Sequence record: MW602648.1
Direction: 5' to 3' (one strand)
Source: Escherichia phage vB_EcoM_fHy-Eco03
Length of the DNA: 57,011 nt
Positions 1 through 57,011 of the stretch are shown one piece after another. The position numbers and the translations under genes were made by a program. The notes under the pieces were generated by a model that had not been told where the DNA came from, searched no databases, and was given only the letters and a program-made list of their open reading frames with translations. Numbering within the stretch: position 1 is the first letter of the stretch; each line of letters begins with the position of its first letter.

Positions 1-45
1 GGCGCAAAAAGAAAAAAAGCCGGATTGCTTTTGAAATTATAGACA

Positions 46-74
46 TTTACACAAGTCTTAAACTATGTTACAAT
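46..74 (+). promoter_or_regulatory. Sigma70-like promoter (TTTACA-N17-TGtTACAAT) in terminal repeat
   Basis: TTTACA at 46..51, 17-bp spacer, TACAAT at 69..74 preceded by TG at 66..67; about 40 bp upstream of the ATG at 114. Duplicate at 53358..53386. Confidence 0.5.
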
Positions 75-113
75 AGTTATTATTTACAATGTTAAGCACA
101 ATAGGAATTCATC

Positions 114-311
114 ATGAGCTATACTGACCAACAAATTGACACAGCAGCGGTTTTATTGGCACAAGAGGTAGATTTATTGCATTCTTTGATGAATGCTAGT
201 CATGATAGAGCTGAAACTATCAAGAATCAGATACGGGAAATTTGGTCTCAGCAGGTCAGCAACGGTGTATCTTTGGACTTTTTGGTGTGCCGCCTGAGAG
301 GTCAACTGTAA
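114..311 (+). CDS. Hypothetical protein (65 aa)
   Basis: ATG ORF with AGGAA 6 nt upstream; stop overlaps the next start (TAATG). Confidence 0.5.
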   Translation: MSYTDQQIDTAAVLLAQEVDLLHSLMNASHDRAETIKNQIREIWSQQVSNGVSLDFLVCRLRGQL

Positions 312-736
312 TGGTAAACATAAGAAGCAAGGGCCAGAACTTTGAGCGTAAAATGTCGAAAATGTTCAATGAATCGTTCGGGTTATCTACTGAGAGAAAT
401 CTCCAGCAATCTATAAACGGTGGAGATGATTTGATGGGAGTCCCGTTCTTCAGCGTTGAGCTCAAGAAGCACAACACCAAAGCTATCGGGACTTGGTGGA
501 AGCAATGTGCGGAATCAGCACGGCGTCAAAGCAAGATGCCAGTGCTAATCTATGAGATGCCACGGCAAAAGCCCACTGTCGTGATGAGAATTGAGGACGT
601 CAGTCAAGCTTTGGCTGAGGCACCACTGTTGCCAGCGGCTAGTAACAGGCTCTTTGTGGGCTTGGTGGAATTAACATGGGAACAATTTTGCCGGGTCTAC
701 AACTTTTACGTTGCGCCCGGCGTCGAGGTTGCTTAG
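311..736 (+). CDS. Putative PD-(D/E)xK-family nuclease (141 aa)
   Basis: ATG at 311 overlaps the upstream stop. Motif GGDDLMGVPFFSVELKK (D...ELK) resembles the PD-(D/E)xK nuclease signature. Track ORF 242..736 is the same frame with an upstream start. Confidence 0.4.
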   Translation: MVNIRSKGQNFERKMSKMFNESFGLSTERNLQQSINGGDDLMGVPFFSVELKKHNTKAIGTWWKQCAESARRQSKMPVLIYEMPRQKPTVVMRIEDVSQALAEAPLLPAASNRLFVGLVELTWEQFCRVYNFYVAPGVEVA

Positions 737-774
737 GTTGATGCTTGCATCAACACCAGTCAACTGTAGTTGAC
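737..774. terminator. Two adjacent hairpins between convergent genes
   Basis: GTTGATG-cttg-CATCAAC (737..754) and GTCAAC-tgta-GTTGAC (759..774), between the + gene ending at 736 and the - gene ending at 777; no clear U-run. Confidence 0.3.
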
Positions 775-776
775 AC

Positions 777-962
777 TTAGTCTTGTTTCAACTCATCGCA
801 GATAACGCGTTGATTTTGAGCTGGTACAAACCCGAGTTCGAGCAAAGTGTAAGGACTATCGGCGACGCATTGTTCAATGGTAGTCCATTCAGTTTTGGAT
901 TCAATAATTTTGTAACTACAATCATGAGTAGCCACACATGTTGCCAGGATTAAGCCAATCAC
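777..962 (-). CDS. Hypothetical protein (61 aa, GTG start)
   Basis: GTG start overlaps the upstream stop (GTGA); GAAGGAG Shine-Dalgarno upstream. Confidence 0.45.
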   Translation of the reverse strand: MIGLILATCVATHDCSYKIIESKTEWTTIEQCVADSPYTLLELGFVPAQNQRVICDELKQD

Positions 963-1138
963 AAGTAATCTCCTTCAACCAGAAACTCAAACAATTGGTT
1001 GTAAACGTTGCAACCCTTAGCGAAAGAGCTTTCAGCAGGTTTACCATCGCGGACGATCATCATATATTCACCGCCATGAATATCCACCCAGTATTGCATG
1101 CCACCCTTGACAGGGTTACGTTGTAAGAATTTAAACAT
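959..1138 (-). CDS. Hypothetical protein (59 aa), absent from the ORF track
   Basis: Hand-translated: MFKFLQRNPVKGG...VEGDYL. AAGGAG 7 nt upstream of the ATG; start overlaps the upstream stop (TAATG) and stop overlaps the downstream GTG. Confidence 0.5.
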   Translation of the reverse strand: MFKFLQRNPVKGGMQYWVDIHGGEYMMIVRDGKPAESSFAKGCNVYNQLFEFLVEGDYL

Positions 1139-1383
1139 TATTTGCTCCTTACTCCAAGTTTATTCAATAACCACACTGTCATGTCAACCCAGGTTAACGG
1201 TACAGTTTTCGGGGGTTGATAAGACCAGCACTTTCCAGCTCTTTCCGCAATTTCTTCGCGCCTTGCCGCTTGGCGTAATACTGCATCGTCAGAAGTGCCG
1301 GCAGAAAAAATATCGGCAATACCAGATAAATCGCCTCGATGAACACGTCCAGCAAGTTCATGCAGTTGCTCCTCAGAAAACAT
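1138..1383 (-). CDS. Hypothetical protein (81 aa)
   Basis: ATG start overlaps the stop of the upstream small ORF (ATGTTTTCTGA); part of the coupled leftward array. Confidence 0.5.
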   Translation of the reverse strand: MFSEEQLHELAGRVHRGDLSGIADIFSAGTSDDAVLRQAARREEIAERAGKCWSYQPPKTVPLTWVDMTVWLLNKLGVRSK

Positions 1384-1492
1384 AAGACAACACCATTAGA
1401 ATGATGATAAAGACAGCAACGGCTTTCGCCATGCCACGAGATTCATTATACACCGGATTTTCAGTGGTGTACTCAACAACATGCTTTTTCAT
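1373..1492 (-). CDS. Small hydrophobic protein (39 aa), absent from the ORF track
   Basis: Hand-translated: MKKHVVEYTTENPVYNESRGMAKAVAVFIIILMVLSYVF. GGAGG Shine-Dalgarno upstream; hydrophobic C-terminal half suggests a membrane segment. Confidence 0.45.
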   Translation of the reverse strand: MKKHVVEYTTENPVYNESRGMAKAVAVFIIILMVLSYVF

Positions 1493-1549
1493 ACAACCTC
1501 CAGTGTGAGAAATATCAATTGATGGCACCCGCAGATGCCATCTCAGATA

Positions 1550-2122
1550 TTACTCGCCTTCAGTCTCAGATTTTTCTTCAGTCTGAGGTGCTGCGGCTTC
1601 GTAGACCGTCTTACCATCAGTGATTTTACCGGATTTAACATCGTTACGGTAATAACTCATGTAAGACTGTACAACACGTTTTGATTTAACATCATCTTCA
1701 GCCATTTCACAGGCTTTCATGGCATCCGCAAGAGCGAGTTTTGAATCGTCTTTGTCTGCCAAGTTGTAATCTTTGAAGACCGCGTAACAAGTATCTTTGG
1801 TACTCGGTCCTGAAGATTTACGAGTACAACCAGTTGAACCGGAACGACTAGCTTTCTTCACTTCAACATGCTCAACCTCAAGACTTTCAAGTGCCTTATA
1901 CAAAGCAGGCACCAGAACATCCTTGCTGTCTTTGTGGGTGACAGATGCTTCATCATCAAGACTTTTAATCATCTTGACCAGTTGAGCATTTTGGAACTCT
2001 TTGAGAGCGCCTTTCTCAACAACGATGCAACTCATCATGCCTTCCATTGACAGACCATCTTTGATGCCTTCAACAGAAAAAGCGGAAGTTAAGTAAACAT
2101 ACTGAGTGATAGAATTTTCCAT
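1550..2122 (-). CDS. Hypothetical early protein (190 aa)
   Basis: Long ORF with AAGAGGA Shine-Dalgarno upstream; largest ORF in the terminal repeat. Confidence 0.6.
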   Translation of the reverse strand: MENSITQYVYLTSAFSVEGIKDGLSMEGMMSCIVVEKGALKEFQNAQLVKMIKSLDDEASVTHKDSKDVLVPALYKALESLEVEHVEVKKASRSGSTGCTRKSSGPSTKDTCYAVFKDYNLADKDDSKLALADAMKACEMAEDDVKSKRVVQSYMSYYRNDVKSGKITDGKTVYEAAAPQTEEKSETEGE

Positions 2123-2252
2123 GATTTTGTCCTCTTGTTTGTGGTTGACATCATTATAATGTCATGACTTCAGTTGTTTGTACATCTCAAATCACACATT
2201 TTTGTGCAATTTTTATCATGCGGTACGAATTATACCGCATTGTAAAAATTAC

Positions 2253-2453
2253 TCAAGAAATAATTACCTCAGTAACTACTACAGTGTTAGCAGTCACTAA
2301 TGTCAAAACTTTACCAGCTTTTGACCTCACAGCTTTCAACCGTAATTGTGACTGTGTGTAATTATTCCACTCTTCATCACTGAGCACGGTCCTGGTAACT
2401 TCAGGTCGTTCATCTTTGCCAAGCTTCACTACTGTAACTTTGATTAATGGCAT
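2253..2453 (-). CDS. Hypothetical protein (66 aa)
   Basis: ORF packed 4 nt after the upstream gene. Confidence 0.45.
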   Translation of the reverse strand: MPLIKVTVVKLGKDERPEVTRTVLSDEEWNNYTQSQLRLKAVRSKAGKVLTLVTANTVVVTEVIIS

Positions 2454-2456
2454 TGC

Positions 2457-2684
2457 TTAAACCTCAAATTTTGATTCGTCATATTCAGGGTCAGTCACAT
2501 CACGAGTGACACAATTTTGGAGTGCAGTCCAGTATTTTTGGACTTCAGCACCCTCCATGTATAGTGTCCAACCGTGATAGTAACCCTCGAAACTATTCCA
2601 GGTCCGTTCCCAAATCTTTCCGTCTTCGAGCTTATACTCAGTTGGTCTTGAGTCAAACTCACGGATAGTTGTGAATGTTACCAT
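2457..2684 (-). CDS. Hypothetical protein (75 aa)
   Basis: ORF in the coupled leftward array. Confidence 0.45.
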   Translation of the reverse strand: MVTFTTIREFDSRPTEYKLEDGKIWERTWNSFEGYYHGWTLYMEGAEVQKYWTALQNCVTRDVTDPEYDESKFEV

Positions 2685-2753
2685 GCGTTGTTACGCCTCT
2701 GTTGAATAATTTCAATCATGAACTATCACAACTTTGATAGTTCATTGTTGAAA

Positions 2754-2933
2754 CTATTGTAACTTTGTACTAATTTGAATTGTCAATCTAAACTCTTCAA
2801 GTAAGTTATCAATGTTGGATTTATCTTCCACAGCGGTAGAAATTTGATCACTTACAATTTGAGCATTTGACTCAAGAAGTTCAATCAAATGTGTCAATTC
2901 GTCTGCTGTCAATGTCAATTCTTTCATCATCAT
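2754..2933 (-). CDS. Hypothetical acidic protein (59 aa), absent from the ORF track
   Basis: Hand-translated: MMMKELTLTADELTHLIELLESNAQIV... Start overlaps the stop of the upstream ORF (ATGATGA). Confidence 0.4.
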   Translation of the reverse strand: MMMKELTLTADELTHLIELLESNAQIVSDQISTAVEDKSNIDNLLEEFRLTIQISTKLQ

Positions 2934-3100
2934 TCTCCTGAGTTAAATTGTGTGTCAATTTCAATAACTTTGGAACGTACATATTCCAGACAGTCATCAT
3001 AATCGTATGAAGTGTAACTCGGCATTGGAGAATCCAACCCTTCGTTAACATTCCATTCACCTTCATTAACATCAAACCAGATGATTAATTGAGTATGCAT
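2930..3100 (-). CDS. Hypothetical protein (56 aa), absent from the ORF track
   Basis: Hand-translated: MHTQLIIWFDVNEGEWNVNEGLDSPMPSYTSYDYDDCLEYVRSKVIEIDTQFNSGE. AGGAGT Shine-Dalgarno 8 nt upstream of the ATG. Confidence 0.45.
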   Translation of the reverse strand: MHTQLIIWFDVNEGEWNVNEGLDSPMPSYTSYDYDDCLEYVRSKVIEIDTQFNSGE

Positions 3101-3270
3101 TGTTATTACTCCTGTGTTAAGTTGTTTCAGGTGAGACTACTAAACTACTAATAGTCTCTGGATGAAATAACTTCACAGAGAAACAAAACATGTACCAAAT
3201 TGTTAAAGAGCAAAAGACACCATTGACCATCTACCAGATGTGTCTGTTGACTGGTTAAGTACTAACTACA

Positions 3271-3462
3271 CTAAGTAACTACATGCATCCTCCTGAACCG
3301 TTTCTGTGTCAAGTTGTTCAACACATTCAATAAATACATTATGTCAAAGTCCCTGTTGGTTGTACACAATAGAAGTGCAAGTTTGTGCAAGCTTTTAGAA
3401 ATGATAATCATCTGCGGTTGATAGTGATTCTCGTATGCAATTGATATAGTAACGCTCGTCAC
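3271..3462 (-). CDS. Hypothetical protein (GTG start, uncertain)
   Basis: Track ORF; its 5' end overlaps repeat element A, so the start is uncertain. Confidence 0.3.
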   Translation of the reverse strand: MTSVTISIAYENHYQPQMIIISKSLHKLALLLCTTNRDFDIMYLLNVLNNLTQKRFRRMHVVT

Positions 3463-3545
3463 TACTCAGTGTGAAACAGTCGACGGGGGTAAACGTCACA
3501 CACCGGTGCTATATTAGTTCCCCGGCGCAATTTTTATAAAAAATA
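3440..3545. repeat. Imperfect direct repeat element A (about 100 bp)
   Basis: TTGATATAGTAACGCTCGTCACTACTCAGTGTGAAACAGTCGACGGGGGTAAACGTCACACACCGGTGCTATATTAGTTCCCCGGCGCAATTTTTAT aligns with element B 173 bp downstream. Confidence 0.6.
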
Positions 3546-3612
3546 CAATTTCGTTTGTAATCGTAGACATACGGTATAGTTGCGGCCCGGTACCGTCACG
3601 GTGAGTTGTGAT

Positions 3613-3720
3613 TACGATTGTAATGATAACGCACGTTACTATTCACTCTGAAGGGGTGCCGGGGGGTAATTGTCACCTAGGGGTGTTAATTTAAGCCCCG
3701 GCAAATTTTTTATTTTTTTC
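3613..3720. repeat. Imperfect direct repeat element B, spanning the terminal-repeat boundary
   Basis: TTGTAATGATAACGCACGTTACTATTCACTCTGAAGGGGTGCCGGGGGGTAATTGTCACCTAGGGGTGTTAATTTAAGCCCCGGCAAATTTTTTAT; the repeat boundary (3699/3700) falls inside it at CCCC|GGC. Confidence 0.6.
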
Positions 3721-3966
3721 GTCCTTTTTCATCTCAATCACTATCATTATGTGACAATCATCAGGTCACTGTACAATACCGTATACAATAAGCTTCACAA
3801 TCGCAATTGACTCTCCTCCATACAACAAAAGGCCCTCCAAAATTTTTTTATATCTTCCGTACCGAATATAGACACCTCTAAAAAGTGGTGTACTTTTCCA
3901 CCACTGCACGCTATCATTATTAGTAACTTCAACGGACTTCGGTCCTTCATATTGTGGGTTATATAA

Positions 3967-4461
3967 ATGGAAATTCAACAGCTTCTGCCATATCCGTACT
4001 ATATAGCTTGTGTCTTCAACCGAGCACAATACGATGAGCTTCGTGCTCAATTCAACTTACCAAGCTTTGGCTACTGGGAAGACCCAGAAGAAGAATGGCC
4101 AGTGGCTTCTGCATCATTCCTTGCACGCAAGGAACACCCTCGTAAACTGGGTATCATGTGCTTTTATGACAAGGATTTTGACATCTGCTCTGTAGCCCAC
4201 GAAGGTGTGCACATAATGTCTGACCTGATGCATCGCCTCGGCATTACCTACGACCCGTTAAACGACGAGCCGTATGCTTATCAGCTCGAGCAAATCATGT
4301 ACTTCGCACGGCATAAATACAACGAGCTTCACAGCGCTATTGAGCACGTTGAAAAGGCTGTTATTGACACAGGTAATCACCCTTTAGTGCTTGAACAGCC
4401 TCAAAATCAGCTCAATATGCTAAATTCGGCCCCTTCAACTGGCTTTCTGGACGGCAAATAA
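3967..4461 (+). CDS. Hypothetical protein with HExxH motif (164 aa)
   Basis: ORF containing HEGVH; first rightward gene after the terminal repeat. A metallopeptidase-like function is speculative. Confidence 0.4.
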   Translation: MEIQQLLPYPYYIACVFNRAQYDELRAQFNLPSFGYWEDPEEEWPVASASFLARKEHPRKLGIMCFYDKDFDICSVAHEGVHIMSDLMHRLGITYDPLNDEPYAYQLEQIMYFARHKYNELHSAIEHVEKAVIDTGNHPLVLEQPQNQLNMLNSAPSTGFLDGK

Positions 4462-4697
4462 TGACTGTAGTTGCACCTGTAAAACGCGAAGTCACTGTAC
4501 ACTACACAGTGCGCATAACTATACCGCGTATTAAAGACCAAGGGCTTCAGCGCGAAGTCATTGATACATGGGCCAAATTCTCCGTCCGGGCAGACCAGAA
4601 GCTTGACGAGGATAAAGCCAGGGCTATCCTGGAAGAGCGTTATATCAATAAACTGGGTGCAACCCACTTCAAATGGCTTAAATTTAAGGTAAAATGA
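4461..4697 (+). CDS. Hypothetical protein (78 aa)
   Basis: ORF coupled to the flanking genes. Confidence 0.4.
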   Translation: MTVVAPVKREVTVHYTVRITIPRIKDQGLQREVIDTWAKFSVRADQKLDEDKARAILEERYINKLGATHFKWLKFKVK

Positions 4698-5368
4698 TGA
4701 TTAATATCATGTTTGCTATGGGCAAAAACGGAGAATTCGGCCGTTCGCTGGAACTCCATAAATCGATTGTTGCCCAGTCTACTGACGAAGAGCTTCGCGC
4801 GCTTCCTAAAAATGGTCTCCCTTGGGTTTGTCGACCTGACATGCTCTTTTTCAGGACTATGACTAATGGTATTGCTTCCGATACAGGCTATAACGCATTT
4901 GAGCAGCTCCGCGGTCAATTTCCCAGCCAGCAGGTAAGCTCGGTAATCAATAACGCAGCCGGAGAGACATCCCAACACAACGTAATATTGGCAGGACGCA
5001 AAACCTGGTTGCAGATGAGCTTACCGCCTTCTCGCTATCGCACCTTTTTGCCCGTCAGCAGACAAGTATTCAAGGATAACGCTTTCTTGACGCTTGCTGA
5101 TATGTGCAAACACTGTGAAGACGCCGGAAATGACGTCTGGATTGTGGGTGGCAAGGAATTGATTATGTCAGCGCTGGTCGAGCACTCGCTGGGTGACCTC
5201 CGTGTTGACAACATGTTCATCAGTACAATAGCCAATGCGGGTCCGAGTGACATCCTACTGGACCGAGAAAAAATAATGGCGTACATAGATAGTGACTTCG
5301 CGTATAATGATGAATATGCTGAAAACAACGAAGTACTCATCCAACGATTTAGAGGCAAACACAAATGA
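4694..5368 (+). CDS. Dihydrofolate reductase-like protein
   Basis: DHFR-like motifs recalled from E. coli FolA and T4 Frd: LPW...FF..T, ILAGRKTW...LP..R, VWIVGGKELI. Carries insertions; not aligned. Confidence 0.5.
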   Translation: MMINIMFAMGKNGEFGRSLELHKSIVAQSTDEELRALPKNGLPWVCRPDMLFFRTMTNGIASDTGYNAFEQLRGQFPSQQVSSVINNAAGETSQHNVILAGRKTWLQMSLPPSRYRTFLPVSRQVFKDNAFLTLADMCKHCEDAGNDVWIVGGKELIMSALVEHSLGDLRVDNMFISTIANAGPSDILLDREKIMAYIDSDFAYNDEYAENNEVLIQRFRGKHK

Positions 5369-5871
5369 ACATCATAGTTGAGGGACCTGACAATGCTGGT
5401 AAATCTACACTTATTAAGTTCCTTGAATCTAATTTGCGCCGCAGTGTTATTCATAATACTGTTGACAAGGATTCGACATCGGTTCTGGGTAAACAAGCTC
5501 AAGAATTATCGCTTGAAGGTAACATTATTTATGACCGCAGCGCTGTTATATCTGAGTATATCTACTGCCTGGTTCTTCAACGTGCGCCTGTAGTCCCTTT
5601 TAATATATCTCATGTAGCAGACTTATGCGATAATGCTATTGTCGTGTTCTGTCTGCCGCCGTTAGATAAGGTTTTGGCCACAACTAAAGACGAAATGCCT
5701 GGTGTGGTCGAAAATCTTGAAAAGCTATATAACCAGTATGACAACTTGATTGATGAGTTAGTTATGATGGGTAAACAGTTCTTTGTATATGACTGGACCA
5801 TTGAAGAAGATGGTGCAGAAGCAGCACTAGAATACATCAATGAACGTAACGATAAGGAGTGGACTAAATGA
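5365..5871 (+). CDS. P-loop deoxynucleoside monophosphate kinase (thymidylate-kinase-like)
   Basis: N-terminal Walker A IVEGPDNAGKST, as in dNMP and thymidylate kinases; size about 168 aa. Confidence 0.5.
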   Translation: MNIIVEGPDNAGKSTLIKFLESNLRRSVIHNTVDKDSTSVLGKQAQELSLEGNIIYDRSAVISEYIYCLVLQRAPVVPFNISHVADLCDNAIVVFCLPPLDKVLATTKDEMPGVVENLEKLYNQYDNLIDELVMMGKQFFVYDWTIEEDGAEAALEYINERNDKEWTK

Positions 5872-6590
5872 CTAATAAAGTAGTTGTGCAAAAGGTTGTA
5901 GGTGAGATTTCTATCCGTTGTGAAGCCTCATCCGACCGCCGCGATGTTAGCATGCAAGACTTGCTGAATATCGCAAATATGGGTACAGGTAACGAAGATA
6001 CAGTGACAGGGCGTGAAGGCGTCAACGTATCTATTACTATGTCTGGACCTGATGCACCTGCTGAACCGCTGTTCACACCAGTAGAAGAGCCTCGTCCACG
6101 TGGTATCAGCTATGGTGCAATCAAAAAAGCTGATGACTTACGACGTGAGCAGGAAATTGAAAAGCTTGCGGTAGAGCGTCGTACAGAAGCAGTAAACATT
6201 TTCCGTCGTCGTTTATACGATGCAATGCACGGTTACGAGATGAATCCTGACGGCTTCAGAGCTGCATTGGAAAATGTTATCTGTTCTGCAGCTGACACTT
6301 ATCGTAGCATGCTTACGTCTGCCGATAAAGACAGAGCTGAACGCGACTTGATGAAAACAAACCTCGGTAAACTGAATACTGAGAACATGGAGTTGCAGCG
6401 GCAGGTAGATGATGCTGTTCGTGCTATGCAAAAACAGGCTGAAGACTTCAACAGACAAGCTGATGTTCATGCACAAACTGTTGATAACATCCTTGCAACG
6501 CGTGTCGCAACAGAAAAAGAGCTTGAAGAAGCTAACCGTAAAATCAAGCGCATGAAAGATTATGCCGTACGTTTGAATAGTATTTGCTAA
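5868..6590 (+). CDS. Hypothetical protein (240 aa)
   Basis: ORF; C-terminal half looks coiled-coil. Confidence 0.45.
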   Translation: MTNKVVVQKVVGEISIRCEASSDRRDVSMQDLLNIANMGTGNEDTVTGREGVNVSITMSGPDAPAEPLFTPVEEPRPRGISYGAIKKADDLRREQEIEKLAVERRTEAVNIFRRRLYDAMHGYEMNPDGFRAALENVICSAADTYRSMLTSADKDRAERDLMKTNLGKLNTENMELQRQVDDAVRAMQKQAEDFNRQADVHAQTVDNILATRVATEKELEEANRKIKRMKDYAVRLNSIC

Positions 6591-6880
6591 TGGACTTATT
6601 CGACTTAGTTGATAACCCACAAGTAGGACAGTCGGCTGAGAAGAAGCCCTTTAACTGGGAAGAGTTCAAAGCTGGCAAACCTGCTATATCTCGCTCAGGT
6701 GAGATAGCTTACTTTGGTGGTGAATACACACATCCCTTGGCAAGTAAGGACCGTTTTATAGCTATCATGACTGTTCCGGACCATGCTATAGTCAAATATG
6801 GTAAAGAAACAATGCCGTACGTGATTGATAATCGTGGTTACTTTGAAGGAATGGCTCCTTTGCTGGTAGAAATGGCATAA
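6584..6880 (+). CDS. Hypothetical protein (98 aa)
   Basis: ORF. Confidence 0.4.
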   Translation: MLMDLFDLVDNPQVGQSAEKKPFNWEEFKAGKPAISRSGEIAYFGGEYTHPLASKDRFIAIMTVPDHAIVKYGKETMPYVIDNRGYFEGMAPLLVEMA

Positions 6881-7016
6881 AACCGGATAAAAATAAGAGT
6901 GTCTAATCACTTCTTCTATATAAGGCGAGTACTTATAAGGATTTAGGCTGTAGACACTCTATCTCACCCTTTTAGACACTCCCATCTTTCACTTCTGCCT
7001 TATTCCTTATATAGCA

Positions 7017-7045
7017 TTTACATTTCCTCAAGTCCTCGTTATAAT
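7017..7045 (+). promoter_or_regulatory. Sigma70-like promoter (TTTACA-N17-TATAAT) upstream of the packaging/head operon
   Basis: TTTACA 7017..7022, 17-bp spacer, TATAAT 7040..7045; ATG of the first structural gene at 7076. Confidence 0.5.
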
Positions 7046-7075
7046 CCGGCATACCGGACCAGCGAGGATTTTTTC

Positions 7076-7399
7076 ATGGCACGAAAACCACAAAAGACAC
7101 GCGATGCCACAGCAGAACTGCTGGCTAGCATGAATCGTATTCAGCTCGACCCGCTTGAAGTTATTGCACGTGCCATCAAACTGGCTGAAGCTGACAGTGA
7201 TTATAAGACTATGATTGACGGTTCACTCGGCATTATGCCGTATATGTACCCTAAATTAAAAGAGTCTGTTGTTAAAGCTGATATTGACCAGACCATTTCT
7301 GGCGGCGGTGTTAACCTTAACATTACAGTCGGCGGTAAGAAAATAGTCGGCGAAGAACCAGAAGAAGAACCTGAGGACGAGGATAATAATGAATCTTGA
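7076..7399 (+). CDS. Putative terminase small subunit
   Basis: 107-aa ORF immediately upstream of, and overlapping, the large terminase; acidic C-terminus. Called by position only. Confidence 0.4.
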   Translation: MARKPQKTRDATAELLASMNRIQLDPLEVIARAIKLAEADSDYKTMIDGSLGIMPYMYPKLKESVVKADIDQTISGGGVNLNITVGGKKIVGEEPEEEPEDEDNNES

Positions 7400-8840
7400 T
7401 TTTGACCTGCACGACAGGCAAGGTGAAGCCCTGCTGTCCCAGGCCACCGAGATTCTTTATGGTGGTGCAGCAGGCGGGGGCAAATCCCACTTGATGCGCA
7501 TTATGGCTATCATTCTTTGCTGTATGATACCTCGTTTACAGATTTACTTGTTTCGCCGTAACTTTAATGACCTGACAGCTAACCATATGGTTGGTCCGTC
7601 AGGTTTTCCTGCATTGCTTGACCATATGGTTAAAGCTGGTAAATGCAAGATTAACTACTCCAGTAACGTGATTAAGTTCTGGAATGGTTCGCACATTAAC
7701 TTGTGTCACCTACAATACGAGAAAGATATATACACCTACCAGGGTGCTGAGATTCACGTTCTGTTAATGGATGAGCTTACTCACTTTACAGAAACGATGT
7801 ATCGATTCCTCCGTAACCGTGTTCGTTTAGGTGCGCTAAAGATTCCAAAGGACTTCTTCCGGCCGCTACCACTCATCTTTTGTGGGTCAAACCCCGGTGG
7901 TATCGGGCACAACTGGGTTAAGCGTACTTTCGTAACAGCTGCACCTCCTATGCACATGGTTAAACAACCTAAGCGTGAAGGTGGTATGATTCGCCAGTAC
8001 ATTCCGGCAAAAATGTCTGATAACCCAACCCTGATGGAAAACGACCCGGACTACGGTGACCGACTCGAAGGTCTGGGTGACCCGGCACTGGTTGCTGCAA
8101 TGAAAGAAGGCGACTGGGATATTGTTGCTGGTGGTGCGCTGGATGACGTGTGGAGTAACAAGTCAGTTATACCACGAATGAAAGTTCCTAAAGGCTGGAC
8201 AATTGAACGTTCAATGGACTGGGGCTCAACGCATCCATTCTCTATTGGTTGGTGGGCCATTTCAAATGGTGCTCCTCTGGTAGATGAGAAGACTGGCGAA
8301 GAGTATCACCTTCCAAACGGCTCATTAATCCGTATAGCTGAATGGTACGGGTGCAAGGAAAACGAAGCTAACACCGGTTTGAAATTGTCTGCAGGTGAAG
8401 TAGCTGACGGTATTCTTGAGATTGAAGAAAACTTGCTACTTGGCGGTTGGATTCATGACAAGCCTTGGCCTGGCCCGGCAGACGGACAGATTTATGCCGT
8501 TAAAGAGCGTGACGTAGAGACCATCGCTAAAAAGATGGAAGACAAAGGTGTGCACTGGGTGCGTGCCGACAAGTCACAGGGCTCAAGAATAAATGGCCTG
8601 GAGCTATTCCGTCAGCGACTGAAAAATGTTAAGATGGATAACTATGAAGAACCAGGCATTTACTTTATGGAAAACTGTACAGCTGCCATAAACACATTGC
8701 CAGTTATTCCGCGTGATAAAAACAACAGCGAAGACGTTGACACACATTCTGAAGACCACGTATATGACGATTGTAGGTACATGGTTCTGCGAGGTGTGAA
8801 TCGTTACGCTACATCATTGAACGTTAAGATGGGACGGTAA
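7389..8840 (+). CDS. Terminase large subunit
   Basis: Walker A YGGAAGGGKSH and Walker B VLLMDELTHF; 483 aa; followed by the portal gene. Confidence 0.85.
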   Translation: MNLDFDLHDRQGEALLSQATEILYGGAAGGGKSHLMRIMAIILCCMIPRLQIYLFRRNFNDLTANHMVGPSGFPALLDHMVKAGKCKINYSSNVIKFWNGSHINLCHLQYEKDIYTYQGAEIHVLLMDELTHFTETMYRFLRNRVRLGALKIPKDFFRPLPLIFCGSNPGGIGHNWVKRTFVTAAPPMHMVKQPKREGGMIRQYIPAKMSDNPTLMENDPDYGDRLEGLGDPALVAAMKEGDWDIVAGGALDDVWSNKSVIPRMKVPKGWTIERSMDWGSTHPFSIGWWAISNGAPLVDEKTGEEYHLPNGSLIRIAEWYGCKENEANTGLKLSAGEVADGILEIEENLLLGGWIHDKPWPGPADGQIYAVKERDVETIAKKMEDKGVHWVRADKSQGSRINGLELFRQRLKNVKMDNYEEPGIYFMENCTAAINTLPVIPRDKNNSEDVDTHSEDHVYDDCRYMVLRGVNRYATSLNVKMGR

Positions 8841-8841
8841 A

Positions 8842-10389
8842 ATGACAATTAGTCCAAGCACTCCCAATGTAGCATATCAGCGTCCTGAGCTTGTCAAGAA
8901 TGCTGGTAAGTATACACTAATTAAGGACTGCATCGAAGGTCAGGAAGCGATTAAGCAGAAAGGTGATATTTATCTGCCGCGTCCTGACCCGACGAACTGC
9001 ACGGAAGAAAACCTTGCACGATACGAGTCGTATAAACGTCGTGCAGTGTTCTACAACATTATTGCACGTACGTTGTCTGGTATGACAGGCCTGGTATTCC
9101 AACAGGAACCAGATATGTTAATGCCTGACGATATGAGTGTACTGAAAGTTAACATCGATGGTGCAGGTGTTGGCGCTGTACAACAGATGCGTAAAACCTT
9201 CAAAACTGTTCTGGCATTCGGTCGAGCTGGTATTCTGACTGACTTCCCGCCGGCTAAAGAAGACGGTTCAGGTTTTACACGTGCCGAAGTAATGAACGGT
9301 GAAGTGCAACCCACAATCACGATGTTCATGCCTTGGCAGGTTATTAACTGGCGCCAGGAATACCGTGAAGGTAAAGTAACACTGACCCAGGTTGTTATCT
9401 GTGAACAGATTCCAGGCGCGACAGATGGCTTCCAGCAGGATTATACTCCTGTATGGCGTCAACTGTACCTGGATGATGAAGGCAATTGCCGTCAGACAAT
9501 CTGGATTAACGAAGGTGACAAAAACGCCAAGGACACATACGGTGGTGCGCTGTACGTTCGCCAGCAAGACTACCAGATGTCTGACTCCAAAGGTCAGCCG
9601 CTGAAGTTCATCCCGTTCACCTTTGTGGGGTCAGAAACAAACAACCCGGATATTGACCCGGCGCCAATGTACGACCTGGCAGTCCTGAACATTGCGCACT
9701 ACCGTAACTCAGCAGACTACGAAGAATCATGTTTCGTAACTGGTCAGCCTACTGTCTGGGCGTCTGGCCTTACTGAAGCGTGGATTAAAGACGTGTTAGG
9801 TGGTCAGGTTCGTCTCGGTTCTTACGGTGGTATTCCGTTGCCGCCAAACGCAGCCGTTGGCATGATTCAGACTAACCCTAACACTCAACCATTCGAAGCT
9901 ATGAAGCAGAAAGAAGCACAGATGATTGCAATCGGTGCTCGTCTGATTCGCGAGAATGGTAGTGTTGAACGACGTGAAGTTGAAATTAAGAACGAAGCAG
10001 CATCTGAAGCATCTTTGATTGTTACAGTTGCTCAGAACGTTGAAGCTGCTTACCGTAAAGCACTTGAGTGGTGTGGTTTGTTCTACGGTCACAGCAAAGA
10101 AAGCATTACGCTGTCGCTGAGTTACAACTTCATCTATAGTCAGATGACTTATCAGGAACGCCAACAGCTGGTTAACGAATGGCTTAGCGGTGCAATTTCG
10201 TTTACTGAATTGCGTACTAACCTTAAACAGGCAGGTATTGCACGACAGACTAACGAAGAAGCCAAGTCAGAAATTGATAATGAAATGGCTGAACGCGATG
10301 CCAGAGAAGTCGCCAAACAAGCTGAACTGGCTAAGCAAAACGAGCCGTCAAATAACACCAATACTGACCCGGAAAAAAATTCCGAATAA
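8842..10389 (+). CDS. Portal protein
   Basis: 515-aa ORF directly after the large terminase; acidic C-terminal tail; conserved gene order. Confidence 0.65.
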   Translation: MTISPSTPNVAYQRPELVKNAGKYTLIKDCIEGQEAIKQKGDIYLPRPDPTNCTEENLARYESYKRRAVFYNIIARTLSGMTGLVFQQEPDMLMPDDMSVLKVNIDGAGVGAVQQMRKTFKTVLAFGRAGILTDFPPAKEDGSGFTRAEVMNGEVQPTITMFMPWQVINWRQEYREGKVTLTQVVICEQIPGATDGFQQDYTPVWRQLYLDDEGNCRQTIWINEGDKNAKDTYGGALYVRQQDYQMSDSKGQPLKFIPFTFVGSETNNPDIDPAPMYDLAVLNIAHYRNSADYEESCFVTGQPTVWASGLTEAWIKDVLGGQVRLGSYGGIPLPPNAAVGMIQTNPNTQPFEAMKQKEAQMIAIGARLIRENGSVERREVEIKNEAASEASLIVTVAQNVEAAYRKALEWCGLFYGHSKESITLSLSYNFIYSQMTYQERQQLVNEWLSGAISFTELRTNLKQAGIARQTNEEAKSEIDNEMAERDAREVAKQAELAKQNEPSNNTNTDPEKNSE

Positions 10390-10393
10390 AGTA

Positions 10394-10422
10394 TTTACAT
10401 TCTGTTCCACTGGTTATATAAT
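10394..10422 (+). promoter_or_regulatory. Sigma70-like promoter (TTTACA-N17-TATAAT) upstream of scaffold and capsid genes
   Basis: TTTACA 10394..10399, 17-bp spacer, TATAAT 10417..10422; followed by a long GC-rich inverted repeat at 10435..10498. Confidence 0.45.
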
Positions 10423-10565
10423 CTGGAACGTTGACCGCGCAAAAGGCCGGCCACTCGAGTCTGCAGGGCTCAGTGGATTACAGGGGCCGGCTGCGCGGTT
10501 GACGCCAACCCTGTTTAGAGCCCAGTTGAGCGGATTGAGCCCCTCTCATATAGGATTGAAAAATT

Positions 10566-11282
10566 ATGGCACTGAAAACGATTGTAGAATCACTCGACGA
10601 TATTGATGAAAGCTTTCACGGTCTGTATGTAAAAGACGACAGCGCGGGAGTTTACAAACTCGACGTTGAGCCGGATGAGCGCACAGCTAAAGAGCTGGAA
10701 GAACTGCGCAAAGAGAAGCAGCGTATGGAAGCCCATACCAAAAAGCTTCTTGAAGAAAAGAAAAAAGAAGCCGAGCGTGCTCGCCTTGCTGAAGAAGAGC
10801 GTGCGCGTCGTGAACGTGATGTTGAGTCGCTTGAGCGCTCCATCAAAGAAAAACACCAGGCTGAACTGGAAAATTATTCAGCGCGTACTGCTGCACTACA
10901 GGCGCAGCTGGAAGCGCAGATGGTTGATAACCTGGCGCTGAACCTGGCAAACCAACTCAGTGACACCCCTGCACTGATTATGCCACACATCAAGGCCCGA
11001 CTGCGCGCTCAGGAAATTGATGGTCGCTGGCGTACCAGTGTTGTTGATGTCATGGGTAACCCTACGGCTACAACACCTGATGAGTTAGTGGAACAAATGC
11101 GTGGTGACAAGCAGTTTGCTCCACTTGTACGTGGAACCCGTGCTGGCGGTGGCGGTGCTAACGGCGGCAATGCTAACCCTGGTGGGGAAGGCGGCGGTGG
11201 ACACGAACAGCCTAAATTCAATGGTGATGACCGTGTGGCACGTGCTCGTGCTAAAATCCAAAATACCAACTGGAATAAATAA
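10566..11282 (+). CDS. Scaffolding protein
   Basis: 238 aa, charged coiled-coil segment (KELEELRKEKQRMEAHTKKLLEEKKKEAERARLAEEERARRER), Gly-rich C-terminus; sits between portal and major capsid genes. Confidence 0.55.
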   Translation: MALKTIVESLDDIDESFHGLYVKDDSAGVYKLDVEPDERTAKELEELRKEKQRMEAHTKKLLEEKKKEAERARLAEEERARRERDVESLERSIKEKHQAELENYSARTAALQAQLEAQMVDNLALNLANQLSDTPALIMPHIKARLRAQEIDGRWRTSVVDVMGNPTATTPDELVEQMRGDKQFAPLVRGTRAGGGGANGGNANPGGEGGGGHEQPKFNGDDRVARARAKIQNTNWNK

Positions 11283-11284
11283 TC

Positions 11285-12253
11285 ATGACTTTATACGTAT
11301 TTAACGAACAAGTACGGTCCACCGCCACCGAACTGGTTGACCAGGACGTCCAGAAATTCAACGAAGCTTCAGCCGGTACCCTTATCCTGGGTAACCAGTA
11401 TGTAATCGGCGATTACGTTGAGCAGGCAATGTGGCAGCTGGTTGACGGCATCGCACAGCGCCGTAACGCATACGGCGGTACTACTGCTGTTGACGCCCAG
11501 ACGCTCGGCCAGATTCTGGACCGCTCTGTTAAAATCGACGGCCGTGTTGGTCCTCTGAACATCACCGGCACCATGATGCGTCGTATCGGTGCAGGTGACA
11601 CTGAACCTGCAGCTGTTGTTGCTGCGCAGGCTTCTGCTGCAATGTTCCAGGACTACCTGAACACCACCGCTGCTTGTCTGGTAGCTGCTATCGGCGGTAA
11701 CGCTAAAGTGGTTAAAGACGTTTCCGGCGAAACTGGTGATGCTGCTAACATCAGCATGCAGGGTCTGAACAAAGCTAACGCCCTGATGGGTGACCGCTCT
11801 CAGCAGATTCGTGCGTACATCATGCACTCTATGGCGTTCCACTCACTGGTTGACCAGGCGATTAACAACGCCGAGCGTCTGTTCTCCATCGGTGACCTGA
11901 CCGTGTACCGCGACTTCCTGGGTCGTCGTTACGTCGTCTCCGATATTCCTGCACTTGTGGGCGAAGAAGGCGCATACAAAACTCTGGGTCTGACTCCGTC
12001 AGCTGCTATCGTTCAGGTCGGCGGTCTGTACGATATGGTTACCTCCGAAAAAACCGGTGGTGAAAACATCCTGCGTCAGATGCAGGGTGAATACGACTTC
12101 AACGTGTCTCTGAAAGGTTACAGCTGGGTCGGTCAGAAAACTGGTCAGTCTCCGACTGATGCTGAGCTGGCTGCTAATGCTTCCTGGCAGAAAGTTGCTA
12201 CCTCTGACAAAGACACCGCGGGCGTTATGCTGCTGGCTAAGTCTGTAATCTAA
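11285..12253 (+). CDS. Major capsid protein
   Basis: 322-aa ORF after the scaffold gene; codon usage typical of a highly expressed gene; followed by a strong terminator. Confidence 0.65.
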   Translation: MTLYVFNEQVRSTATELVDQDVQKFNEASAGTLILGNQYVIGDYVEQAMWQLVDGIAQRRNAYGGTTAVDAQTLGQILDRSVKIDGRVGPLNITGTMMRRIGAGDTEPAAVVAAQASAAMFQDYLNTTAACLVAAIGGNAKVVKDVSGETGDAANISMQGLNKANALMGDRSQQIRAYIMHSMAFHSLVDQAINNAERLFSIGDLTVYRDFLGRRYVVSDIPALVGEEGAYKTLGLTPSAAIVQVGGLYDMVTSEKTGGENILRQMQGEYDFNVSLKGYSWVGQKTGQSPTDAELAANASWQKVATSDKDTAGVMLLAKSVI

Positions 12254-12272
12254 CGGTTACACTATCCAAACA

Positions 12273-12304
12273 AAAGCTGCATCTGACGAGATGCAGCTTT
12301 TTTA
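12273..12304 (+). terminator. Rho-independent terminator after the major capsid gene
   Basis: Perfect 11-bp stem AAAGCTGCATC / GATGCAGCTTT with a 6-nt loop, followed by a T-run. Confidence 0.8.
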
Positions 12305-12325
12305 TACAAAAAGAAAGGGTGCATT

Positions 12326-12694
12326 ATGGGTGGCGCAAGAATCAAACCAGAACCTTCACACATTCGCGGAATATGTATTACAGAAGGTTGTATTAACCCT
12401 CAAGTACGCAGGGATAAAAATAATTATAGAGCACATTGTGCTTCTTGCCACAACAAACGTCATAACATAGGTCCATCGCGATTTAAATATAGAAAGTTTA
12501 AAAAAGATGTTTGTGAAGAATGCGGATTTGTACCAGTACATCCATGTCAGTTAGATGTTGACCACGTAGATGGTAACCATAAAAACGATGACCCTTCTAA
12601 TTTGCGTACTCTTTGCGCTAACTGCCATAGACTCAAAACATACCTTAACAGGGACTGTGTCTCTAACTCTTCAGGTTTACTTGTACAAAATTAG
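12326..12694 (+). CDS. HNH endonuclease
   Basis: Cys-rich N-terminus (CASCHNKRH) and HNH core DVDHVDGNHKNDDPSNLRTLCANCH; free-standing gene inside the structural operon. Confidence 0.7.
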   Translation: MGGARIKPEPSHIRGICITEGCINPQVRRDKNNYRAHCASCHNKRHNIGPSRFKYRKFKKDVCEECGFVPVHPCQLDVDHVDGNHKNDDPSNLRTLCANCHRLKTYLNRDCVSNSSGLLVQN

Positions 12695-12729
12695 AGTGTA
12701 TAATCGGACTAAACAGCTGGAGACAGACT

Positions 12730-13224
12730 ATGGCTTTTGAACTCATTGTTGAAGACGGTAGCATTGTGCCAGGTGCCAACAGCTACGCTAGTAAAGAGCA
12801 GATTGATGACTTCCTGGAAAACGAAGGCATTGTACCACCCACAAACGTTTATTACATGGCTTCCAAAGCTGCTTACCGACTCGACGGTAAATACTCATGG
12901 CTCGGTCGCAAGGTAAGCAAGATTCAGCCTATGCAATGGCCTCGTACTGGACTTGGTCCTTGCAATATCGATATTGCGATGAATGTTATTCCGCCGCAGC
13001 TAATCCGAGCTCAACTGTACTTCCTTGCTGATATGCTTAGCAACGAAACAGAAGAAGGTGTGCGCGGTGACCAGGCTTTGCGTCGTAAGAAAGTTGGTAA
13101 CCTGGAGATTGAATTCTTCGATTCAAAATCTGGTGTAACTGGTAGCTCTAGCGACTGGATTACAGATGCGCGAGAGCTGGTTGCTGATTTAATCGGCGCA
13201 ATGTTCAAAACTCGTCGGGTGTAG
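12730..13224 (+). CDS. Putative head-tail adaptor protein
   Basis: 164-aa ORF after the capsid gene. Called by position and size. Confidence 0.4.
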   Translation: MAFELIVEDGSIVPGANSYASKEQIDDFLENEGIVPPTNVYYMASKAAYRLDGKYSWLGRKVSKIQPMQWPRTGLGPCNIDIAMNVIPPQLIRAQLYFLADMLSNETEEGVRGDQALRRKKVGNLEIEFFDSKSGVTGSSSDWITDARELVADLIGAMFKTRRV

Positions 13225-13225
13225 T

Positions 13226-13693
13226 ATGTACAAGATTCGCTTTGAGCGTCGCAATAAGGAGAAGTTCGACTTTACTTATCGTGCTTACAAATCCTTTAAC
13301 GGTCAGGGCGTATCTGTTGGTATACATCCTGACAAGAATAAACGGAAAGAAGGCGGCATAACAAACACCCAAGTTGCTATTATTCACGAGTACGGTGATA
13401 AGCATAACCCTGAACGTAGCTTTGTACGTCGTACACTTGCAAGACGCGCACCCGCGCGCCTCAAGATTAATGATATGTTTCGGTCAGGTGTTCCTGATGT
13501 ATTGAGCGGTAAGACGACAGCTCGCCAGCTTAATGCAGATATAGGGCAGATGATGGTTAGCGAAATTCGTAAGACCATAGATTCTGATGTTCCGCCTCCT
13601 AATAAACCTTCTACCGTTAAGCGTAAAGGTCACGGACTTACTCTTCGTGAGACCTGGCAGATGTATAACGCTATTGACTATAAGGTAAAGTAA
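13226..13693 (+). CDS. Putative head closure or neck protein
   Basis: 155-aa ORF in the neck module. Called by position and size. Confidence 0.4.
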   Translation: MYKIRFERRNKEKFDFTYRAYKSFNGQGVSVGIHPDKNKRKEGGITNTQVAIIHEYGDKHNPERSFVRRTLARRAPARLKINDMFRSGVPDVLSGKTTARQLNADIGQMMVSEIRKTIDSDVPPPNKPSTVKRKGHGLTLRETWQMYNAIDYKVK

Positions 13694-13694
13694 C

Positions 13695-14096
13695 ATGGGC
13701 CTGTTGAAGATTACTTCATTGCTGAAGAGTAAGACCTTTGTAAAAGATGTACCTGTTCTTATTCGTAAGCAAGGACGAGAAGCTAATGGCGACCTGATTG
13801 ATAACTACGACCAGACAACCTACAAGGCTAACGTCCAACCTGGTGCAGCTACTAACGCACCAAACCTGCTGCCAAAAGATGAGGGTGAACGTGAGCAACC
13901 TCGCATATCTGTTTACTCATTATCTCCGCTTAAACTCGGTGACTTTGTAATGTACACCGACGAAGGCGAAACTACTGGCGAATGGTATCGAGTATTCCGT
14001 ATTGAACCTTGGAGTCGTCATGGACACTATTACGTTACTGCAGTTCGACATATTGGACCTCAGGGAGCTCGTTCGCCGGCTTTTACAATTACCTGA
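13695..14096 (+). CDS. Putative neck or tail-completion protein
   Basis: 133-aa ORF. Called by position. Confidence 0.35.
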   Translation: MGLLKITSLLKSKTFVKDVPVLIRKQGREANGDLIDNYDQTTYKANVQPGAATNAPNLLPKDEGEREQPRISVYSLSPLKLGDFVMYTDEGETTGEWYRVFRIEPWSRHGHYYVTAVRHIGPQGARSPAFTIT

Positions 14097-14553
14097 TGGC
14101 GCGTGTATTATTGGCGAAGAGTCTGGTACAGTTGATGGTCAGCCGTTTGTATTCCTGAAGGAGATGGACGATGGTGACTTTGGTCCACCTCGTACAGTAC
14201 AGAACGACGACGATACAGAAACTGTAACACAACCAAAAATTGTAGATGTTGATATTGAAGCTGTTGGTCCCAAAGCTTCTGTACTTATGAGAAAGCTGCA
14301 TGTACTGTTAAAGAGTTCACCAGCTAAAGAATGGTGTAGAACACATCATTTCAGCATCAACCGTGTTAAGCGTCCATTCAACGTTGGTGGTTTAATGGGT
14401 GCTGGTTTTGAACAACGTTACCGTCTTACGGCTGAAGTAACGTACGTACACAAGGTTAAAATCACGCAGGCTTATATTCGTGACGTGGATATTACTGTGT
14501 ACAATGATAAGCACAAAGAAGACGTCAGACACATATCAGTTAAAACGGAGTAA
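14002..14553 (+). CDS. Putative tail-completion protein (start uncertain)
   Basis: ORF overlaps the upstream gene; the true start is probably internal or non-ATG. Confidence 0.35.
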   Translation: MNLGVVMDTITLLQFDILDLRELVRRLLQLPDGACIIGEESGTVDGQPFVFLKEMDDGDFGPPRTVQNDDDTETVTQPKIVDVDIEAVGPKASVLMRKLHVLLKSSPAKEWCRTHHFSINRVKRPFNVGGLMGAGFEQRYRLTAEVTYVHKVKITQAYIRDVDITVYNDKHKEDVRHISVKTE

Positions 14554-14555
14554 TC

Positions 14556-15176
14556 ATGGCCACTGGTGATGAAGAGATTCAAGCGCAGCTAGAGAAGTTA
14601 ACAACTGCCGTGCAGATTGTCCATGACTTCGGACAGTCAAGTGCGGAATCAATTGACAACCCTGAAGGCGGAGTAATCCGTACGATTGAGGGTATCAACA
14701 AGGCAATTGACGATGCCCTACCTAACTATGCAGATGCTGGAGCGGCAGCTACAGCTGCGAAGAATGCACGTGACGAAGCTAAGCAAGCACAAGCAGCAGC
14801 AGAAGCGGCTGCAGCAAATGCAGGTGGCGTTGTTGCGTCAGCAATCTATAAAGTGAAAACGTATCCCGGCGCTGCTACCATAGCGATTACACCTATGGAT
14901 GCAACTATCCACAAGGTAAACCTGAACCGCGCCAACACGACTCTTTCTGTGGGTTCTACGTCTGATGCAGCTGGTATGGCCCGTCAGATTACCCTGCAGT
15001 TGATTCAGCAAACAGGGTCAAGTAAAGTAACGTGGCCAAGCAACATTAAGTGGTCTCGTCAGCGAGTACCTGTGCTGTCGTTCACGACTGGTTATTCTGA
15101 CTTTGTAACGCTTGTGACAACTGACGCTGGCGCTACCTGGATTGGCTTCTTTAATGACGGATGGGTAAATGCATAA
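14556..15176 (+). CDS. Hypothetical virion protein (206 aa)
   Basis: Ala-rich segment; in the structural operon. Confidence 0.35.
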   Translation: MATGDEEIQAQLEKLTTAVQIVHDFGQSSAESIDNPEGGVIRTIEGINKAIDDALPNYADAGAAATAAKNARDEAKQAQAAAEAAAANAGGVVASAIYKVKTYPGAATIAITPMDATIHKVNLNRANTTLSVGSTSDAAGMARQITLQLIQQTGSSKVTWPSNIKWSRQRVPVLSFTTGYSDFVTLVTTDAGATWIGFFNDGWVNA

Positions 15177-18132
15177 CTTACTCCTGGAAGATGGTACTGA
15201 CCGCAGAGCTAACGTAAAGAGCCTGCTTGAAGGTCACCACCACTTTCTTGCCAATAACACTGGCAAGACAGACGATGCCCAGAAGCAACACTATGTCTTC
15301 AACCCGGAAGGCATAGTGTCAAACAACCGCCATTTTATTGCGCAGACTATGATGGAATATCAACCTAACGGTGATGCACCATCTGAAAGCCAGTCGCTGC
15401 TTATTCTTGGTGAGTTGCATGCTTACATGGCAACTAAAAAACCTGAGTACCTGCAAATGGCCGTAAAGTACTTTGACGCTTATGTCAAGTATTATTACGA
15501 GGGTGACCCGATTCCTGAGACACCTAAACGCTGGATTGCTAACTGGCTTTGCAACGGCAAAGAGCCAGTGCTGGCTAATTTTCCTATCAACCCTAACCAA
15601 CCCACACAAGGCGGATATAAATGCGTTCCGCTGAAGTTTGTGAATGGTAAGGCGCAGATTCCGCAGGGCGCTCCGCTCTGGGGTGAGTACCTGGACGTTG
15701 CTACCTGGGCACACCGCGGTCACATGGCATGGCCAGCTATTAACGGCGATGTACGAGCTATTAAAGATGCTATCAACTGGGACGACATCTATAATAACTA
15801 TCGTATCACAACTATGCCTGCTGAACCGTGGAGTCAGACTGCCTGGGTCGACTGGCAGCGCTATCTTGGTAAACCGTCGTACACAGTTGACTGGTATACG
15901 GATGACCCTAACCAACAGCTGGTAGAATACCTGGTAGCCTGGACCAACAATAAGATTGGCGTTAAGCCCGGCGAAAACGACTCTTTGTGGGGTGGTGACA
16001 TACTGGAGACAGGTCTGCCTGATTCACGCCGTGGCGAGATTCAGCTTCGCGACCATACTGTCAACGGTGTTTACCTGATGAACTACGCTGTGAAGCTGCC
16101 AGTAGAGCACGGCGGTTATATGCTGCAGCGTAACGAAGTATGGCACAACCGTCCCGTTAACGTACCGCTTTACGGTGATAAGCAACGTGGTAATGCTGCT
16201 GACGCCGAGCTCTGGTTCTGTGACGCTTGCTATATGCTATGGCGTGTAACTGGAGAACAACGTTACTATAACGCATGGCAGGCTGTGTTATTTACTCTGG
16301 AAGAATATCTTGATATTGACAGTCAAGACCAATTCTTCCGTAAAAGTTCACAGGCTTCGTCACCGTTTACTGACGGCATCTCTTACGACTGGGCTTATCC
16401 GGAAGAAGCTCGTGCTACTTATTCGCGCGACGCTGACGGCTACATTAACCTGCGACAAAATACTGCAGGCGCTCAATCATCGTTAGAGCAACAATCTGTT
16501 TGGTTCAAAGTCAAACCAACGGCTAAAATCAGAACTGAAGCAGGCGGCAAGGACGACGCAGGCGGTAACATCAACGTTAAGGTTGAAATGTACATGAACC
16601 GCGAGAAGGTTGATGTAGATGAAAACATTGTTGACTTTGTTGCACAGTTGCCACCGCTTGCGGCTACTCCGGCTAATTACTATATTGCGCTTAGTGATTT
16701 CGTTGCTGCTCAAAAGTCTGATGGTTCTGACTATATTCTTGCTGATTTACGGTCTGTTACTAACTATGGTAACTGCGTTATTACACAAGAATACAGAACT
16801 GATATTCTGGATGGGCGTCGCGGTAATACGATTAAGTTTAATATTCCAGACAGTGCCTCAGGGGGTATTGTCGGGTTCTGGTTACTTGATACAGGCGTGT
16901 CACCACTTACGTTGCTGACCTATACATCCAGCGGTAACTTGCTGCTTAAAGTTACTGATAACGAAAACTGGCGCTGGGAGTTAACTCTGCCTGCATCTGC
17001 TGGATGGACTACTAAGGCAATCAACCGTGGTGACTTCGTACTGTCGTCATGGCAAGAAAACACCGGCACTAAACCATCTTCACCTACCTGGACCGCTATT
17101 AACCAGTTCCAGTTGGTGTTACCTGATGACGCAAATGCAGGTGTTAACTTCAGTTACTACTGCGTTAATGATGTTCCGCCACGCTTTAACTGGGATGTGT
17201 CTTACACAATCCGTTATCGCCTGACGTTCAGTGCTAACTCAACTTATACCGTTAAGCTGGGTGACTGTACTGTTATTGGATACGAGCCTAACAACCTGGC
17301 CTATACGCCGGGTGTTGTACCGTTCTCCAACATCTATAACACTGAGTCTCAGCAGTTTGATGGCTGGCACGGTATGCCTTACCCAGGTTATCAGTATCCG
17401 TTTATCTTTACCCACGATGATTCTGCGCTAGGTGCATCGCGTATGAATAACATGGTCGACTTCTTATACGACTCTCAGCAGTGGTACTACAGACGATTCG
17501 GTCAGCTAGGTCCAGGTGCTTCTGCTTATATCTGGAACCGTTGGGATAACTTTAAATACGGTGTTGCTGATACCTTTACCATGTATCACTGGGGCAACGG
17601 TTCAGCCTGGTCAGGTTATCAGCCTCGTGCTTACTTCGGTGCAGCTCGTGCCTGGTATGAGCTGGTTAACCGTGGTAAGACTCCACCAGCACATCTGGTT
17701 GCTTACGTAAACAACTGGACTACTTGGTTGCTCAAGTTTATGCAGAATTCAGGCGGTGTGTCACCGACTAACTTCCCGCAGGAAGGTACGCCGCTGCCGG
17801 ACCCTACTGATTTCACCGGACACATGTGCGGTCTGTGGTTAGCAGGTGCCGCTATGACCGCCCTTTGTGGGTCAGCAGTAAGTCAACAAGCTGAGCAACT
17901 CATGGAGCTGTTGGTCAATGAACTGGAAACTCATTACGATATAACCGGAGTACCAGGTCACGTAATGGATGGTGGATGGTCACCAGCGTTGCGTCTGAGT
18001 ACTGGTAGCGGGCCAGAAAATAACGGCATGTACTTTGGCTTTTACTCTGGTGAAATTCTACGTGGTCTGGGTCTGTATCTGTTGTATCAACAAAAAGGGC
18101 CAAAAGGCGATATTTACGATATGAGCAAGTAA
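15169..18132 (+). CDS. Large structural-module protein of unknown function (987 aa)
   Basis: Largest ORF in the genome, between neck and tail-sheath genes; Trp/Tyr-rich; no motif recognised. Confidence 0.55.
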   Translation: MHNLLLEDGTDRRANVKSLLEGHHHFLANNTGKTDDAQKQHYVFNPEGIVSNNRHFIAQTMMEYQPNGDAPSESQSLLILGELHAYMATKKPEYLQMAVKYFDAYVKYYYEGDPIPETPKRWIANWLCNGKEPVLANFPINPNQPTQGGYKCVPLKFVNGKAQIPQGAPLWGEYLDVATWAHRGHMAWPAINGDVRAIKDAINWDDIYNNYRITTMPAEPWSQTAWVDWQRYLGKPSYTVDWYTDDPNQQLVEYLVAWTNNKIGVKPGENDSLWGGDILETGLPDSRRGEIQLRDHTVNGVYLMNYAVKLPVEHGGYMLQRNEVWHNRPVNVPLYGDKQRGNAADAELWFCDACYMLWRVTGEQRYYNAWQAVLFTLEEYLDIDSQDQFFRKSSQASSPFTDGISYDWAYPEEARATYSRDADGYINLRQNTAGAQSSLEQQSVWFKVKPTAKIRTEAGGKDDAGGNINVKVEMYMNREKVDVDENIVDFVAQLPPLAATPANYYIALSDFVAAQKSDGSDYILADLRSVTNYGNCVITQEYRTDILDGRRGNTIKFNIPDSASGGIVGFWLLDTGVSPLTLLTYTSSGNLLLKVTDNENWRWELTLPASAGWTTKAINRGDFVLSSWQENTGTKPSSPTWTAINQFQLVLPDDANAGVNFSYYCVNDVPPRFNWDVSYTIRYRLTFSANSTYTVKLGDCTVIGYEPNNLAYTPGVVPFSNIYNTESQQFDGWHGMPYPGYQYPFIFTHDDSALGASRMNNMVDFLYDSQQWYYRRFGQLGPGASAYIWNRWDNFKYGVADTFTMYHWGNGSAWSGYQPRAYFGAARAWYELVNRGKTPPAHLVAYVNNWTTWLLKFMQNSGGVSPTNFPQEGTPLPDPTDFTGHMCGLWLAGAAMTALCGSAVSQQAEQLMELLVNELETHYDITGVPGHVMDGGWSPALRLSTGSGPENNGMYFGFYSGEILRGLGLYLLYQQKGPKGDIYDMSK

Positions 18133-18137
18133 TCGTA

Positions 18138-18166
18138 TTTACTTAACCAAAAGTGCCTGCTATAAT
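18138..18166 (+). promoter_or_regulatory. Candidate promoter with extended -10 (TTTACT-N17-TGcTATAAT), overlapping a hairpin
   Basis: TATAAT 18161..18166 lies in the loop of a perfect 8-bp hairpin GTGCCTGC / GCAGGCAC (18153..18177). Confidence 0.35.
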
Positions 18167-18198
18167 ACTGCAGGCACGCAACCATGTTGGAGATAATC

Positions 18199-18630
18199 AT
18201 GGCAGAAGAAGCAAAGCTGAATGGTACAGCTATTGAAGTACCATATCCCGTACCAAAGGACCCGGTTCCTGACTACCGTCAAGAGTCGCCTGTTATTCAG
18301 GACGGTCCGGCACGTGGTAAAATCAATGTGGACTACCAGGGCAAATACGTTCCTGACGTTATCCATGTTGACGGCGTTACTGTTACGCCAAAAAGCAAAA
18401 CTCTGACCGTTGGTGATACCTACCAAATTGAGTCTGTCGTCACACCTGACGATGCTACTGATAAGTCAGTGACTTATAGCTCAAGCAACGACAATGTGAC
18501 TGTTGACTCAAAAGGTAAGTGCACCGCTGCTAAAGCTGGTACCGCTACCGTTACAGTTAAAACCAACGACGGCGGCAAAACTGCAACTGTTGCGTTCACT
18601 GTTAACGAGCCTGCAGATTCAGTTTTTTAA
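18199..18630 (+). CDS. Ig-like (Big_2-type) domain protein
   Basis: One copy of the Ig-like repeat VTPDDATDKSVTYSSSNDNVTVDSKGK...TATVTVKTNDGG; GGAG Shine-Dalgarno 6 nt before the ATG at 18199. Confidence 0.5.
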   Translation: MAEEAKLNGTAIEVPYPVPKDPVPDYRQESPVIQDGPARGKINVDYQGKYVPDVIHVDGVTVTPKSKTLTVGDTYQIESVVTPDDATDKSVTYSSSNDNVTVDSKGKCTAAKAGTATVTVKTNDGGKTATVAFTVNEPADSVF

Positions 18631-18660
18631 TACTCTAGGGCTTCGGCCCCATTTCGTTAG

Positions 18661-20787
18661 GTGCTAACAATGGGCTTACCTTTAAAAGAAATAGTTAACG
18701 TCCAGATTGGCGTTAGCAGCGGTGGTCCAGGCATACCTGAAGATGTACCAGTCAGAGGTATTGGCCTGTCCAAATACTTTTGGGAAATGCGTGTCAATGC
18801 AACTGACAGGCTATACCCAATGTTCAACCCAACAAACTCGCTAGACCGCAAAGTTTACTGGACCGAAGATTCAGACGGTAAAATAGTTACTGTTGATGAT
18901 GACGGTAGGGTGACAGGTCGTGGAATCGGTCAGGCTTACGTTACGTGTGTTACGGAAGACGGTGCTTATCGCGCTACCTGTTTGTATAATATACTGCGCG
19001 CTCTTATACTTGTTACGAGCATTGAATTAGATGCGTATGCAAAGACTATTGAAGAGGGCCAGTCATTTCAGCTTAACGCTACGGTGTTACCTGAGAATGC
19101 AGATGATAAAACTCTTCGCTGGGCTTCAGACAATCCTGACGTGGCTACTGTAAGTAACTCAGGTTTGGTAATAGCGCTTAAAGCAGGTACAGCTAATATA
19201 ACTGCTACCAACAACGTTGTTTCAAATCCCTGTATTGTAACTGTTACACCGCCAGTTATTCACGTCACAGGCATTACGCTTGACGAGAATTCAATAAACC
19301 ATGTTAAAGGCGATACCAAGCAGCTTGAAGCATACGTAGTACCCACAAACGCGACTAACAAAGCTGTTAGCTGGTCTTCCAGCGATACCAGCATTGCTAC
19401 GGTAGATGATACCGGGTTGGTAACATGTGTTGATGTAGGTACTGCCACAATTACCGCTAAGACGGTAGATGGCGGCTATGACGCTACATGCTCAGTTAAA
19501 GTTATACCGGCTATCGTTCGTGTAACAGGTGTTACACTCGACCAGGATGGTCCTCTCGACCTTGAGATTAATGACACGCAACAACTGTCTGCTACTGTTA
19601 CGCCTGACGACGCTACCGACAAGACTGTTGTATGGGACACAACTGACGCCAATGTTCTTATTGTGTCTGCTGAAGGCCTTGTCACCTGTGTTGGTGAAGG
19701 TATAGCAAGCATTACCGTTACTACCAATGACGGCGGCTTCACAGACAGTGTTGAGATTAAAGTTACTAATCCTAACATTGCTGTAACGGGTGTTGCATGG
19801 GCTACTAACTCTCCGACTAAAGTAAGTATCGGCCATCAGGTGCAAACCAAAATTGTTATAACACCCGACAACGCAACCAATAAAAAAGTAAGTTACAATA
19901 GCTCAAACCCAGACGCTGTTACTGTTGACACTAACGGAGTTATATATGGTCAATCTCCTGGAACTTCGACTATTACAGTTACAACAGACGACGGTGGACT
20001 TGAGGCTTCATTTGTAGCGGCTTGCACGGAGGTGGCTGTTATTACACCAGATGGTCTTGGTGGTATTCCAATTGGTGGTACTCAGCAGTTCACTTATACT
20101 GTTAGCCCGTCTGACGCTGAGCTGACTAATATTCGTTATGAGTCTGCTGACCCAGCTATTGCAACTGTTGATTCGTCTGGCGTTGTAACTGGTGTTGCTA
20201 GCGGCGGATGTAACATCTGGATTTACGCAACTAGTAATGGCGCTGACATTAGTGCAGCTACTTGGGCACAAATTTCTGAGAAGGTACAGGTATACCCTCA
20301 GTATGCCGAATGGCTTGTGGGTAACACCAAACAGCTTGATGTTGAGATTTATCCGTCTGACTCTAAGAGCGTTACCGTTACTTATGAATCGTCAGATGAC
20401 ACTATCATTAGTGTAGATGCAAATGGCTTGATGACTGCTAAGTCTGAAGGTTCAGCAACTATTACTGCTAACGTTGTGATGAACGGTGTTGCTGCTTCTG
20501 GTACAACATCTCCTTACGTGTCTGAGCTTTCTGTTACTACTGATTCACTGCCTGCACTTATTGTTGGCAACACGCAGCAACTGGTTGTAACTGTTAGACC
20601 TGAATACGCTAAGACAGACCCAGACTATAACATTCAGTATACAACTACAGACGATACTGTCGCTACTGTAAGTAATACCGGTGTTATTACTGGCGTTGGT
20701 AGTGGTGGATGTCGTATCGGCGCCACAGTAACTGTGAGAAATGCTACATCGTCGGACAGCTCTTATCAGTCCGTCAATGCGGCATAA
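18661..20787 (+). CDS. Multi-Ig-like (Big_2-type) domain protein, fiber or decoration candidate
   Basis: 708 aa with about 8 tandem divergent copies of the motif V.P..ATDK.V.W.SS.......VD..G.VT....GTATIT..T.DGG. Confidence 0.6.
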   Translation: MLTMGLPLKEIVNVQIGVSSGGPGIPEDVPVRGIGLSKYFWEMRVNATDRLYPMFNPTNSLDRKVYWTEDSDGKIVTVDDDGRVTGRGIGQAYVTCVTEDGAYRATCLYNILRALILVTSIELDAYAKTIEEGQSFQLNATVLPENADDKTLRWASDNPDVATVSNSGLVIALKAGTANITATNNVVSNPCIVTVTPPVIHVTGITLDENSINHVKGDTKQLEAYVVPTNATNKAVSWSSSDTSIATVDDTGLVTCVDVGTATITAKTVDGGYDATCSVKVIPAIVRVTGVTLDQDGPLDLEINDTQQLSATVTPDDATDKTVVWDTTDANVLIVSAEGLVTCVGEGIASITVTTNDGGFTDSVEIKVTNPNIAVTGVAWATNSPTKVSIGHQVQTKIVITPDNATNKKVSYNSSNPDAVTVDTNGVIYGQSPGTSTITVTTDDGGLEASFVAACTEVAVITPDGLGGIPIGGTQQFTYTVSPSDAELTNIRYESADPAIATVDSSGVVTGVASGGCNIWIYATSNGADISAATWAQISEKVQVYPQYAEWLVGNTKQLDVEIYPSDSKSVTVTYESSDDTIISVDANGLMTAKSEGSATITANVVMNGVAASGTTSPYVSELSVTTDSLPALIVGNTQQLVVTVRPEYAKTDPDYNIQYTTTDDTVATVSNTGVITGVGSGGCRIGATVTVRNATSSDSSYQSVNAA

Positions 20788-20849
20788 AAATTAATTAACT
20801 AATTACTGGCCATTTACTTGTTTAAGTTTACCGGGTATAATGGCCAGGA

Positions 20850-22007
20850 ATGTCCACAAGAGGATGGCCCGAAATGACGTTAAGTGTAAATAATGTTGTT
20901 AACGTCCAGCTCAATAACATCGCGACTGGCATCCGGAAAGGCGACTTCGGTAAGCTGGCATTTCTGACTCAGGATGCTGGTACCGCTTTCCCGGACACCT
21001 CAACGCCGAAGTATGTTGAGATTGGTACTATTGACGACGTGAAAGATTTATGGGGTACTGGTTCTGTAGTTTACCAGGCTGCTCAGGTATTCTTTGCACA
21101 GTCGCCTAAACCGAAGTCGTTTGTTGTTGGCTTTTGGGATAGCGAAGGTACTCTTACCGATGCTATTGCCAACCTGAACGACATTTATCCGAACTGGTAT
21201 GTTATGCGCCCGCTGCCGCCTACTGGTGTACTGACAGAAGCTCAAATCATTGAGCTGTCCACAGCCGTAGCGGCGTATGACAAAAAACGTTGTTCCTATA
21301 CAACGTCTGTTGCCACGCATATCGAAGCAGGTGATACTAACCCGCTGAAAGATTTGGCCGGTAAAGCTTTCAACAACATGTGGCTACAGTACGATAAGCA
21401 GAACCAGAGGTATGCTGACGTGTCCGCAATGGCGCGTGCTCTGTCTGTAAACTTCTCTGGTAACCGTACTACGATTACTATGAAGTTCAAACAAGAGCCA
21501 GGTATCTCGCCTAACGATAACTTGACGCTGACTGAAGCGAACAAGTGTAAGGCGCTTGGTATTAACTATTACACATATTACAGCACTTTTGCAATGATTG
21601 CGGAAGGTACTGTATTCGGTACTGACCAGCGTTTCTGGGATGAAATTCACGGGCTCGACTGGTTCTGTAATGCCGTGCAGACTTATGTCTTCAATGCGTT
21701 GGCGCAGTCTCCGACTAAAGTTCCTCAGACCAACAAAGGTAATGAGAAGCTGGTTGGTGCAGCAGCTGTTGCGTGTCAAGAAGCTGTCGATAACGGTTTT
21801 ATCGCGCCAGGCGTTTGGTACGGCGACGAGTTCGGTGAGCTTGCTTATGGCGACCGTCTGGAAACTGGTTTCTACATCTACATGCCGGATGTTGATACTC
21901 AGGACCAGGTAGACCGCGAAGCGCGTAAAGCAACTGTTATGCAGATTGCTATCAAACTGGCCGGCGCTATTCACTCTGCCGATATTATTATCAACTTTAC
22001 TCGCTAA
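20850..22007 (+). CDS. Putative tail sheath protein
   Basis: 385-aa ORF directly upstream of the tube, chaperone and tape-measure genes. Confidence 0.5.
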   Translation: MSTRGWPEMTLSVNNVVNVQLNNIATGIRKGDFGKLAFLTQDAGTAFPDTSTPKYVEIGTIDDVKDLWGTGSVVYQAAQVFFAQSPKPKSFVVGFWDSEGTLTDAIANLNDIYPNWYVMRPLPPTGVLTEAQIIELSTAVAAYDKKRCSYTTSVATHIEAGDTNPLKDLAGKAFNNMWLQYDKQNQRYADVSAMARALSVNFSGNRTTITMKFKQEPGISPNDNLTLTEANKCKALGINYYTYYSTFAMIAEGTVFGTDQRFWDEIHGLDWFCNAVQTYVFNALAQSPTKVPQTNKGNEKLVGAAAVACQEAVDNGFIAPGVWYGDEFGELAYGDRLETGFYIYMPDVDTQDQVDREARKATVMQIAIKLAGAIHSADIIINFTR

Positions 22008-22018
22008 GGAGTTAATCA

Positions 22019-22450
22019 ATGATTATCGATTCTTCCGAATGCGTGTTAAGCCTGAATAGTGTTCAGCTCAGTGACTGGGCTGACGGCACAGATGTTATCA
22101 ACGTTGAATGGGTTGACCCTGCGTCAACCTACCTCGCTGGTGCTGACGGCAAAGGTATTCAGATTCTTAACCCGTCGAAAGCGGTGCGTCTGACTGTTAA
22201 GGTTAAATCAAGCGGTCCTGACGCCAAGTACCTGAACGACCAGTACAACCTCCAGCGCAATAACATTCGTGGGTTTACCCCGTTTGTTCTGCAAGCCAAA
22301 GACCTGTTGAACCAGGATTTGGCCTGGGGTAAGAAAGGCTACTTTACCGACGGTACTCCTTGGACCCGTGGTAACGGCCATAACCCGGCGCAGTTCTCCA
22401 TCGTCTTCCATGACGGCGGTATGACACTGACTGAAGGCTTTGACAACTAA
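22019..22450 (+). CDS. Putative tail tube protein
   Basis: 143-aa ORF between the sheath and chaperone genes. Confidence 0.5.
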   Translation: MIIDSSECVLSLNSVQLSDWADGTDVINVEWVDPASTYLAGADGKGIQILNPSKAVRLTVKVKSSGPDAKYLNDQYNLQRNNIRGFTPFVLQAKDLLNQDLAWGKKGYFTDGTPWTRGNGHNPAQFSIVFHDGGMTLTEGFDN

Positions 22451-22468
22451 TAACAGGTAGATAGAAAT

Positions 22469-22927
22469 ATGAGTGAGCCCTCTACTTTTGAAATTGTTTC
22501 TGATGATGGTACAGGTACCGTTATCGAGTATCGCATGACACTCGCAAATGCTCTGCAATCCTGGGGTGCGCTTAAAAAAGCCGGTAAACTCCTTAAAGGT
22601 ATTGGTAGTGCCGATATTGTTGGTGCCGAAAATAAAATCGATAAGTCCAAAGCTATCTTGGCACTTGTCGAAGCGCTGCTTGAAAACGCGTCTTCTCCTG
22701 AGTTTACTGAAATTGAAAAGCTGATTTTTAACAACACCATTGTAGTTGAAAACGGTGACGCTAAGAAGCTACCCACAATTCAGGACCGCCACTTTAATGC
22801 TAACCGCTCGCACATTCTCCCTGTGCTGCAGAAAGGTTTAGTGTTCCAGTTCGGTGGTTTTTTCTCAGGGAATGGCCTGTCAGGAATAGCGGGTCTGGCC
22901 ATTCTCGCGACGTCAGGGAAAAGCTAA
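22469..22927 (+). CDS. Tail assembly chaperone (0-frame product)
   Basis: 152-aa ORF immediately upstream of the tape measure gene; contains the slippery heptamer T_TTT_TTC at 22858..22864. Confidence 0.6.
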   Translation: MSEPSTFEIVSDDGTGTVIEYRMTLANALQSWGALKKAGKLLKGIGSADIVGAENKIDKSKAILALVEALLENASSPEFTEIEKLIFNNTIVVENGDAKKLPTIQDRHFNANRSHILPVLQKGLVFQFGGFFSGNGLSGIAGLAILATSGKS

Positions 22928-23097
22928 AGCAGGACCTTGAACAAGGTACTGACTGGTTTATATGGCTGCCAATCCTCGAGGGTAAAGTTACCCTCGGGGA
23001 GTTAAAGCGCGACTATACTCTAGACGACTTATGCGACCTGCATTTTGCCATGTTCGACTTCGAGGAGCTAAAAGACAATGGCGACAATAATCGATAG
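22858..23097 (+). other. Programmed -1 frameshift site and extension of the tail chaperone
   Basis: 0-frame codons GGT TTT TTC give heptamer T TTT TTC (22858..22864). The -1 frame is open from there to TAG at 23095..23097 (...REKLKQDLEQGTDWFIWLPILEGKVTLGELKRDYTLDDLCDLHFAMFDFEELKDNGDNNR), overlapping the tape-measure start. Confidence 0.6.
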
Positions 23098-24769
23098 CTT
23101 CTTGGTAACGCTGGACAGTAAGGCAGACACTTCTGGTTTCGATTTATTCGAATCTCTCTCTAAGCGACTTGTCGTTACTCTTGGTGATGTTATTAACATT
23201 GCGGAGCGTGGCGCCAAAGCGCTTGGGGACCTTTTCAAGCCAGCTCTCGAAGCAGACGTTATAGCTGCTAAGATTCAAGGCTTCGGCTACGACGTACAAG
23301 ACACCTGGCAAAAGCTTTTGGATATGTCCATTAAAATGGGCACACCATTCCAGGAAGCACTTGACGGCTTTACCAAGCTGAAAGCCTACGGCGTAGAACC
23401 ACTCAATGAGTCTCTTAACGCCGGTCTACAAACTCTTAAAACGATTACTGCCGCTACTGGTGGTGACCTTAGACGAAGCATTGTTGCGTTCGGTCAGGCC
23501 ATGGCGATGGGCTCATTACAGGGCCAGGAAAAGAACCAGTTCATCAACGCCGGTGTTGACATCTGGGGTGCGTTAAAGCGTTACACTGGTAAGCAGCTCG
23601 GTGAGCTTCAGGATATGATGCGGCAGAAACAAATCACCGCAGATATTCTGTCAAAAGCTCTTCAAAAAGAAGCTGAACGACTTGCACCAATTGCTAACAA
23701 GGTTGCGCATACCTTAAAGGCTCAGCTTACTAACTTGCAGACAATCTGGTATAACGCCAGGGCAAGCTTTGCTAAAACGCGTTTGTGGCAGGAGTTAACC
23801 AATGGCGCTATTGTCATGGTTAAGACTCTTACTGATGCTCTGAACAATAAAACCATTCAAAATGCTTTCCAGCGTTTTGATGATTTAGTATTTAATACGA
23901 TACAAAATATTAAGCAGTTGTACACTGCGGTAACTGACAACTTCCCGGCGATGGTAGCCATAGGTTCCCTCGCTTTGTGGGCATTTATTCCTGTGCTCAC
24001 TAAATGGGTAACAGCAATTATAACCCAGATGGCGCGTCTTGCTGTTGCGCTGGCTACTAACCCAGTGTATCTAATGGTTGCCGCTATTGCTGCACTAGTA
24101 GCTGTACTCATTGATTTAGATGATGCTGCTGCAGGTCGTGAAACCGTTGTTAAATGGTCGAAAGATGCAGTAGACGGCTGGAAGCTCGTCAAGCAGTACA
24201 TCGTTATTATTGCTGATGCTATCAAGTCCATTTTTGATGGAAGAGCATGGGATGCTTTGTCAAACTGGTGGGACAGATTTATGGTCAAAGTTAAAGCTGG
24301 TATTGATAGCATAAAACTTTGGCTAACAGAAGCTATCTCCAAGCTGCCCGGTGGTAAGTATCTGATACGAGCTATCGGTGGCGATAACATGTTTGACTAT
24401 ACCGACCGCAAGCTTGCAGAAGCGCGTAACAGACTTGCTACTCAGGGAGGAAGTGACCAGAACGGTCCAAGTCTGCTGGATAACCTGTGGAGCTTTGGTT
24501 CACGGTTCAACCCTATCTGGGGTGACCTGTCAGCTGGCGGCCAAGGTATGAACGCAGCACTGGCGCAAGCTGCTGCCAACAGGGCCAATAGCCATGGCGG
24601 CGGTACGACTATCATTAACAATGATAACTCAGCTGTTGTTAACGCAACTGTTACTGAGGCACAAGATGCTAAGGCGACGGGCAAAGAGATTACGCAACAA
24701 GTTAAAGACCACCAGGCGGCGGCTAATGCTGTTGCCCAGTCAAATGCTAAAACGGCGGTTAAACAATGA
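23078..24769 (+). CDS. Tail tape measure protein
   Basis: 563 aa, alpha-helical and Ala/Gln-rich with a central hydrophobic segment; follows the chaperone frameshift pair. Confidence 0.7.
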   Translation: MATIIDSFLVTLDSKADTSGFDLFESLSKRLVVTLGDVINIAERGAKALGDLFKPALEADVIAAKIQGFGYDVQDTWQKLLDMSIKMGTPFQEALDGFTKLKAYGVEPLNESLNAGLQTLKTITAATGGDLRRSIVAFGQAMAMGSLQGQEKNQFINAGVDIWGALKRYTGKQLGELQDMMRQKQITADILSKALQKEAERLAPIANKVAHTLKAQLTNLQTIWYNARASFAKTRLWQELTNGAIVMVKTLTDALNNKTIQNAFQRFDDLVFNTIQNIKQLYTAVTDNFPAMVAIGSLALWAFIPVLTKWVTAIITQMARLAVALATNPVYLMVAAIAALVAVLIDLDDAAAGRETVVKWSKDAVDGWKLVKQYIVIIADAIKSIFDGRAWDALSNWWDRFMVKVKAGIDSIKLWLTEAISKLPGGKYLIRAIGGDNMFDYTDRKLAEARNRLATQGGSDQNGPSLLDNLWSFGSRFNPIWGDLSAGGQGMNAALAQAAANRANSHGGGTTIINNDNSAVVNATVTEAQDAKATGKEITQQVKDHQAAANAVAQSNAKTAVKQ

Positions 24770-25665
24770 GTGATATTCTTGCAGGTGCGCTTGATACTGC
24801 TCAAGGTTATTATGACGATGCAAAGAACCGTCTCTTCGGGGACGGTACTACCACTCTGCGCTTCCGCAACTGCGGAGGCGTTGTACTGGACGCAGTTACC
24901 AGCGAGGACCATGAGTCTGAGTTGACGATTGCAGACAATACATTAGAGACCGGTGCAAAGGCTTCTGACCACGCAGCACTCGAGCCGAAAGTAATTAGTG
25001 TAACCGGCACTGTAGTCGGTTACGATAATACGTCCGTACAAGAGGACTTTATCTCGGATATTACAGGTCTGAGAAGTACAGACTTCCTTGATAACCTTGG
25101 GCTGCCATCTGCGATGTCTACTGTAATAGATAAGACTCGAGATATGGTAGTTAATAAGTTAGCTACCTTTATAGACTGGGGCGCACTAGACGCTGCTATA
25201 TCTTCGTCCTTAGTTCCCTGGTTGCCGGACTTTAGTATCGCCGAGGAATTGAAGACCTCGGATAACATGCGTATTGAACAGATGTACCGTAACTTCCTCG
25301 ACTTCCAAAAGAATGTCGTATTCTGTACGGTTGACACGGGCATCTTCCAGTATGAAAACATGTTGCTTCAGTCTGTACGTGTAAGACAACAAAAAGATGG
25401 TTCTGCCGAATTTACTTTGCGATTCCGTGAAGTTATCGAAGTACCAATCACAGTTACAAACGCTGTTGCTTCTAAGTCGACAGGTCGACCAGGTAACAAC
25501 GGTACGAAGAAGAGTGGTCGTGCAGCCAGCCAGGGTGATGCAACAAAGAACAAGAACATTAACAACGCAACGTCTATCAAAGACAAAAAGGTCAATGACA
25601 ACCGCGGCGTAGGTGTTACACTTGGTGATATGCTGGGTGTTAACTTGAGAGGTTTCTTCGGATGA
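24766..25665 (+). CDS. Tail/baseplate assembly protein
   Basis: 299-aa ORF after the tape measure gene. Confidence 0.35.
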   Translation: MSDILAGALDTAQGYYDDAKNRLFGDGTTTLRFRNCGGVVLDAVTSEDHESELTIADNTLETGAKASDHAALEPKVISVTGTVVGYDNTSVQEDFISDITGLRSTDFLDNLGLPSAMSTVIDKTRDMVVNKLATFIDWGALDAAISSSLVPWLPDFSIAEELKTSDNMRIEQMYRNFLDFQKNVVFCTVDTGIFQYENMLLQSVRVRQQKDGSAEFTLRFREVIEVPITVTNAVASKSTGRPGNNGTKKSGRAASQGDATKNKNINNATSIKDKKVNDNRGVGVTLGDMLGVNLRGFFG

Positions 25666-26054
25666 TTTTTACAACAACTTCATTCTTAGACCTGGCCAAT
25701 GAGGATGCCAGCGGTCTGTATGACCTGGCTCCTACTACTGACCCACGACAGAGCATCTCGATCGCTGTCGGCGGTTACTCGTATCAGGTTGACCTTGTGT
25801 ATAATACTGTTGCCGAGTTGTGGATGGCTACAGTAACCGACGTGTCAAAATCAACTGTACTTTGTTCCAGCTTCGCATTACAATATGGACGTTTAGCCAT
25901 GGGTAACTGGAATACTCGCGTAGCGCTTGCCGTCGTTGATTATTCAGCTAACCGTATTGGCCCATTGACGCTTAATGACATGGGGAGCCGATGCAGTGTC
26001 TACATTATCGACAAGTCAGCCTACCCGGCAGTTTGGCCGAGCCTTACGTCTTGA
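25662..26054 (+). CDS. Tail protein (130 aa)
   Basis: ORF in the baseplate module. Confidence 0.35.
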   Translation: MIFTTTSFLDLANEDASGLYDLAPTTDPRQSISIAVGGYSYQVDLVYNTVAELWMATVTDVSKSTVLCSSFALQYGRLAMGNWNTRVALAVVDYSANRIGPLTLNDMGSRCSVYIIDKSAYPAVWPSLTS

Positions 26055-26943
26055 GGTCGGCAACGACTCCGAAGGCATTATAATTGAAAACCTTCGCGTT
26101 ACCTTTGATATTCAGAAGGGTAACGCGAAGCATCCCAATAAGGCTACCATAACCGTATTCAACTTGAAAGAGTCGAACCGTTATAAACTGGCAACCAAGG
26201 TTTGGGATTACGTCCGTCTCTCTGTGGGTTATGGCCTTAACAATATTACCTATCACCGAATCTTTGAAGGCAATATTTCCCGTGTAAACGACCAACGTAA
26301 TGGACTGGACATCCAGACTGTTTTGGAGTGTGGTGACGGGCGAACTGCCTTTACACAAAGCTTTGTATCTTCAACTATGGCTAAAGGTGCAACATACGAT
26401 GATGTTATCGATGAGTGCCTCGGCCAGATGGAAGGTATCGAAGAAGGTTATATCTGTGTAGACAAAGATACTCCTTTCACTCGCGCACGTACCCTGTACG
26501 GACAGGCCTCTCATATACTGGACGGTGTTGCCAAAGCTAATAATGCAACATGGTCAATACAGGATAATAAGCTTACCATCATCCCAAACGATTCCGTTAC
26601 GGATGCTGATGCTATTATCCTGTCCGCTTCTACTGGTATGGTAGGCGCACCTAAAGGCACAGACAAAGGACTGGAGGTGTCAGCTAACCTGAACCCTGAA
26701 TTTGCTATCGGCGGTTTCATCCAGGTAGATTCTATGTTTACACAGTACAACGGACAGTATAAAATTGACACCGTAAGATTCCGGGGAGACAACCATCCCA
26801 AAGGACCCTGGCTGGCAGACTTGACGCTTCTCGGCGGAGAGTTCGCCAAAAAGCTACGTCGTACTAAGAAGCCCAAGAAGCCACGTAAACCTGTTGAGTA
26901 TATCTATTCCACAGACGTAGGTGACACAGGTGTGAGAGGATAA
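25975..26943 (+). CDS. Putative baseplate hub protein (start uncertain)
   Basis: 322-aa ORF; position matches the P2 gpD / Mu gp44 slot; basic C-terminal tail. Confidence 0.4.
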   Translation: MTWGADAVSTLSTSQPTRQFGRALRLEVGNDSEGIIIENLRVTFDIQKGNAKHPNKATITVFNLKESNRYKLATKVWDYVRLSVGYGLNNITYHRIFEGNISRVNDQRNGLDIQTVLECGDGRTAFTQSFVSSTMAKGATYDDVIDECLGQMEGIEEGYICVDKDTPFTRARTLYGQASHILDGVAKANNATWSIQDNKLTIIPNDSVTDADAIILSASTGMVGAPKGTDKGLEVSANLNPEFAIGGFIQVDSMFTQYNGQYKIDTVRFRGDNHPKGPWLADLTLLGGEFAKKLRRTKKPKKPRKPVEYIYSTDVGDTGVRG

Positions 26944-26944
26944 G

Positions 26945-27586
26945 ATGGAAGCTGACTTTAATAATGCTTCGCTTGACGATACCATCGAGATGGCGCTGTT
27001 CGCTGCCTTAATAGGTAAGCGCCATTGTCTTCCTGGTCGTGTCGCGTCCTTTGATAGTGTCTCGCAAACAATTGTTGCCGAACCTATGATAAGCGCGGAG
27101 ACGGAAGATGGACAGCGTGTTCCTTTACCACCAGTTGCTGATGTTCCTTTATTTCAGCTTGGCGGTGGTTCATTCGTCATTACTTTAGAACCGAAAGCTG
27201 GCGACCCTTGTTTGCTTCTTGTTTCTGACCGTGCCATTGATGCTTGGTATGAGACAGGAGAGAACAGGGTGCCAGCTGACTTCCGACAGAACGACCTGTC
27301 TGACTGCTTTGCTCTTGTGGGCTTCAGACCTAAACCGCTGGCTATAACAAACTGGATGGAAGGTGTGACAATTCGTAAGGTTGACGGGTCACAGTATATC
27401 AATATCAACAACGCCGGTAAAGTATCTATAAAGGCAACGTCTGTTGATTTGCTTGACACACCAACTTTAACTGCGCCAAACACTAGCGCTACTTTTAAAG
27501 AAGCGACTATTGGCGGTATTAAGTTTGGTACCCACAAACACAAAGAGAACGGCGACGGTGGTGGTATTACTGACGGCCCGCAATAA
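26945..27586 (+). CDS. Putative baseplate spike protein (gpV-like)
   Basis: 213-aa ORF; N-terminal GRV..FD..S motif and position are consistent with gpV-like spike proteins. Confidence 0.45.
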   Translation: MEADFNNASLDDTIEMALFAALIGKRHCLPGRVASFDSVSQTIVAEPMISAETEDGQRVPLPPVADVPLFQLGGGSFVITLEPKAGDPCLLLVSDRAIDAWYETGENRVPADFRQNDLSDCFALVGFRPKPLAITNWMEGVTIRKVDGSQYININNAGKVSIKATSVDLLDTPTLTAPNTSATFKEATIGGIKFGTHKHKENGDGGGITDGPQ

Positions 27587-27594
27587 GGTGAGTT

Positions 27595-27954
27595 ATGAGA
27601 ACCAGACGACTTGATTCAAACTGGGATTGGACCTTTGGACGTGGCCGTGAAGACTATGCCGAAGATACCGAATCCATCGAACAGCGCATCAAACAAATTT
27701 TACAGTGCTTTACTAACGACTGGGTTCATGACCTGGAGTATGGCACTAACTGGTTCGGTCTTATGGATAAGCCTGTTAAATGGGCAGACCTTGAGACTGC
27801 GATTAAAACTGCGATACTCGCAGAATACGGTGTACAGTCGATTGATAGCTTTGAGCTTAACTTCGACCCTGATACACGTAAAGCGGTATATACTGTTGAG
27901 GTTAACGATGTATACCACAACAAAACAAAAATTTCTGACACTGTTGCGGGGTAG
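27595..27954 (+). CDS. Putative baseplate wedge protein (gpW / gp25-like)
   Basis: 119-aa ORF between spike-like and J-like genes; size and position typical. Confidence 0.45.
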   Translation: MRTRRLDSNWDWTFGRGREDYAEDTESIEQRIKQILQCFTNDWVHDLEYGTNWFGLMDKPVKWADLETAIKTAILAEYGVQSIDSFELNFDPDTRKAVYTVEVNDVYHNKTKISDTVAG

Positions 27955-27956
27955 TC

Positions 27957-29114
27957 ATGGGCTCAATTACTAATACAGGCTATGAACCCGTTGCACTTGC
28001 TGACTGGATTTCACGCTTCGAAACTTTGTTCCGTCGTGTGTACGGTTCTGATATTGACTTGTCTGCTAAGTCTGCAGATGGTCAGATGGTTGGTATTCTT
28101 GCGCAGATGTTTGCCGACCAGGACGAGCAAGTTGCAACTGGCTTTGCCATGCTGGACCCTAACCAGGCTTCTGGTACATGGGTTGACCAGTTCCTTGCTT
28201 ACTTGGCGCTGCGTCGTAAGTCAGCACAAACAACTCAGCTGACGATCGTTAAGATTGAAGGTATGCGCGATACTGTTATTCGTCCGCCTTATGTCGTTGT
28301 TTCTAAGTCTGGTGTTAAGTTCCAGCTTAACTCAACTGTTGCTATCGGCGATGATGGCTATGTGCAAACCAGCTTCAGCTCAGTAGAGCAAGGCCAGTTC
28401 AAAGTACTTGCTGGTGACGAGCTGACTCCTGAGACAGTTGTGCTCGGTGTAACTAAAGTAACTAACATGCAGGTATCGTCTGGTGGTTCTGGCGTCGAGC
28501 TTGACGCAGAAGCTATTGATCGTGCATTTGATTCTTACGGTATTACATCTCAGAATACTGTTGATGGTACTGTTGCAGCTATTCGCCAGATGGATGACGT
28601 TATTGCGTGTAACGGTTACGAGAACGAGGACGATGCAACTGACGCTAACGGTCAGGCACCGCATAGTCAGTGGATTATTGTCGACGGTGGAACACCTGCT
28701 AATATCGCTAAAGAGATTATGACTCGTAAGGCGCCAGGTGTTAAGCAAATTGGTGCGCAGACTTATGGCTGGACCGATGCATCTGGCACAGAACGAATTG
28801 CTAAATGGGACCAGCCTACTTATGTTGAACCATACATGAGTATTGTTGTTGCCCGTAAAGAGTTGTTTACCGATGTGTCTGAAGATTTTATCCGCCGCAC
28901 TATAGCATCAAAAATCTTTAACATCGGCGAAGAAGTATCTGCGTTTGAGCTTGGCAGACTGCTGCAAGAAAACCAGAACTTCTATATTAAGCAATTCTTG
29001 ATTGGCCGCACAGCTGAAACAACTACCGAGACGATTCTAAACATCGGTATTAAAGAGCGTGCGATTGTTAACACCGACAGAATCTCTATAGCGGTGGTGA
29101 ATACTAATGGCTAA
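27957..29114 (+). CDS. Putative baseplate J-like protein
   Basis: 385-aa ORF following the gp25-like gene. Confidence 0.5.
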   Translation: MGSITNTGYEPVALADWISRFETLFRRVYGSDIDLSAKSADGQMVGILAQMFADQDEQVATGFAMLDPNQASGTWVDQFLAYLALRRKSAQTTQLTIVKIEGMRDTVIRPPYVVVSKSGVKFQLNSTVAIGDDGYVQTSFSSVEQGQFKVLAGDELTPETVVLGVTKVTNMQVSSGGSGVELDAEAIDRAFDSYGITSQNTVDGTVAAIRQMDDVIACNGYENEDDATDANGQAPHSQWIIVDGGTPANIAKEIMTRKAPGVKQIGAQTYGWTDASGTERIAKWDQPTYVEPYMSIVVARKELFTDVSEDFIRRTIASKIFNIGEEVSAFELGRLLQENQNFYIKQFLIGRTAETTTETILNIGIKERAIVNTDRISIAVVNTNG

Positions 29115-29757
29115 CTATCGTAAACTGTTAATTCAGCAATACGCTCAGCAGCCAAAAGCCCTGGCAACAATCCATGGTTTCGACGATGCTATCCAGGAGA
29201 TTTGGGATGGTATGGTCGCAGTAACAAACAGCCTCAATATTGACTTGGCTTACGGTAAAGCGCTAGATAATGTTGCGGCACGGGTAGGCGCTAGTCGGTA
29301 TATTAAGAAAGGTGTTGAGCGTACTTTCTTCGGCTTTAATAACCTGGATACCACGGCAGGTTTCGGCGGTTCGTCTGGTTATCGTGGTGGTGTATTCTAC
29401 AGATACGGAGTGTCAACATTCGACCCGTTAACACTGGACGATACAGACTTACGCACATACATCAAGATGAAAATCTGGAAGAACATGCAGCAAGCTAACT
29501 TCCCGTACTTGATTGCGTTCTTAACCGAGTTCTTTGGCGAGAACAACTTTATTGTTACTGACAATGAAGATATGACGGTTAATATTGAAATTTATGGGAC
29601 ACTAACGCCGATTAAGCAAGTGTTGATTGTTAACTATGATATTCTGCCGCGTGCGTCAGGAGTCAAGTACAATCTCAATACGTCAATCACACCGACTGAC
29701 AGCCTTTATCGCTATGTCACAGTTAACTTACCAGCACAGGTGAATGTATATGGCTAA
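29107..29757 (+). CDS. Putative baseplate/tail protein (gpI-like)
   Basis: 216-aa ORF after the J-like gene. Confidence 0.4.
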   Translation: MANYRKLLIQQYAQQPKALATIHGFDDAIQEIWDGMVAVTNSLNIDLAYGKALDNVAARVGASRYIKKGVERTFFGFNNLDTTAGFGGSSGYRGGVFYRYGVSTFDPLTLDDTDLRTYIKMKIWKNMQQANFPYLIAFLTEFFGENNFIVTDNEDMTVNIEIYGTLTPIKQVLIVNYDILPRASGVKYNLNTSITPTDSLYRYVTVNLPAQVNVYG

Positions 29758-31099
29758 CGTACAAACTCGCCCGGACAATACTATCTTTGCGGAAAGCGCA
29801 TTGACGGGTGAAGTAACTGAATTCCAGAACCTTGCTCGTGGTTGGGGTTCTACCCTTACATATTCAGCGGGTATTCCGCCTATGGAGTGGTTTAACTTCA
29901 TCGGCCAGCGTTCTGATAAGGGTATTCACTATATCCTGCAGCAGGGTGTGGACCAGTGGAATGCCACTGAGACCTACCCTGTTGGGGCACTTGTTAAAGT
30001 TCTTGCCGATAACTGCCTTTATAAGGCGCTTACTCAGAACCTTAACAAAGAACCAAAAGCTAACGGTAACGACTGGGTTAAAGTTCTGGACGTTACAGCC
30101 GCATCTGCTGCTGCACGTCAGGTAGGTCGTAACACTGGTAATGTTGTACAGATTGGTGCATTTGGTATTGGTTCTACAGCTGAACAGATTACCAATGCTG
30201 ATTCACCAACTCAGTCTGGTTTTTACGGTTTACCAGCTACGGGTGCAGGTAACCCTGTATCTGGTCAGGCATCTGAGATTATCCATATTCAATATGATGC
30301 TAACAACGCTACTCAGTACGCTAAAGGTATCAATAAGCGTACCATCTATACTCGTGACCAAGTAAACGGTACTTGGACCGCATGGGAAGGTCAGTATGGC
30401 CCGAGCAACAAACCAACTGCGCAAGAGCTTGGCATCAACCAGGACTTTATACCGATGGATGGCTCTGAGTCAATCCGTGGTAACCTCGGTACTGTGGGCT
30501 GGGTTCATATTGCTCGCACTACGTCCGACCTATTGCGCGCTGCTAATAGCAGCGGTGTTGGTGTTGCCGAAATTGTTGGTAACGTTGCTGGAGGACTGGC
30601 CGTACAGCACCGACTGACATCTGTGTCGGTAGCAGCAAACTCTCATACAGCTTTCCTGGGTATGTGGGGTTCCGTTGCAATGACCAGCATTAAGCAGGTA
30701 CTGCAATCCAATGGTTCAACAAGATTTGACCTGGATGTATGCCGTCCTGGTTCAGTAGCTGACCGCCGTGTTACTGGTGCACAACTGGATGGTGCTAATA
30801 GCCGATTCACCACAACAAACGGCTTTACTTTGCAGGAAAACGGTGTTAGAGTATATTCACCTAACAACCCACAACCTGTGGATGTTTCCTGGGCCGTTCG
30901 TCGGGTTCGTCTTGGCAGTGAAGTTCGTAACAACCGTAACGGCAGTGAGTCGTTTGTACTCCGCATGCCAGCCGGTCACATGGCAACTGGTTTTGATATT
31001 CACTCTAAAGGCGGTCGTGAGGATGAGTTCAATGCCGTATTCTCTCGCCCAATTCAGATGAACATTAACGATGTATGGTATACGGTGGACCAACTATGA
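29744..31099 (+). CDS. Putative tail fiber protein
   Basis: 451-aa ORF after the baseplate genes; Gly/Asn/Thr-rich. Confidence 0.45.
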   Translation: MYMANVQTRPDNTIFAESALTGEVTEFQNLARGWGSTLTYSAGIPPMEWFNFIGQRSDKGIHYILQQGVDQWNATETYPVGALVKVLADNCLYKALTQNLNKEPKANGNDWVKVLDVTAASAAARQVGRNTGNVVQIGAFGIGSTAEQITNADSPTQSGFYGLPATGAGNPVSGQASEIIHIQYDANNATQYAKGINKRTIYTRDQVNGTWTAWEGQYGPSNKPTAQELGINQDFIPMDGSESIRGNLGTVGWVHIARTTSDLLRAANSSGVGVAEIVGNVAGGLAVQHRLTSVSVAANSHTAFLGMWGSVAMTSIKQVLQSNGSTRFDLDVCRPGSVADRRVTGAQLDGANSRFTTTNGFTLQENGVRVYSPNNPQPVDVSWAVRRVRLGSEVRNNRNGSESFVLRMPAGHMATGFDIHSKGGREDEFNAVFSRPIQMNINDVWYTVDQL

Positions 31100-31629
31100 T
31101 TATCTTTGAAAACTTTACTAAAGCTGTTCCGGTTACGCCGGAACAGTTAAAACTCTCTGAGCTGGGAGTTCAGTTCACTGTTGACAATACAGGCCGTTGC
31201 TGGTATGATATTGTTAATGAGCTCAACAAAGAAAATAAGGACGATTACAAAGTTCTTATCGATAATGACCGCCGTGTTGTAAGCTGGAGCAAAGATGCTT
31301 CTTCTATATTCCCGGTAGACCAGTCTGTTGTTGTTACTAGCAAACTGCCCGCAGGTCTTGCCAACAACAACGGCATGTGGAAGTTTGATGCTTCAGCTAA
31401 AGCATTCGTGCCTGACAGCTCGGCAGAAGAGAATTCAGCAATACGCTGGAAAGCCGCTGAACTTGCTGCTGTCAGCATTGAGATTGATACTCTCAAAGAT
31501 GCAGTAGAAGTGGACGAAGCAACTGAATCTGAAATTGAACGATTAGCTGCTCTTAAAAAGTATCGTATCGAGCTCAACCGCTATGATACTTCAGGCGGTG
31601 GAACAGGTAAACGCCCAGTTAAACCGTAA
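31075..31629 (+). CDS. Putative tail fiber assembly protein
   Basis: 184-aa ORF directly after the fiber gene. Confidence 0.35.
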   Translation: MVYGGPTMIIFENFTKAVPVTPEQLKLSELGVQFTVDNTGRCWYDIVNELNKENKDDYKVLIDNDRRVVSWSKDASSIFPVDQSVVVTSKLPAGLANNNGMWKFDASAKAFVPDSSAEENSAIRWKAAELAAVSIEIDTLKDAVEVDEATESEIERLAALKKYRIELNRYDTSGGGTGKRPVKP

Positions 31630-31636
31630 CTTATAC

Positions 31637-31670
31637 GCCTGCTCAATTTTTAGAGCAGGCTTATTTATTT
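31637..31670 (+). terminator. Rho-independent terminator after the tail genes
   Basis: Stem GCCTGCTC (31637..31644) / GAGCAGGC (31653..31660), then TTATTTATTT. Confidence 0.7.
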
Positions 31671-31692
31671 ACGGTACTAGATGTGCTATAAT
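31664..31692 (+). promoter_or_regulatory. Candidate promoter with extended -10 (TTTATT-N17-TGcTATAAT) for the lysis cassette
   Basis: TATAAT 31687..31692 preceded by TG at 31684..31685; TTTATT at 31664..31669; GGAG Shine-Dalgarno and ATG at 31727 downstream. Confidence 0.4.
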
Positions 31693-31726
31693 CCAGTCTT
31701 GGGCAACACTAAACTGGAGCAACACG

Positions 31727-31972
31727 ATGTTGAACAACTTATCGGAAAAGTTCCCGTTGATTGGGCAGATTATCGCTTGGATAACTGCCACAGTCAGTAC
31801 ATTGTCCTTGAGCGATTACGGAACTCTGGTAGGTATTTTTTCTTCTTTAGTAATGTTAATAGTTGTAACTTATAACCAAACCAAACGAACCAAGCTGCTT
31901 GCAGAATCATTGCAGCGCAGGTCCGAAATTATAGGGAACATCCACAATGAGTCTCAAATCAACAGCGACTAA
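31727..31972 (+). CDS. Putative holin or pinholin
   Basis: 81 aa from the internal ATG with GGAG Shine-Dalgarno; two hydrophobic segments (IGQIIAWITATVSTL and LVGIFSSLVMLIVV); immediately upstream of the endolysin. Confidence 0.5.
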   Translation: MLNNLSEKFPLIGQIIAWITATVSTLSLSDYGTLVGIFSSLVMLIVVTYNQTKRTKLLAESLQRRSEIIGNIHNESQINSD

Positions 31973-32510
31973 AGCTGGTGGTATAACTTGTTCAGTTATG
32001 GGCATCATTGCTTTGGTGGTATCTTCGACTAGCACACACGTCAGAACAAACCAGGAAGGCTTGGAGATAATTGGTAACGCTGAAGGATGTATGCGCAATC
32101 CTTACGTGTGTCCTACCGGTTATCTTACCGTTGGCATCGGAAGTCGTATCTATGAGAATGAACCCGCGGTGCGTCGCCCTGGACTAACTGACCAAGAGAT
32201 TGCAGACCGATGGGTTAAGAATATCCAGGAAGCTGAGAAATGCGTCAATGACTGGTTTCATGGTAAGGATATGAATGATAACCAGTTCAGTGCCATGACC
32301 TCAATGGTGTTCAACCACGGTTGCACCAAGCTCCGCAAGAACAAGGATGGTTCACCAACTAAAATTTATACTGCAGCTCGTTACCAGAACTGGACTGAGA
32401 TGTGTAATCGCATTACTGACTGGGATATGGGCGGTAAGTATAGAGGCTTGACAATACGCAAGCAAAAGGAAAAAGCGCTATGTCTAAAACCAGTGCCATC
32501 ATCGCGTTAA
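31947..32510 (+). CDS. SAR endolysin (lysozyme-like)
   Basis: N-terminal hydrophobic signal-anchor-like segment GGITCSVMGIIALVVSS, then lysozyme-like core EGCMRNPYVCPTGYLTVGIGS. Confidence 0.7.
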   Translation: MSLKSTATKAGGITCSVMGIIALVVSSTSTHVRTNQEGLEIIGNAEGCMRNPYVCPTGYLTVGIGSRIYENEPAVRRPGLTDQEIADRWVKNIQEAEKCVNDWFHGKDMNDNQFSAMTSMVFNHGCTKLRKNKDGSPTKIYTAARYQNWTEMCNRITDWDMGGKYRGLTIRKQKEKALCLKPVPSSR

Positions 32511-32830
32511 TAATGGGGCTGACAATAGTCTGCCTCTCTTTGTGGGTTAAGAGTCTCAAAACTGATATTGTCAATCGTGACCATACAATTGAAGCGCAAG
32601 TTAAGACAATTGCGGAGAAAGATAAAGCCAACAAAGATTTATCCACTGCTAATACTGTTCTGAGTAATCAGGTTGCCGCTGAAAGGCAGGCATCTGCTGA
32701 TAGAGCAGCTAAAATCAAAGAGCTTGAAGACAAGCTCAAAGATAAAAAGGGGAAGTATGAAAATGCAACGAAGAATGACCAGTGTGCTAATACTAATGCC
32801 CCTGACGCTGTTCTTGACCTCATGCAGTAA
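32480..32830 (+). CDS. Inner-membrane spanin (Rz-like)
   Basis: N-terminal transmembrane segment IIALIMGLTIVCLSLW followed by a coiled-coil region; directly after the endolysin. Confidence 0.55.
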   Translation: MSKTSAIIALIMGLTIVCLSLWVKSLKTDIVNRDHTIEAQVKTIAEKDKANKDLSTANTVLSNQVAAERQASADRAAKIKELEDKLKDKKGKYENATKNDQCANTNAPDAVLDLMQ

Positions 32831-33029
32831 AAAGCCCGAGTATATCTATGTTGACAGGGTTGTCAAACAATATCCTCCACAGGCTTATTTAGTCAAGTGT
32901 GATAAACCCACAATAAAAGGGAAGACGTGGAAAGCGATTGGTGAGCTGGCTATAGAACGTGGTAATGCTTTAGACGATTGTGCTGATAAGGTTGACAGCA
33001 TAATCAAGTGGAGTGAAGGGGCCAATTAA
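32757..33029 (+). CDS. Outer-membrane lipoprotein spanin (Rz1-like)
   Basis: Signal peptide with lipobox LTLFLTSC; AGGGGA Shine-Dalgarno before the ATG at 32757; overlaps the 3' end of the i-spanin gene in another frame. Confidence 0.55.
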   Translation: MKMQRRMTSVLILMPLTLFLTSCSKKPEYIYVDRVVKQYPPQAYLVKCDKPTIKGKTWKAIGELAIERGNALDDCADKVDSIIKWSEGAN

Positions 33030-33044
33030 GGCCCCTTTATTTTA
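33018..33044 (+). terminator. Terminator at the end of the rightward late operon
   Basis: GGGGCC-aattaa-GGCCCC then TTTATTTTA; lies between the convergent late and replication operons. Confidence 0.7.
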
Positions 33045-33320
33045 TACCTTCAGGAAGCCAGGAAACAGCTCGCCACGAAGCATGGCGCCTTTCAGTACCC
33101 AGATTTGGTCTTTAGCCTGGGCATGCGCATTCTCTTGTGCAACTTGCTTGCCGATTTCTGCATTGAATTCTGCAGGGTCAACACAGCCTGAAGTACCGAC
33201 ACCCATCTGGAAGCCTTCCAGTGTTGCCACACATACCGTTACAGTTGTGTTTGGCACTTGCCAGAAATGATATTCCAGCTTGTCTGCCAGGGCGTTTACT
33301 TCTTTGTAATCTACTTTCAT
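33042..33320 (-). CDS. Hypothetical protein (92 aa)
   Basis: Last gene of the leftward operon. Confidence 0.4.
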   Translation of the reverse strand: MKVDYKEVNALADKLEYHFWQVPNTTVTVCVATLEGFQMGVGTSGCVDPAEFNAEIGKQVAQENAHAQAKDQIWVLKGAMLRGELFPGFLKV

Positions 33321-33544
33321 TAGCGCTTTCCTTTCTTTTCGTTAAGCTGTGCGCATGAAGCACACAACACTGTGCCAGGTAACAGCTGGCGGCGTTTTTC
33401 TTCGATGTCGTCACCGCACTGATAACATTCCAGCGGGCTTACACCTGTATAACGAACACGATTAGATACAGCTGCGTCACGGGCAATTTGCTCAACGTCC
33501 GAAGCCATATCACTTACATCTGATGTGCGTGTAGATTCAATCAT
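33320..33544 (-). CDS. DksA/TraR-like C4 zinc-finger protein
   Basis: 74 aa with CYQC...(17 aa)...CASC, a four-Cys pattern typical of the TraR/DksA family. Confidence 0.5.
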   Translation of the reverse strand: MIESTRTSDVSDMASDVEQIARDAAVSNRVRYTGVSPLECYQCGDDIEEKRRQLLPGTVLCASCAQLNEKKGKR

Positions 33545-33688
33545 ATTTCTTAGCCAAGTAAGGAATTACAATTTTTACATAAATCATACCGAGAGCAAAC
33601 GCGGTAAATCCTTTGGCCCATACTGGCAGAATATTTTCAACTAAAAACATGCAGCAAACAAGAAATAAAACATCCAGGGTAAACTTTC

Positions 33689-33964
33689 TCATTTGCATTC
33701 TTCCTCGCAGTAAATAGTTTCAAGTTCATCGCACAGCCTTTGAGTCCAGGTGTCTTCTTCACCTCGTATCTCAAAACAAAGGGCTGCTATATCATAGCCG
33801 TCAATATTACTTTTGTAAAGCTTTTTTGCGACCTCTTCCGGTTCTTCGCTGAAAATCCGCATAAACCAGTCTAAAGGGCAGGTGCATTCTGAGGTGTCTA
33901 GAACCTCCTGAGCACGTAGCTTAAGCGTTTCATCTACTGGGTACTCTAAACCTATATTAGACAC
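33689..33964 (-). CDS. Hypothetical protein (91 aa)
   Basis: ORF. Confidence 0.4.
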   Translation of the reverse strand: MSNIGLEYPVDETLKLRAQEVLDTSECTCPLDWFMRIFSEEPEEVAKKLYKSNIDGYDIAALCFEIRGEEDTWTQRLCDELETIYCEEECK

Positions 33965-33985
33965 TTAATAGACTCCTTAATTATT

Positions 33986-35953
33986 TTAATGGGCCTCATC
34001 CCAGTTATTTCCTATCTGAGCATCTGTCAGAACTGGTACGCGAAGCGGTAACACTGTTTCCATAACCCGAACAAAGTCTTTAAATCCTGACTTGGCGCTG
34101 TCAGTGTCCGGAATAGAGAAGTTTAATTCATCGTGCACGGTTAAACGAGGTACACCAATCTCGTCAAAGTAACCGTCCTCATAACCTTTCAGCATCGCAG
34201 CTTTCATCTGGTCTGCAGAAGAACCCTGCAGGACTCGGTTGATAGCTTTGTGGGTATCGGCTAGTTTAATATTGTAGCCGTACTCTTCTCGCGCTTTATC
34301 CAGCGGTAAAGGCATCTTACCAAATCCACCACGTTTTGGTACCCATTTATCAAACCAGGTTTTGCGCCCCATAAAGGTTTCAACATAACCCTGCGAGTAG
34401 CATAGCTCCTCATAGTATTTCATTGTCGCACCAATGAACGGGGCACCTTTGTGGTATGCTTCAAGTATTGGTTTAGCTTCGTCTGGAGTCATTGCCAGCT
34501 TACGGGCCAAAGCATTCAGCATCATGCCATAGAGCAAACCAAAGTTAATTGTCTTAGCCGGTTTACGCTCTATAATGTGACCTGAGGCTTCCTTGATAAT
34601 GTCGACCATAACATTGTGGTAATCTGCTTCCGGGTTAGCCGCGAAAATTGCTCGTAACTCATCAGCGCCTGGGCCGATTGCAAAATGCGCCATGAATCGA
34701 TATTCAATTTGGGCGTAGTCGGCGGAAGCCCATTTGTGTCCGTAGTCCGGTACGAAACAAGAACGAACGAGTGGTCCCAATATTTTGTGTCGAGACGGTA
34801 TATTCTGCAGATTAGGGTCAGATGAGCTAAACCGACCACTAACGGTGCCACCGTCATCACCGCGCATTTGATGGAATTGACCGTGAAGGAAGCCATTGTT
34901 ATTTAACCCCAGTATGTAACCACGAATAAACGTGGATTGTATTTTCTCAAAAGACTTAATCTCCGTAACTAACTGAGCGAACGGATGATGTAAGCCTGCC
35001 AGGAAGTCAGCACCAAAGGAAGGGTTACCTTTCTCTGTCTTGCCGTATTCCAGACCTAAATGGTCAAAAGCTAACGCCAGGTCACTGCCTGAGTTAACGT
35101 TTATGCTAAAGCCAAGTTGAGAACGAATCTCCTGATGCATTTTGGCAATTTCTTGGTCCAGCCTGTCATCAGCTTTCTTGGCAGCATCAAGGTCAACTCG
35201 TACACCTGCAAGACGCATCTTAATCATCAGCGGAATCAGCTTTGTCTCCATCATGAAGACGTCCATCAGCTTCCACTTATTAAGTTGCGCCCATTGTTTT
35301 TTCAGTACGTGGATTGGCAAGTCAGCATCTGACTCAGCGTAATAACCCACAAGACGAGGTGGTGTTTTGTAGATGTAGCCACGTGCCTCTCCGTTAGGTT
35401 TACAACCATATGCTTCTGCAATCCATTCGTACATTTCCGACGAGTCTTTACCTTCGCCTACATACTTTTGGCCCAGTCCTTCAAGTGCGACCCTTGCACC
35501 CGGATTGAGAAGAGCTTCGGCAAATTGAACGTCAAACGTGAGCCCTTGTACTTCAACCCCTTCTGCCTTAAGCCAGCCCAAATCGTATGTAATGTTAGCA
35601 CCGACTTTAACTTGCCCCGGTCTGCCGAGCTCACGCTTGAGCCATCCCAATACTTCATAAGCTGGCAGATTATCCTCTGCGCCGAGCTCATGTCTGATGG
35701 GATAGTAAGCCTTGAACCCGTTGTCAGTAGCGATACTAACTCCAACGATGTGACCTTCCCCTCTCGCCCAACCAGGACCAGCTGTGAGGAGGCCAGGGTC
35801 CCATGTCTCACAGTCAAGGCCAATAATCTTTGCCGATGATAAATCCGGGTAATGCGCGCGCGGCCGCCATCCAGTATCTCTGACGTAAGGGATAGGCCTG
35901 TGAATCGGTTTAACATTCTTAGCTCCTTCAAACTCGTCAAAAAGAAAACTCAT
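33986..35953 (-). CDS. DNA polymerase, family A, with 3'-5' exonuclease domain
   Basis: Exo I motif IIGLDCETWD; motif A DYAQIEYRFMAH; motif B RKPAKTINFGLLYGM; motif C VHDE. Confidence 0.9.
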   Translation of the reverse strand: MSFLFDEFEGAKNVKPIHRPIPYVRDTGWRPRAHYPDLSSAKIIGLDCETWDPGLLTAGPGWARGEGHIVGVSIATDNGFKAYYPIRHELGAEDNLPAYEVLGWLKRELGRPGQVKVGANITYDLGWLKAEGVEVQGLTFDVQFAEALLNPGARVALEGLGQKYVGEGKDSSEMYEWIAEAYGCKPNGEARGYIYKTPPRLVGYYAESDADLPIHVLKKQWAQLNKWKLMDVFMMETKLIPLMIKMRLAGVRVDLDAAKKADDRLDQEIAKMHQEIRSQLGFSINVNSGSDLALAFDHLGLEYGKTEKGNPSFGADFLAGLHHPFAQLVTEIKSFEKIQSTFIRGYILGLNNNGFLHGQFHQMRGDDGGTVSGRFSSSDPNLQNIPSRHKILGPLVRSCFVPDYGHKWASADYAQIEYRFMAHFAIGPGADELRAIFAANPEADYHNVMVDIIKEASGHIIERKPAKTINFGLLYGMMLNALARKLAMTPDEAKPILEAYHKGAPFIGATMKYYEELCYSQGYVETFMGRKTWFDKWVPKRGGFGKMPLPLDKAREEYGYNIKLADTHKAINRVLQGSSADQMKAAMLKGYEDGYFDEIGVPRLTVHDELNFSIPDTDSAKSGFKDFVRVMETVLPLRVPVLTDAQIGNNWDEAH

Positions 35954-35954
35954 C

Positions 35955-36947
35955 TTAATCCCTCATCAGCGACAAGATTACAGTACGCGCCTCATTCCAC
36001 ATCTTCAGCGTCCTGCTTCCTATACCGATGTTGGTCATGCCTTTAGATAACTTACTCATGTGGCTAATTGATACATTAAACGGTAGTGGAAACTTAGTTG
36101 ATTCAAACTTAATGTCAACTGTCATTTTAGGAATTAGCTTATCTGGTAAAGAAGAGCGGGCGTTACTCTCATCCAGTATCTCCAGAATAGCCTGACCTTC
36201 GTCATACCCTGTTAACTGTTCAAGCGTTTCATTAAGCTCTTTGGTGTATTCAAACTCTTTGTGCTCAATGGTAAAGAAGTTGTTTATATCAGGCCACTTA
36301 TCCGCAAGAGTAGGTGCATCCATACTCAAGCCATCTTCAAACCCGAAGTAGAGTTTGTCACGGAAGTAGGCGATACTTGTGGGCTCAGACTTCAGCTTAA
36401 CCAAAGTCTGCAGCATTGGTTTTGTGATTGCACACTCAAACTCAAAGTCAACGTTGAGGCGCTCACGAATCATATATTTACCGTCTGAGGCAAACGCATA
36501 ACCATTGCGTAAAAGTAAAGTTGTTGCCCATGCTTTTGGCGCCTGGTCTGGCACCCATTTGGCTAACGCAATAAGTGTAGGAAGTAACTGACCATGTGTT
36601 GAGTACCAGTTATTAATTTTGTGGTGGTCAGGTATTGGTTCGTTGAGAAGCTGCATGCGAGTCTTCAGACGGCCTGCAGTTATTGTTAGGTTACCTGCTG
36701 CTGTAATATTAAATACAATCTCTTCAGACTTGGCAGCATTAACGGCTTTACGGAATGATTCAGCATCAACCTGAAAGTCTTCAACACCTTCTACAGGTTT
36801 CCACAGTAAGACGTTTTTGTAGTAAGAATACATAACCCCGTCTATAACCCAAATCTTTGACATCAATCCCGAGTCTTCGTATTTGATAGGACGAACAGAT
36901 TGCACATCTGCCTGCATCTGTTTTGTATTAACTGTGAATTTGCCCAT
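35955..36947 (-). CDS. Hypothetical replication-associated protein (330 aa)
   Basis: ORF immediately upstream of the DNA polymerase. Weak flap-endonuclease-like patterns (WVIDG, IGIGSRT) are not convincing. Confidence 0.4.
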   Translation of the reverse strand: MGKFTVNTKQMQADVQSVRPIKYEDSGLMSKIWVIDGVMYSYYKNVLLWKPVEGVEDFQVDAESFRKAVNAAKSEEIVFNITAAGNLTITAGRLKTRMQLLNEPIPDHHKINNWYSTHGQLLPTLIALAKWVPDQAPKAWATTLLLRNGYAFASDGKYMIRERLNVDFEFECAITKPMLQTLVKLKSEPTSIAYFRDKLYFGFEDGLSMDAPTLADKWPDINNFFTIEHKEFEYTKELNETLEQLTGYDEGQAILEILDESNARSSLPDKLIPKMTVDIKFESTKFPLPFNVSISHMSKLSKGMTNIGIGSRTLKMWNEARTVILSLMRD

Positions 36948-36982
36948 ATAATAAAAGGGACCCGAAGGCCCCTCTCCTGAAG

Positions 36983-37912
36983 TTAAACGGCCATTTGAAC
37001 TTTGATGTTAGCCTGTGGCTTATACTCATCAATCATATCTTGCACATCGGCAACCTGGAAGTCTGTCAACGGAACGTCTTCAATTGACTTGATAGACGGA
37101 CGGTTATCAGATGCAGGGTCATGGCAATCATGGTCTTTGAACAGACGTTTGCGGAACTGTTCAACTGCGTCGAGTGAGTTATTATACAGGTGGTAATCAC
37201 CCAAAGTAAACAACAAATCACCTGGGCGTTTACCTGTCTGAGCGGCCAGCATGATGAGCAGCAACTGGTGCAGCAGAATGTCATGAGGCAGACCCAGCAG
37301 AACATCAGCAGAACGCATATGGAACATCAGGTCCAGCTCGTTCTTTTCGTTTACAAAACACTGGAAGCCATGATAGCAAGGCGGCAGTGCCATATCTGCA
37401 AACTCTTCAGGGTTCCATGCCGTTACATACATACGGCGGTCAGCAGGATTAGTCTTCAGCGTTTCAATCAAACGCTCCAGCTGAGTTGTATACTCAGGAA
37501 CCTGATAACCAACAGGGTCACCGTACGTTTGGCCTTCAACCTTTACGCCGCAGATAAAGGGTTTAACCCATTGGGCGCCATACACTGGTCCCAAATCCCG
37601 ATTGTCAGGAGTTCCCCATTTGGCATTGGCAGCTTGCAGATTAGCTTCCCACCAATTGCATCCATGCCGTTTAAGTTCATCCACGTTAGTAATTCCGTTA
37701 ATGAAGCAGTAAAGCTCAGCAGCCACGGCCTTAATATTAACGGGCTTGAATAGCGGCACCATGAGCTTATTGTGGGTAAACTTAAGTCGAGCGCTAAAAC
37801 CGAAGCTGCGCTTAGTACCAACACCAGTACGATCGTTACTGCTCTCTCCCCCGGCTGTGAGCTCATTGAATAGGGTCTCCATCACATCGTCAACAGTATT
37901 AAAGGTGCGCAT
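36983..37912 (-). CDS. Thymidylate synthase-family enzyme, probably cytosine-specific (dCMP hydroxymethylase or methyltransferase candidate)
   Basis: Hand-aligned to E. coli ThyA from memory: NDRTG, DLGPVYG.QW, catalytic PPC (ALPPCYH), R-S-x-D, GD.HLY and C-terminal ...MAV. The residue matching ThyA Asn177 (PFNIAS) is Asp (PHDILL). ATG at 37912 overlaps the MazG stop. Confidence 0.8.
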   Translation of the reverse strand: MRTFNTVDDVMETLFNELTAGGESSNDRTGVGTKRSFGFSARLKFTHNKLMVPLFKPVNIKAVAAELYCFINGITNVDELKRHGCNWWEANLQAANAKWGTPDNRDLGPVYGAQWVKPFICGVKVEGQTYGDPVGYQVPEYTTQLERLIETLKTNPADRRMYVTAWNPEEFADMALPPCYHGFQCFVNEKNELDLMFHMRSADVLLGLPHDILLHQLLLIMLAAQTGKRPGDLLFTLGDYHLYNNSLDAVEQFRKRLFKDHDCHDPASDNRPSIKSIEDVPLTDFQVADVQDMIDEYKPQANIKVQMAV

Positions 37913-38514
37913 TATACATCCATCTCCATTTGTCCGCCTTTGGTCTGGTGCCACTCGACCACTTTATGAATGTCAGGTGCTGTCCAGCCTTCTGGCTTAA
38001 CGATGTCCTGACATGATTTGTGTTTGCTATCGCTTGCATCAGGTTTAGCACGTTCTTTCGCCATGTTGGCTTTTTGTACTTCGTCCCATGCTTCATCGAA
38101 TGGCCAGTTGTTATTAGCACACCATACGAAGATGTGATTAACCAGGCTTGCAAGGTGCTTGCAGTGAGTTGCTTCATCGTCAGTAAAATAGGCACGAAGC
38201 TCTTTTGCATTGAAGCGGTTCATGAATGAACATGGCTCAATGCCAGGCTGTACAGGATAATCGAAGTCATTGGTAAACCAGTGAACTTCATCGTACAGAT
38301 ACAGTGTACCAACAGCGATATAAACTGTATCAACCAGTGCATCCAGGAATTTACCCTTGTCATTTTCGTCCAAAGCTTCCTGGATTTCGTCTAGCTCTTC
38401 TACCAGACGGTCGTAGCGAAGTTTGAATTCTGGTTTACCACCCATGCTAAGTGGCTTGAGGTCAAACTTATTATGGAAAGCGATAACATCGCTTGCAGCT
38501 TTACTGAAATGCAT
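37912..38514 (-). CDS. MazG-like nucleoside triphosphate pyrophosphohydrolase
   Basis: All-alpha NTP-PPase motif EELDEIQEA...D; coupled to the thymidylate-synthase-family gene. Confidence 0.55.
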   Translation of the reverse strand: MHFSKAASDVIAFHNKFDLKPLSMGGKPEFKLRYDRLVEELDEIQEALDENDKGKFLDALVDTVYIAVGTLYLYDEVHWFTNDFDYPVQPGIEPCSFMNRFNAKELRAYFTDDEATHCKHLASLVNHIFVWCANNNWPFDEAWDEVQKANMAKERAKPDASDSKHKSCQDIVKPEGWTAPDIHKVVEWHQTKGGQMEMDV

Positions 38515-38899
38515 TGCGGAACTCCTCGTTCATCATGTTGATATACTTGCGCTTAAGACTTAAACTTTTAATATTGCTTTCAATCATATTGCGGCGGCGT
38601 TCACGCTCTTCAGTAGTACCCACAAGAGGGTGGACGAAGAGGCCTGAACGGTTGATTGATTTTACGTATGGCATTTTGAATTTAATCTCAGCCACTGCCT
38701 TATCGAACTTGGCCGATACTTCGCGGGTAAAGAATACGGAGTTGAGCTCTTGTTCTACGATACGGGTATGGTGAACAACTTCTTCAAACAGGGAAGATGG
38801 CAGATAGTCAGGGTTTGTGCCGTGCGTAAAGATGAGTTGACCTTCCAGACGCAGTTTCCAGATGCGGTATAATGATTCGGATAATCTTTGGATATTCAT
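38501..38899 (-). CDS. Hypothetical protein (132 aa)
   Basis: ORF overlapping the MazG start. Confidence 0.4.
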   Translation of the reverse strand: MNIQRLSESLYRIWKLRLEGQLIFTHGTNPDYLPSSLFEEVVHHTRIVEQELNSVFFTREVSAKFDKAVAEIKFKMPYVKSINRSGLFVHPLVGTTEERERRRNMIESNIKSLSLKRKYINMMNEEFRNAFQ

Positions 38900-38960
38900 G
38901 CTTCGCTCCTCAAAAAGATAACTTATTATACTACACCACTCTCTATCAGTAAAGCACTTT

Positions 38961-39000
38961 TTTATAAAAAGAAAAAGGACCTGTGGTCAGCAGGTCCTTT
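38961..39000 (-). terminator. Rho-independent terminator (minus strand)
   Basis: 10-bp stem AAAGGACCTG / CAGGTCCTTT (38974..38983 / 38991..39000) followed on the minus strand by UUUUUCUUUUU. Confidence 0.7.
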
Positions 39001-39487
39001 TGGATGTCAACGTAACAAGGATGGTGTTGCATGATGTCCCGAAGCGCGAGCTGAAGACACTTGAGTTGACTCTAACGGGAAAGGAGAGCATTCACACTGT
39101 GAGTTGCCGAAAAACCCGAAAGAGCCAACTAAACTGTTTTCAGTGACCGCCCTTCAAGCAGATTCCAACCGGTGGTCCATGGTAGCGAAGCACGTTTTGC
39201 CGGTCATACAGAACGCCTGAATCCAACAGGCAAGGGCATTTACCTAATCTCGGTCAGCGAGCAGACTCGAACTGCATTAAGTGTGACGCTTCAGCGCCTG
39301 AGTTATTGTGGATAACCTGCCATCCCGCGAGGATGTCAAAAAGGAAATGCCAAAGCGCCACACTTAATGCTACATTCAACTGAGCACCCTCACAAAACCA
39401 ACGCACCAGGCATGATGAAAAGGAGATGTAAAGTAAGGATACTCATTGAATGCACCTCCGAAGAGGTGCGTTCGTGATCAGCGCCGA
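39001..39487 (-). ncRNA. Candidate structured noncoding RNA or cis-element (ORF-free region)
   Basis: About 490 bp with no ORF of 60 aa or more in any frame and only trivial short ORFs; bounded by a UUCG-tetraloop hairpin (39452..39469) and the terminator at 38961..39000; lies inside a densely coded leftward operon. Confidence 0.3.
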
Positions 39488-39964
39488 TTATTCTGCGTAG
39501 GTGTTTTCACCGTCAGTATCGGTAGAACCAGCGGCCAACTTAGCAGCTTCAGCTTTAGCAGCTTCTGCTTTCTGGCGAGCTTTTTCAGCACGCTCTTCAG
39601 CTTTTTTGATTTGCTCAGCAGCTTTCTGCTCAGCTTTTTCAGCTTTGATGCGTGCACGCTCTTCAGCTTTACGCTGTTTTTCAGCAGCTTTAGCAGCATC
39701 GCGTTCTGCTTTAGCTGTATCAACGCGCTTAGCCAGAACCTTACCAGTGGCTTTACGCCAGTAGGTCAGCTGAGAAGAAACGGTACCGCGCGACATTTCG
39801 GTCTCTTTGGTTACGACGTCCATCACATCGGAGCTTGACTTACCAGCTTCGTGAGCTTTGTCAGCCATGTCCCAAACGTAACGTGCACCAGTACCAGCTG
39901 CCGGGTACAGAACACCGTTTACTTCTTCTTTACCAGTTGCAAAAGTCAGTTTAGATTCGCTCAT
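39488..39964 (-). CDS. Lys/Ala/Glu-rich low-complexity protein (158 aa)
   Basis: C-terminal half is a charged A/K/E repeat (AKAERDAAKAAEKQRKAEERARIKAEKAEQKAAEQIKKAEERAEKARQKAEAAKAEAAK). Confidence 0.5.
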   Translation of the reverse strand: MSESKLTFATGKEEVNGVLYPAAGTGARYVWDMADKAHEAGKSSSDVMDVVTKETEMSRGTVSSQLTYWRKATGKVLAKRVDTAKAERDAAKAAEKQRKAEERARIKAEKAEQKAAEQIKKAEERAEKARQKAEAAKAEAAKLAAGSTDTDGENTYAE

Positions 39965-40074
39965 TTTAAATTCCTCTATTAGTCCGCAGGGCTATTAATT
40001 CGTCATCACGAGAGTAAGTATATAGCACTATAAGATTTATGTACACACCTTTTTTAAACTTTTTTCATACGCGT

Positions 40075-40296
40075 CTAAAAAGGCACTTTATAGTCAAAAG
40101 ATTTACATCCGGTTGCCTGAATGCTTGCCGGTGGCATCTTACCACCAGCCAGTGCACATCCGGCGTTTGTAAAATGAACACACTGCACACAGCTCATGTC
40201 ATGCAGGATATTAATAAGTTGCCGGCGTTCTTCCGACGACAGCATCTTAACACGTTCAACTACTGCTTCAAACTGTTCTCGGTTGCCCAAAGCCAT
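40075..40296 (-). CDS. Hypothetical small Cys-containing protein (73 aa)
   Basis: ORF between the helicase and the low-complexity gene; overlaps the helicase 3' end. Confidence 0.3.
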   Translation of the reverse strand: MALGNREQFEAVVERVKMLSSEERRQLINILHDMSCVQCVHFTNAGCALAGGKMPPASIQATGCKSFDYKVPF

Positions 40297-41941
40297 TCCC
40301 CCAGTCGTAGTTCATGATTTGTGGGTGAGGTCGCTTAATCCAAACCTTAATGGCTTTAGGTATTGCAAGCTCACCTTTACGGCGTATAAATTCGTCGCAA
40401 GTCTCTGGCGGTTGAGTACCTGCTGCATTCTTCCACCAGATGTCTGCTAATGTCTTAGAGTTACCATACGCTTCAACGTTAACCCAGGTCGTAAAAATCT
40501 CCATGTTAGAATAGTATATAACCTTGATGCTGTCAGGTCGCCCTGCTTTCTGGAATAAAGCATAGTTTACAAGAGTTACTTCTTTGTCTTCAACTCTTAA
40601 CTTGCCGTCAGTCATTACATCTTCATTAGATGCCTCGCCAGCGATAGCCGGACCATTAGTTTTGAATAAAAACTCATGCCCGCAAAGTCTGTTCTCTTCA
40701 GGCTTACTACCTTTTGCTGGATGCTTACAGAACTTAGCTGCAAATCCACTTACCTGATGGCACACAGGGCATTCTTTACCACCCGGGTTACTTCGCTTAA
40801 TACCACCTTTTTTCTTTTTACCGACTCGTGGCGGTATAGCAGGGTCATCAATTGGGCCTAAGTTAATTGTGTTGCTGGTAAAGTCCATAACTAAACAGTT
40901 TTCTTTGCCAGGTGCAACACGTAAACCACGGCCCAGAATCTGTACCCACAAAGCGACTGAATCTGACGGACGCAATATAACAAGCAGGTCAATCTCTGGA
41001 TAGTCAAAACCTGTTGTCAATACGTTTACGTTGACACAAACACGATACACACCTGCTTTATAATCAGCAAGTGCTTGCTCACGTTCTTTCTTGCCGAGGC
41101 CGCCGTGAATAACTACAGCTGACCAGCCTCTTATCTCAAACTCGGCTGCTATATTATACGCATGCTCAACACTTACGGCAAATGCTAACACATGCTTTCT
41201 GTCGTGACCATAAGCCATTACTTCGCGTATTGCTGCCGATGTTATATCTGCCTGGTCTGCAGCTTGTTCAAGCTCTGACTGTATGTAATCACCCATCCTT
41301 GTACCAACATTACTTGTGTCAATCTTAGTTGCCACTTTCTTGTTGACAAGACGAGACAAGAAGCCTTCGTTAACCAGTCGGCTAAATGAATCCGGAGTTG
41401 TCAGGTCATAACAGATGTCGGTAAAGATACCACAATCCAGTAAGTGACCGCCTGCAAGACGGTATGGCGTTGCAGTTAACCCGCTGACCTTCAGCTTAGG
41501 ATTAACTTCTTTAAAGTGCGCAATAACACGACGATAAGTTGTTTCAGATTTCTCAGGAACAAGATGGGCTTCGTCGATAAAGATAAGATTGAACTTACCG
41601 GCTTCTTCCAGGTTGTTTACAATAGACTGAATAGAAGCTACAACGATTCTGCCGCTAAAGTCTTTACGACCTACGCCAGACGAATAGATTGATAATGGTG
41701 CATGTGGCCAGTGTCGAACAATTGCTTTAGCATCTTGCTCAACCAGCTCTTTGACGTGTGTCAGAATAAGAATACGCTGACGAGGATATTGGGTAAGAAT
41801 ATCCTTCATCAACATACCAAGCACAGGTGACTTACCTGAACCGGTAGGCATAACTATTAATGGGTTGCCGCTATAAGAGTTGAAGTAACTCCACCAGGCA
41901 GCTACTGCTTCTTGTTGATACCAGCGAGCTTCAAAAGCCAT
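40268..41941 (-). CDS. SF2 DEAD/DEAH-box DNA helicase
   Basis: Motif I MPTGSGKS, motif II FIDEAHLV, motif VI ILGRGLR; C-terminal Cys cluster CPVCHQ...CKHP suggests a zinc ribbon. Confidence 0.8.
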   Translation of the reverse strand: MAFEARWYQQEAVAAWWSYFNSYSGNPLIVMPTGSGKSPVLGMLMKDILTQYPRQRILILTHVKELVEQDAKAIVRHWPHAPLSIYSSGVGRKDFSGRIVVASIQSIVNNLEEAGKFNLIFIDEAHLVPEKSETTYRRVIAHFKEVNPKLKVSGLTATPYRLAGGHLLDCGIFTDICYDLTTPDSFSRLVNEGFLSRLVNKKVATKIDTSNVGTRMGDYIQSELEQAADQADITSAAIREVMAYGHDRKHVLAFAVSVEHAYNIAAEFEIRGWSAVVIHGGLGKKEREQALADYKAGVYRVCVNVNVLTTGFDYPEIDLLVILRPSDSVALWVQILGRGLRVAPGKENCLVMDFTSNTINLGPIDDPAIPPRVGKKKKGGIKRSNPGGKECPVCHQVSGFAAKFCKHPAKGSKPEENRLCGHEFLFKTNGPAIAGEASNEDVMTDGKLRVEDKEVTLVNYALFQKAGRPDSIKVIYYSNMEIFTTWVNVEAYGNSKTLADIWWKNAAGTQPPETCDEFIRRKGELAIPKAIKVWIKRPHPQIMNYDWGNGFGQPRTV

Positions 41942-42004
41942 TGTTAACCTCTCTTCGTTTCTATGTGTCTATTATATCACTTCCATGTGATAAGGTACAC
42001 TCCT

Positions 42005-42877
42005 TTATAAAGAGAAGGCTACTGCTGGTCCATCATCCTTTCGTGGGTATACATCAGCCATTGTGTAATCCCCACAAGCTGCCATCTGAGTTGCGATGGT
42101 TTCGAGATTGTGTTCATGCTTGGTGCAGTACCACACCTTGCCGCTTACAGGTTTACTGTAGGCACAGGTACGGCAATTCCTGTCTGGTGCCGCTCCCTTG
42201 TTGCAGATGTGTGTAAACTCACACATACGGCATTCCCACCACAGCGGTGATTCACTGATGCGCGGCATATCCAAACCAGACTCTGCTTCAATAACACTCT
42301 TAGCCCGGTCAAGTATAATGTCTGCAGACAGATTATCACGGTGTACAATCTCTATGTACAGCTCATCCGTGTTCTTATTGATTGCCATGTACACACACTT
42401 ATTCAGATTGAGTAAGTGCATATATACTTGCATCTGGTCATAGTGCACGGGCTTACACTCTTTTACCTTATGCTTAGCAAACTCCTTAAACGATTTGTCT
42501 CCATGAGTTTTAAACTCCAACAGGAACCATTCATCGTCTATCTTCGCCACACCATCGCATGACCCTGAGAAGATACCGTTAAACGCTGACACTCGCCATT
42601 GTTTATTGGTCTTAGGGTTTACAGGATAAAGCTCCTGCGCAATTGGTTTAAGCCATTCGAGGAACCGTACTTCTTCCCGTGAACCTCGGTCAAACAATCG
42701 AAGCTGCTTGGCATTAAACTTTTCTTTGTACGACCAGTGCAGCACATGCCACAAATAACGATAGCACTTATTACCAATTTGTGACGCACCCAGGTGACCA
42801 CGTCGCTCCTCCTTCTCATGGGCTTCAACAATCTTAACATCAATTCGCTTCTTCAGCGTTTCGGCCGTAATACTCAT
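42005..42877 (-). CDS. Cas4/RecB-like PD-(D/E)xK exonuclease with Cys cluster
   Basis: One N-terminal Cys (KCYRYLWH) plus C-terminal CRMCEFTHIC...CRTC, the Cas4-type arrangement. Start placed at the internal ATG (42877) with AGGGG Shine-Dalgarno; the track ORF extends to 42925. Confidence 0.45.
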   Translation of the reverse strand: MSITAETLKKRIDVKIVEAHEKEERRGHLGASQIGNKCYRYLWHVLHWSYKEKFNAKQLRLFDRGSREEVRFLEWLKPIAQELYPVNPKTNKQWRVSAFNGIFSGSCDGVAKIDDEWFLLEFKTHGDKSFKEFAKHKVKECKPVHYDQMQVYMHLLNLNKCVYMAINKNTDELYIEIVHRDNLSADIILDRAKSVIEAESGLDMPRISESPLWWECRMCEFTHICNKGAAPDRNCRTCAYSKPVSGKVWYCTKHEHNLETIATQMAACGDYTMADVYPRKDDGPAVAFSL

Positions 42878-43388
42878 TATAGCCCCTGTTAGCAAACTGA
42901 CCATGCATTTGAATACGCATTTCATCCAGCCAGTTTATTAGTTTAGTCCTGTTGTCTTCTGTCGCCAACATTGTCTTGGTCTTGCGTTTGCCGTCCTTAG
43001 TAATGCTGGCAACATAATATGGTTTACCTTTTAGTGTTACTCTTGATAACCCTTTTACACCAGATGTGTTATTAAGATATATATTTGTGTTGCAACGGTT
43101 ATCGCTACGTGTTGCTGCTCTGACATATTTATTGTCCTCTCGCGTTAGACTCGGATGGTCAACTTCCGGTGGTTCATACCCAAACTGCATGAAGTAGATT
43201 ACACGATGTACAAGGCACTGTCTCCCTTTAATGCGCACTGTTTTGTAACCGTCTTTACGTAAAGAACCGGCTTCCGTGCCGGCTTTAACTTTATTATTGG
43301 CCCTGTTAATCTTGTTCATTAACCGGCCATCTTCAACATAGAACAGCTCTGACAACTCAGCTTGTGTAGCCGGAATCGGCACAAACAT
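42840..43388 (-). CDS. HNH homing endonuclease
   Basis: GYKTVRIKGRQCLVHRVIY...EVDH...NRCNT pattern typical of phage HNH homing endonucleases; overlaps the neighbouring genes. Confidence 0.55.
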   Translation of the reverse strand: MFVPIPATQAELSELFYVEDGRLMNKINRANNKVKAGTEAGSLRKDGYKTVRIKGRQCLVHRVIYFMQFGYEPPEVDHPSLTREDNKYVRAATRSDNRCNTNIYLNNTSGVKGLSRVTLKGKPYYVASITKDGKRKTKTMLATEDNRTKLINWLDEMRIQMHGQFANRGYNEYYGRNAEEAN

Positions 43389-43806
43389 ATTCTACTCCTG
43401 AATCAGTTAAAAAAGCCTTTGCCTCGAGCATAGATGCATGCCATTTTGAGGCAGAATAAGCGTCTAGAGAGCTAGTCACTAGCCTTATAATAGGTATATT
43501 CGCCTTAAGCATTTTAGAGCACTCTAGGCATGGCGGATATGTGACATAAACGGTCACACCTTCTGTCAGTTGTGCCTTTAAATTAGCCATACAATTAACT
43601 TCTGCATGGATTGTATACACATTCTTCAGTTCCGCTGGGATAACCGACAAGCCATCCAGCTGACGAGGGAATCCATTGTAGCCTGTTGACAGTATGCGAT
43701 TGTCTTGTGATACTATAACACATCCAACTTTACGCTTATCATCTTTGGACCAGCTACCTATAAGGTGAGCCAGCTCCATAAATCGGCTATCCCAAAGGTT
43801 CTGCAT
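43357..43806 (-). CDS. dCMP deaminase
   Basis: Zinc-binding motifs HAE (IHAEVNCMA) and PCxxC (PPCLECSKM); AGGAG Shine-Dalgarno before the ATG at 43806. Confidence 0.8.
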   Translation of the reverse strand: MQNLWDSRFMELAHLIGSWSKDDKRKVGCVIVSQDNRILSTGYNGFPRQLDGLSVIPAELKNVYTIHAEVNCMANLKAQLTEGVTVYVTYPPCLECSKMLKANIPIIRLVTSSLDAYSASKWHASMLEAKAFLTDSGVEYVCADSGYTS

Positions 43807-43824
43807 GTTAAAGCTCCTGCGCAC

Positions 43825-43847
43825 AAAAAGGGTAGCCGAAGCTACCC
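43825..43847 (-). terminator. Intrinsic terminator hairpin (minus strand)
   Basis: GGGTAGC-cgaa-GCTACCC followed on the minus strand by a U-run (plus-strand AAAAA at 43825..43829). Confidence 0.6.
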
Positions 43848-43865
43848 TTTTATTAATCTACGGAA

Positions 43866-44393
43866 TTACTGGTTCCAAGGAGCGTCAGCGTCGTCTTCTT
43901 CACCAGGAGCAGCACCTGCAGAAGCAGCACCAGCTACAGCGTTAGCTGCAGTTTGAGTGTTGCTCGCGACGTTGCCAGTCACAGGAGCAGTTGCGGCAGC
44001 AGCAGATTTGTATTCACGCACATCGTTTGATGGGTCATATTCACCGGTCTTGTCGACTTTGATACCGACCTTACCAGCTACGATGCGGTTTTCCAGCATA
44101 TCAGTGGACTTCAGTTCCACGATACCTACAGCACGGCACAGCGTAGACAGTTTGCGATGGCCGATTTCAACAGCCTGGGCGTTCGGGTTCGAATAGGTAA
44201 TCATATCGAACACAGTGCGGTTATTAAACTCGCCACCCTGTACTTTCAACTGCAGTGACAGATAAGAACCGGTACCTGCTTTAGTAGGCTTCAGCTCTAC
44301 CTGTTCAATCATCAAATCGTACCAGCCTTTAGGAATCGGGTCAAAAGACTGTTGCGGTTCGACGTTTGCACTGTTGAATTGTAACTCTGCCAT
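43866..44393 (-). CDS. Putative ssDNA-binding protein
   Basis: 175 aa with a disordered Ala/Gly-rich region and acidic C-terminus (GEEDDADAPWNQ); adjacent to the Sak4-like ATPase gene. Confidence 0.35.
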   Translation of the reverse strand: MAELQFNSANVEPQQSFDPIPKGWYDLMIEQVELKPTKAGTGSYLSLQLKVQGGEFNNRTVFDMITYSNPNAQAVEIGHRKLSTLCRAVGIVELKSTDMLENRIVAGKVGIKVDKTGEYDPSNDVREYKSAAAATAPVTGNVASNTQTAANAVAGAASAGAAPGEEDDADAPWNQ

Positions 44394-44494
44394 TTTATGG
44401 TTTCCTTAGTTTAGTTTATTTGTTTAACGCATCGGAGCTACGTTCGGCTCGTGAGAAAGATTATACGCCACTTTTATTCATGGCGTAAACACTT

Positions 44495-45388
44495 TTATTC
44501 TTCGGTTTTATCTTCCGATACGGCTTCTTCCTGTCGTTGCTTGGCCAGCCACGCCGCATGCTTCTCTTTGTGGGCATCCGAACCGATTTTGGTTACAGTC
44601 ATAAGAGGGTCAGCAGACAGCTCATGTGCATCCATACCATTTAACAGCAGATACGTATCAGATTCCGTGTGATAGTACCACAGTTTCTGAGGATGTAAAC
44701 CCTGTAGCTTGGAGTAAATCCAACCCAGGTCTGCTGGCTCATGCTTATCCAGTGTACGACCTGGTGCATTACGGCACTTAGCATCCCATTGGAAGTCTGG
44801 CTGAGTCTGCACGTAGCGTGCTGAGTTACCGTCGTTGTCAGGTGCACTCATACGCATAGCAAGTACAGCATCCACAAGGTATGGCAGTTGCTTAGGAAGT
44901 TGTTGACCTGGCATAAGAGGAGAGTACAGCATTGCGCCGCTGACCTCATCTTTATTCTTCTCCAGCTTACAGATGTAAGCGATACTGAAAGGCAGGTCAC
45001 GGAACTGGCGCATGATATACATCATTTTATCTGCTACAGCACCGTAAGCCTGTCGCTTGTCGTTTACCTGAGTCTTCTCATACTCAAGGCATACTTCTGC
45101 AACGTCAGATAAAGAATCAAAAACAAGGTGCTTGTACTTCTTGGCACCTGGATTCTCTGTCAGCCATTTGTACAGGTCTAGAATATCCTGGAAGGTTTTA
45201 ATCTTCGTGGTATCAATGTCTGCATCTGCAATTGACATCAACCCGCCTTCCGCATCTACAATCAAAGTGCTTTCACGCGGAAGAGTACGGGCCATGCTTG
45301 TTTTACCTACGCCAGACTGACCATAGATAACGACCTTAGGCAGCTTGTTCTCAGCTGCCTCTTTAGTTGAACGGATTTCTACTGCCAT
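44495..45388 (-). CDS. Sak4-like RecA-fold ATPase (recombination)
   Basis: N-terminal Walker A VVIYGQSGVGKTS; Walker B-like HLVFDSL; size about 297 aa. Confidence 0.5.
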   Translation of the reverse strand: MAVEIRSTKEAAENKLPKVVIYGQSGVGKTSMARTLPRESTLIVDAEGGLMSIADADIDTTKIKTFQDILDLYKWLTENPGAKKYKHLVFDSLSDVAEVCLEYEKTQVNDKRQAYGAVADKMMYIMRQFRDLPFSIAYICKLEKNKDEVSGAMLYSPLMPGQQLPKQLPYLVDAVLAMRMSAPDNDGNSARYVQTQPDFQWDAKCRNAPGRTLDKHEPADLGWIYSKLQGLHPQKLWYYHTESDTYLLLNGMDAHELSADPLMTVTKIGSDAHKEKHAAWLAKQRQEEAVSEDKTEE

Positions 45389-45619
45389 TTAATACCCCTC
45401 TGTTAACATCTCTTCGTCACAGTACATGTTATAAAGCGCGTGTTCCGCTTCGTCCAGTGTGGCAAACTCTTCGCCGCAGATAACAAAACGAGATACATCA
45501 TCTTCGTCAGGATACTGCTCTTCAATCTGCCAGGTGCCACGTAAGCCGTAACACCAGAAGTCGCTGTCGTCGCCGGCTTTAAGTTTACGGGTTTGTTTGA
45601 ATTGATTGAACGTATACAT
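45389..45619 (-). CDS. Hypothetical protein (76 aa)
   Basis: ORF coupled to the Sak4-like gene. Confidence 0.4.
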   Translation of the reverse strand: MYTFNQFKQTRKLKAGDDSDFWCYGLRGTWQIEEQYPDEDDVSRFVICGEEFATLDEAEHALYNMYCDEEMLTEGY

Positions 45620-45676
45620 GATGCTCTCCTTGAGTTGATAAAAGTATTATACCCCTTTTAAGAGGTAATGTACACT

Positions 45677-46111
45677 TTATTTATACACTTCAATGGTACA
45701 CAAGTCGTGGTAGTGTCCCATTGCATGTAGTAACCGTCGCAGGTTACAAAGTGCTTGCTCAGGAGTGAATGCTTCAACCCACAAAGGGACCATGAGGCCG
45801 CACACAGCACCTTGGTCAGGTAGCTTGACACGGTAAAGATAGGTGTTAGTGTAAACACGGGTTACACTCATGACGTTCAGCATAGCATGAAGCTTAATAT
45901 CCTGTTGCTTCCAGAACTCATGGAACTCTTTGCTATTTACAATAGCACGGAACAAATGCTCTTTACTGGCAATAGCAGTTGCACGAATAAGAAAACGACA
46001 ACCAAAGAATTCGTCGACGTTAATGGTTTCAACAGCAAAGACAGGTGCATCAGTAGATGAACATTTATGCAGGTAGATAACAGACTTGGTGGCTTCCATA
46101 ATATTCTCCAC
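45677..46111 (-). CDS. Hypothetical protein (144 aa)
   Basis: ORF. Confidence 0.4.
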   Translation of the reverse strand: MENIMEATKSVIYLHKCSSTDAPVFAVETINVDEFFGCRFLIRATAIASKEHLFRAIVNSKEFHEFWKQQDIKLHAMLNVMSVTRVYTNTYLYRVKLPDQGAVCGLMVPLWVEAFTPEQALCNLRRLLHAMGHYHDLCTIEVYK

Positions 46112-46147
46112 AGTGTTAGAAAGCGGGACCGAAGTCCCGCACAGTTA

Positions 46148-47212
46148 TTACAGCAGTGATTTAAGCTGGTCGATAGATTTCAACAGCATTGCGATTTCAG
46201 GGTCACGCTCTGCCATCATGCGAAGCATGTCACCACGCATCATTTCCTGCACACGTTTGTCGAGTGCAGCTTCAGCAGCTTTCAGGTTCTCTTCGGCCTG
46301 CTGACGCGCACGATACATACCCAGGTCAACTACAGACACCAGCCATTTCAGGTCATAGTGAGTTGGGTTGTGGTCAAGCACATTAACTACTTCAACAACC
46401 TTAGTACCACACAGCTCTGGGTACATTTTATTTTCAACACGCACAACCGCTTCATCGCCGATGTTAACCTGACCACGATACTTGTAAGTATACAGCTTGC
46501 CGCCATCTTCAAACTGTACCTGCACATAACGGATTGGCTCTTCCTGCACGATAGCTGCAGCAGTCATAACACGACGCTCCAGTGCATTGAAGTCCAGAAC
46601 CAGCGCTTTAGGTTGTTCTTTCTTACCGTAAGCAGCTTGCATCTTCGCTGCAAGATACTGCTCGGAGTAAGTTACTTTGATGTTGCGCTTAAACGCCTGG
46701 CAACCATAAACCATCCAGCTACCAGTTTCATCAACGCAGTAGATTTGGTTAGAAGGTGCAGAAGCGCTTGCGCCATCTTTGGTTTTGGAAACGCGATACA
46801 GTTTGCCATATTCCAGGTTTACCTTAGGCTGTACAGCCTGCGCCCATTCAAGGTTTTCCTTAACGAACGGCTGGAAACGTTCACGGCTAAAGTTATGCTT
46901 CAGACCATGGTCGTCGATAACCCAGATGTTGTCGTGCTGACCGCCGAAAGAACCGAGGTTAGCATATACTTTACCCTGAGTCAGCAGTGAAGTGCTACCT
47001 TCATCAACACAGATAACGAAGTTGATTGCGTCATGAGCTTTACCGTTTTTGTCGAATACTTGTGCCATGGTCTTATTTCCTTGTTTAGTGACAGATACAA
47101 TACTTGTTTTGTGGGTACCAGGTGCTAAGCGCTCACCATCTTTTGCGTCAACCTTAATTTTAACTCGCAGGCCGCGACCGAGCATTTGAATCAATTCCAT
47201 TAAGAACCTCAT
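46148..47212 (-). CDS. Hypothetical protein (354 aa)
   Basis: ORF with coiled-coil-like C-terminus. Confidence 0.5.
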   Translation of the reverse strand: MRFLMELIQMLGRGLRVKIKVDAKDGERLAPGTHKTSIVSVTKQGNKTMAQVFDKNGKAHDAINFVICVDEGSTSLLTQGKVYANLGSFGGQHDNIWVIDDHGLKHNFSRERFQPFVKENLEWAQAVQPKVNLEYGKLYRVSKTKDGASASAPSNQIYCVDETGSWMVYGCQAFKRNIKVTYSEQYLAAKMQAAYGKKEQPKALVLDFNALERRVMTAAAIVQEEPIRYVQVQFEDGGKLYTYKYRGQVNIGDEAVVRVENKMYPELCGTKVVEVVNVLDHNPTHYDLKWLVSVVDLGMYRARQQAEENLKAAEAALDKRVQEMMRGDMLRMMAERDPEIAMLLKSIDQLKSLL

Positions 47213-47272
47213 TGCTTAACCGTTAAATACATTATGTCGCTAGACAGTGATGATGTACACTATTATTTTAAT

Positions 47273-47572
47273 TTATTTTAGTGCCCCTTCGCATATAGCA
47301 TGACACAACGCATGCCACGGTTTATCAAAGTCTTCTACTAAGAAGCATTCACCATTAGCAACAATGTCTACATCATTAACCTGTAGAGTCATACCAGCTT
47401 TGAACAAGATGTCAAATGCCTGTTCCTTGTTCTTGTACGGGTTATATATCTGATGGAAGCCACTCCCACAAAGAAGGCAAGGTTTTCCCTCCAGCTGATA
47501 CGCTTTAGAGTGTTTAACCACAACACCGGCTATCTTAGCCAGCTTCTCCAGCTTCTCGAAGTTCTCACTCAT
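47273..47572 (-). CDS. Hypothetical protein (99 aa)
   Basis: ORF. Confidence 0.4.
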   Translation of the reverse strand: MSENFEKLEKLAKIAGVVVKHSKAYQLEGKPCLLCGSGFHQIYNPYKNKEQAFDILFKAGMTLQVNDVDIVANGECFLVEDFDKPWHALCHAICEGALK

Positions 47573-47874
47573 GGCAGTTCTACCTGTACAGTTACTTGAC
47601 GCGGGTCAAACACATCTACCGATTTATTTTCGTTAACACGAATGAAGGCTACACCGTATATACGTGCTTTCTCTTCAGCCAGCATTAACGGAGCCAGCTT
47701 GTGTTCCAGCTCTACAGGAATGTCTGTAAGAGATGCCGTCTCAGGCATATCAAGCATCTTCATTACAGTACGTAATAAGCCAAGGTGATGGCGATACTTA
47801 TCTTCCTGACTGTACTTCTTGTTGACCGCTTTCATTCTTTTCAGACTCATTGTTAGACTCCTCAGTAATTGCAT
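47569..47874 (-). CDS. Hypothetical protein (101 aa)
   Basis: ORF coupled to the downstream gene (ATGA overlap). Confidence 0.4.
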   Translation of the reverse strand: MQLLRSLTMSLKRMKAVNKKYSQEDKYRHHLGLLRTVMKMLDMPETASLTDIPVELEHKLAPLMLAEEKARIYGVAFIRVNENKSVDVFDPRQVTVQVELP

Positions 47875-48166
47875 CCATCAAATCCCTGAATGTACCGTAC
47901 AACCATTGGTATGGTTGCGGCCATTTCAGGGCGTTGAGCATTACGATGGTTGTTAGTTTACGTTTGTACTTCTTCTCCGCAATAGCTTTCTTAAGAAGAT
48001 TACGGGCTATTGTATTCTTCTTAGGTTTGTTAAAGATTGCTGGCAGCATGATGTCTGTCAACATCGTCTTTATTTCTTCCAGGTCTTCAAGCAGCTCTTC
48101 AGGAGACGTCCTTTCAAAGAACGCCTCCCATCGAGCGGCGTTTTTACTCGTCGCCATTATCTTCAA
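47798..48166 (-). CDS. Hypothetical protein (start uncertain)
   Basis: ORF overlapping the downstream gene by about 77 nt. Confidence 0.3.
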   Translation of the reverse strand: MKIMATSKNAARWEAFFERTSPEELLEDLEEIKTMLTDIMLPAIFNKPKKNTIARNLLKKAIAEKKYKRKLTTIVMLNALKWPQPYQWLYGTFRDLMDAITEESNNESEKNESGQQEVQSGR

Positions 48167-48593
48167 TAGGTGTGAACGTTACAACAGGAATCCCCGGGCT
48201 TACTTTAACGATTGGTTCTACAATCGCCAGTTGCTCAGGCGTTAAGTTACGATAACCAGTAAGGCTAAGCTCGTATTTGGTTTTGAATACTTTTGCCCTT
48301 ACAACAGGAGGCAGCTTCTTCATTACTTCAGGCACCAGCTTCTGGTCAAGTGAACGGTTAACCTTCTGGTCAACCTTCAGCTTACCAGGTACACCATTGA
48401 CTGCATACTCAATAGTCTGTGTACCTTCTTTACCAGTCTGGATTGCCATGTCAGCTTCCAGACGCGCTTTGATTGTACGACGCAATGTTTCTGCGTCGGC
48501 TTTTGCTTTAGCCATCCAGGTGTTAACATTGGTGAGCTGAGTTAACAGCTCTTCAGTTGAACACTCTTCAATCGGCTTTTTGTTTATCAGCAT
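48144..48593 (-). CDS. Hypothetical protein (149 aa)
   Basis: ORF. Confidence 0.4.
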   Translation of the reverse strand: MLINKKPIEECSTEELLTQLTNVNTWMAKAKADAETLRRTIKARLEADMAIQTGKEGTQTIEYAVNGVPGKLKVDQKVNRSLDQKLVPEVMKKLPPVVRAKVFKTKYELSLTGYRNLTPEQLAIVEPIVKVSPGIPVVTFTPIEDNGDE

Positions 48594-48876
48594 TCTTCAG
48601 GTCCTCATCTGGAAGGAAGTTCCCTACAACATTGTACTGGAACAGGTATTGGTTGAACAAATCGCGAAATGCCTGGATTGCATCCGCTCTACTGATAGTC
48701 ATTATACCATCATTAGTGTAGACGTGTAAAACCTTTTTATTTCCGTCTTCAAATTCGATACGCACAACATCCTGCATATCCACAAGATGGATGGTACCTG
48801 CCCATTGCTGTTCACCCGGTTCAGCTTGATACGCAAATTTCATATTATCTCCAGCGTGCATGGTCGTCACAAACAT
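48568..48876 (-). CDS. Hypothetical protein (102 aa)
   Basis: ORF. Confidence 0.4.
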   Translation of the reverse strand: MFVTTMHAGDNMKFAYQAEPGEQQWAGTIHLVDMQDVVRIEFEDGNKKVLHVYTNDGIMTISRADAIQAFRDLFNQYLFQYNVVGNFLPDEDLKNADKQKAD

Positions 48877-49084
48877 AAAGCCAATCTGTTACCATAATTG
48901 GGTAACCACCTGTGGGGTTGCCTTTGCCATCGTATGTTGTGTGCCAAGTCATTCGTTGACGTGACTCATTAGTACGTTGGCAATTGTGCTTCTTCATATC
49001 CAGGTAATCCCAGCGTAAATAAACGATTAACCCGATTACGAAGAGCACAACAACAACAAATGTTACTGTGCCCTGATGTTTCAT
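48845..49084 (-). CDS. Hypothetical membrane protein (79 aa)
   Basis: N-terminal hydrophobic segment VTFVVVVLFVIGLIVYL. Confidence 0.4.
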   Translation of the reverse strand: MKHQGTVTFVVVVLFVIGLIVYLRWDYLDMKKHNCQRTNESRQRMTWHTTYDGKGNPTGGYPIMVTDWLYVCDDHARWR

Positions 49085-49174
49085 ATTATCTCGCTACAAA
49101 GTAAGCTGCCATACCCCATACCAGGGCACAATATACAATACAAGTTACTGCCATCCAACCGCGAGTAGAAAGTT

Positions 49175-49534
49175 TCACAGGCCTAACACCTCTTTGATTG
49201 ATTCCATCATTTCGTAGTCACGACAAGCATCTTTGCGGTCCTCCGGTAGAGGAGAGCATTCTTCAATTTCCTTCGCAAACTCAATCTCTTTGTCAAGTAA
49301 GCCCTTCAGGAAACGCATTGCCGCTTGATGTTTCTGTTCAACAGTAACAATACTTACTTCTTCACAATGACCAAGTGCATTATCACCAACCACGTATTGG
49401 AAGAAGCTCTGTGAACTGGACTTACTCGCCTGGTCTATTGTAGGTACAATATCAAACAGGAGTGTACTGCCTAGCTGACCTTTCTTGGCCCGCAGATAAC
49501 CGTTTGGCATCTTGTATACAAACATTGTTTTCAT
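49175..49534 (-). CDS. Hypothetical protein (119 aa)
   Basis: ORF. Confidence 0.4.
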   Translation of the reverse strand: MKTMFVYKMPNGYLRAKKGQLGSTLLFDIVPTIDQASKSSSQSFFQYVVGDNALGHCEEVSIVTVEQKHQAAMRFLKGLLDKEIEFAKEIEECSPLPEDRKDACRDYEMMESIKEVLGL

Positions 49535-49986
49535 TTGTTCAGGTCCAACCAGTTAGTATAATCACGAATGAACTGCGGCCATTCACTTGTGGGATGAAGA
49601 GTAATGTTAATGCCCGGTGCCAGTACAAAACCAGACTTGTTGGCATCGGCATAAAGTATTTTATCGAACGGGAACACGTTGCCCTGTTCATCTTTGAAAT
49701 ACGATACACAATGCTCAAGACCAATGGCCAACTGAGTCAACATATCAAGTTCATACTCGTTGTGTTCACGAGTAAAAGTGATTGCCGTGTTCTCACCTTC
49801 GGTAATAGTGTCGAGAGTCAACCAACCTTTAATCGGAATACCTGCCGCATCACGTTCAATAGTAATGTCCTTGATACTGGACGAACTAAACGTCATACGG
49901 GTTACAAACTGGTCGTCTTCTTTTTTAACCCGACGAGTAACGATTGAATGGAACATTGATTGTGTCTCCTTGTTGAATTTACACAT
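49531..49986 (-). CDS. Hypothetical protein, first gene of the leftward operon (151 aa)
   Basis: AAGGAG Shine-Dalgarno upstream; divergent from the rightward gene at 50114. Confidence 0.45.
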   Translation of the reverse strand: MCKFNKETQSMFHSIVTRRVKKEDDQFVTRMTFSSSSIKDITIERDAAGIPIKGWLTLDTITEGENTAITFTREHNEYELDMLTQLAIGLEHCVSYFKDEQGNVFPFDKILYADANKSGFVLAPGINITLHPTSEWPQFIRDYTNWLDLNK

Positions 49987-50052
49987 CTATTATGCATATA
50001 AAGGAAGGAGAAGTAAATAGCTCTTTTAAGTATTAAATACATTAAGTAGCTA

Positions 50053-50082
50053 TGTACATCAATGACGCCCTGACTATATAAT
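50053..50082 (+). promoter_or_regulatory. Candidate promoter in the divergent control region
   Basis: TATAAT at 50077..50082 with a weak -35 (TGTACA, 18-bp spacer); AAGGAGG and ATG at 50114 downstream. Region 49987..50113 separates divergent operons. Confidence 0.3.
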
Positions 50083-50113
50083 AGATGCTCACTTACAAAG
50101 GAGGCATCATGCG

Positions 50114-50443
50114 ATGATTAAGGCGAAGCTGTTAAAACATATTAGAGGCGGTATCAAACTGCTCAGCGATGGTAATGAGTATCAGCTGAAGCAGCGAGGC
50201 ATTACCAAGGTAGCAGCACTGATGGGAGAGCTGCCGACTCGGTTTTTTACTAAGGCACCTTTGTCACTTATTCCAGCAGCCGAATATTACAAGGACCCAG
50301 AAGCAGCACGTAACAAAATCAAGGAAGCACTCGACCAGTTGGTAGTAGAAGGTTACTTAACGGAACGTAACCACTCTGAAAAATCCGTATACTACAAACC
50401 GACTGACAAGGTAACAAACAATGTCGATGACACCGCAGAATAA
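50114..50443 (+). CDS. Hypothetical protein (109 aa)
   Basis: ORF with AAGGAGG Shine-Dalgarno. Confidence 0.45.
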   Translation: MIKAKLLKHIRGGIKLLSDGNEYQLKQRGITKVAALMGELPTRFFTKAPLSLIPAAEYYKDPEAARNKIKEALDQLVVEGYLTERNHSEKSVYYKPTDKVTNNVDDTAE

Positions 50444-52952
50444 TATTCTCGGTCTGAAATACTTTAAGCCTGAAGGTATTCCACAAGTCTTCAAAGATAT
50501 GAGACGTTGGGGTATTTTTGAGCTGACGTATGAAGACGATAAGCTAGAGGTTCAGGCCAAACCTAAAAAGCCTGCAAGAGCCCCATCCGGGAAATCATAC
50601 AGCACATCCAATGAAGCAGACTGGTTAACCTTTGACGAAGCACTTAATCGTTGTATTCGTAACCGTGAAGCTAAATTGAAAGCTGTGCAGGGTCATATCA
50701 CTTATATCCCGGCTTTGATTGTTCCCCGTAACTGGTACTTTGTCGACCTGGACAACCACGAAGACAACCCAGATATAGAGGCAACCCACAAAGCGATTAT
50801 TGAAGGGACTCGCGGCGCTTACGTAGAAACATCCGTATCTGGTAGAGGCCAGCATATTGCTGTACCTATGCCCTGGACTGTTGCAACGTCCAAAGAGAAA
50901 GATGAGCAGCTGGATATTAAAATCCAGAAGCCTGATATGTTCCTGGTAATGACAGGCAACGTAATCAGCAAGGAATACGCTGACCCGCTTCCAATGAAGC
51001 AATGGCATCAAACTATAGAACAATTCTTTATTGATGCTAACGTACCTGATATTGACGTGTCCTTTGAACAGGACCCAGACCGTGGTGCTGAACACGATAA
51101 AGAGATTTACGAATCGCTGGCAGATAACACTCGCTGGGCGCTTGAGCATTACCTCAACGAGGAAGCTCCTCCGGGTGTTGGTGTAAGTAACGACGGCTCA
51201 GAACGCTTAAGCCGTATATTAAAGGACTTGCTTCGCGCATCCCGCAATTACGAAGTTACTCACCGCATCTTTATGGCGAGTAAAGCTGCAGCATATGAAT
51301 GTCGACGTGCTAACAGAATGTCTTTATCAATCGATAAGTATCACGATTGGTTCGGGCGTGTTGGTAAGACGGTTCTTAAAGAACTCCAACGGGATGGCCT
51401 GTTTGTCAAAACTGAGTTTAAGCTTGACATTAATAAAGAGCTGATGAAACACAGTGGAGTTTCACTCGCTGAAAATGTTAGCTTCAAACCTAAGGATGAG
51501 ATTTCGTCCTCTGACTACTTTGTAAATACTGCACCGTCAGGCTTCAAGCGTTTGATTATGGAGATTCAAAACAATATTGCTCCAGCCAACCGTGTTAACG
51601 ATTATGCCATTGGCATTGCTCTTAACATTCTCAGTAACTGTGCTGGACGAAAGTATGTGTGCCCTGTAGATGGTCACGCTAACTTCCTGGCGACTAATAT
51701 TATTCTTGTGGGTACGTCCTCCATTGGTAAGTCCAATTATACTGAATTGTTCCCTCAGATTCAGGCAAATGTAGCCGAGAATTCGCCATTGAGTTTTGCA
51801 CGTATACCAAGAGAGCAGACGTTTGCAACTCGCCAGTTTGCTGAGCTTATGTCAAACCCGAGCTATCATTCAGTCCAGTTGTTCTATCCCGAGTTTGGGC
51901 AAGCACTCGGTTCTGGTTTACGCATGAATCCTAATAACCCGGATAACTTCCAACGTGCTATTATGGATGCTTCAACCAAGCGTAAAGTTGGCGGTATTCT
52001 TACAGGGATTAAGCGAGCTAATGCTGAGAATGATGTTAAGACTGTTAAAGAACCGTGCTATTCTATTTTAGGTGATTCAACTCTCGAATACATTCTTAAG
52101 TACACACATAAAGATGACTTCTCATCAGGCTTTTTGCCCCGCTTCCTGTTCATTCCGAACTACGAGCGAGCGGACTTCCAGAAACCTGAGAAAGTGGGCA
52201 GACGCAAAGAGATTACACGCGTTAAGTTCAGCGAAGAGCTAGTCAGCTGGCTTGAGGCAATTGCGTTTACCAGTATTATCCCGGGCAACGGTATGCTTAA
52301 GCCTGACCCTATTCCTGTATACGATGAATCAGACGACGATGACATCCTGTATGAGTATCAGTGCAAGATTATTGATATGCGCCGTTACTATAGGGATAAC
52401 GAGATAGCTTCTGCATTCATTGGCCGTATGGGTGAATATGTTTTCAACATTGCTGCATTGATTGGCTTACTCGATAACTGGGACAATCCTGTAATGACAC
52501 GTAACAACATCGAATGGGCTTACCGTTATGTATTACGGTGTATCACTTCGTGGGTTAATGAAGTAAGTAATGTTGTAGCTCCGCCTACTACCGATGCTGA
52601 AGTAGTTGACGGTATCCTCAAAGTCTACAGGGACCTTTTGGCACTGTATAACGACAAAGGATGGGAAGGCGTCAAACAAGGCTATCCTGAGAAGGTTACC
52701 CGCAATTTCAGAGAAGAACATCTCAAGATGAACGGGTTGCCAATCTATGCTATTCGCCAATCATTAAGCTGGTTTAAGAACAATTACGGCTTCAATATTG
52801 TTGCGAATAATAAGGCAATTGACGGCATGCTGCAGGACATGATTGAACAGGATTATCTTGCAATTCAAATGCTAACTGCCCACAAGGGGAAGCCTGGCAA
52901 GGTCTTTTGTCTTACCGAACGAGGATATGAGATAGCGAAGAAGCTTAAGTAA
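50421..52952 (+). CDS. Primase-polymerase (prim-pol) fused to a P-loop helicase-like domain
   Basis: N-terminal prim-pol motifs YFVDLDNHED (DxD) and SVSGRGQHIAV (sGxGxH); C-terminal Walker A ILVGTSSIGKS; 843 aa. Confidence 0.55.
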   Translation: MSMTPQNNILGLKYFKPEGIPQVFKDMRRWGIFELTYEDDKLEVQAKPKKPARAPSGKSYSTSNEADWLTFDEALNRCIRNREAKLKAVQGHITYIPALIVPRNWYFVDLDNHEDNPDIEATHKAIIEGTRGAYVETSVSGRGQHIAVPMPWTVATSKEKDEQLDIKIQKPDMFLVMTGNVISKEYADPLPMKQWHQTIEQFFIDANVPDIDVSFEQDPDRGAEHDKEIYESLADNTRWALEHYLNEEAPPGVGVSNDGSERLSRILKDLLRASRNYEVTHRIFMASKAAAYECRRANRMSLSIDKYHDWFGRVGKTVLKELQRDGLFVKTEFKLDINKELMKHSGVSLAENVSFKPKDEISSSDYFVNTAPSGFKRLIMEIQNNIAPANRVNDYAIGIALNILSNCAGRKYVCPVDGHANFLATNIILVGTSSIGKSNYTELFPQIQANVAENSPLSFARIPREQTFATRQFAELMSNPSYHSVQLFYPEFGQALGSGLRMNPNNPDNFQRAIMDASTKRKVGGILTGIKRANAENDVKTVKEPCYSILGDSTLEYILKYTHKDDFSSGFLPRFLFIPNYERADFQKPEKVGRRKEITRVKFSEELVSWLEAIAFTSIIPGNGMLKPDPIPVYDESDDDDILYEYQCKIIDMRRYYRDNEIASAFIGRMGEYVFNIAALIGLLDNWDNPVMTRNNIEWAYRYVLRCITSWVNEVSNVVAPPTTDAEVVDGILKVYRDLLALYNDKGWEGVKQGYPEKVTRNFREEHLKMNGLPIYAIRQSLSWFKNNYGFNIVANNKAIDGMLQDMIEQDYLAIQMLTAHKGKPGKVFCLTERGYEIAKKLK

Positions 52953-52965
52953 AGAGTAAGTAAAT

Positions 52966-53009
52966 CAAGGACTTATGCTGTAGACGTTATAGCTAAGTCC
53001 TTGTTTTTT
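52966..53009 (+). terminator. Rho-independent terminator after the primase gene
   Basis: 10-bp stem CAAGGACTTA (52966..52975) / TAAGTCCTTG (52994..53003) followed by TTTTTT. Confidence 0.7.
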
Positions 53010-53185
53010 ATACTGTTTCCCAAAAACTGATTAACGTTTATACTATAGTCTTTATATAAACACTAAACTACTGATTTTATTACTCTTTTTTACCCGTATA
53101 AATATAAGCTCTCCTTTAAATAAATAAGGGGGGAAAAAGAAAATACGGTCCCGGAAAAAGAGAGTTATTATTATTATTTATTTAT

Positions 53186-53203
53186 TATATATATATATAT
53201 ATT
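53186..53203. repeat. (TA)n dinucleotide microsatellite in an AT-rich low-complexity spacer
   Basis: TATATATATATATATATT within the AT-rich noncoding region 53040..53312, preceded by ATTATTATTATTTATTTATT. Confidence 0.8.
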
Positions 53204-53357
53204 TATATAAAAGATAGAGAGTATTTAAAACAAGTACTTAGGCATCCTTATTCATGTAATCCGGTTATATGTATTATATAATTATCAGATTGGATAAGAA
53301 AAAGTTATTGCCGGCGCAAAAAGAAAAAAAGCCGGATTGCTTTTGAAATTATAGACA

Positions 53358-53386
53358 TTTACACAAGTCTTAAACTATGTTACAAT
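53358..53386 (+). promoter_or_regulatory. Copy of the terminal-repeat promoter (TTTACA-N17-TGtTACAAT)
   Basis: Duplicate of 46..74. Confidence 0.5.
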
Positions 53387-53425
53387 AGTTATTATTTACA
53401 ATGTTAAGCACAATAGGAATTCATC

Positions 53426-53623
53426 ATGAGCTATACTGACCAACAAATTGACACAGCAGCGGTTTTATTGGCACAAGAGGTAGATTTATTGCATTCTTTG
53501 ATGAATGCTAGTCATGATAGAGCTGAAACTATCAAGAATCAGATACGGGAAATTTGGTCTCAGCAGGTCAGCAACGGTGTATCTTTGGACTTTTTGGTGT
53601 GCCGCCTGAGAGGTCAACTGTAA
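53426..53623 (+). CDS. Hypothetical protein (duplicate of 114..311)
   Basis: Identical copy in the right terminal repeat. Confidence 0.5.
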   Translation: MSYTDQQIDTAAVLLAQEVDLLHSLMNASHDRAETIKNQIREIWSQQVSNGVSLDFLVCRLRGQL

Positions 53624-54048
53624 TGGTAAACATAAGAAGCAAGGGCCAGAACTTTGAGCGTAAAATGTCGAAAATGTTCAATGAATCGTTCGGGTTATCT
53701 ACTGAGAGAAATCTCCAGCAATCTATAAACGGTGGAGATGATTTGATGGGAGTCCCGTTCTTCAGCGTTGAGCTCAAGAAGCACAACACCAAAGCTATCG
53801 GGACTTGGTGGAAGCAATGTGCGGAATCAGCACGGCGTCAAAGCAAGATGCCAGTGCTAATCTATGAGATGCCACGGCAAAAGCCCACTGTCGTGATGAG
53901 AATTGAGGACGTCAGTCAAGCTTTGGCTGAGGCACCACTGTTGCCAGCGGCTAGTAACAGGCTCTTTGTGGGCTTGGTGGAATTAACATGGGAACAATTT
54001 TGCCGGGTCTACAACTTTTACGTTGCGCCCGGCGTCGAGGTTGCTTAG
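53623..54048 (+). CDS. Putative PD-(D/E)xK-family nuclease (duplicate of 311..736)
   Basis: Identical copy in the right terminal repeat. Confidence 0.4.
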   Translation: MVNIRSKGQNFERKMSKMFNESFGLSTERNLQQSINGGDDLMGVPFFSVELKKHNTKAIGTWWKQCAESARRQSKMPVLIYEMPRQKPTVVMRIEDVSQALAEAPLLPAASNRLFVGLVELTWEQFCRVYNFYVAPGVEVA

Positions 54049-54088
54049 GTTGATGCTTGCATCAACACCAGTCAACTGTAGTTGACAC

Positions 54089-54274
54089 TTAGTCTTGTTT
54101 CAACTCATCGCAGATAACGCGTTGATTTTGAGCTGGTACAAACCCGAGTTCGAGCAAAGTGTAAGGACTATCGGCGACGCATTGTTCAATGGTAGTCCAT
54201 TCAGTTTTGGATTCAATAATTTTGTAACTACAATCATGAGTAGCCACACATGTTGCCAGGATTAAGCCAATCAC
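54089..54274 (-). CDS. Hypothetical protein (duplicate of 777..962)
   Basis: Identical copy in the right terminal repeat. Confidence 0.45.
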   Translation of the reverse strand: MIGLILATCVATHDCSYKIIESKTEWTTIEQCVADSPYTLLELGFVPAQNQRVICDELKQD

Positions 54275-54450
54275 AAGTAATCTCCTTCAACCAGAAACTC
54301 AAACAATTGGTTGTAAACGTTGCAACCCTTAGCGAAAGAGCTTTCAGCAGGTTTACCATCGCGGACGATCATCATATATTCACCGCCATGAATATCCACC
54401 CAGTATTGCATGCCACCCTTGACAGGGTTACGTTGTAAGAATTTAAACAT
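54271..54450 (-). CDS. Hypothetical protein (duplicate of 959..1138)
   Basis: Identical copy in the right terminal repeat. Confidence 0.5.
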   Translation of the reverse strand: MFKFLQRNPVKGGMQYWVDIHGGEYMMIVRDGKPAESSFAKGCNVYNQLFEFLVEGDYL

Positions 54451-54695
54451 TATTTGCTCCTTACTCCAAGTTTATTCAATAACCACACTGTCATGTCAAC
54501 CCAGGTTAACGGTACAGTTTTCGGGGGTTGATAAGACCAGCACTTTCCAGCTCTTTCCGCAATTTCTTCGCGCCTTGCCGCTTGGCGTAATACTGCATCG
54601 TCAGAAGTGCCGGCAGAAAAAATATCGGCAATACCAGATAAATCGCCTCGATGAACACGTCCAGCAAGTTCATGCAGTTGCTCCTCAGAAAACAT
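54450..54695 (-). CDS. Hypothetical protein (duplicate of 1138..1383)
   Basis: Identical copy in the right terminal repeat. Confidence 0.5.
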   Translation of the reverse strand: MFSEEQLHELAGRVHRGDLSGIADIFSAGTSDDAVLRQAARREEIAERAGKCWSYQPPKTVPLTWVDMTVWLLNKLGVRSK

Positions 54696-54804
54696 AAGAC
54701 AACACCATTAGAATGATGATAAAGACAGCAACGGCTTTCGCCATGCCACGAGATTCATTATACACCGGATTTTCAGTGGTGTACTCAACAACATGCTTTT
54801 TCAT
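54685..54804 (-). CDS. Small hydrophobic protein (duplicate of 1373..1492)
   Basis: Identical copy in the right terminal repeat. Confidence 0.45.
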   Translation of the reverse strand: MKKHVVEYTTENPVYNESRGMAKAVAVFIIILMVLSYVF

Positions 54805-54861
54805 ACAACCTCCAGTGTGAGAAATATCAATTGATGGCACCCGCAGATGCCATCTCAGATA

Positions 54862-55434
54862 TTACTCGCCTTCAGTCTCAGATTTTTCTTCAGTCTGAGG
54901 TGCTGCGGCTTCGTAGACCGTCTTACCATCAGTGATTTTACCGGATTTAACATCGTTACGGTAATAACTCATGTAAGACTGTACAACACGTTTTGATTTA
55001 ACATCATCTTCAGCCATTTCACAGGCTTTCATGGCATCCGCAAGAGCGAGTTTTGAATCGTCTTTGTCTGCCAAGTTGTAATCTTTGAAGACCGCGTAAC
55101 AAGTATCTTTGGTACTCGGTCCTGAAGATTTACGAGTACAACCAGTTGAACCGGAACGACTAGCTTTCTTCACTTCAACATGCTCAACCTCAAGACTTTC
55201 AAGTGCCTTATACAAAGCAGGCACCAGAACATCCTTGCTGTCTTTGTGGGTGACAGATGCTTCATCATCAAGACTTTTAATCATCTTGACCAGTTGAGCA
55301 TTTTGGAACTCTTTGAGAGCGCCTTTCTCAACAACGATGCAACTCATCATGCCTTCCATTGACAGACCATCTTTGATGCCTTCAACAGAAAAAGCGGAAG
55401 TTAAGTAAACATACTGAGTGATAGAATTTTCCAT
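54862..55434 (-). CDS. Hypothetical early protein (duplicate of 1550..2122)
   Basis: Identical copy in the right terminal repeat. Confidence 0.6.
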   Translation of the reverse strand: MENSITQYVYLTSAFSVEGIKDGLSMEGMMSCIVVEKGALKEFQNAQLVKMIKSLDDEASVTHKDSKDVLVPALYKALESLEVEHVEVKKASRSGSTGCTRKSSGPSTKDTCYAVFKDYNLADKDDSKLALADAMKACEMAEDDVKSKRVVQSYMSYYRNDVKSGKITDGKTVYEAAAPQTEEKSETEGE

Positions 55435-55564
55435 GATTTTGTCCTCTTGTTTGTGGTTGACATCATTATAATGTCATGACTTCAGTTGTTTGTACATCTC
55501 AAATCACACATTTTTGTGCAATTTTTATCATGCGGTACGAATTATACCGCATTGTAAAAATTAC

Positions 55565-55765
55565 TCAAGAAATAATTACCTCAGTAACTACTACAGTGTT
55601 AGCAGTCACTAATGTCAAAACTTTACCAGCTTTTGACCTCACAGCTTTCAACCGTAATTGTGACTGTGTGTAATTATTCCACTCTTCATCACTGAGCACG
55701 GTCCTGGTAACTTCAGGTCGTTCATCTTTGCCAAGCTTCACTACTGTAACTTTGATTAATGGCAT
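55565..55765 (-). CDS. Hypothetical protein (duplicate of 2253..2453)
   Basis: Identical copy in the right terminal repeat. Confidence 0.45.
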   Translation of the reverse strand: MPLIKVTVVKLGKDERPEVTRTVLSDEEWNNYTQSQLRLKAVRSKAGKVLTLVTANTVVVTEVIIS

Positions 55766-55768
55766 TGC

Positions 55769-55996
55769 TTAAACCTCAAATTTTGATTCGTCATATTCAG
55801 GGTCAGTCACATCACGAGTGACACAATTTTGGAGTGCAGTCCAGTATTTTTGGACTTCAGCACCCTCCATGTATAGTGTCCAACCGTGATAGTAACCCTC
55901 GAAACTATTCCAGGTCCGTTCCCAAATCTTTCCGTCTTCGAGCTTATACTCAGTTGGTCTTGAGTCAAACTCACGGATAGTTGTGAATGTTACCAT
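55769..55996 (-). CDS. Hypothetical protein (duplicate of 2457..2684)
   Basis: Identical copy in the right terminal repeat. Confidence 0.45.
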   Translation of the reverse strand: MVTFTTIREFDSRPTEYKLEDGKIWERTWNSFEGYYHGWTLYMEGAEVQKYWTALQNCVTRDVTDPEYDESKFEV

Positions 55997-56065
55997 GCGT
56001 TGTTACGCCTCTGTTGAATAATTTCAATCATGAACTATCACAACTTTGATAGTTCATTGTTGAAA

Positions 56066-56245
56066 CTATTGTAACTTTGTACTAATTTGAATTGTCAATC
56101 TAAACTCTTCAAGTAAGTTATCAATGTTGGATTTATCTTCCACAGCGGTAGAAATTTGATCACTTACAATTTGAGCATTTGACTCAAGAAGTTCAATCAA
56201 ATGTGTCAATTCGTCTGCTGTCAATGTCAATTCTTTCATCATCAT
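56066..56245 (-). CDS. Hypothetical protein (duplicate of 2754..2933)
   Basis: Identical copy in the right terminal repeat. Confidence 0.4.
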   Translation of the reverse strand: MMMKELTLTADELTHLIELLESNAQIVSDQISTAVEDKSNIDNLLEEFRLTIQISTKLQ

Positions 56246-56412
56246 TCTCCTGAGTTAAATTGTGTGTCAATTTCAATAACTTTGGAACGTACATATTCCA
56301 GACAGTCATCATAATCGTATGAAGTGTAACTCGGCATTGGAGAATCCAACCCTTCGTTAACATTCCATTCACCTTCATTAACATCAAACCAGATGATTAA
56401 TTGAGTATGCAT
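56242..56412 (-). CDS. Hypothetical protein (duplicate of 2930..3100)
   Basis: Identical copy in the right terminal repeat. Confidence 0.45.
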   Translation of the reverse strand: MHTQLIIWFDVNEGEWNVNEGLDSPMPSYTSYDYDDCLEYVRSKVIEIDTQFNSGE

Positions 56413-56582
56413 TGTTATTACTCCTGTGTTAAGTTGTTTCAGGTGAGACTACTAAACTACTAATAGTCTCTGGATGAAATAACTTCACAGAGAAACAAAA
56501 CATGTACCAAATTGTTAAAGAGCAAAAGACACCATTGACCATCTACCAGATGTGTCTGTTGACTGGTTAAGTACTAACTACA

Positions 56583-56774
56583 CTAAGTAACTACATGCAT
56601 CCTCCTGAACCGTTTCTGTGTCAAGTTGTTCAACACATTCAATAAATACATTATGTCAAAGTCCCTGTTGGTTGTACACAATAGAAGTGCAAGTTTGTGC
56701 AAGCTTTTAGAAATGATAATCATCTGCGGTTGATAGTGATTCTCGTATGCAATTGATATAGTAACGCTCGTCAC
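56583..56774 (-). CDS. Hypothetical protein (duplicate of 3271..3462)
   Basis: Identical copy in the right terminal repeat. Confidence 0.3.
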   Translation of the reverse strand: MTSVTISIAYENHYQPQMIIISKSLHKLALLLCTTNRDFDIMYLLNVLNNLTQKRFRRMHVVT

Positions 56775-57011
56775 TACTCAGTGTGAAACAGTCGACGGGG
56801 GTAAACGTCACACACCGGTGCTATATTAGTTCCCCGGCGCAATTTTTATAAAAAATACAATTTCGTTTGTAATCGTAGACATACGGTATAGTTGCGGCCC
56901 GGTACCGTCACGGTGAGTTGTGATTACGATTGTAATGATAACGCACGTTACTATTCACTCTGAAGGGGTGCCGGGGGGTAATTGTCACCTAGGGGTGTTA
57001 ATTTAAGCCCC

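Follow-up and report, generated by a model that had tools for sequence, protein, structure and literature searches.

Among the phage systems built around Sak4 proteins, Sak4 of Pseudomonas phage 73 (PA73) promoted oligonucleotide annealing in vivo, with a very low recombineering yield of 1-2 x 10^-6 when Sak4 acted alone (PMC2896510). Sak4 of phage HK620 anneals single-stranded DNA with ATP and is stimulated by the neighbouring SSB via the last six residues of the latter (PMC5928155). In Sak4 of Staphylococcus phage 52A (PDB 8RC5), for which the authors of the structure identified human Rad51 as the closest structural homolog, a K-x-R motif touches the nucleotide of the neighbouring protomer. 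Published surveys further show that sak4 is usually followed downstream by genes for SSB/DUF669 and for ResIII/Helicase_C helicases (PMC8093625).

The DNA analysed here (the window, 57,011 nucleotides) comprises the whole genome of the Rosemountvirus Escherichia phage vB_EcoM_fHy-Eco03 (MW602648). An earlier note, made from the sequence alone, had described the interval 42005-45388 as a compact recombination module comprising a Sak4-like ATPase, an SSB-like protein, and a Cas4-like nuclease. All three open reading frames lie on the minus strand with the limits that it had assigned to them, and each has family- and fold-level support. Together with a helicase gene just beyond the interval, they form a real but already known and ordinary phage recombination gene set, which is widely conserved (Table 1); records of relatives already name the cassette genes.

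Table 1. Genes and sequence features of the recombination cassette in vB_EcoM_fHy-Eco03
Feature	Coordinates	Strand	Basis
Sak4-like RecA-core ATPase, g67R, 297 aa	44495..45388	-	AAA_24, phrog_124, 8RC5 profile match
Walker A GQSGVGKT, g67R	45299-45322	-	
DAEGG with invariant Glu, g67R	45242-45256	-	
Walker B LVFDS, g67R	45113-45127	-	
AKCRN Lys/Arg motif, g67R	44768-44782	-	
Lineage-specific C-terminal extension, residues about 232-297, g67R	44498-44695	-	
DUF669 OB-fold SSB-like protein, g66R, 175 aa	43866..44393	-	Pfam DUF669, OB fold
Ala/Gln-rich linker, g66R	43902-44003	-	
Acidic tip EEDDADAPWNQ, g66R	43869-43901	-	
Intrinsic-terminator-like hairpin directly 3' of the SSB-like gene	43826..43851	-	Folding energy
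dCMP deaminase, g65R, passenger in variable slot	43357-43806	-	dCMP_cyt_deam_1 2.3e-20; phrog_174 5.4e-38
HNH homing endonuclease, g64R, 182 aa	42840-43388	-	phrog_99 HNH endonuclease 6.6e-37
Cys-rich PD-(D/E)xK nuclease (predicted Fe-S), lambda-Exo/RecB/Cas4 fold, g63R, 290 aa	42005..42877	-	
C38, g63R	42764-42775	-	
D108, g63R	42548-42562	-	
E121xK123, g63R	42506-42520	-	
QxxxY (Q148xxxY152), g63R	42422-42436	-	
CX2CX5C (C216-X2-C219-X5-C225), g63R	42203-42232	-	
Second Cys module, CRTC, g63R	42164-42175	-	
Second Cys module, WxC, g63R	42125-42133	-	
Second Cys module, C268, g63R	42068-42082	-	
RadD/UvsW-like SF2 helicase, g62R, 557 aa	40268..41941	-	Pfam ResIII, Helicase_C, DEAD
C-terminal Cys4 zinc-finger-like motif, g62R	40676-40771	-	

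Sak4-like ATPase and DUF669 protein

Judged by its sequence, the predicted annealase g67R belongs to the Sak4 / Pfam AAA_24 family. AAA_24 (PF13479) matches with 102.8 bits (cut-off 27, E 2.8e-29) over profile positions 3-194 of 195, and the PHROG family phrog_124, 'Sak4-like ssDNA annealing protein', matches at 1.3e-51. The Walker A/B motifs from which a RecA-fold ATPase had been proposed, VVIYGQSGVGKTS, are present, and G23xxGxGKT30 (G26, G28, K29, T30), E47, and D91 are invariant among relatives. Moreover, conservation reaches at least 90% for K204 and R206, a K/R pair that aligns with K-I-R of 8RC5. While a single-sequence search of the PDB reached E 0.055 at best, the profile of the relatives matches 8RC5 along the entire core with E 5.8e-12; Sak4 is the only one of the three proteins for which the profile-based search brought a gain. 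The core, which stops near residue 215-230, is followed by a clade-specific extension of ~65 aa, confined to Rosemountvirus-like relatives, which takes the protein to 297 aa; the criterion of Lopes et al. 2010 is a core-only protein of <290 aa that lacks a second DNA-binding domain. This extension matches nothing in Pfam, so that a C-terminal domain of RecA or DnaB is excluded. Nor is it a known mobile domain, as a search of 1.84 billion representative proteins turned up a single true relative beside two short matches of repeat-like character.

The DUF669 gene begins 101 bp downstream of the Sak4-like gene. Its product matches Pfam DUF669 (PF05037) with 56.8 bits (cut-off 21, E 3.5e-15), bears the PHROG name SSB, and displays an OB fold, with a core at residues ~20-130, in a structure model that is only moderately confident overall (pLDDT 69). 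PrgE is the best structural match of this model. The acidic-tailed, ssDNA-binding-like protein of the earlier note is therefore recovered in family, in fold, and in its EEDDADAPWNQ C-terminus. Residues 134-169 have a pLDDT < 50 in the predicted structure, in line with a disordered linker ahead of a conserved tip. In the DUF669 alignment, P172 and W173 are invariant or nearly so, PW lies among the last six residues in 51 of the 56 members, and the acidic tail is limited to the Rosemountvirus clade among the members compared. The bacterial-type SSB model of Pfam, which we take to be PF00436, does not match at E <= 0.01, and PDB searches, even profile-based, returned no match. An alignment of the DUF669 family profile with the single HK620 SSB sequence (hhalign) gave a probability of 0.9%, and HK620 SSB does not match Pfam DUF669 at E <= 0.01. 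As a sequence link between the two proteins is not detectable, we do not claim direct homology; the sole connection is the remote homology reported in the HK620 paper's own analysis (PMC5928155).

The hairpin that follows the SSB-like gene consists of an 11-bp stem, a UUCG loop, and a U run ending the 3' arm of the stem. It folds at -20.1 kcal/mol (z -2.35 versus shuffles) and may function as the terminator that it resembles. A promoter scan yielded 20 promoter-like sites where 13.2 +/- 3.6 were expected; consequently, no promoter was assigned.

Nuclease motifs and the Cas4 question

The open reading frame of the nuclease extends over 42005-42925, yet M17 is the start in relatives and in the published annotation, which sets the gene to 42005-42877. 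Both parts of the proposed arrangement, the D/ExK/QxxxY active site of a PD-(D/E)xK nuclease and the Cas4-type cysteines C...CX2CX5C, are confirmed: D108, E121, K123, Q148, Y152, C38, C219, and C225 show no variation among relatives, with C216 conserved at 90% or more. With this protein, fold-level support, on which the earlier note had made its assignments depend, is in hand for all three. The Pfam PDDEXK_1 match exceeds its cut-off and the PHROG family 'Cas4-domain exonuclease' matches at 1.3e-94. Pfam YqaJ does not match, TIGR03033 stays at 13.7 bits, below its cut-off of 68, and PDB searches with the single sequence and with the profile gave nothing useful. With exonucleases of the lambda-Exo/RecE/YqaJ type, the nuclease shares the common fold and the pairing with an annealase gene. 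Its second Cys module weakly resembles a SPASM auxiliary-cluster domain and also the small Fe-S subunit of 4-hydroxyphenylacetate decarboxylase.

Membership in the Cas4 family was rejected on score, gene context, and the absence of repeat arrays. The NCBIfam cas4 model TIGR00372 gives 15.9 bits where its cut-off is 65, Pfam Cas_Cas4 (presumably PF01930) does not match, and non-CRISPR exonucleases are equally good or better matches (LHK-Exo, 13.3; lambda Exo, 12.0). The phage genome contains no CRISPR-like repeat array; the neighbours of the nuclease, in this phage as in every related locus examined, are Sak4, DUF669, and helicase genes, with no association to cas1/cas2. Each of these results, including the invariable linkage to recombination genes, counts against the nuclease being a functional Cas4 of the phage, one that would disturb or divert the uptake of CRISPR spacers in the host. 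Additionally, the adaptation machinery of the E. coli type I-E system is not known to use Cas4. The idea, which the earlier note had raised as an aside, draws on the Cas4-type Cys pattern, the RecB-type active site, and the precedent of Campylobacter phages, in which a phage Cas4 altering host spacer acquisition has been proposed (PMC4283603). However, no Campylobacter phage is found among the 415 phage records that match the nuclease at E <= 1e-5. We see no support for the aside and regard such a role as highly improbable. The survey also argues against taking 'Cas4-domain' labels in such phages as signs of CRISPR interference.

Conserved gene order, helicase, and passenger genes

The gene order was compared in 80 distant viral contigs (IMG/VR) that carry the nuclease, with counts restricted to loci with enough flanking DNA. 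Sak4 followed by DUF669 lies upstream of the nuclease in the same order in all loci with enough upstream DNA (52/52), which gives independent evidence that the three genes belong together. A helicase gene directly follows the nuclease in 51 of the 67 loci with enough downstream DNA, and the same order recurs in three unrelated metagenomic lineages. The conserved unit therefore has four genes in fixed order, Sak4, DUF669 SSB, nuclease, and SF2 helicase; in this survey, the nuclease subfamily is obligately linked to the first two and usually to the last. The linkage claimed for the module in the earlier note and its three named genes thus stand, but the module is less compact than claimed, since two genes intervene, and these, a dCMP deaminase and an HNH gene, had been overlooked along with the helicase partner.

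The best match of the helicase is NCBIfam RadD NF053632 (E 3.9e-86, residues 4-402), whose 289.6 bits stay below the equivalog cut-off of 720, and its published HHpred match is T4 UvsW. We classify g62R as a predicted RadD/UvsW-type SF2 helicase and not as RadD (YejH) proper.

The deaminase and the HNH gene together separate the SSB-like gene from the nuclease and are passengers of a variable slot, the former serving nucleotide metabolism and the latter being a selfish element. The deaminase, whose start codon is as published, is only 53% identical to the allele of the closest relative KE25. The HNH gene, with I-HmuI (1U3E) as published HHpred match, overlaps the 3' end of the deaminase and the 5' end of the nuclease and is missing from the closest relatives KE25 and SE13; the segment 42878-43764 has no nucleotide match in 50,697 phage records. 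In 32 of the 80 other cassettes, the slot is filled by a small ORF that has no homolog in this genome.

Proposed function

We interpret the cassette, with a probability of about 80%, as a standard phage set for end processing and single-strand annealing. The comparisons above show the identity of the genes, their folds, the motifs for catalysis and metal binding, and the conserved synteny, while for activities, nuclease polarity, and roles in the life cycle we extrapolate from characterised homologs. By this analogy, the PD-(D/E)xK nuclease, probably with the neighbouring helicase, would resect dsDNA ends 5'->3' and leave 3' single-stranded tails, which the DUF669 OB-fold protein would coat. 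The flexible C-terminal tail of the latter, with its conserved Pro-Trp tip (acidic in vB_EcoM_fHy-Eco03), may recruit partners, and the Sak4 RecA-core ATPase would bind the SSB-coated DNA and anneal complementary strands in an ATP-dependent manner. The Sak4/SSB pairing, described in the earlier note as a known annealing system, has indeed been demonstrated experimentally elsewhere (PMC5928155). In vB_EcoM_fHy-Eco03, which is virulent and has direct terminal repeats of 3.7 kb (3,699 bp, identical), likely uses would be the formation of concatemers, replication that depends on recombination, and the repair of breaks.

A more specific model, which we put forward tentatively and hold to be doubtful, is that the nuclease represents a distinct uncharacterised subfamily. 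Its second Cys4 module, C235-R-T-C238...W249-x-C251...C268, maybe a zinc or second Fe-S site, would perhaps couple the RadD-like helicase into a two-subunit end-resection machine that serves Sak4 and the DUF669 SSB, with the Pro-Trp tip as a common docking signal.

The surroundings of the cassette also allow for a module devoted primarily to replication, with the AAA_24 ATPase as loader or organiser of the replisome, DUF669 as replicative SSB, and nuclease and helicase acting Dna2-like on flaps, primers, and forks. DNA polymerase, thymidylate synthase, and primase/helicase genes flank the cassette, primase-polymerase or DNA polymerase genes adjoin it in other lineages, and no other SSB was noticed in the examined part of the genome; the very weak recombineering by Sak4 alone (PMC2896510) points in the same direction. 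However, homologous Sak4 proteins have demonstrated annealing activity and Rad51-like filaments, which speaks against a primarily replicative role. We consider such a role unlikely; moreover, the two functions can coexist, since recombination is a common way for phages to prime replication.

The original record lists Gp67 as 'putative structural protein' or NTP hydrolase and Gp66 without function. Gp63, Gp66, and Gp67 were all detected by published LC-MS/MS in purified particles, as would be expected if they were structural or co-packaged virion proteins. Yet no fewer than 48 of the 81 proteins were flagged in the same analysis, DNA polymerase, primase/helicase, and thymidylate synthase among them, a pattern that indicates carry-over of abundant replication proteins. 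As family, fold, and synteny evidence for all three points toward DNA metabolism, a place in the virion is very unlikely.

The gain of the end-processing and annealing assignment lies in the annotation, with Gp67 as Sak4-like annealase and Gp66 as DUF669 SSB-like protein, and its significance beyond annotation is small; a literature search joining Rosemountvirus with Sak4 found nothing. The four-protein set is now defined for testing as a recombineering toolkit in enterobacteria.

Comparison with known systems

Compared with CRISPR-associated Cas4 (for example SSO0001, PDB 4IC1), the phage nuclease stays below the family cut-offs, has no cas gene neighbours, and carries an extra invariant C-terminal Cys4 module (CRTC...WxC...C), which is not known from Cas4 proteins. 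PrgE of plasmid pCF10 (PDB 8S4S), 13% identical to the DUF669 protein, serves in plasmid conjugation, binds dsDNA in addition to ssDNA, and, unlike the DUF669 protein, has no described C-terminal Pro-Trp tip. The profile match to Sak4 of phage 52A includes Walker A and the K-x-R motif, while identity to g67R is low (single-sequence E 0.055) and the neighbouring genes differ.

Lambda Red (Exo/Beta) and RecET employ a Rad52-like ring annealase in place of the ATP-binding RecA-core protein found here, where the nuclease additionally contains Cys clusters and the cassette includes a dedicated SSB and helicase. In HK620, Sak4 (HkaL) and SSB (HkaK) form an adjacent pair in the same order as in vB_EcoM_fHy-Eco03; this Sak4 also falls into Pfam AAA_24, and the C-terminal tip of the SSB likewise combines Pro with an aromatic residue and is required to stimulate Sak4. 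The relationship is remote, as HK620 Sak4 aligns with the family profile over 33 columns only. Further, HK620 is temperate and its module hijacks host RecBCD through Abc2, whereas the virulent vB_EcoM_fHy-Eco03 encodes its own nuclease and helicase.

The PA73 genes gp032-gp029 encode Sak4, SSB, Cas4-domain exonuclease, and SF2 helicase in the same order and orientation. PA73 Sak4 (238 aa) lacks the C-terminal extension of g67R, the PA73 nuclease has a ~50-residue insertion relative to g63R, and the PA73 cassette contains no internal deaminase or HNH gene. Nevertheless, all four genes are homologous with identities of 25%, 31%, 32%, and 37% (E 1e-19 to 5e-124), from Sak4 against g67R (25%, 1e-19) to gp029 against the helicase g62R (37%, 5e-124), and both Cys modules of the nuclease are common to the two phages.

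A four-gene recombination cassette

The Sak4-like, SSB-like and nuclease genes, described in the earlier note as a compact set at 42005-45388, are all present in this interval, but the interval comprises five minus-strand genes, and the conserved unit extends further to a helicase gene, giving a cassette of four. g67R matches Pfam AAA_24 (102.8 bits; cut-off 27) and, at 1.3e-51, phrog_124 ("Sak4-like ssDNA annealing protein"). g66R scores 56.8 bits against Pfam DUF669 (cut-off 21) and also matches several PHROGs named single-strand DNA-binding protein, while g63R reaches 24.3 bits against Pfam PDDEXK_1 (cut-off 22) and 1.3e-94 against phrog_1990, "Cas4-domain exonuclease". The mechanical ORF of g63R reaches 42925, and the start at Met17 is supported by relatives of 290-295 aa as well as by the published annotation.

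The cassette is conserved across distant lineages. Three distant nuclease homologs (~40% identity) on unrelated metagenomic contigs all display the order AAA_24, DUF669, an optional small ORF, nuclease, and a DEAD/ResIII/Helicase_C helicase. Moreover, 80 IMG/VR loci with nuclease relatives at 38-49% identity were scanned with profiles of the window proteins. Of these loci, 52 extend 2.5 kb or more upstream of the nuclease, and every one of them has both a Sak4 and a DUF669 gene, on the same strand and in the order Sak4, DUF669, nuclease. Downstream, 67 loci extend 1.9 kb or more, and 51 of them have a homolog of the window helicase, a lower bound owing to the single-sequence search. A survey of Firmicutes phages likewise places sak4 upstream of genes for SSB/DUF669 and for ResIII/Helicase_C helicases (PMC8093625). 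For g62R itself, the published HHpred match is T4 UvsW. Its Cys/His motif is reminiscent of the RadD zinc finger, and the helicase of one relative gives a weak UPF0547 zinc-ribbon match.

Coordinates of the cassette and of features within and near it
Feature	Coordinates	Strand	Description
g67R, Sak4-like	44495-45388	minus	297 aa, contains VVIYGQSGVGKTS
g67R C-terminal extension	44498-44695		residues ~232-297; WYYH...G.D..K.KH.AW and acidic end
g66R, DUF669 SSB-like	43866-44393	minus	175 aa, Ala-rich linker and EEDDADAPWNQ at the end
Terminator-like hairpin	43826-43851	minus	strong; 11-bp stem, UUCG loop, U run ending the 3' arm
g65R, dCMP deaminase	43357-43806	minus	
Segment differing from KE25	42878-43764		887 bp
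g64R, HNH homing endonuclease	42840-43388	minus	
g63R, PD-(D/E)xK nuclease	42005-42877	minus	290 aa, start at Met17
g62R, SF2 helicase	40268-41941	minus	RadD closest (E 3.9e-86, below equivalog cut-off)
g62R Cys/His motif	40676-40771		residues 391-422; CPVC...C.H...C.H after the SF2 core
158-aa ORF	39488-39964	minus	C-terminal half low-complexity, Lys/Ala/Glu-rich; matches phrog_28664 (function unknown)
Tandem repeat in 158-aa ORF	39540-39571		15-nt unit

Records of close relatives already use the names Sak4-like ssDNA annealing protein, single strand DNA binding protein, dCMP deaminase, Cas4-domain exonuclease, and DNA helicase, and the ZCSE2 paper lists a "Cas4 family exonuclease" and a "DUF669 domain-containing protein". 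Thus, the module is a known one, correctly re-read. The vB_EcoM_fHy-Eco03 paper is less specific: it lists Gp67 as an NTP hydrolase or a structural protein, reports no hit for Gp66, and calls Gp63 an exonuclease. Three minor features seem to have been little described so far, namely a second Cys4 module of the nuclease, a ~65-residue extension of Sak4, and a Pro-Trp tip of the DUF669 protein; they leave this verdict unchanged.

Sak4 core and extension

Fold-level support for the Sak4 assignment comes from a profile of 45 g67R relatives, which matches the structure of Sak4 from Staphylococcus phage 52A (8RC5) over the whole core (E 5.8e-12). According to the authors of 8RC5, Sak4 forms filaments, and its nearest structural homolog is human Rad51. 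In the alignment of relatives, G23xxGxGKT30, E47, and D91 are invariant, and K204/R206 align with the Lys-x-Arg through which, in 8RC5, one protomer contacts the nucleotide bound by its neighbour. The C-terminal extension makes g67R longer than the usual Sak4 (230-265 aa), is confined to Rosemountvirus-like phages and a sister clade of ~45-kb contigs, and has no Pfam match.

The GenBank product name of Gp67, "putative structural protein", derives from LC-MS/MS detection in purified particles, a criterion that 48 of the 81 phage proteins satisfied, DNA polymerase, primase/helicase, and thymidylate synthase among them. The name most likely reflects carry-over.

The DUF669 tail

The acidic tail ascribed to the SSB-like protein is present in g66R, but its charge is not a conserved feature. 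Pro-Trp lies within the final six residues in 51 of 56 DUF669 relatives, while the flanking residues are acidic in the Rosemountvirus clade only; most other members have basic residues there, as in PPWKR and similar endings. Consequently, the conserved signal of the tail is the Pro-Trp tip rather than the charge. Alignment of the DUF669 family with the SSB of HK620, a phage with characterised Sak4 and SSB, yields a probability of only 0.9% in hhalign, and a Pfam scan of HK620 SSB returns no hit. The tie of g66R to a biochemically proven SSB is therefore one of fold, PHROG naming, and gene position, not of demonstrated homology.

A BFVD entry of Salmonella phage rivia (A0A6G8RAU2, 337 aa), annotated as dCMP deaminase domain protein, shows 69% identity to the DUF669 model, so that in this record either the SSB-like and deaminase genes are fused or a stop codon between them was missed. 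In the window, the terminator-like hairpin stands between the Sak4/SSB pair and the deaminase-HNH-nuclease-helicase genes, which suggests two transcription units or attenuation.

A Cas4-like nuclease outside the Cas4 family

The nuclease carries the proposed PD-(D/E)xK active site and Cas4-type cysteines. D108, E121, K123, Q148, and Y152 are invariant among relatives, as are C38, C219, and C225, while C216 is at least 90% conserved; the four cysteines follow the Cas4/AddB/Dna2-type pattern C...CX2CX5C. The second invariant Cys4 module is kept in 74 of 80 relatives. With active-site motifs and cysteine pattern in common with Cas4 and a similar fold, g63R would be chemically Cas4-like. Nevertheless, it is not a Cas4 family member: it scores 15.9 bits against TIGR00372 (cut-off 65), has no Pfam Cas_Cas4 match, and is matched as well by lambda-Exo-type enzymes as by Cas4. 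Its gene partners are recombination genes at every locus examined, and no repeat array was found in the phage genome. The CRISPR effect of phage Cas4 was reported for Campylobacter phages (PMC4283603); none of these occurs among the 415 cultured-phage records with a nuclease relative, which are mostly Pseudomonas, Escherichia, Salmonella, Vibrio, and Stenotrophomonas phages.

A variable slot between SSB-like gene and nuclease

Gene content varies in the slot that separates the SSB-like gene from the nuclease. This slot holds the dCMP deaminase in Rosemountviruses and, in vB_EcoM_fHy-Eco03 alone, the HNH gene in addition. Homology to Salmonella phage KE25, the closest relative, which has no HNH gene, stops precisely at the start codon of the nuclease (42877) and picks up again at 43765, within the N-terminal part of the deaminase. 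The intervening HNH gene and deaminase allele take the place of 387 bp in KE25; the allele is only 53% identical to the KE25 deaminase, and the segment has no nucleotide match among 50,697 phage records. It looks like a homing-endonuclease cassette imported along with a foreign deaminase allele. Elsewhere, a family of ~124-aa Arg/Ala-rich ORFs occupies the slot in 32 of 80 related cassettes (7627-8001 in locus L007 and 31 other IMG/VR loci); no homolog was found in the window, and these ORFs may encode an accessory factor.

Genomic setting and proposed mechanism

The 57,011-bp genome (GenBank MW602648, genus Rosemountvirus) has direct terminal repeats of 3,699 bp and carries g49-g78 on its reverse strand (PMC8145870); in a direct comparison, the two ends of the window proved identical over 3,699 bases. 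The nearest phage-collection records are Salmonella phages KE25 and KE26 (95.9% identity), followed by vB_SE1_KM (91.7%) and ~55 more at 74-81%, mostly Salmonella/Escherichia phages of ~52-57 kb. Only one of ten restriction enzymes is reported to cut the DNA (PMC8145870), which implies a DNA modification. Beside the cassette lie the dCMP deaminase gene, a thymidylate-synthase-like gene, and an NTP pyrophosphohydrolase gene (36983-37912 also being given for this neighbourhood); related cassettes in other lineages (loci L005, L006, L007) adjoin the deazaguanine genes QueC/QueD/QueE/FolE/QueF. The nearby 158-aa ORF contains the only tandem repeat of the genome and a 23-nt direct repeat.

In the proposed mechanism, the nuclease, probably working with the helicase, would turn DNA ends into 3' tails by resection, and the DUF669 protein would coat them. 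Its tail tip would recruit Sak4, and perhaps other partners, and Sak4 would then anneal complementary strands. Annealing of the resected 3.7-kb terminal repeats could provide a natural route to concatemers and recombination-primed replication.

Comparison with characterised systems

The same four genes occur in identical order in Pseudomonas phage 73 (PA73), and all are directly homologous to those of the window: Sak4 (25% identity, E 1e-19), DUF669 (31%, E 2e-17), nuclease (32%, E 1e-52), and helicase (37%, E 5e-124). PA73 Sak4 promotes oligonucleotide annealing in E. coli, albeit weakly (PMC2896510). In HK620, whose SSB has been equated with DUF669, Sak4 binds and anneals ssDNA with ATP and is stimulated by the neighbouring SSB via the last six residues of the latter (PMC5928155).

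Follow-up and report, generated by a model that had tools for sequence, protein, structure and literature searches.

A deaminase allele and a free-standing HNH endonuclease gene form an imported cassette in Escherichia phage vB_EcoM_fHy-Eco03

The HNH endonuclease gene located between a dCMP-deaminase-family gene and a Cas4-like gene of phage fHy-Eco03 is an insertion relative to all the relatives that we inspected. Together with the deaminase allele and the first 13 Cas4 codons, it forms a segment of about 1.03 kb that is foreign to the KE25-like genome. It is probably a homing endonuclease gene of the free-standing type, which spreads through gene conversion and takes the deaminase allele with it. 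The window analysed is the whole 57,011-nucleotide stretch of record MW602648.1; fHy-Eco03 is a Rosemountvirus-like Salmonella/E. coli myophage with about 53.3 kb of unique sequence. The coordinates of the features discussed are collected in Table 1.

Table 1. Positions in the window of the features discussed, with the basis of each assignment.
Feature	Coordinates	Strand	Basis
ThyA homologue, the only one in the genome	36983..37912	-	Pfam Thymidylat_synt 7.7e-60
PRA-PH/MazG-like nucleotide pyrophosphohydrolase, abutting the ThyA homologue	37912..38514	-	Pfam PRA-PH 2.5e-9; PHROG 671 1e-24
Cas4-domain PD-(D/E)XK exonuclease, 290 aa	42005..42877	-	PDDEXK_1, PHROG 1990, Cys pattern
Free-standing HNH endonuclease gene, 182 aa	42840..43388	-	PHROG 99 and tblastn
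Imported cassette: intergenic hairpin, deaminase, HNH and first 13 (synonymously recoded) Cas4 codons	42840..43865	-	Identity drop vs KE25
Deaminase gene, 149 aa, dCMP-deaminase family	43357..43806	-	PF00383, PHROG 174, PDB matches
Terminator-like hairpin AAAAGGGUAGC-UUCG-GCUACCCUUUU, between SSB stop and deaminase Shine-Dalgarno	43826..43851	-	Sequence and folding
SSB (DUF669), upstream flank of the cassette	43866..44393	-	Pfam DUF669 3.5e-15; 99.3% identical to KE25

Inspection of gene order revealed no HNH gene at the deaminase-Cas4 site in phages KE25, KM, SOI901, renfri, AV127, BP63, S144 and UPF_BP2. In all of these except UPF_BP2 the deaminase gene directly abuts or overlaps the Cas4 gene. 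UPF_BP2 is disturbed at the site, its deaminase being unannotated and its Cas4 gene split, and it also lacks the HNH gene there. An earlier note on this DNA had described an HNH gene overlapping the 3' end of the deaminase gene and had suggested a mobile-element insertion beside a metabolic gene. The comparison bears this out, as the HNH gene is not conserved at this position in any inspected relative, and the overlap with the deaminase gene measures 32 nt (43357..43388). At the other end, the HNH stop lies inside the Cas4 gene, giving an overlap of 38 nt. Both the HNH ATG (43386..43388) and an AGGAG Shine-Dalgarno sequence 6 nt before it (43395..43399) are located within the deaminase tail, and the HNH start codon occupies the place of the Cas4 start in relatives. 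We rejected the idea that the HNH protein had acquired its C-terminal tail (NEYYGRNAEEAN) from the tail of the ancestral deaminase (DEYNSRDLEEKD in KE25): both arise when the conserved coding sequence of the Cas4 N terminus, MSITAETLKKRID, is read in the -1 frame.

Comparison with KE25 by blastn and sliding identity delimits the imported segment. Nucleotide identity is 97-100% outside the cassette, in the SSB and Cas4 genes, but 40-67% across the deaminase gene. Likewise, the SSB, Cas4, Sak4 and helicase proteins are about 99% identical to those of KE25, compared with 54% for the deaminase. One break point falls at the stop codon of SSB and the other at that of HNH. The first 39 nt of the Cas4 gene, although coding for the same peptide, are only 74% identical to KE25. 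Across the three genes KE25 and SOI901 share 77, 78 and 78% identity, whereas fHy-Eco03 and KE25 share 99, 57 and 98%. Since the comparison of KE25 with SOI901 is congruent over the three genes, fHy-Eco03 is the recombinant. Judged from these identities, the insertion is not merely beside a metabolic gene: the whole deaminase allele is part of the imported segment. A second, unrelated HNH insertion in the fHy-Eco03 genome also lies at a switch in KE25 identity.

The only close copies of the HNH gene that were found are on two short metagenomic contigs, which share both the site and the layout. The deaminase and HNH genes of the first contig (L011) are 99% and 97% identical to those of fHy-Eco03, and those of the second (L012) 78% and 72%. 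No protein more than 60% identical to HNH was present among 50,697 phage records, and a "distant" blastn search of positions 42878..43652 against the phage collection returned nothing. In IMG/VR and JGI metagenome contigs no close relative of HNH was found, and no close relative of the deaminase either, the sole match having 36% identity.

A second backbone carries the fHy-Eco03 deaminase type with identical break points. It is the BP63-like backbone of L010, a scaffold of 53.9 kb, in which only the deaminase gene (84% identical to that of fHy-Eco03) and the adjoining spacer cannot be aligned to BP63, S144 and KE25. L010 was initially regarded as a naive empty site, a view that we revised because its spacer retains N- and C-terminal codons in the HNH frame. 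Read in this frame as MFVLIPVTQAD-IHK-QFANGGCDE*, it matches the HNH N terminus and the C-terminal HGQFANRG; of the HNH codons, no more than 11 at the start and about 10-13 at the end are left, joined in frame. Two residues of this C-terminal motif, G163 and F165, do not vary even among distant homologues located on unrelated contigs. The spacer is thus more likely an in-frame HNH deletion scar; the argument draws on some 39 nt, and the ribosome-binding site and start of Cas4 also constrain part of them. The known set consists of three HNH-bearing sequences, two of them short contigs, and one scar lineage.

The HNH protein matched PHROG 99, "HNH endonuclease", at 6.6e-37. Its tblastn identity to phage proteins annotated as homing endonucleases, among them those of JenK1 and T5 hegF/F-TflVI, is 35-41%. 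An NCBIfam profile search of the protein gave no match, and its score with Pfam HNH_3, 15.8 bits, is under the cut-off of 24.8 because two residues are missing from the motif, in the middle Asn region of the canonical NN...NL stretch. Homologues P0123-P0126 carry PF13392, and the residues of the D-H...N...N catalytic pattern (D77, H78, N97 and N100) are invariant in the homologue alignment. An AlphaFold model based on a 7-sequence alignment had a mean pLDDT of 63, falling below 50 across catalytic residues 76-112. When this low-confidence model was compared with PDB structures by Foldseek, as a test for the beta-beta-alpha-metal fold, nothing reached E ≤ 0.001, the best E being 0.1 with TM ≤ 0.21. 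Relative to the L012 copy, pN is 0.22 and pS is 0.82, with saturated synonymous divergence. The HNH gene is under purifying selection.

The upstream part of the cassette carries the deaminase gene, whose product scored 72.8 bits with Pfam dCMP_cyt_deam_1 (PF00383; E 2.3e-20, cut-off 25) and matched PHROG 174, "dCMP deaminase", at 1.7e-37. All five PDB matches at E < 1e-5 are dCMP or dCMP/dCTP deaminases, the nearest solved structures being human DCTD (2W4L) and the enzymes of PBCV-1 (7FH4), S. mutans (2HVV), T4 (1VQ2) and S-TIM5 (4P9C). TadA and RibD reached only E 1e-3 in NCBIfam, and the score with the NCBIfam ComEB equivalog, 54.6 bits, is far under its cut-off of 219. H67-A68-E69 is coded at 43600..43608 and P92-C93-L94-E95-C96 at 43519..43533; these HAE and PCLEC zinc/catalytic motifs are invariant in the four members of the clade. 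HAE, PCxxC and a GYNG motif, which is also present, are shared with T4 Cd, the human DCTD and S. mutans dCMP deaminases and the PBCV-1 dCMP/dCTP deaminase 7FH4. In printed alignments about 40% of the residues of the phage protein, short at 149 aa, match human DCTD and 7FH4. Its dN/dS is 0.09-0.13 relative to L010 and L012, and the gene is under purifying selection. The protein is best explained, from its sequence, as a functional zinc deaminase of the dCMP-deaminase family acting in the phage pyrimidine pathway. The earlier note's reading of a dCMP deaminase with HAE and PCxxC motifs next to a Cas4-like nuclease is therefore upheld on both counts, by the strong deaminase-fold match and by the nuclease profiles given below.

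The deaminase gene starts at an ATG preceded by an AGGAG Shine-Dalgarno sequence at 43814..43818. The upstream GTG at 43824 is an unlikely start because it adjoins the T-run of the intergenic hairpin. This hairpin folds at -19.1 kcal/mol (z -3.2 relative to shuffles), and a scan with the consensus terminator pattern did not pick it up. On the other side of the cassette, alignment to KE25, KM and SOI901 placed the Cas4-like start at ATG 42877, the protein beginning with MSITAE, and rejected a start at 42925. The promoter-like match that stops at the Cas4 ATG (42876..42903) is probably due to chance. The Cas4-like protein is 99.7% identical to that of KE25 and matched Pfam PDDEXK_1 above the cut-off (24.3 against 22 bits) and PHROG 1990, "Cas4-domain exonuclease", at 4e-94. 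Its translation shows the motifs D...EFK and QxxxY and cysteines C38...C-x2-C-x5-C. It is not a CRISPR Cas4: TIGR00372 scored 15.9 bits against a cut-off of 65, and no CRISPR context was seen near the gene. It belongs to a Sak4/SSB/exonuclease/helicase recombination module and resembles the Cas4 exonucleases of such phage modules, with which it shares the PD-(D/E)XK motifs, the C...CxxCx5C pattern and the neighbours, a Sak4-like AAA_24 ATPase, a DUF669 SSB and an SF2 helicase.

The substrate of the deaminase would be either dCMP, converted to dUMP, or, given the type of ThyA homologue in this genome, 5-methyl-dC nucleotides, converted to dT nucleotides. The pyrimidine-pathway companions of the deaminase are the ThyA homologue, the PRA-PH pyrophosphohydrolase, a DHFR and a dNMP-kinase-like protein. 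The ThyA homologue has an Asp (GLPHD) where E. coli ThyA has Asn177, and a Tyr in place of His147; "lphd" aligns over "pfn" of solved thymidylate synthases. The Asp is invariant in SOI901, BP63, L010 and S144, making five lineages with fHy-Eco03, and no paralogue or second thymidylate synthase was found in the genome. Asn177 specifies uracil, and an Asp there switches thymidylate synthases from dUMP to dCMP (PMC8670742). The co-occurrence of ThyA, PRA-PH and a deaminase is a signature of modified-cytosine phage contigs (PMC8670742; 10.1101/2024.12.05.627091). Moreover, the DNA of the relative S144 was cut only by SspI and PacI, whose sites contain A and T only; it resisted every other enzyme tried, and its authors did not find the gene responsible (PMC7432712). 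The Asp-type ThyA, the neighbouring pyrophosphohydrolase and the restriction-resistant relative suggest that the deaminase may serve a cytosine-replacement pathway. What the earlier note said of the T4 enzyme, which drains dCMP to dUMP while dCTP is excluded from DNA, concerned T4 itself. A T4-like role in fHy-Eco03 would have some unexpected support from the ThyA Asp and its PRA-PH neighbour, and an Xp12-like deamination of 5-methyl-dC nucleotides to dT nucleotides is equally allowed. The deaminase belongs to the same Pfam family as the Xp12 5-methyl-dCTP deaminase and the metagenomic mSCD-B5 (10.1101/2024.12.05.627091), the latter compared by family and context only. The genome carries the signature of this type, that is, an Asp177 ThyA homologue, PRA-PH, a deaminase and no second thymidylate synthase. 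Some 5.4 kb separate the deaminase gene from the ThyA homologue, a distance beyond the +/-3 kb window of the mSCD-B5 study (10.1101/2024.12.05.627091).

These data have to be weighed against a simpler function, in which the protein is a plain dCMP-to-dUMP deaminase that raises the dTTP supply, the DNA is unmodified and both the T4-like and the Xp12-like readings are wrong. We put the chances of this slightly short of even. Such an enzyme would supply dTTP to a phage of 45% G+C in a host of about 52% G+C, the family assignment and the nearest solved structures point to dCMP deaminases, and the authors of the S144 study read the pathway as plain dCMP-to-dUMP (PMC7432712). In addition, a preference for 5mC or dCTP is polyphyletic among deaminases, and 5mC selectivity is for this reason not predictable from sequence (10.1101/2024.12.05.627091). 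However, with its sole ThyA homologue of the Asp type, invariant across the group, the phage would need host ThyA to use the dUMP. The ThyA/PRA-PH/deaminase set and the cutting of S144 DNA solely at A/T-only sites also argue against unmodified DNA. At the other extreme, it is possible, though on balance rather unlikely, that in Rosemountvirus-/Loughboroughvirus-like enterobacterial myophages 5-methylcytosine, or a cytosine with another 5-substituent, takes the place of cytosine by means of the Asp177-type ThyA, a PRA-PH dCTPase-like enzyme and the dNMP kinase. The deaminase would then convert 5-methyl-dC to dT nucleotides in the manner of Xp12, with HNH driving the horizontal replacement of a pathway gene. 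If this were true, the HNH homing endonuclease would have to act on fully modified DNA.

Whatever the substrate of the deaminase, the distribution of the HNH gene has the pattern of a mobile gene: it occurs sporadically at one fixed site (fHy-Eco03, L011 and L012), with HNH-less cognate sites in relatives. We propose that, from its position at the deaminase-Cas4 junction, translationally interlocked with both neighbours, the HNH gene would encode an enzyme that, during mixed infection, introduces a nick or a cut into the cognate region of a relative lacking HNH. Repair of the break would use the HNH-carrying genome as template and plausibly the Sak4/SSB/Cas4-exonuclease module of the phage itself. 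The HNH gene would thereby be copied across and the adjoining deaminase allele co-converted, as in intronless homing with marker co-conversion. If the HNH gene were later lost by decay or deletion, the imported deaminase allele would stay behind with a scar. By eye, the Cas4 start region shows no consistent "immunity" polymorphism among the three HNH-bearing sequences.

The presence of the cassette in KE25-like and BP63-like backbones is consistent with transfer accompanied by co-conversion of the flank, which recombination alone could also produce. Indeed, ordinary mosaic recombination, homologous or illegitimate, could have brought in a deaminase module from a divergent relative at gene boundaries, with HNH as a passive passenger that is inactive or not site-specific here and did not cause the exchange. 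Break points at the SSB stop and the Cas4 start are typical of phage mosaicism and would be expected of mosaic exchange with subsequent selection. Relatives carry other small indels nearby: renfri has an additional ORF, and in AV127 SSB is partly duplicated. In its catalytic region the HNH protein deviates from the Pfam consensus; the gene has nevertheless been kept under purifying selection across saturated synonymous divergence. Moreover, wherever the foreign deaminase allele was found, in at least two different backbones, the HNH gene or a remnant of it accompanies it, and the other HNH insertion of this genome likewise sits at a KE25-identity switch. We therefore consider passive acquisition improbable. 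It is more improbable still, to the point of being barely credible, that HNH has been domesticated to degrade host or competitor DNA, or as a replication/repair nuclease with Cas4, Sak4 and the helicase, and is inherited vertically in a rare lineage and lost elsewhere: its embedding in, and translational coupling to, a recombination/replication operon and its purifying selection would suit such a function, but the site is empty of HNH in all inspected cultured relatives, the nearest named homologues are free-standing homing endonucleases at unrelated loci of unrelated phages, the apparent deletion scar shows HNH to be dispensable, and long vertical co-descent with the backbone is excluded because the flanks are 99% identical to an HNH-less phage.

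In itself the locus is an ordinary, textbook-style case of a selfish HNH gene beside a nucleotide-metabolism gene, unusually well resolved. The cassette limits are precise, two independent backbones have received it and there is a probable scar; together these would span the homing-gene cycle from invasion through co-conversion to loss, in phages that serve in the biocontrol of Salmonella and E. coli. What was seen on the side, in the pyrimidine pathway, may matter more, as the invariant ThyA Asp, PRA-PH and the deaminase constitute a candidate pathway behind the restriction resistance of S144.

The deaminase-HNH cassette clearly adds to a known and ordinary kind, the selfish nuclease gene that carries its neighbour along. 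Free-standing HNH homing genes of phages include the F-Tfl/heg genes of T5, mobE of T4 and the I-HmuI-type genes of SPO1/SP82, and intronless homing with co-conversion of flanking markers is known for T4 segG and mobE. The fHy-Eco03 gene shares with the T5, T4 and SPO1 genes a small HNH ORF placed between conserved DNA-metabolism genes and a sporadic distribution. Its predicted enzyme has 35-41% identity to annotated homing endonucleases, T5 hegF included. As in T4 segG/mobE homing, the neighbouring allele appears to have been replaced together with the HNH gene. In contrast to known free-standing homing genes, HNH overlaps both neighbours and takes over the start-codon position of the downstream gene. 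The co-converted tract would also be one-sided, comprising the whole deaminase gene on one side and 13 Cas4 codons on the other, and the HNH_3 motif of the enzyme, unlike that of known free-standing homing enzymes, is shortened, with a Pfam score under the cut-off.

The zinc-binding motifs that the earlier note had read in the deaminase are present, HAE at residues 67-69 and PCxxC as PCLEC at residues 92-96, and a Pfam search of 43357..43806 returned dCMP_cyt_deam_1 at 72.8 bits (E 2.3e-20). The product also matches PHROG 174 (1.7e-37), and the PDB has five sequences that match it below 1e-5, each a dCMP or dCMP/dCTP deaminase. It belongs to PF00383, in the dCMP-deaminase branch. Together with the HNH and Cas4-like genes and those of a Sak4-like AAA_24 protein, a DUF669 SSB and an SF2 helicase, it makes up a recombination and replication operon; every gene from about 33 to 50 kb of the window is on the minus strand. 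In the Cas4-like product, which matches PHROG 1990 (4e-94), PD-(D/E)XK motifs are accompanied by the cysteine pattern C...CxxCx5C; by the NCBIfam equivalog cut-off, which its score does not reach, it does not count as a CRISPR Cas4. For the related phages KE25 and KM, the Cas4 annotations in the database (L001 and L002, 3506..4483) start 105 nt too early and, mis-started in this way, overlap the deaminase gene by 143 nt; the conserved MSITAE ATG is at locus position 4378.

Features of the deaminase locus, the pyrimidine pathway and the second HNH gene (window coordinates)
Feature	Position	Strand	Remarks
Second HNH gene	12311..12694	+	127 aa
DHFR	4694..5368		phage-encoded
dNMP/thymidylate-kinase-like protein	5365..5871		phage-encoded
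ThyA homologue, single	36983..37912	-	phage-encoded
PRA-PH/MazG-like pyrophosphohydrolase	37912..38514	-	abuts ThyA homologue
Cas4-like gene	true start ATG 42877	-	MSITAE...; start set by alignment to relatives
HNH gene	42840..43388	-	own AGGAG 6 nt before ATG
Deaminase gene	43357..43806	-	149 aa; ATG start, AGGAG at 43814..43818
Strong hairpin + T-run	43826..43851		after SSB stop, deaminase gene just downstream; -19 kcal/mol, z -3.2

The two ends of the window are an exact direct repeat of 3,699 bases (1..3699 = 53313..57011), which most probably reflects an assembly that was circularly permuted or extended too far and not a biological terminal repeat, leaving a unique genome of about 53.3 kb (~53,312 bases). 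This unique part is extremely depleted in GATC (7 sites, about 205 expected from base composition) and enriched in CCWGG (140, 77 expected), with GAATTC, CCGG, GCGC and AATATT near expectation. No part of the window yielded a tRNA gene; SOI901 has tRNA-Gln and tRNA-Pro upstream of its helicase operon, a position equivalent to 39000..39450.

Over 40000..47000, the Salmonella phages KE25 and KE26 are 96% identical to the window, KM 92%, the Erwinia phage SOI901 81% and some fifty Rosemountvirus-like phages about 74-75%. Comparison of gene order with relatives bears out the proposal that the HNH gene, whose ORF does overlap that of the deaminase (32 nt shared), is an insertion: it has no counterpart at the deaminase-Cas4 junction in KE25, KM, SOI901, BP63, renfri, AV127 and S144, where the deaminase gene abuts or overlaps the Cas4 gene. 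UPF_BP2 also lacks it, in a record disturbed at this point (Cas4 split, deaminase unannotated); the truly naive sites are of the KE25, BP63 and S144 types. The HNH start codon and Shine-Dalgarno sequence sit where naive sites have those of Cas4. Elsewhere in the operon, a 501-nt ORF separates helicase and Cas4 in renfri (L004 2404..2904). In AV127 a 294-nt ORF (L005 3882..4175) lies between deaminase and SSB and partly duplicates the latter, with 60% identity to its residues 60-148. With such small lineage-specific insertions, the region looks like a hot spot for indels.

The foreign segment extends beyond the HNH gene. In blastn against KE25, 41901..42877 aligns at 97.7% and 43653..44500 at 90%, the interval between being unaligned. 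Column by column, SSB (44400..43892) and Cas4 (42845..42300) are 97-100% identical, and the deaminase gene with the intergenic region upstream only 40-67%. At the protein level, Cas4, SSB, Sak4 and helicase are 99.1-99.7% identical to those of KE25, the deaminase 54%. Over its first 39 nt the Cas4 gene is just 74% identical to that of KE25, although the peptide is unchanged; immediately past the HNH stop, identity rises to about 98%. These break points delimit an imported cassette of approximately 42840..43865, comprising the hairpin, the deaminase and HNH genes and 13 recoded Cas4 codons. Over the three genes, the deaminase gene and its two flanks, KE25 and SOI901 are congruent (77/78/78% nucleotide identity), whereas the window and KE25 are not (99/57/98%); the recombinant is thus the window. 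These alignments show that the deaminase allele itself came in with the imported segment, which is the chief extension of the earlier note's reading.

Among 5.8 billion proteins searched, just three proved to be close relatives of this deaminase. P0001 (99% identical) lies on a 2.45-kb metagenomic contig with the same SSB-deaminase-HNH-Cas4 order and DNA 98% identical to the window. P0003 (78%), on the 1.1-kb contig L012, is followed by a 178-aa HNH protein (72% identical) and the start of Cas4. P0002 (84%), on 53.9-kb scaffolds (L010), has a 32-nt spacer and then Cas4 behind it, without HNH. The L010 flanks align to BP63, S144 and KE25 at 72-86% and only the deaminase and spacer are unalignable, so a second backbone carries this deaminase type, bounded by break points at the same places. 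Translated in the HNH frame, the spacer (6448..6479, ENA ERZ28640338 scaffold_152) gives MFVLIPVTQAD-IHK-QFANGGCDE*, the HNH N terminus fused in frame to the C-terminal ...HGQFANRG... motif; with the deaminase tail it forms a 23-codon ORF, MFVLIPVTQADIHKQFANGGCDE*, ending across the Cas4 ATG. Even distantly related HNH homologues, on unrelated contigs, all keep G163 and F165 of this motif. Because of these in-frame termini and invariant residues, the spacer is best read, on a basis of about 39 nt, as the scar of an in-frame HNH deletion rather than a never-occupied site.

The HNH product scores 15.8 bits on Pfam HNH_3, under the 24.8 cut-off, and matches PHROG 99 'HNH endonuclease' at 6.6e-37. 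Its D77, H78, N97 and N100 are shared by all six database homologues aligned with it; relatives that Pfam does recognise have two residues more between these catalytic-motif positions, which accounts for the weak score. By tblastn it is 35-41% identical to annotated homing endonucleases in 1,687 phage records, T5 hegF/F-TflVI among them. No protein more than 60% identical was found in a 50,697-record phage collection, and no paralogue within the window. Between the window and L012, pN is 0.22 and pS 0.82 (saturated) for HNH; dN/dS of the deaminase is ~0.1 against both L012 and L010. These rates indicate that both genes encode maintained proteins and show purifying selection on them. By profile, homology and behaviour, the HNH protein is a putative free-standing homing endonuclease of phages.

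A second, unrelated HNH gene (Pfam HNH PF01844, 2.1e-8, over the cut-off) lies directly behind the major head protein gene and is absent from KE25 (window 12290..12676, KE25 9812..9826); identity to KE25 changes from 96% upstream of the gene to 81% downstream, and it may mark another nuclease-associated exchange. HNH proteins ~37% identical to the first occur at other loci in two Rosemountvirus genomes, KE24 (PP856723.1 51289..51816) and CF2 (KY608966.1 131..610). Since that of KE24 adjoins thymidylate kinase and DHFR genes, nucleotide-metabolism genes of these phages seem repeatedly to attract HNH genes.

The substrate of the deaminase is predicted to be dCMP or 5-methyl-dC nucleotides. A plain dCMP deaminase in a phage with unmodified DNA has nearly an even chance of being correct. 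Neither a second ThyA nor a convincing ThyX motif was found in the phage. In its ThyA, RSADVLLGLPHDILL aligns over RSxDxxLGxPFNIAS of solved thymidylate synthases, so that Asp (GLPHD) replaces the uracil-specifying Asn177; Tyr stands at His147. This Asp is invariant in SOI901, BP63, L010 and S144. In thymidylate synthases, replacement of Asn177 by Asp changes the substrate to dCMP, and an Asp here is a marker of phage contigs with modified cytosine (PMC8670742), in which ThyA, PRA-PH and dCMP-deaminase domains specifically co-occur (10.1101/2024.12.05.627091; PMC8670742). Some 'dCMP deaminases' are 5mC-selective, a proposed source of dTTP from 5-methyl-dCTP, as in Xp12 (10.1101/2024.12.05.627091). 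Only SspI and PacI cut S144 DNA, and the authors of that study could identify no modification gene (PMC7432712); the ThyA homologue and PRA-PH are candidates to explain this resistance. Taken together, the Asp177-type ThyA, its PRA-PH neighbour, the 5mC-deaminase precedent and the S144 data suggest that the T4 analogy drawn for the deaminase fits better than one would expect if the enzyme simply supplied dTTP. Given the TS-like C terminus (...IKVQMAV) and the phage DHFR, we lean towards reductive methylation and not hydroxymethylation. These features offer a useful pointer to cytosine modification in the group.

Sequence comparison demonstrates the insertion, the limits of the cassette and its presence in two backbones. 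To account for them, we propose that the HNH enzyme would cut or nick HNH-less relatives during mixed infection and that the HNH-bearing genome would serve as repair template, the HNH gene being copied and the adjoining deaminase allele co-converted (intronless homing); the HNH gene could subsequently be deleted. The imported tract is one-sided: the entire deaminase gene flanks HNH at one end, a mere 13 codons at the other. Speculatively, cleavage within the deaminase gene or upstream of it would fit this shape. Ordinary mosaic recombination, with HNH as a passive passenger, could also move such a tract, but we consider it improbable. Nothing here is categorically new: the locus is a well-resolved case of a known phenomenon, in which the HNH-deaminase arrangement, as far as sequence can tell, would work like the intronless homing of T4 seg/mob.

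Follow-up and report, generated by a model that had tools for sequence, protein, structure and literature searches.

What is the stretch of 360 non-coding bases that lies between the primase/helicase gene of Escherichia phage vB_EcoM_fHy-Eco03 and the right-hand copy of its terminal repeat, and does any part of it serve replication or the making of the genome ends? The window, i.e., the whole stretch of DNA analysed here, comprises 57,011 bp with 45.1% GC and is the complete phage genome; its positions 1-3699 and 53313-57011 are 100% identical and form an exact direct terminal repeat (DTR) of 3,699 bp, confirming the terminal repeat named in an earlier account made from the letters alone (the sequence-only reading). 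Length, GC content, and DTR size agree with the published description of fHy-Eco03, a member of Rosemountvirus, for which the termini were assigned with PhageTerm and verified by restriction digestion (PMC8145870). With 3.7-kb direct repeats as its termini, the genome has no lambda-type cos site with cohesive single-stranded ends. A 54-nt imperfect palindrome (2705-2758, equal to 56017-56070; 83.6% self-complementary) is located where the DTR is richest in A+T. Comparison of sequences among related phages suggests that the stretch is a cis-acting region of the DTR junction, with a boundary signal that was validated independently and a conserved A/T-only tract with a putative role. The argument starts from three features:

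50421-52952, plus strand: primase/helicase of 843 aa (phrog_3022 'DNA primase', 1e-159), adjoining the spacer upstream
52966-53009, plus strand: intrinsic terminator of the primase gene, with arms CAAGGACTTA (52966-52975) and TAAGTCCTTG (52994-53003) and a T6 run (53004-53009)
53165-53212, no strand assigned: G/C-free microsatellite tract, made up of (TTA)4 at 53165-53176 and (TA)8 at 53186-53201 (TRF rows 53165-53209)

The 360 non-coding bases are bounded by the primase stop (52952) and the DTR start (53313) and include the terminator hairpin, which the sequence-only reading had placed in front of them. The terminator RNA folds at -22 kcal/mol (z = -5.7), a value equalled by 0/200 shuffles, and is kept in 13/15 of the related phages. 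Positions 53040-53312 have an A+T content of 76% (genome, 55%); no other region is richer in A+T at any of the window sizes tested (60, 100, 200, and 273 bp), which bears out the description of the stretch as extremely AT-rich. The global minimum of nearest-neighbour duplex stability falls at 53166-53215 (z = 6.4), although this calculation assumes plain DNA and may be off because the virion DNA of fHy-Eco03 appears to be modified (PMC8145870); with that reservation, the expression "easily melted" holds as a physical property of the tract. Positions 53165-53212 comprise 48 bp without a single G or C; the second-longest run of this kind in the genome measures 20 bp, and ~1e-8 such runs of 47 bp or more would be expected by chance. 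The genome's only dinucleotide repeat of at least five units, (TA)8 at 53186-53201, is part of this run. All the strings previously described are present in the window, including ATTATTATTATTTATTTATT, which starts at 53167 in the tract, and AAGGGGGGAAAAAGAAAA at 53126-53143; the (TA)8-9 run reported at 53186-53203 also exists, but is (TA)8 and ends 2 nt earlier. The DNA of fHy-Eco03 was refractory to nine of 10 restriction enzymes, suggesting a base modification of unknown kind (PMC8145870); by contrast, DNA of phage S144 was cut with SspI and PacI, which have A/T-only recognition sites (PMC7432712). Should it be G or C that is modified in fHy-Eco03, no part of the genome longer than the 48-bp tract would be free of the modification.

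No ORF of at least 40 aa was found between 52953 and 53425, and a hidden gene in the spacer was rejected on this basis. A cruciform or hairpin in the tract was likewise rejected (DNA fold of -3 kcal/mol, z = +1.06), as was a known RNA family, the sole Rfam match being a sub-threshold preQ1-II hit attributable to chance (22.6 bits vs. a gathering score of 47). Taken by its composition and stability, the G/C-free tract is a candidate unwinding or flexible element.

The homologous spacer was aligned from 14 relatives, representing Rosemountvirus, Loughboroughvirus, Erwinia phage SOI901, and Salmonella phage KM. A G/C-free tract of 29-66 bp is present in 15/15 phages, i.e., in both genera as well as in SOI901 and KM, so that the absence from relatives that would have spoken against a role was not encountered; SOI901 keeps the tract although its primase is only 42% identical. 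Within the tract G/C is 0%, as compared to 27-37% GC in neighbouring spacers, and the top strand is T-rich (58-65% T) in all 15 phages. The distance from the end of the tract to the cut, which is ~100 bases in fHy-Eco03 (cut at 53312/53313, the slash here and below marking the cut), is 93 bp in nine phages and 93-134 bp across all 15. The relatives thus agree in the composition, strand polarity, and position of the tract and differ in its sequence and exact length. In BP63-like isolates with near-identical flanks, the tract measures 51, 52, 53, and 66 bp and differs by repeat-unit indels, in line with the earlier suggestion that it is a source of length variation. Tract-length differences of 1-2 bp among isolates argue against a rigid helical-phase spacer and fit melting or flexibility. 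The microsatellite lies outside any ORF of at least 40 aa and outside any promoter spacer (a conserved promoter is 145 bp off), and there is therefore no obvious target that a change in length would switch.

Divergence is faster across the entire spacer than in the genes on either side; between the window and its closest relative, KE25, identity is 58% in the spacer, 74% in the 3′ end of the primase gene, and 89% in the PDDEXK gene downstream. The A/T tract of the Loughboroughviruses S144 and AEV23, by contrast, is identical to that of the Rosemountviruses yarpen and JEP7. Judged from these two comparisons, the spacer (52953-53312) looks like a mosaic joint or a recombination hot spot. Gene order is identical in all relatives, with no synteny break that would separate linkage of the tract to the primase from linkage to the DTR. 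The phage family is narrow, and the next primase homologues beyond these relatives are only ~22% identical; a protein scan of IMG/VR gave three loci and a pattern scan of metagenomes gave one true relative and two chance matches, the wider database scans yielding one further relative. In the depositors' records of brunost, yarpen, ciri, triss, and relatives (MT074441 etc., e.g., 4764-4821 in locus coordinates), the A/T microsatellite carries a bare 'repeat_region' annotation with no function, and the A/T repeat itself had therefore already been noticed earlier. Small 'hypothetical protein' ORFs are annotated in the spacers of KE24 (993-1245), KE25 (8346-8444), and KM (553-1023; all in locus coordinates); because they overlap the microsatellite and conserved boxes and are missing from the window, they are probably over-calls.

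The tract is embedded in an array of shorter elements, which lie in the spacer and just inside the repeat:

53063-53085, plus strand: c2, a degenerate second direct copy of CTAAGnnnnTGwTTTTATTACT, in an aligned block conserved across relatives
53126-53158, plus strand: purine/G-box block AAGGGGGGAAAAAGAAAATACGGTCCCGGAAAAAG, corresponding to AAGGGGGTAAnAAAGGGGGATAC..ACCGGATAAAAGGGGG in relatives
53227-53241, minus strand: c3, the c-motif in inverted orientation (minus-strand sequence CTAAGTACTTGTTTT), forming a 22-nt inverted repeat with 86% complementarity
53258-53266, no strand assigned: ATCCGGTT box, one of the CCGG(A/T)T boxes that are repeated in both orientations in the same region of relatives
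53358-53386, plus strand: sigma-70-type early promoter TTTACA-17-TACAAT with TG (10/12 matches), 45 nt inside the DTR

The order of these elements is common to the relatives. A terminator with CTAAGnnCTTGwTTT arms is followed ~100 nt on by a second direct copy, the purine/G-box, and the tract; after the tract come the inverted motif, CCGG(A/T)T boxes, an A-run with GCC/GGCG, A-runs with GyCGGATTG, and the sigma-70 promoter. The 15-nt c-motif has three copies, two direct and one inverted, which are unique to the spacer and bracket the tract; the arms of the terminator are themselves copies of this motif. Across the whole window the CTAAGNNCTTGTTTT pattern matches only at 52962, 52993, and 53227, and the top strand of c3, AAAACA...ACTTA, is invariant in 15/15 of the related phages. 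One to three G-boxes stand next to the tract and are degenerate in the window. Runs of G6 occur in the non-redundant genome only at 53128-53133 and 3661-3666, both on the top strand and 185 nt and 38 nt, respectively, upstream of the corresponding DTR cuts; both sites read GGGGGTAAT in most relatives. This box is present at the right boundary in 7/7 phages and at the left boundary in most relatives; a role for GGGGGTAAT as an element common to both boundaries was not upheld, given that the left copy in the window is degenerate and that the box shows no genome-wide enrichment. Read in reverse complement, the repeated c-motif corresponds to the IHF consensus; four matches (at most one mismatch) occur in 363 bp vs. 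0.44 expected from genome density, and one such minus-strand match, in the c2 block, lies ~103-112 nt past the stop codon in 11/15 phages. When shuffles of matched composition serve as the reference, the motif is not enriched (P = 0.1).

The early promoter at 53358-53386 is conserved in 12/15 of the related phages, has A-runs directly upstream, and is predicted to drive g01 and a PDDEXK/RusA-like gene (53623-54045; PF24608 at 7e-20). In SPLA12, AV127, and KE24, an anti-repressor (Ant) cassette with its own upstream region replaces this promoter directly after AAAAAACCGGACTG; the site of the cassette, ~35 nt inside the DTR, marks a point of module exchange just inside the repeat.

The two edges of the repeat, the left at 53312/53313 and the right at 3699/3700, are marked as follows, together with a related site inside the DTR:

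53296-53312, plus strand: AAGAAAAAGTTATTGCC, the outer half-box at the left boundary, which abuts the mapped cut 53312/53313
53313-53339, plus strand: inner half of the left boundary, the first bases of the DTR, GGCGCAAAAAGAAAAAAAGCCGGATTG
3661-3719, minus strand: right DTR boundary module, with the GGGGGGTAAT box at 3661-3670 and the cut at 3699/3700; conserved in 7/7 phages
3485-3545 (DTR copy 56797-56857), minus strand: internal pseudo-boundary, consisting of GGGGG, CCCCGGCGCAA ~32 nt later, and then a 17-nt A/T run

An asymmetric box, A5-7..TT..GCC/GGCG, is located at the left DTR edge, where the sequence reads AAGAAAAAGTTATTGCC/GGCGCAAAAAG, and an inverted copy is located at the other edge, where the minus strand reads AAAAAAATAAAAAATTTGCC/GGGGC from its outer half inwards. 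With at most one mismatch, the AAAAANNNNNNGCCGGSGC pattern matches the window only at 53299 (plus strand) and 3695 (minus strand); 0.12 matches are expected, and two or more were reached in 0/100 shuffles. A stricter regular expression for the box, run on the window and ~75 kb of related loci, found only the predicted boundaries and one pseudo-site (3523). The record of phage Sz carries a DTR of 4,263 bp with its left end at exactly the homologous base, and its inverted boundaries have the cut in register (AAAAAATTTACGCT/GGC vs. AAAAAAATTCCGCT/GGC). The same inverted pair, with the cut in register and 3.6-4.3 kb between boxes, is found in 7/7 phages with enough DNA. Box spacing alone gives the three independently mapped DTRs (3,699, 4,263, and 3,915 bp). 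The last of these was predicted for S144 before the PhageTerm value for AEV23, a phage with 97% identity, was found; the published DTR of AEV23 is 3,915 bp (PMC12918118), and box spacing in the AEV23 sequence itself is also 3,915 bp. The mapped ends of the three phages fall at one and the same box position, and the SB2 record stops 1 nt short of the cut.

In the AEV23 record (OR810919.1, ~53,895-55,637), ~1.7 kb of foreign DNA, containing an IS5-family transposase, a methyltransferase, and ~50-nt tandem repeats, is joined at the physical left end /GGCGGAAAA, and the break between phage and foreign DNA falls exactly at /GGCGG; the deposited sequence is probably chimeric here as a result of assembly. 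At 176 bp inwards from the true right edge of the DTR, the internal pseudo-boundary resembles a tandem duplication of the right boundary module, and Sz has it in the same arrangement; it is not used as a terminus, as PhageTerm mapping shows the outer site only.

Box spacing, mapped ends, and record breaks agree, and the last ~17 bp of the spacer are thus half of a repeat-edge signal. The proposal that the stretch is part of a concatemer-processing site is supported for its last ~17-20 bp, where the box is inverted at the other DTR edge and the mapped ends of three phages coincide. The box also yields true ends and DTR lengths for Rosemountvirus and Loughboroughvirus records that were deposited circularly permuted and without repeats; predicted lengths are 4,270 bp for brunost, 4,006 bp for KE25, 3,936 bp for KM, 3,915 bp for S144, and 3,631 bp for SOI901.

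The accepted mechanism of DTR formation, the T7/T3 model, is 3′ extension from staggered nicks (PMC5557969), and an asymmetric, inverted box with the break at the same position at both edges would fit this route. We tentatively favour, as a possibility held with limited confidence, the reading that the stretch is a conserved non-coding control region on the unique-side flank of the left DTR boundary, in which nicks at the inverted boxes would prime DTR-duplicating synthesis and the A/T tract would be an element for unwinding or loading. As concatemers are processed, each box would be nicked site-specifically and on one strand only, the left box on the top strand and the right box on the bottom strand; each nick would leave an outside ...GCC-3′OH that could be extended into the repeat, displacing the 5′-GGCG strand, and the 3.7-kb DTR would be duplicated by this strand displacement. 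At the A/T tract and its flanking boxes, the duplex would be opened or bent and a helicase/polymerase or terminase complex assembled for synthesis and packaging, so that the tract would be an origin-like element coupled to end formation. This reading is favoured because of the fixed distance between tract and cut, the invariant boxes flanking the tract, and a positional parallel with phage T7. Several observations count against it, namely that microsatellites can persist by slippage without selection, that the left G-box is degenerate in the window, and that the IHF-like motif does not exceed its frequency in shuffles. Furthermore, the A/T run at the right boundary is just 17 bp long, and a long tract is therefore unnecessary for cutting as such. 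A more far-reaching version, which we regard as doubtful, is that the spacer and the two inverted boxes together would be the first cis elements known to specify how a myovirus makes a kilobase-long terminal repeat; here, a strand-specific nickase (terminase or a partner) would read A-run..TT..GCC/GGCG at both edges, and the tract would load the replisome that copies the entire 3.7-kb repeat with strand displacement. If this were true, replication initiation and end formation would share one element.

Two other readings of the tract are each unlikely in our estimate. The tract may be the unwinding element of the main replication origin, with the primase/helicase (through a C-terminal winged helix) or a host factor binding the boxes, and its closeness to the DTR edge would then be incidental. 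Its place fits, since the least stable DNA of the genome lies directly downstream of the primase/helicase gene, and so do the G-boxes alongside and the bracketing by three copies of a 15-nt motif found nowhere else; composition conserved without sequence is typical of unwinding elements. The primase/helicase may also carry a C-terminal DNA-binding domain: although the 843-aa protein matched no Pfam family at E ≤ 0.01, its C-terminal ~45 aa (52815-52949) gave a weak, sub-threshold PadR/wHTH match in 9/9 phages tested (best E of 0.0015), with the conserved pattern ...DxxL..M....L........G......LTE.G. A single-sequence AF2 model of this C-terminus was unusable (pLDDT 53), the protein database searched gave no homologues of it, and a profile search of the PDB gave no meaningful match. 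Several points count against an origin of this kind. There is no exact match to the DnaA box TTWTNCACA and the one-mismatch matches are not conserved in position; one motif copy is a terminator arm, leaving no clear array of four or more iterons; and the AAAACA..ACTTA box is invariant even in SOI901 and KM, where identity of the primase C-terminus is down to ~30%, an observation at odds with co-evolution of an initiator and its iterons. The fixed spacing of 93 bp to the cut suggests a link to the boundary instead. GC skew follows the direction of transcription and is uninformative on the origin.

Alternatively, the tract may have no specific role and represent a microsatellite maintained by slippage in an AT-rich spacer, function being confined to the terminator, the boundary box, and the early promoter; this we consider just as improbable as the origin. 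Unconserved sequence and length, repeat-unit indels between close isolates, a spacer that outpaces its flanking genes, and a tract with neither structure nor RNA family match are all what such a spacer would show, and the right boundary functions while lacking such a tract. These points must be set against its retention in 15/15 phages, at 0% G/C over 29-66 bp and with constant polarity and position, its bracketing by invariant boxes, and a chance expectation of ~1e-8. Least likely, in our judgement, is an upstream regulatory or architectural role in early transcription; AT DNA that is curved, or bound by proteins of the IHF, Fis, or H-NS type, would then tune the promoter at 53358-53386 or shield it from transcripts running on out of the primase operon. 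A conserved sigma-70 promoter with A-runs just upstream does lie 145 bp downstream of the tract, and the IHF-like matches exceed the number expected from genome density; this excess disappears, however, against composition-matched shuffles, the tract is too distant from the -35 hexamer for an UP element, and the copy of the promoter at the left end of the injected DNA has no such upstream region, as the DTR starts 45 nt before it.

Outside T7, how kilobase-long exact repeats are defined and duplicated is poorly understood, and the DTR junction of these phages provides a short, conserved, and testable signal at both edges of the repeat as well as a conserved unwinding-type tract beside one of them. 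As these phages are under development for biocontrol of Salmonella and E. coli, the cis elements that should be left undisturbed also matter for engineering.

Among systems with which the junction can be compared, T5 and SPO1 share kilobase-long exact terminal repeats with early genes; we know of no comparable boundary box or A/T tract at their junctions. Both are listed among the phages with long DTRs (PMC5557969). The DNA-unwinding elements of iteron-type origins (lambda ori, E. coli oriC, and the ori of P4 with its alpha primase-helicase) resemble the spacer, which has extreme local A+T, a stability minimum, adjacent short repeated boxes, and a neighbouring primase/helicase gene with, possibly, a C-terminal winged helix. 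Unlike iteron-type origins, the spacer has no DnaA boxes and only two to three motif copies, one of them within a terminator, and its boxes do not co-vary with the primase C-terminus. Simple-sequence contingency loci share short-unit tandem repeats and length polymorphism among close isolates; the repeat of fHy-Eco03 differs from them in being outside reading frames and promoter spacers.

The right end of T7 is the closest parallel in layout. Its phiOR is a secondary origin, and sequences at the T7 right end are needed for concatemer processing. T7 also has fixed termini and an exact direct repeat, although of 160 bp as compared to 3.7-4.3 kb in these phages, and these phages, unlike T7, use host RNA polymerase and have no phage-polymerase promoter. 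The AT maximum to the left of the right repeat in T7 (74%) is just downstream of the annotated phiOR and ~480 bp from the repeat, whereas the tract of fHy-Eco03 is a G/C-free microsatellite ~100 bp from the cut. The T7 boundaries have no inverted box, share none with each other or with fHy-Eco03, and show no sequence similarity. As T7 is without a comparable inverted box, the analogy is one of position only: in both, unique DNA with an AT-rich segment near the junction lies immediately to the left of the right-hand repeat.
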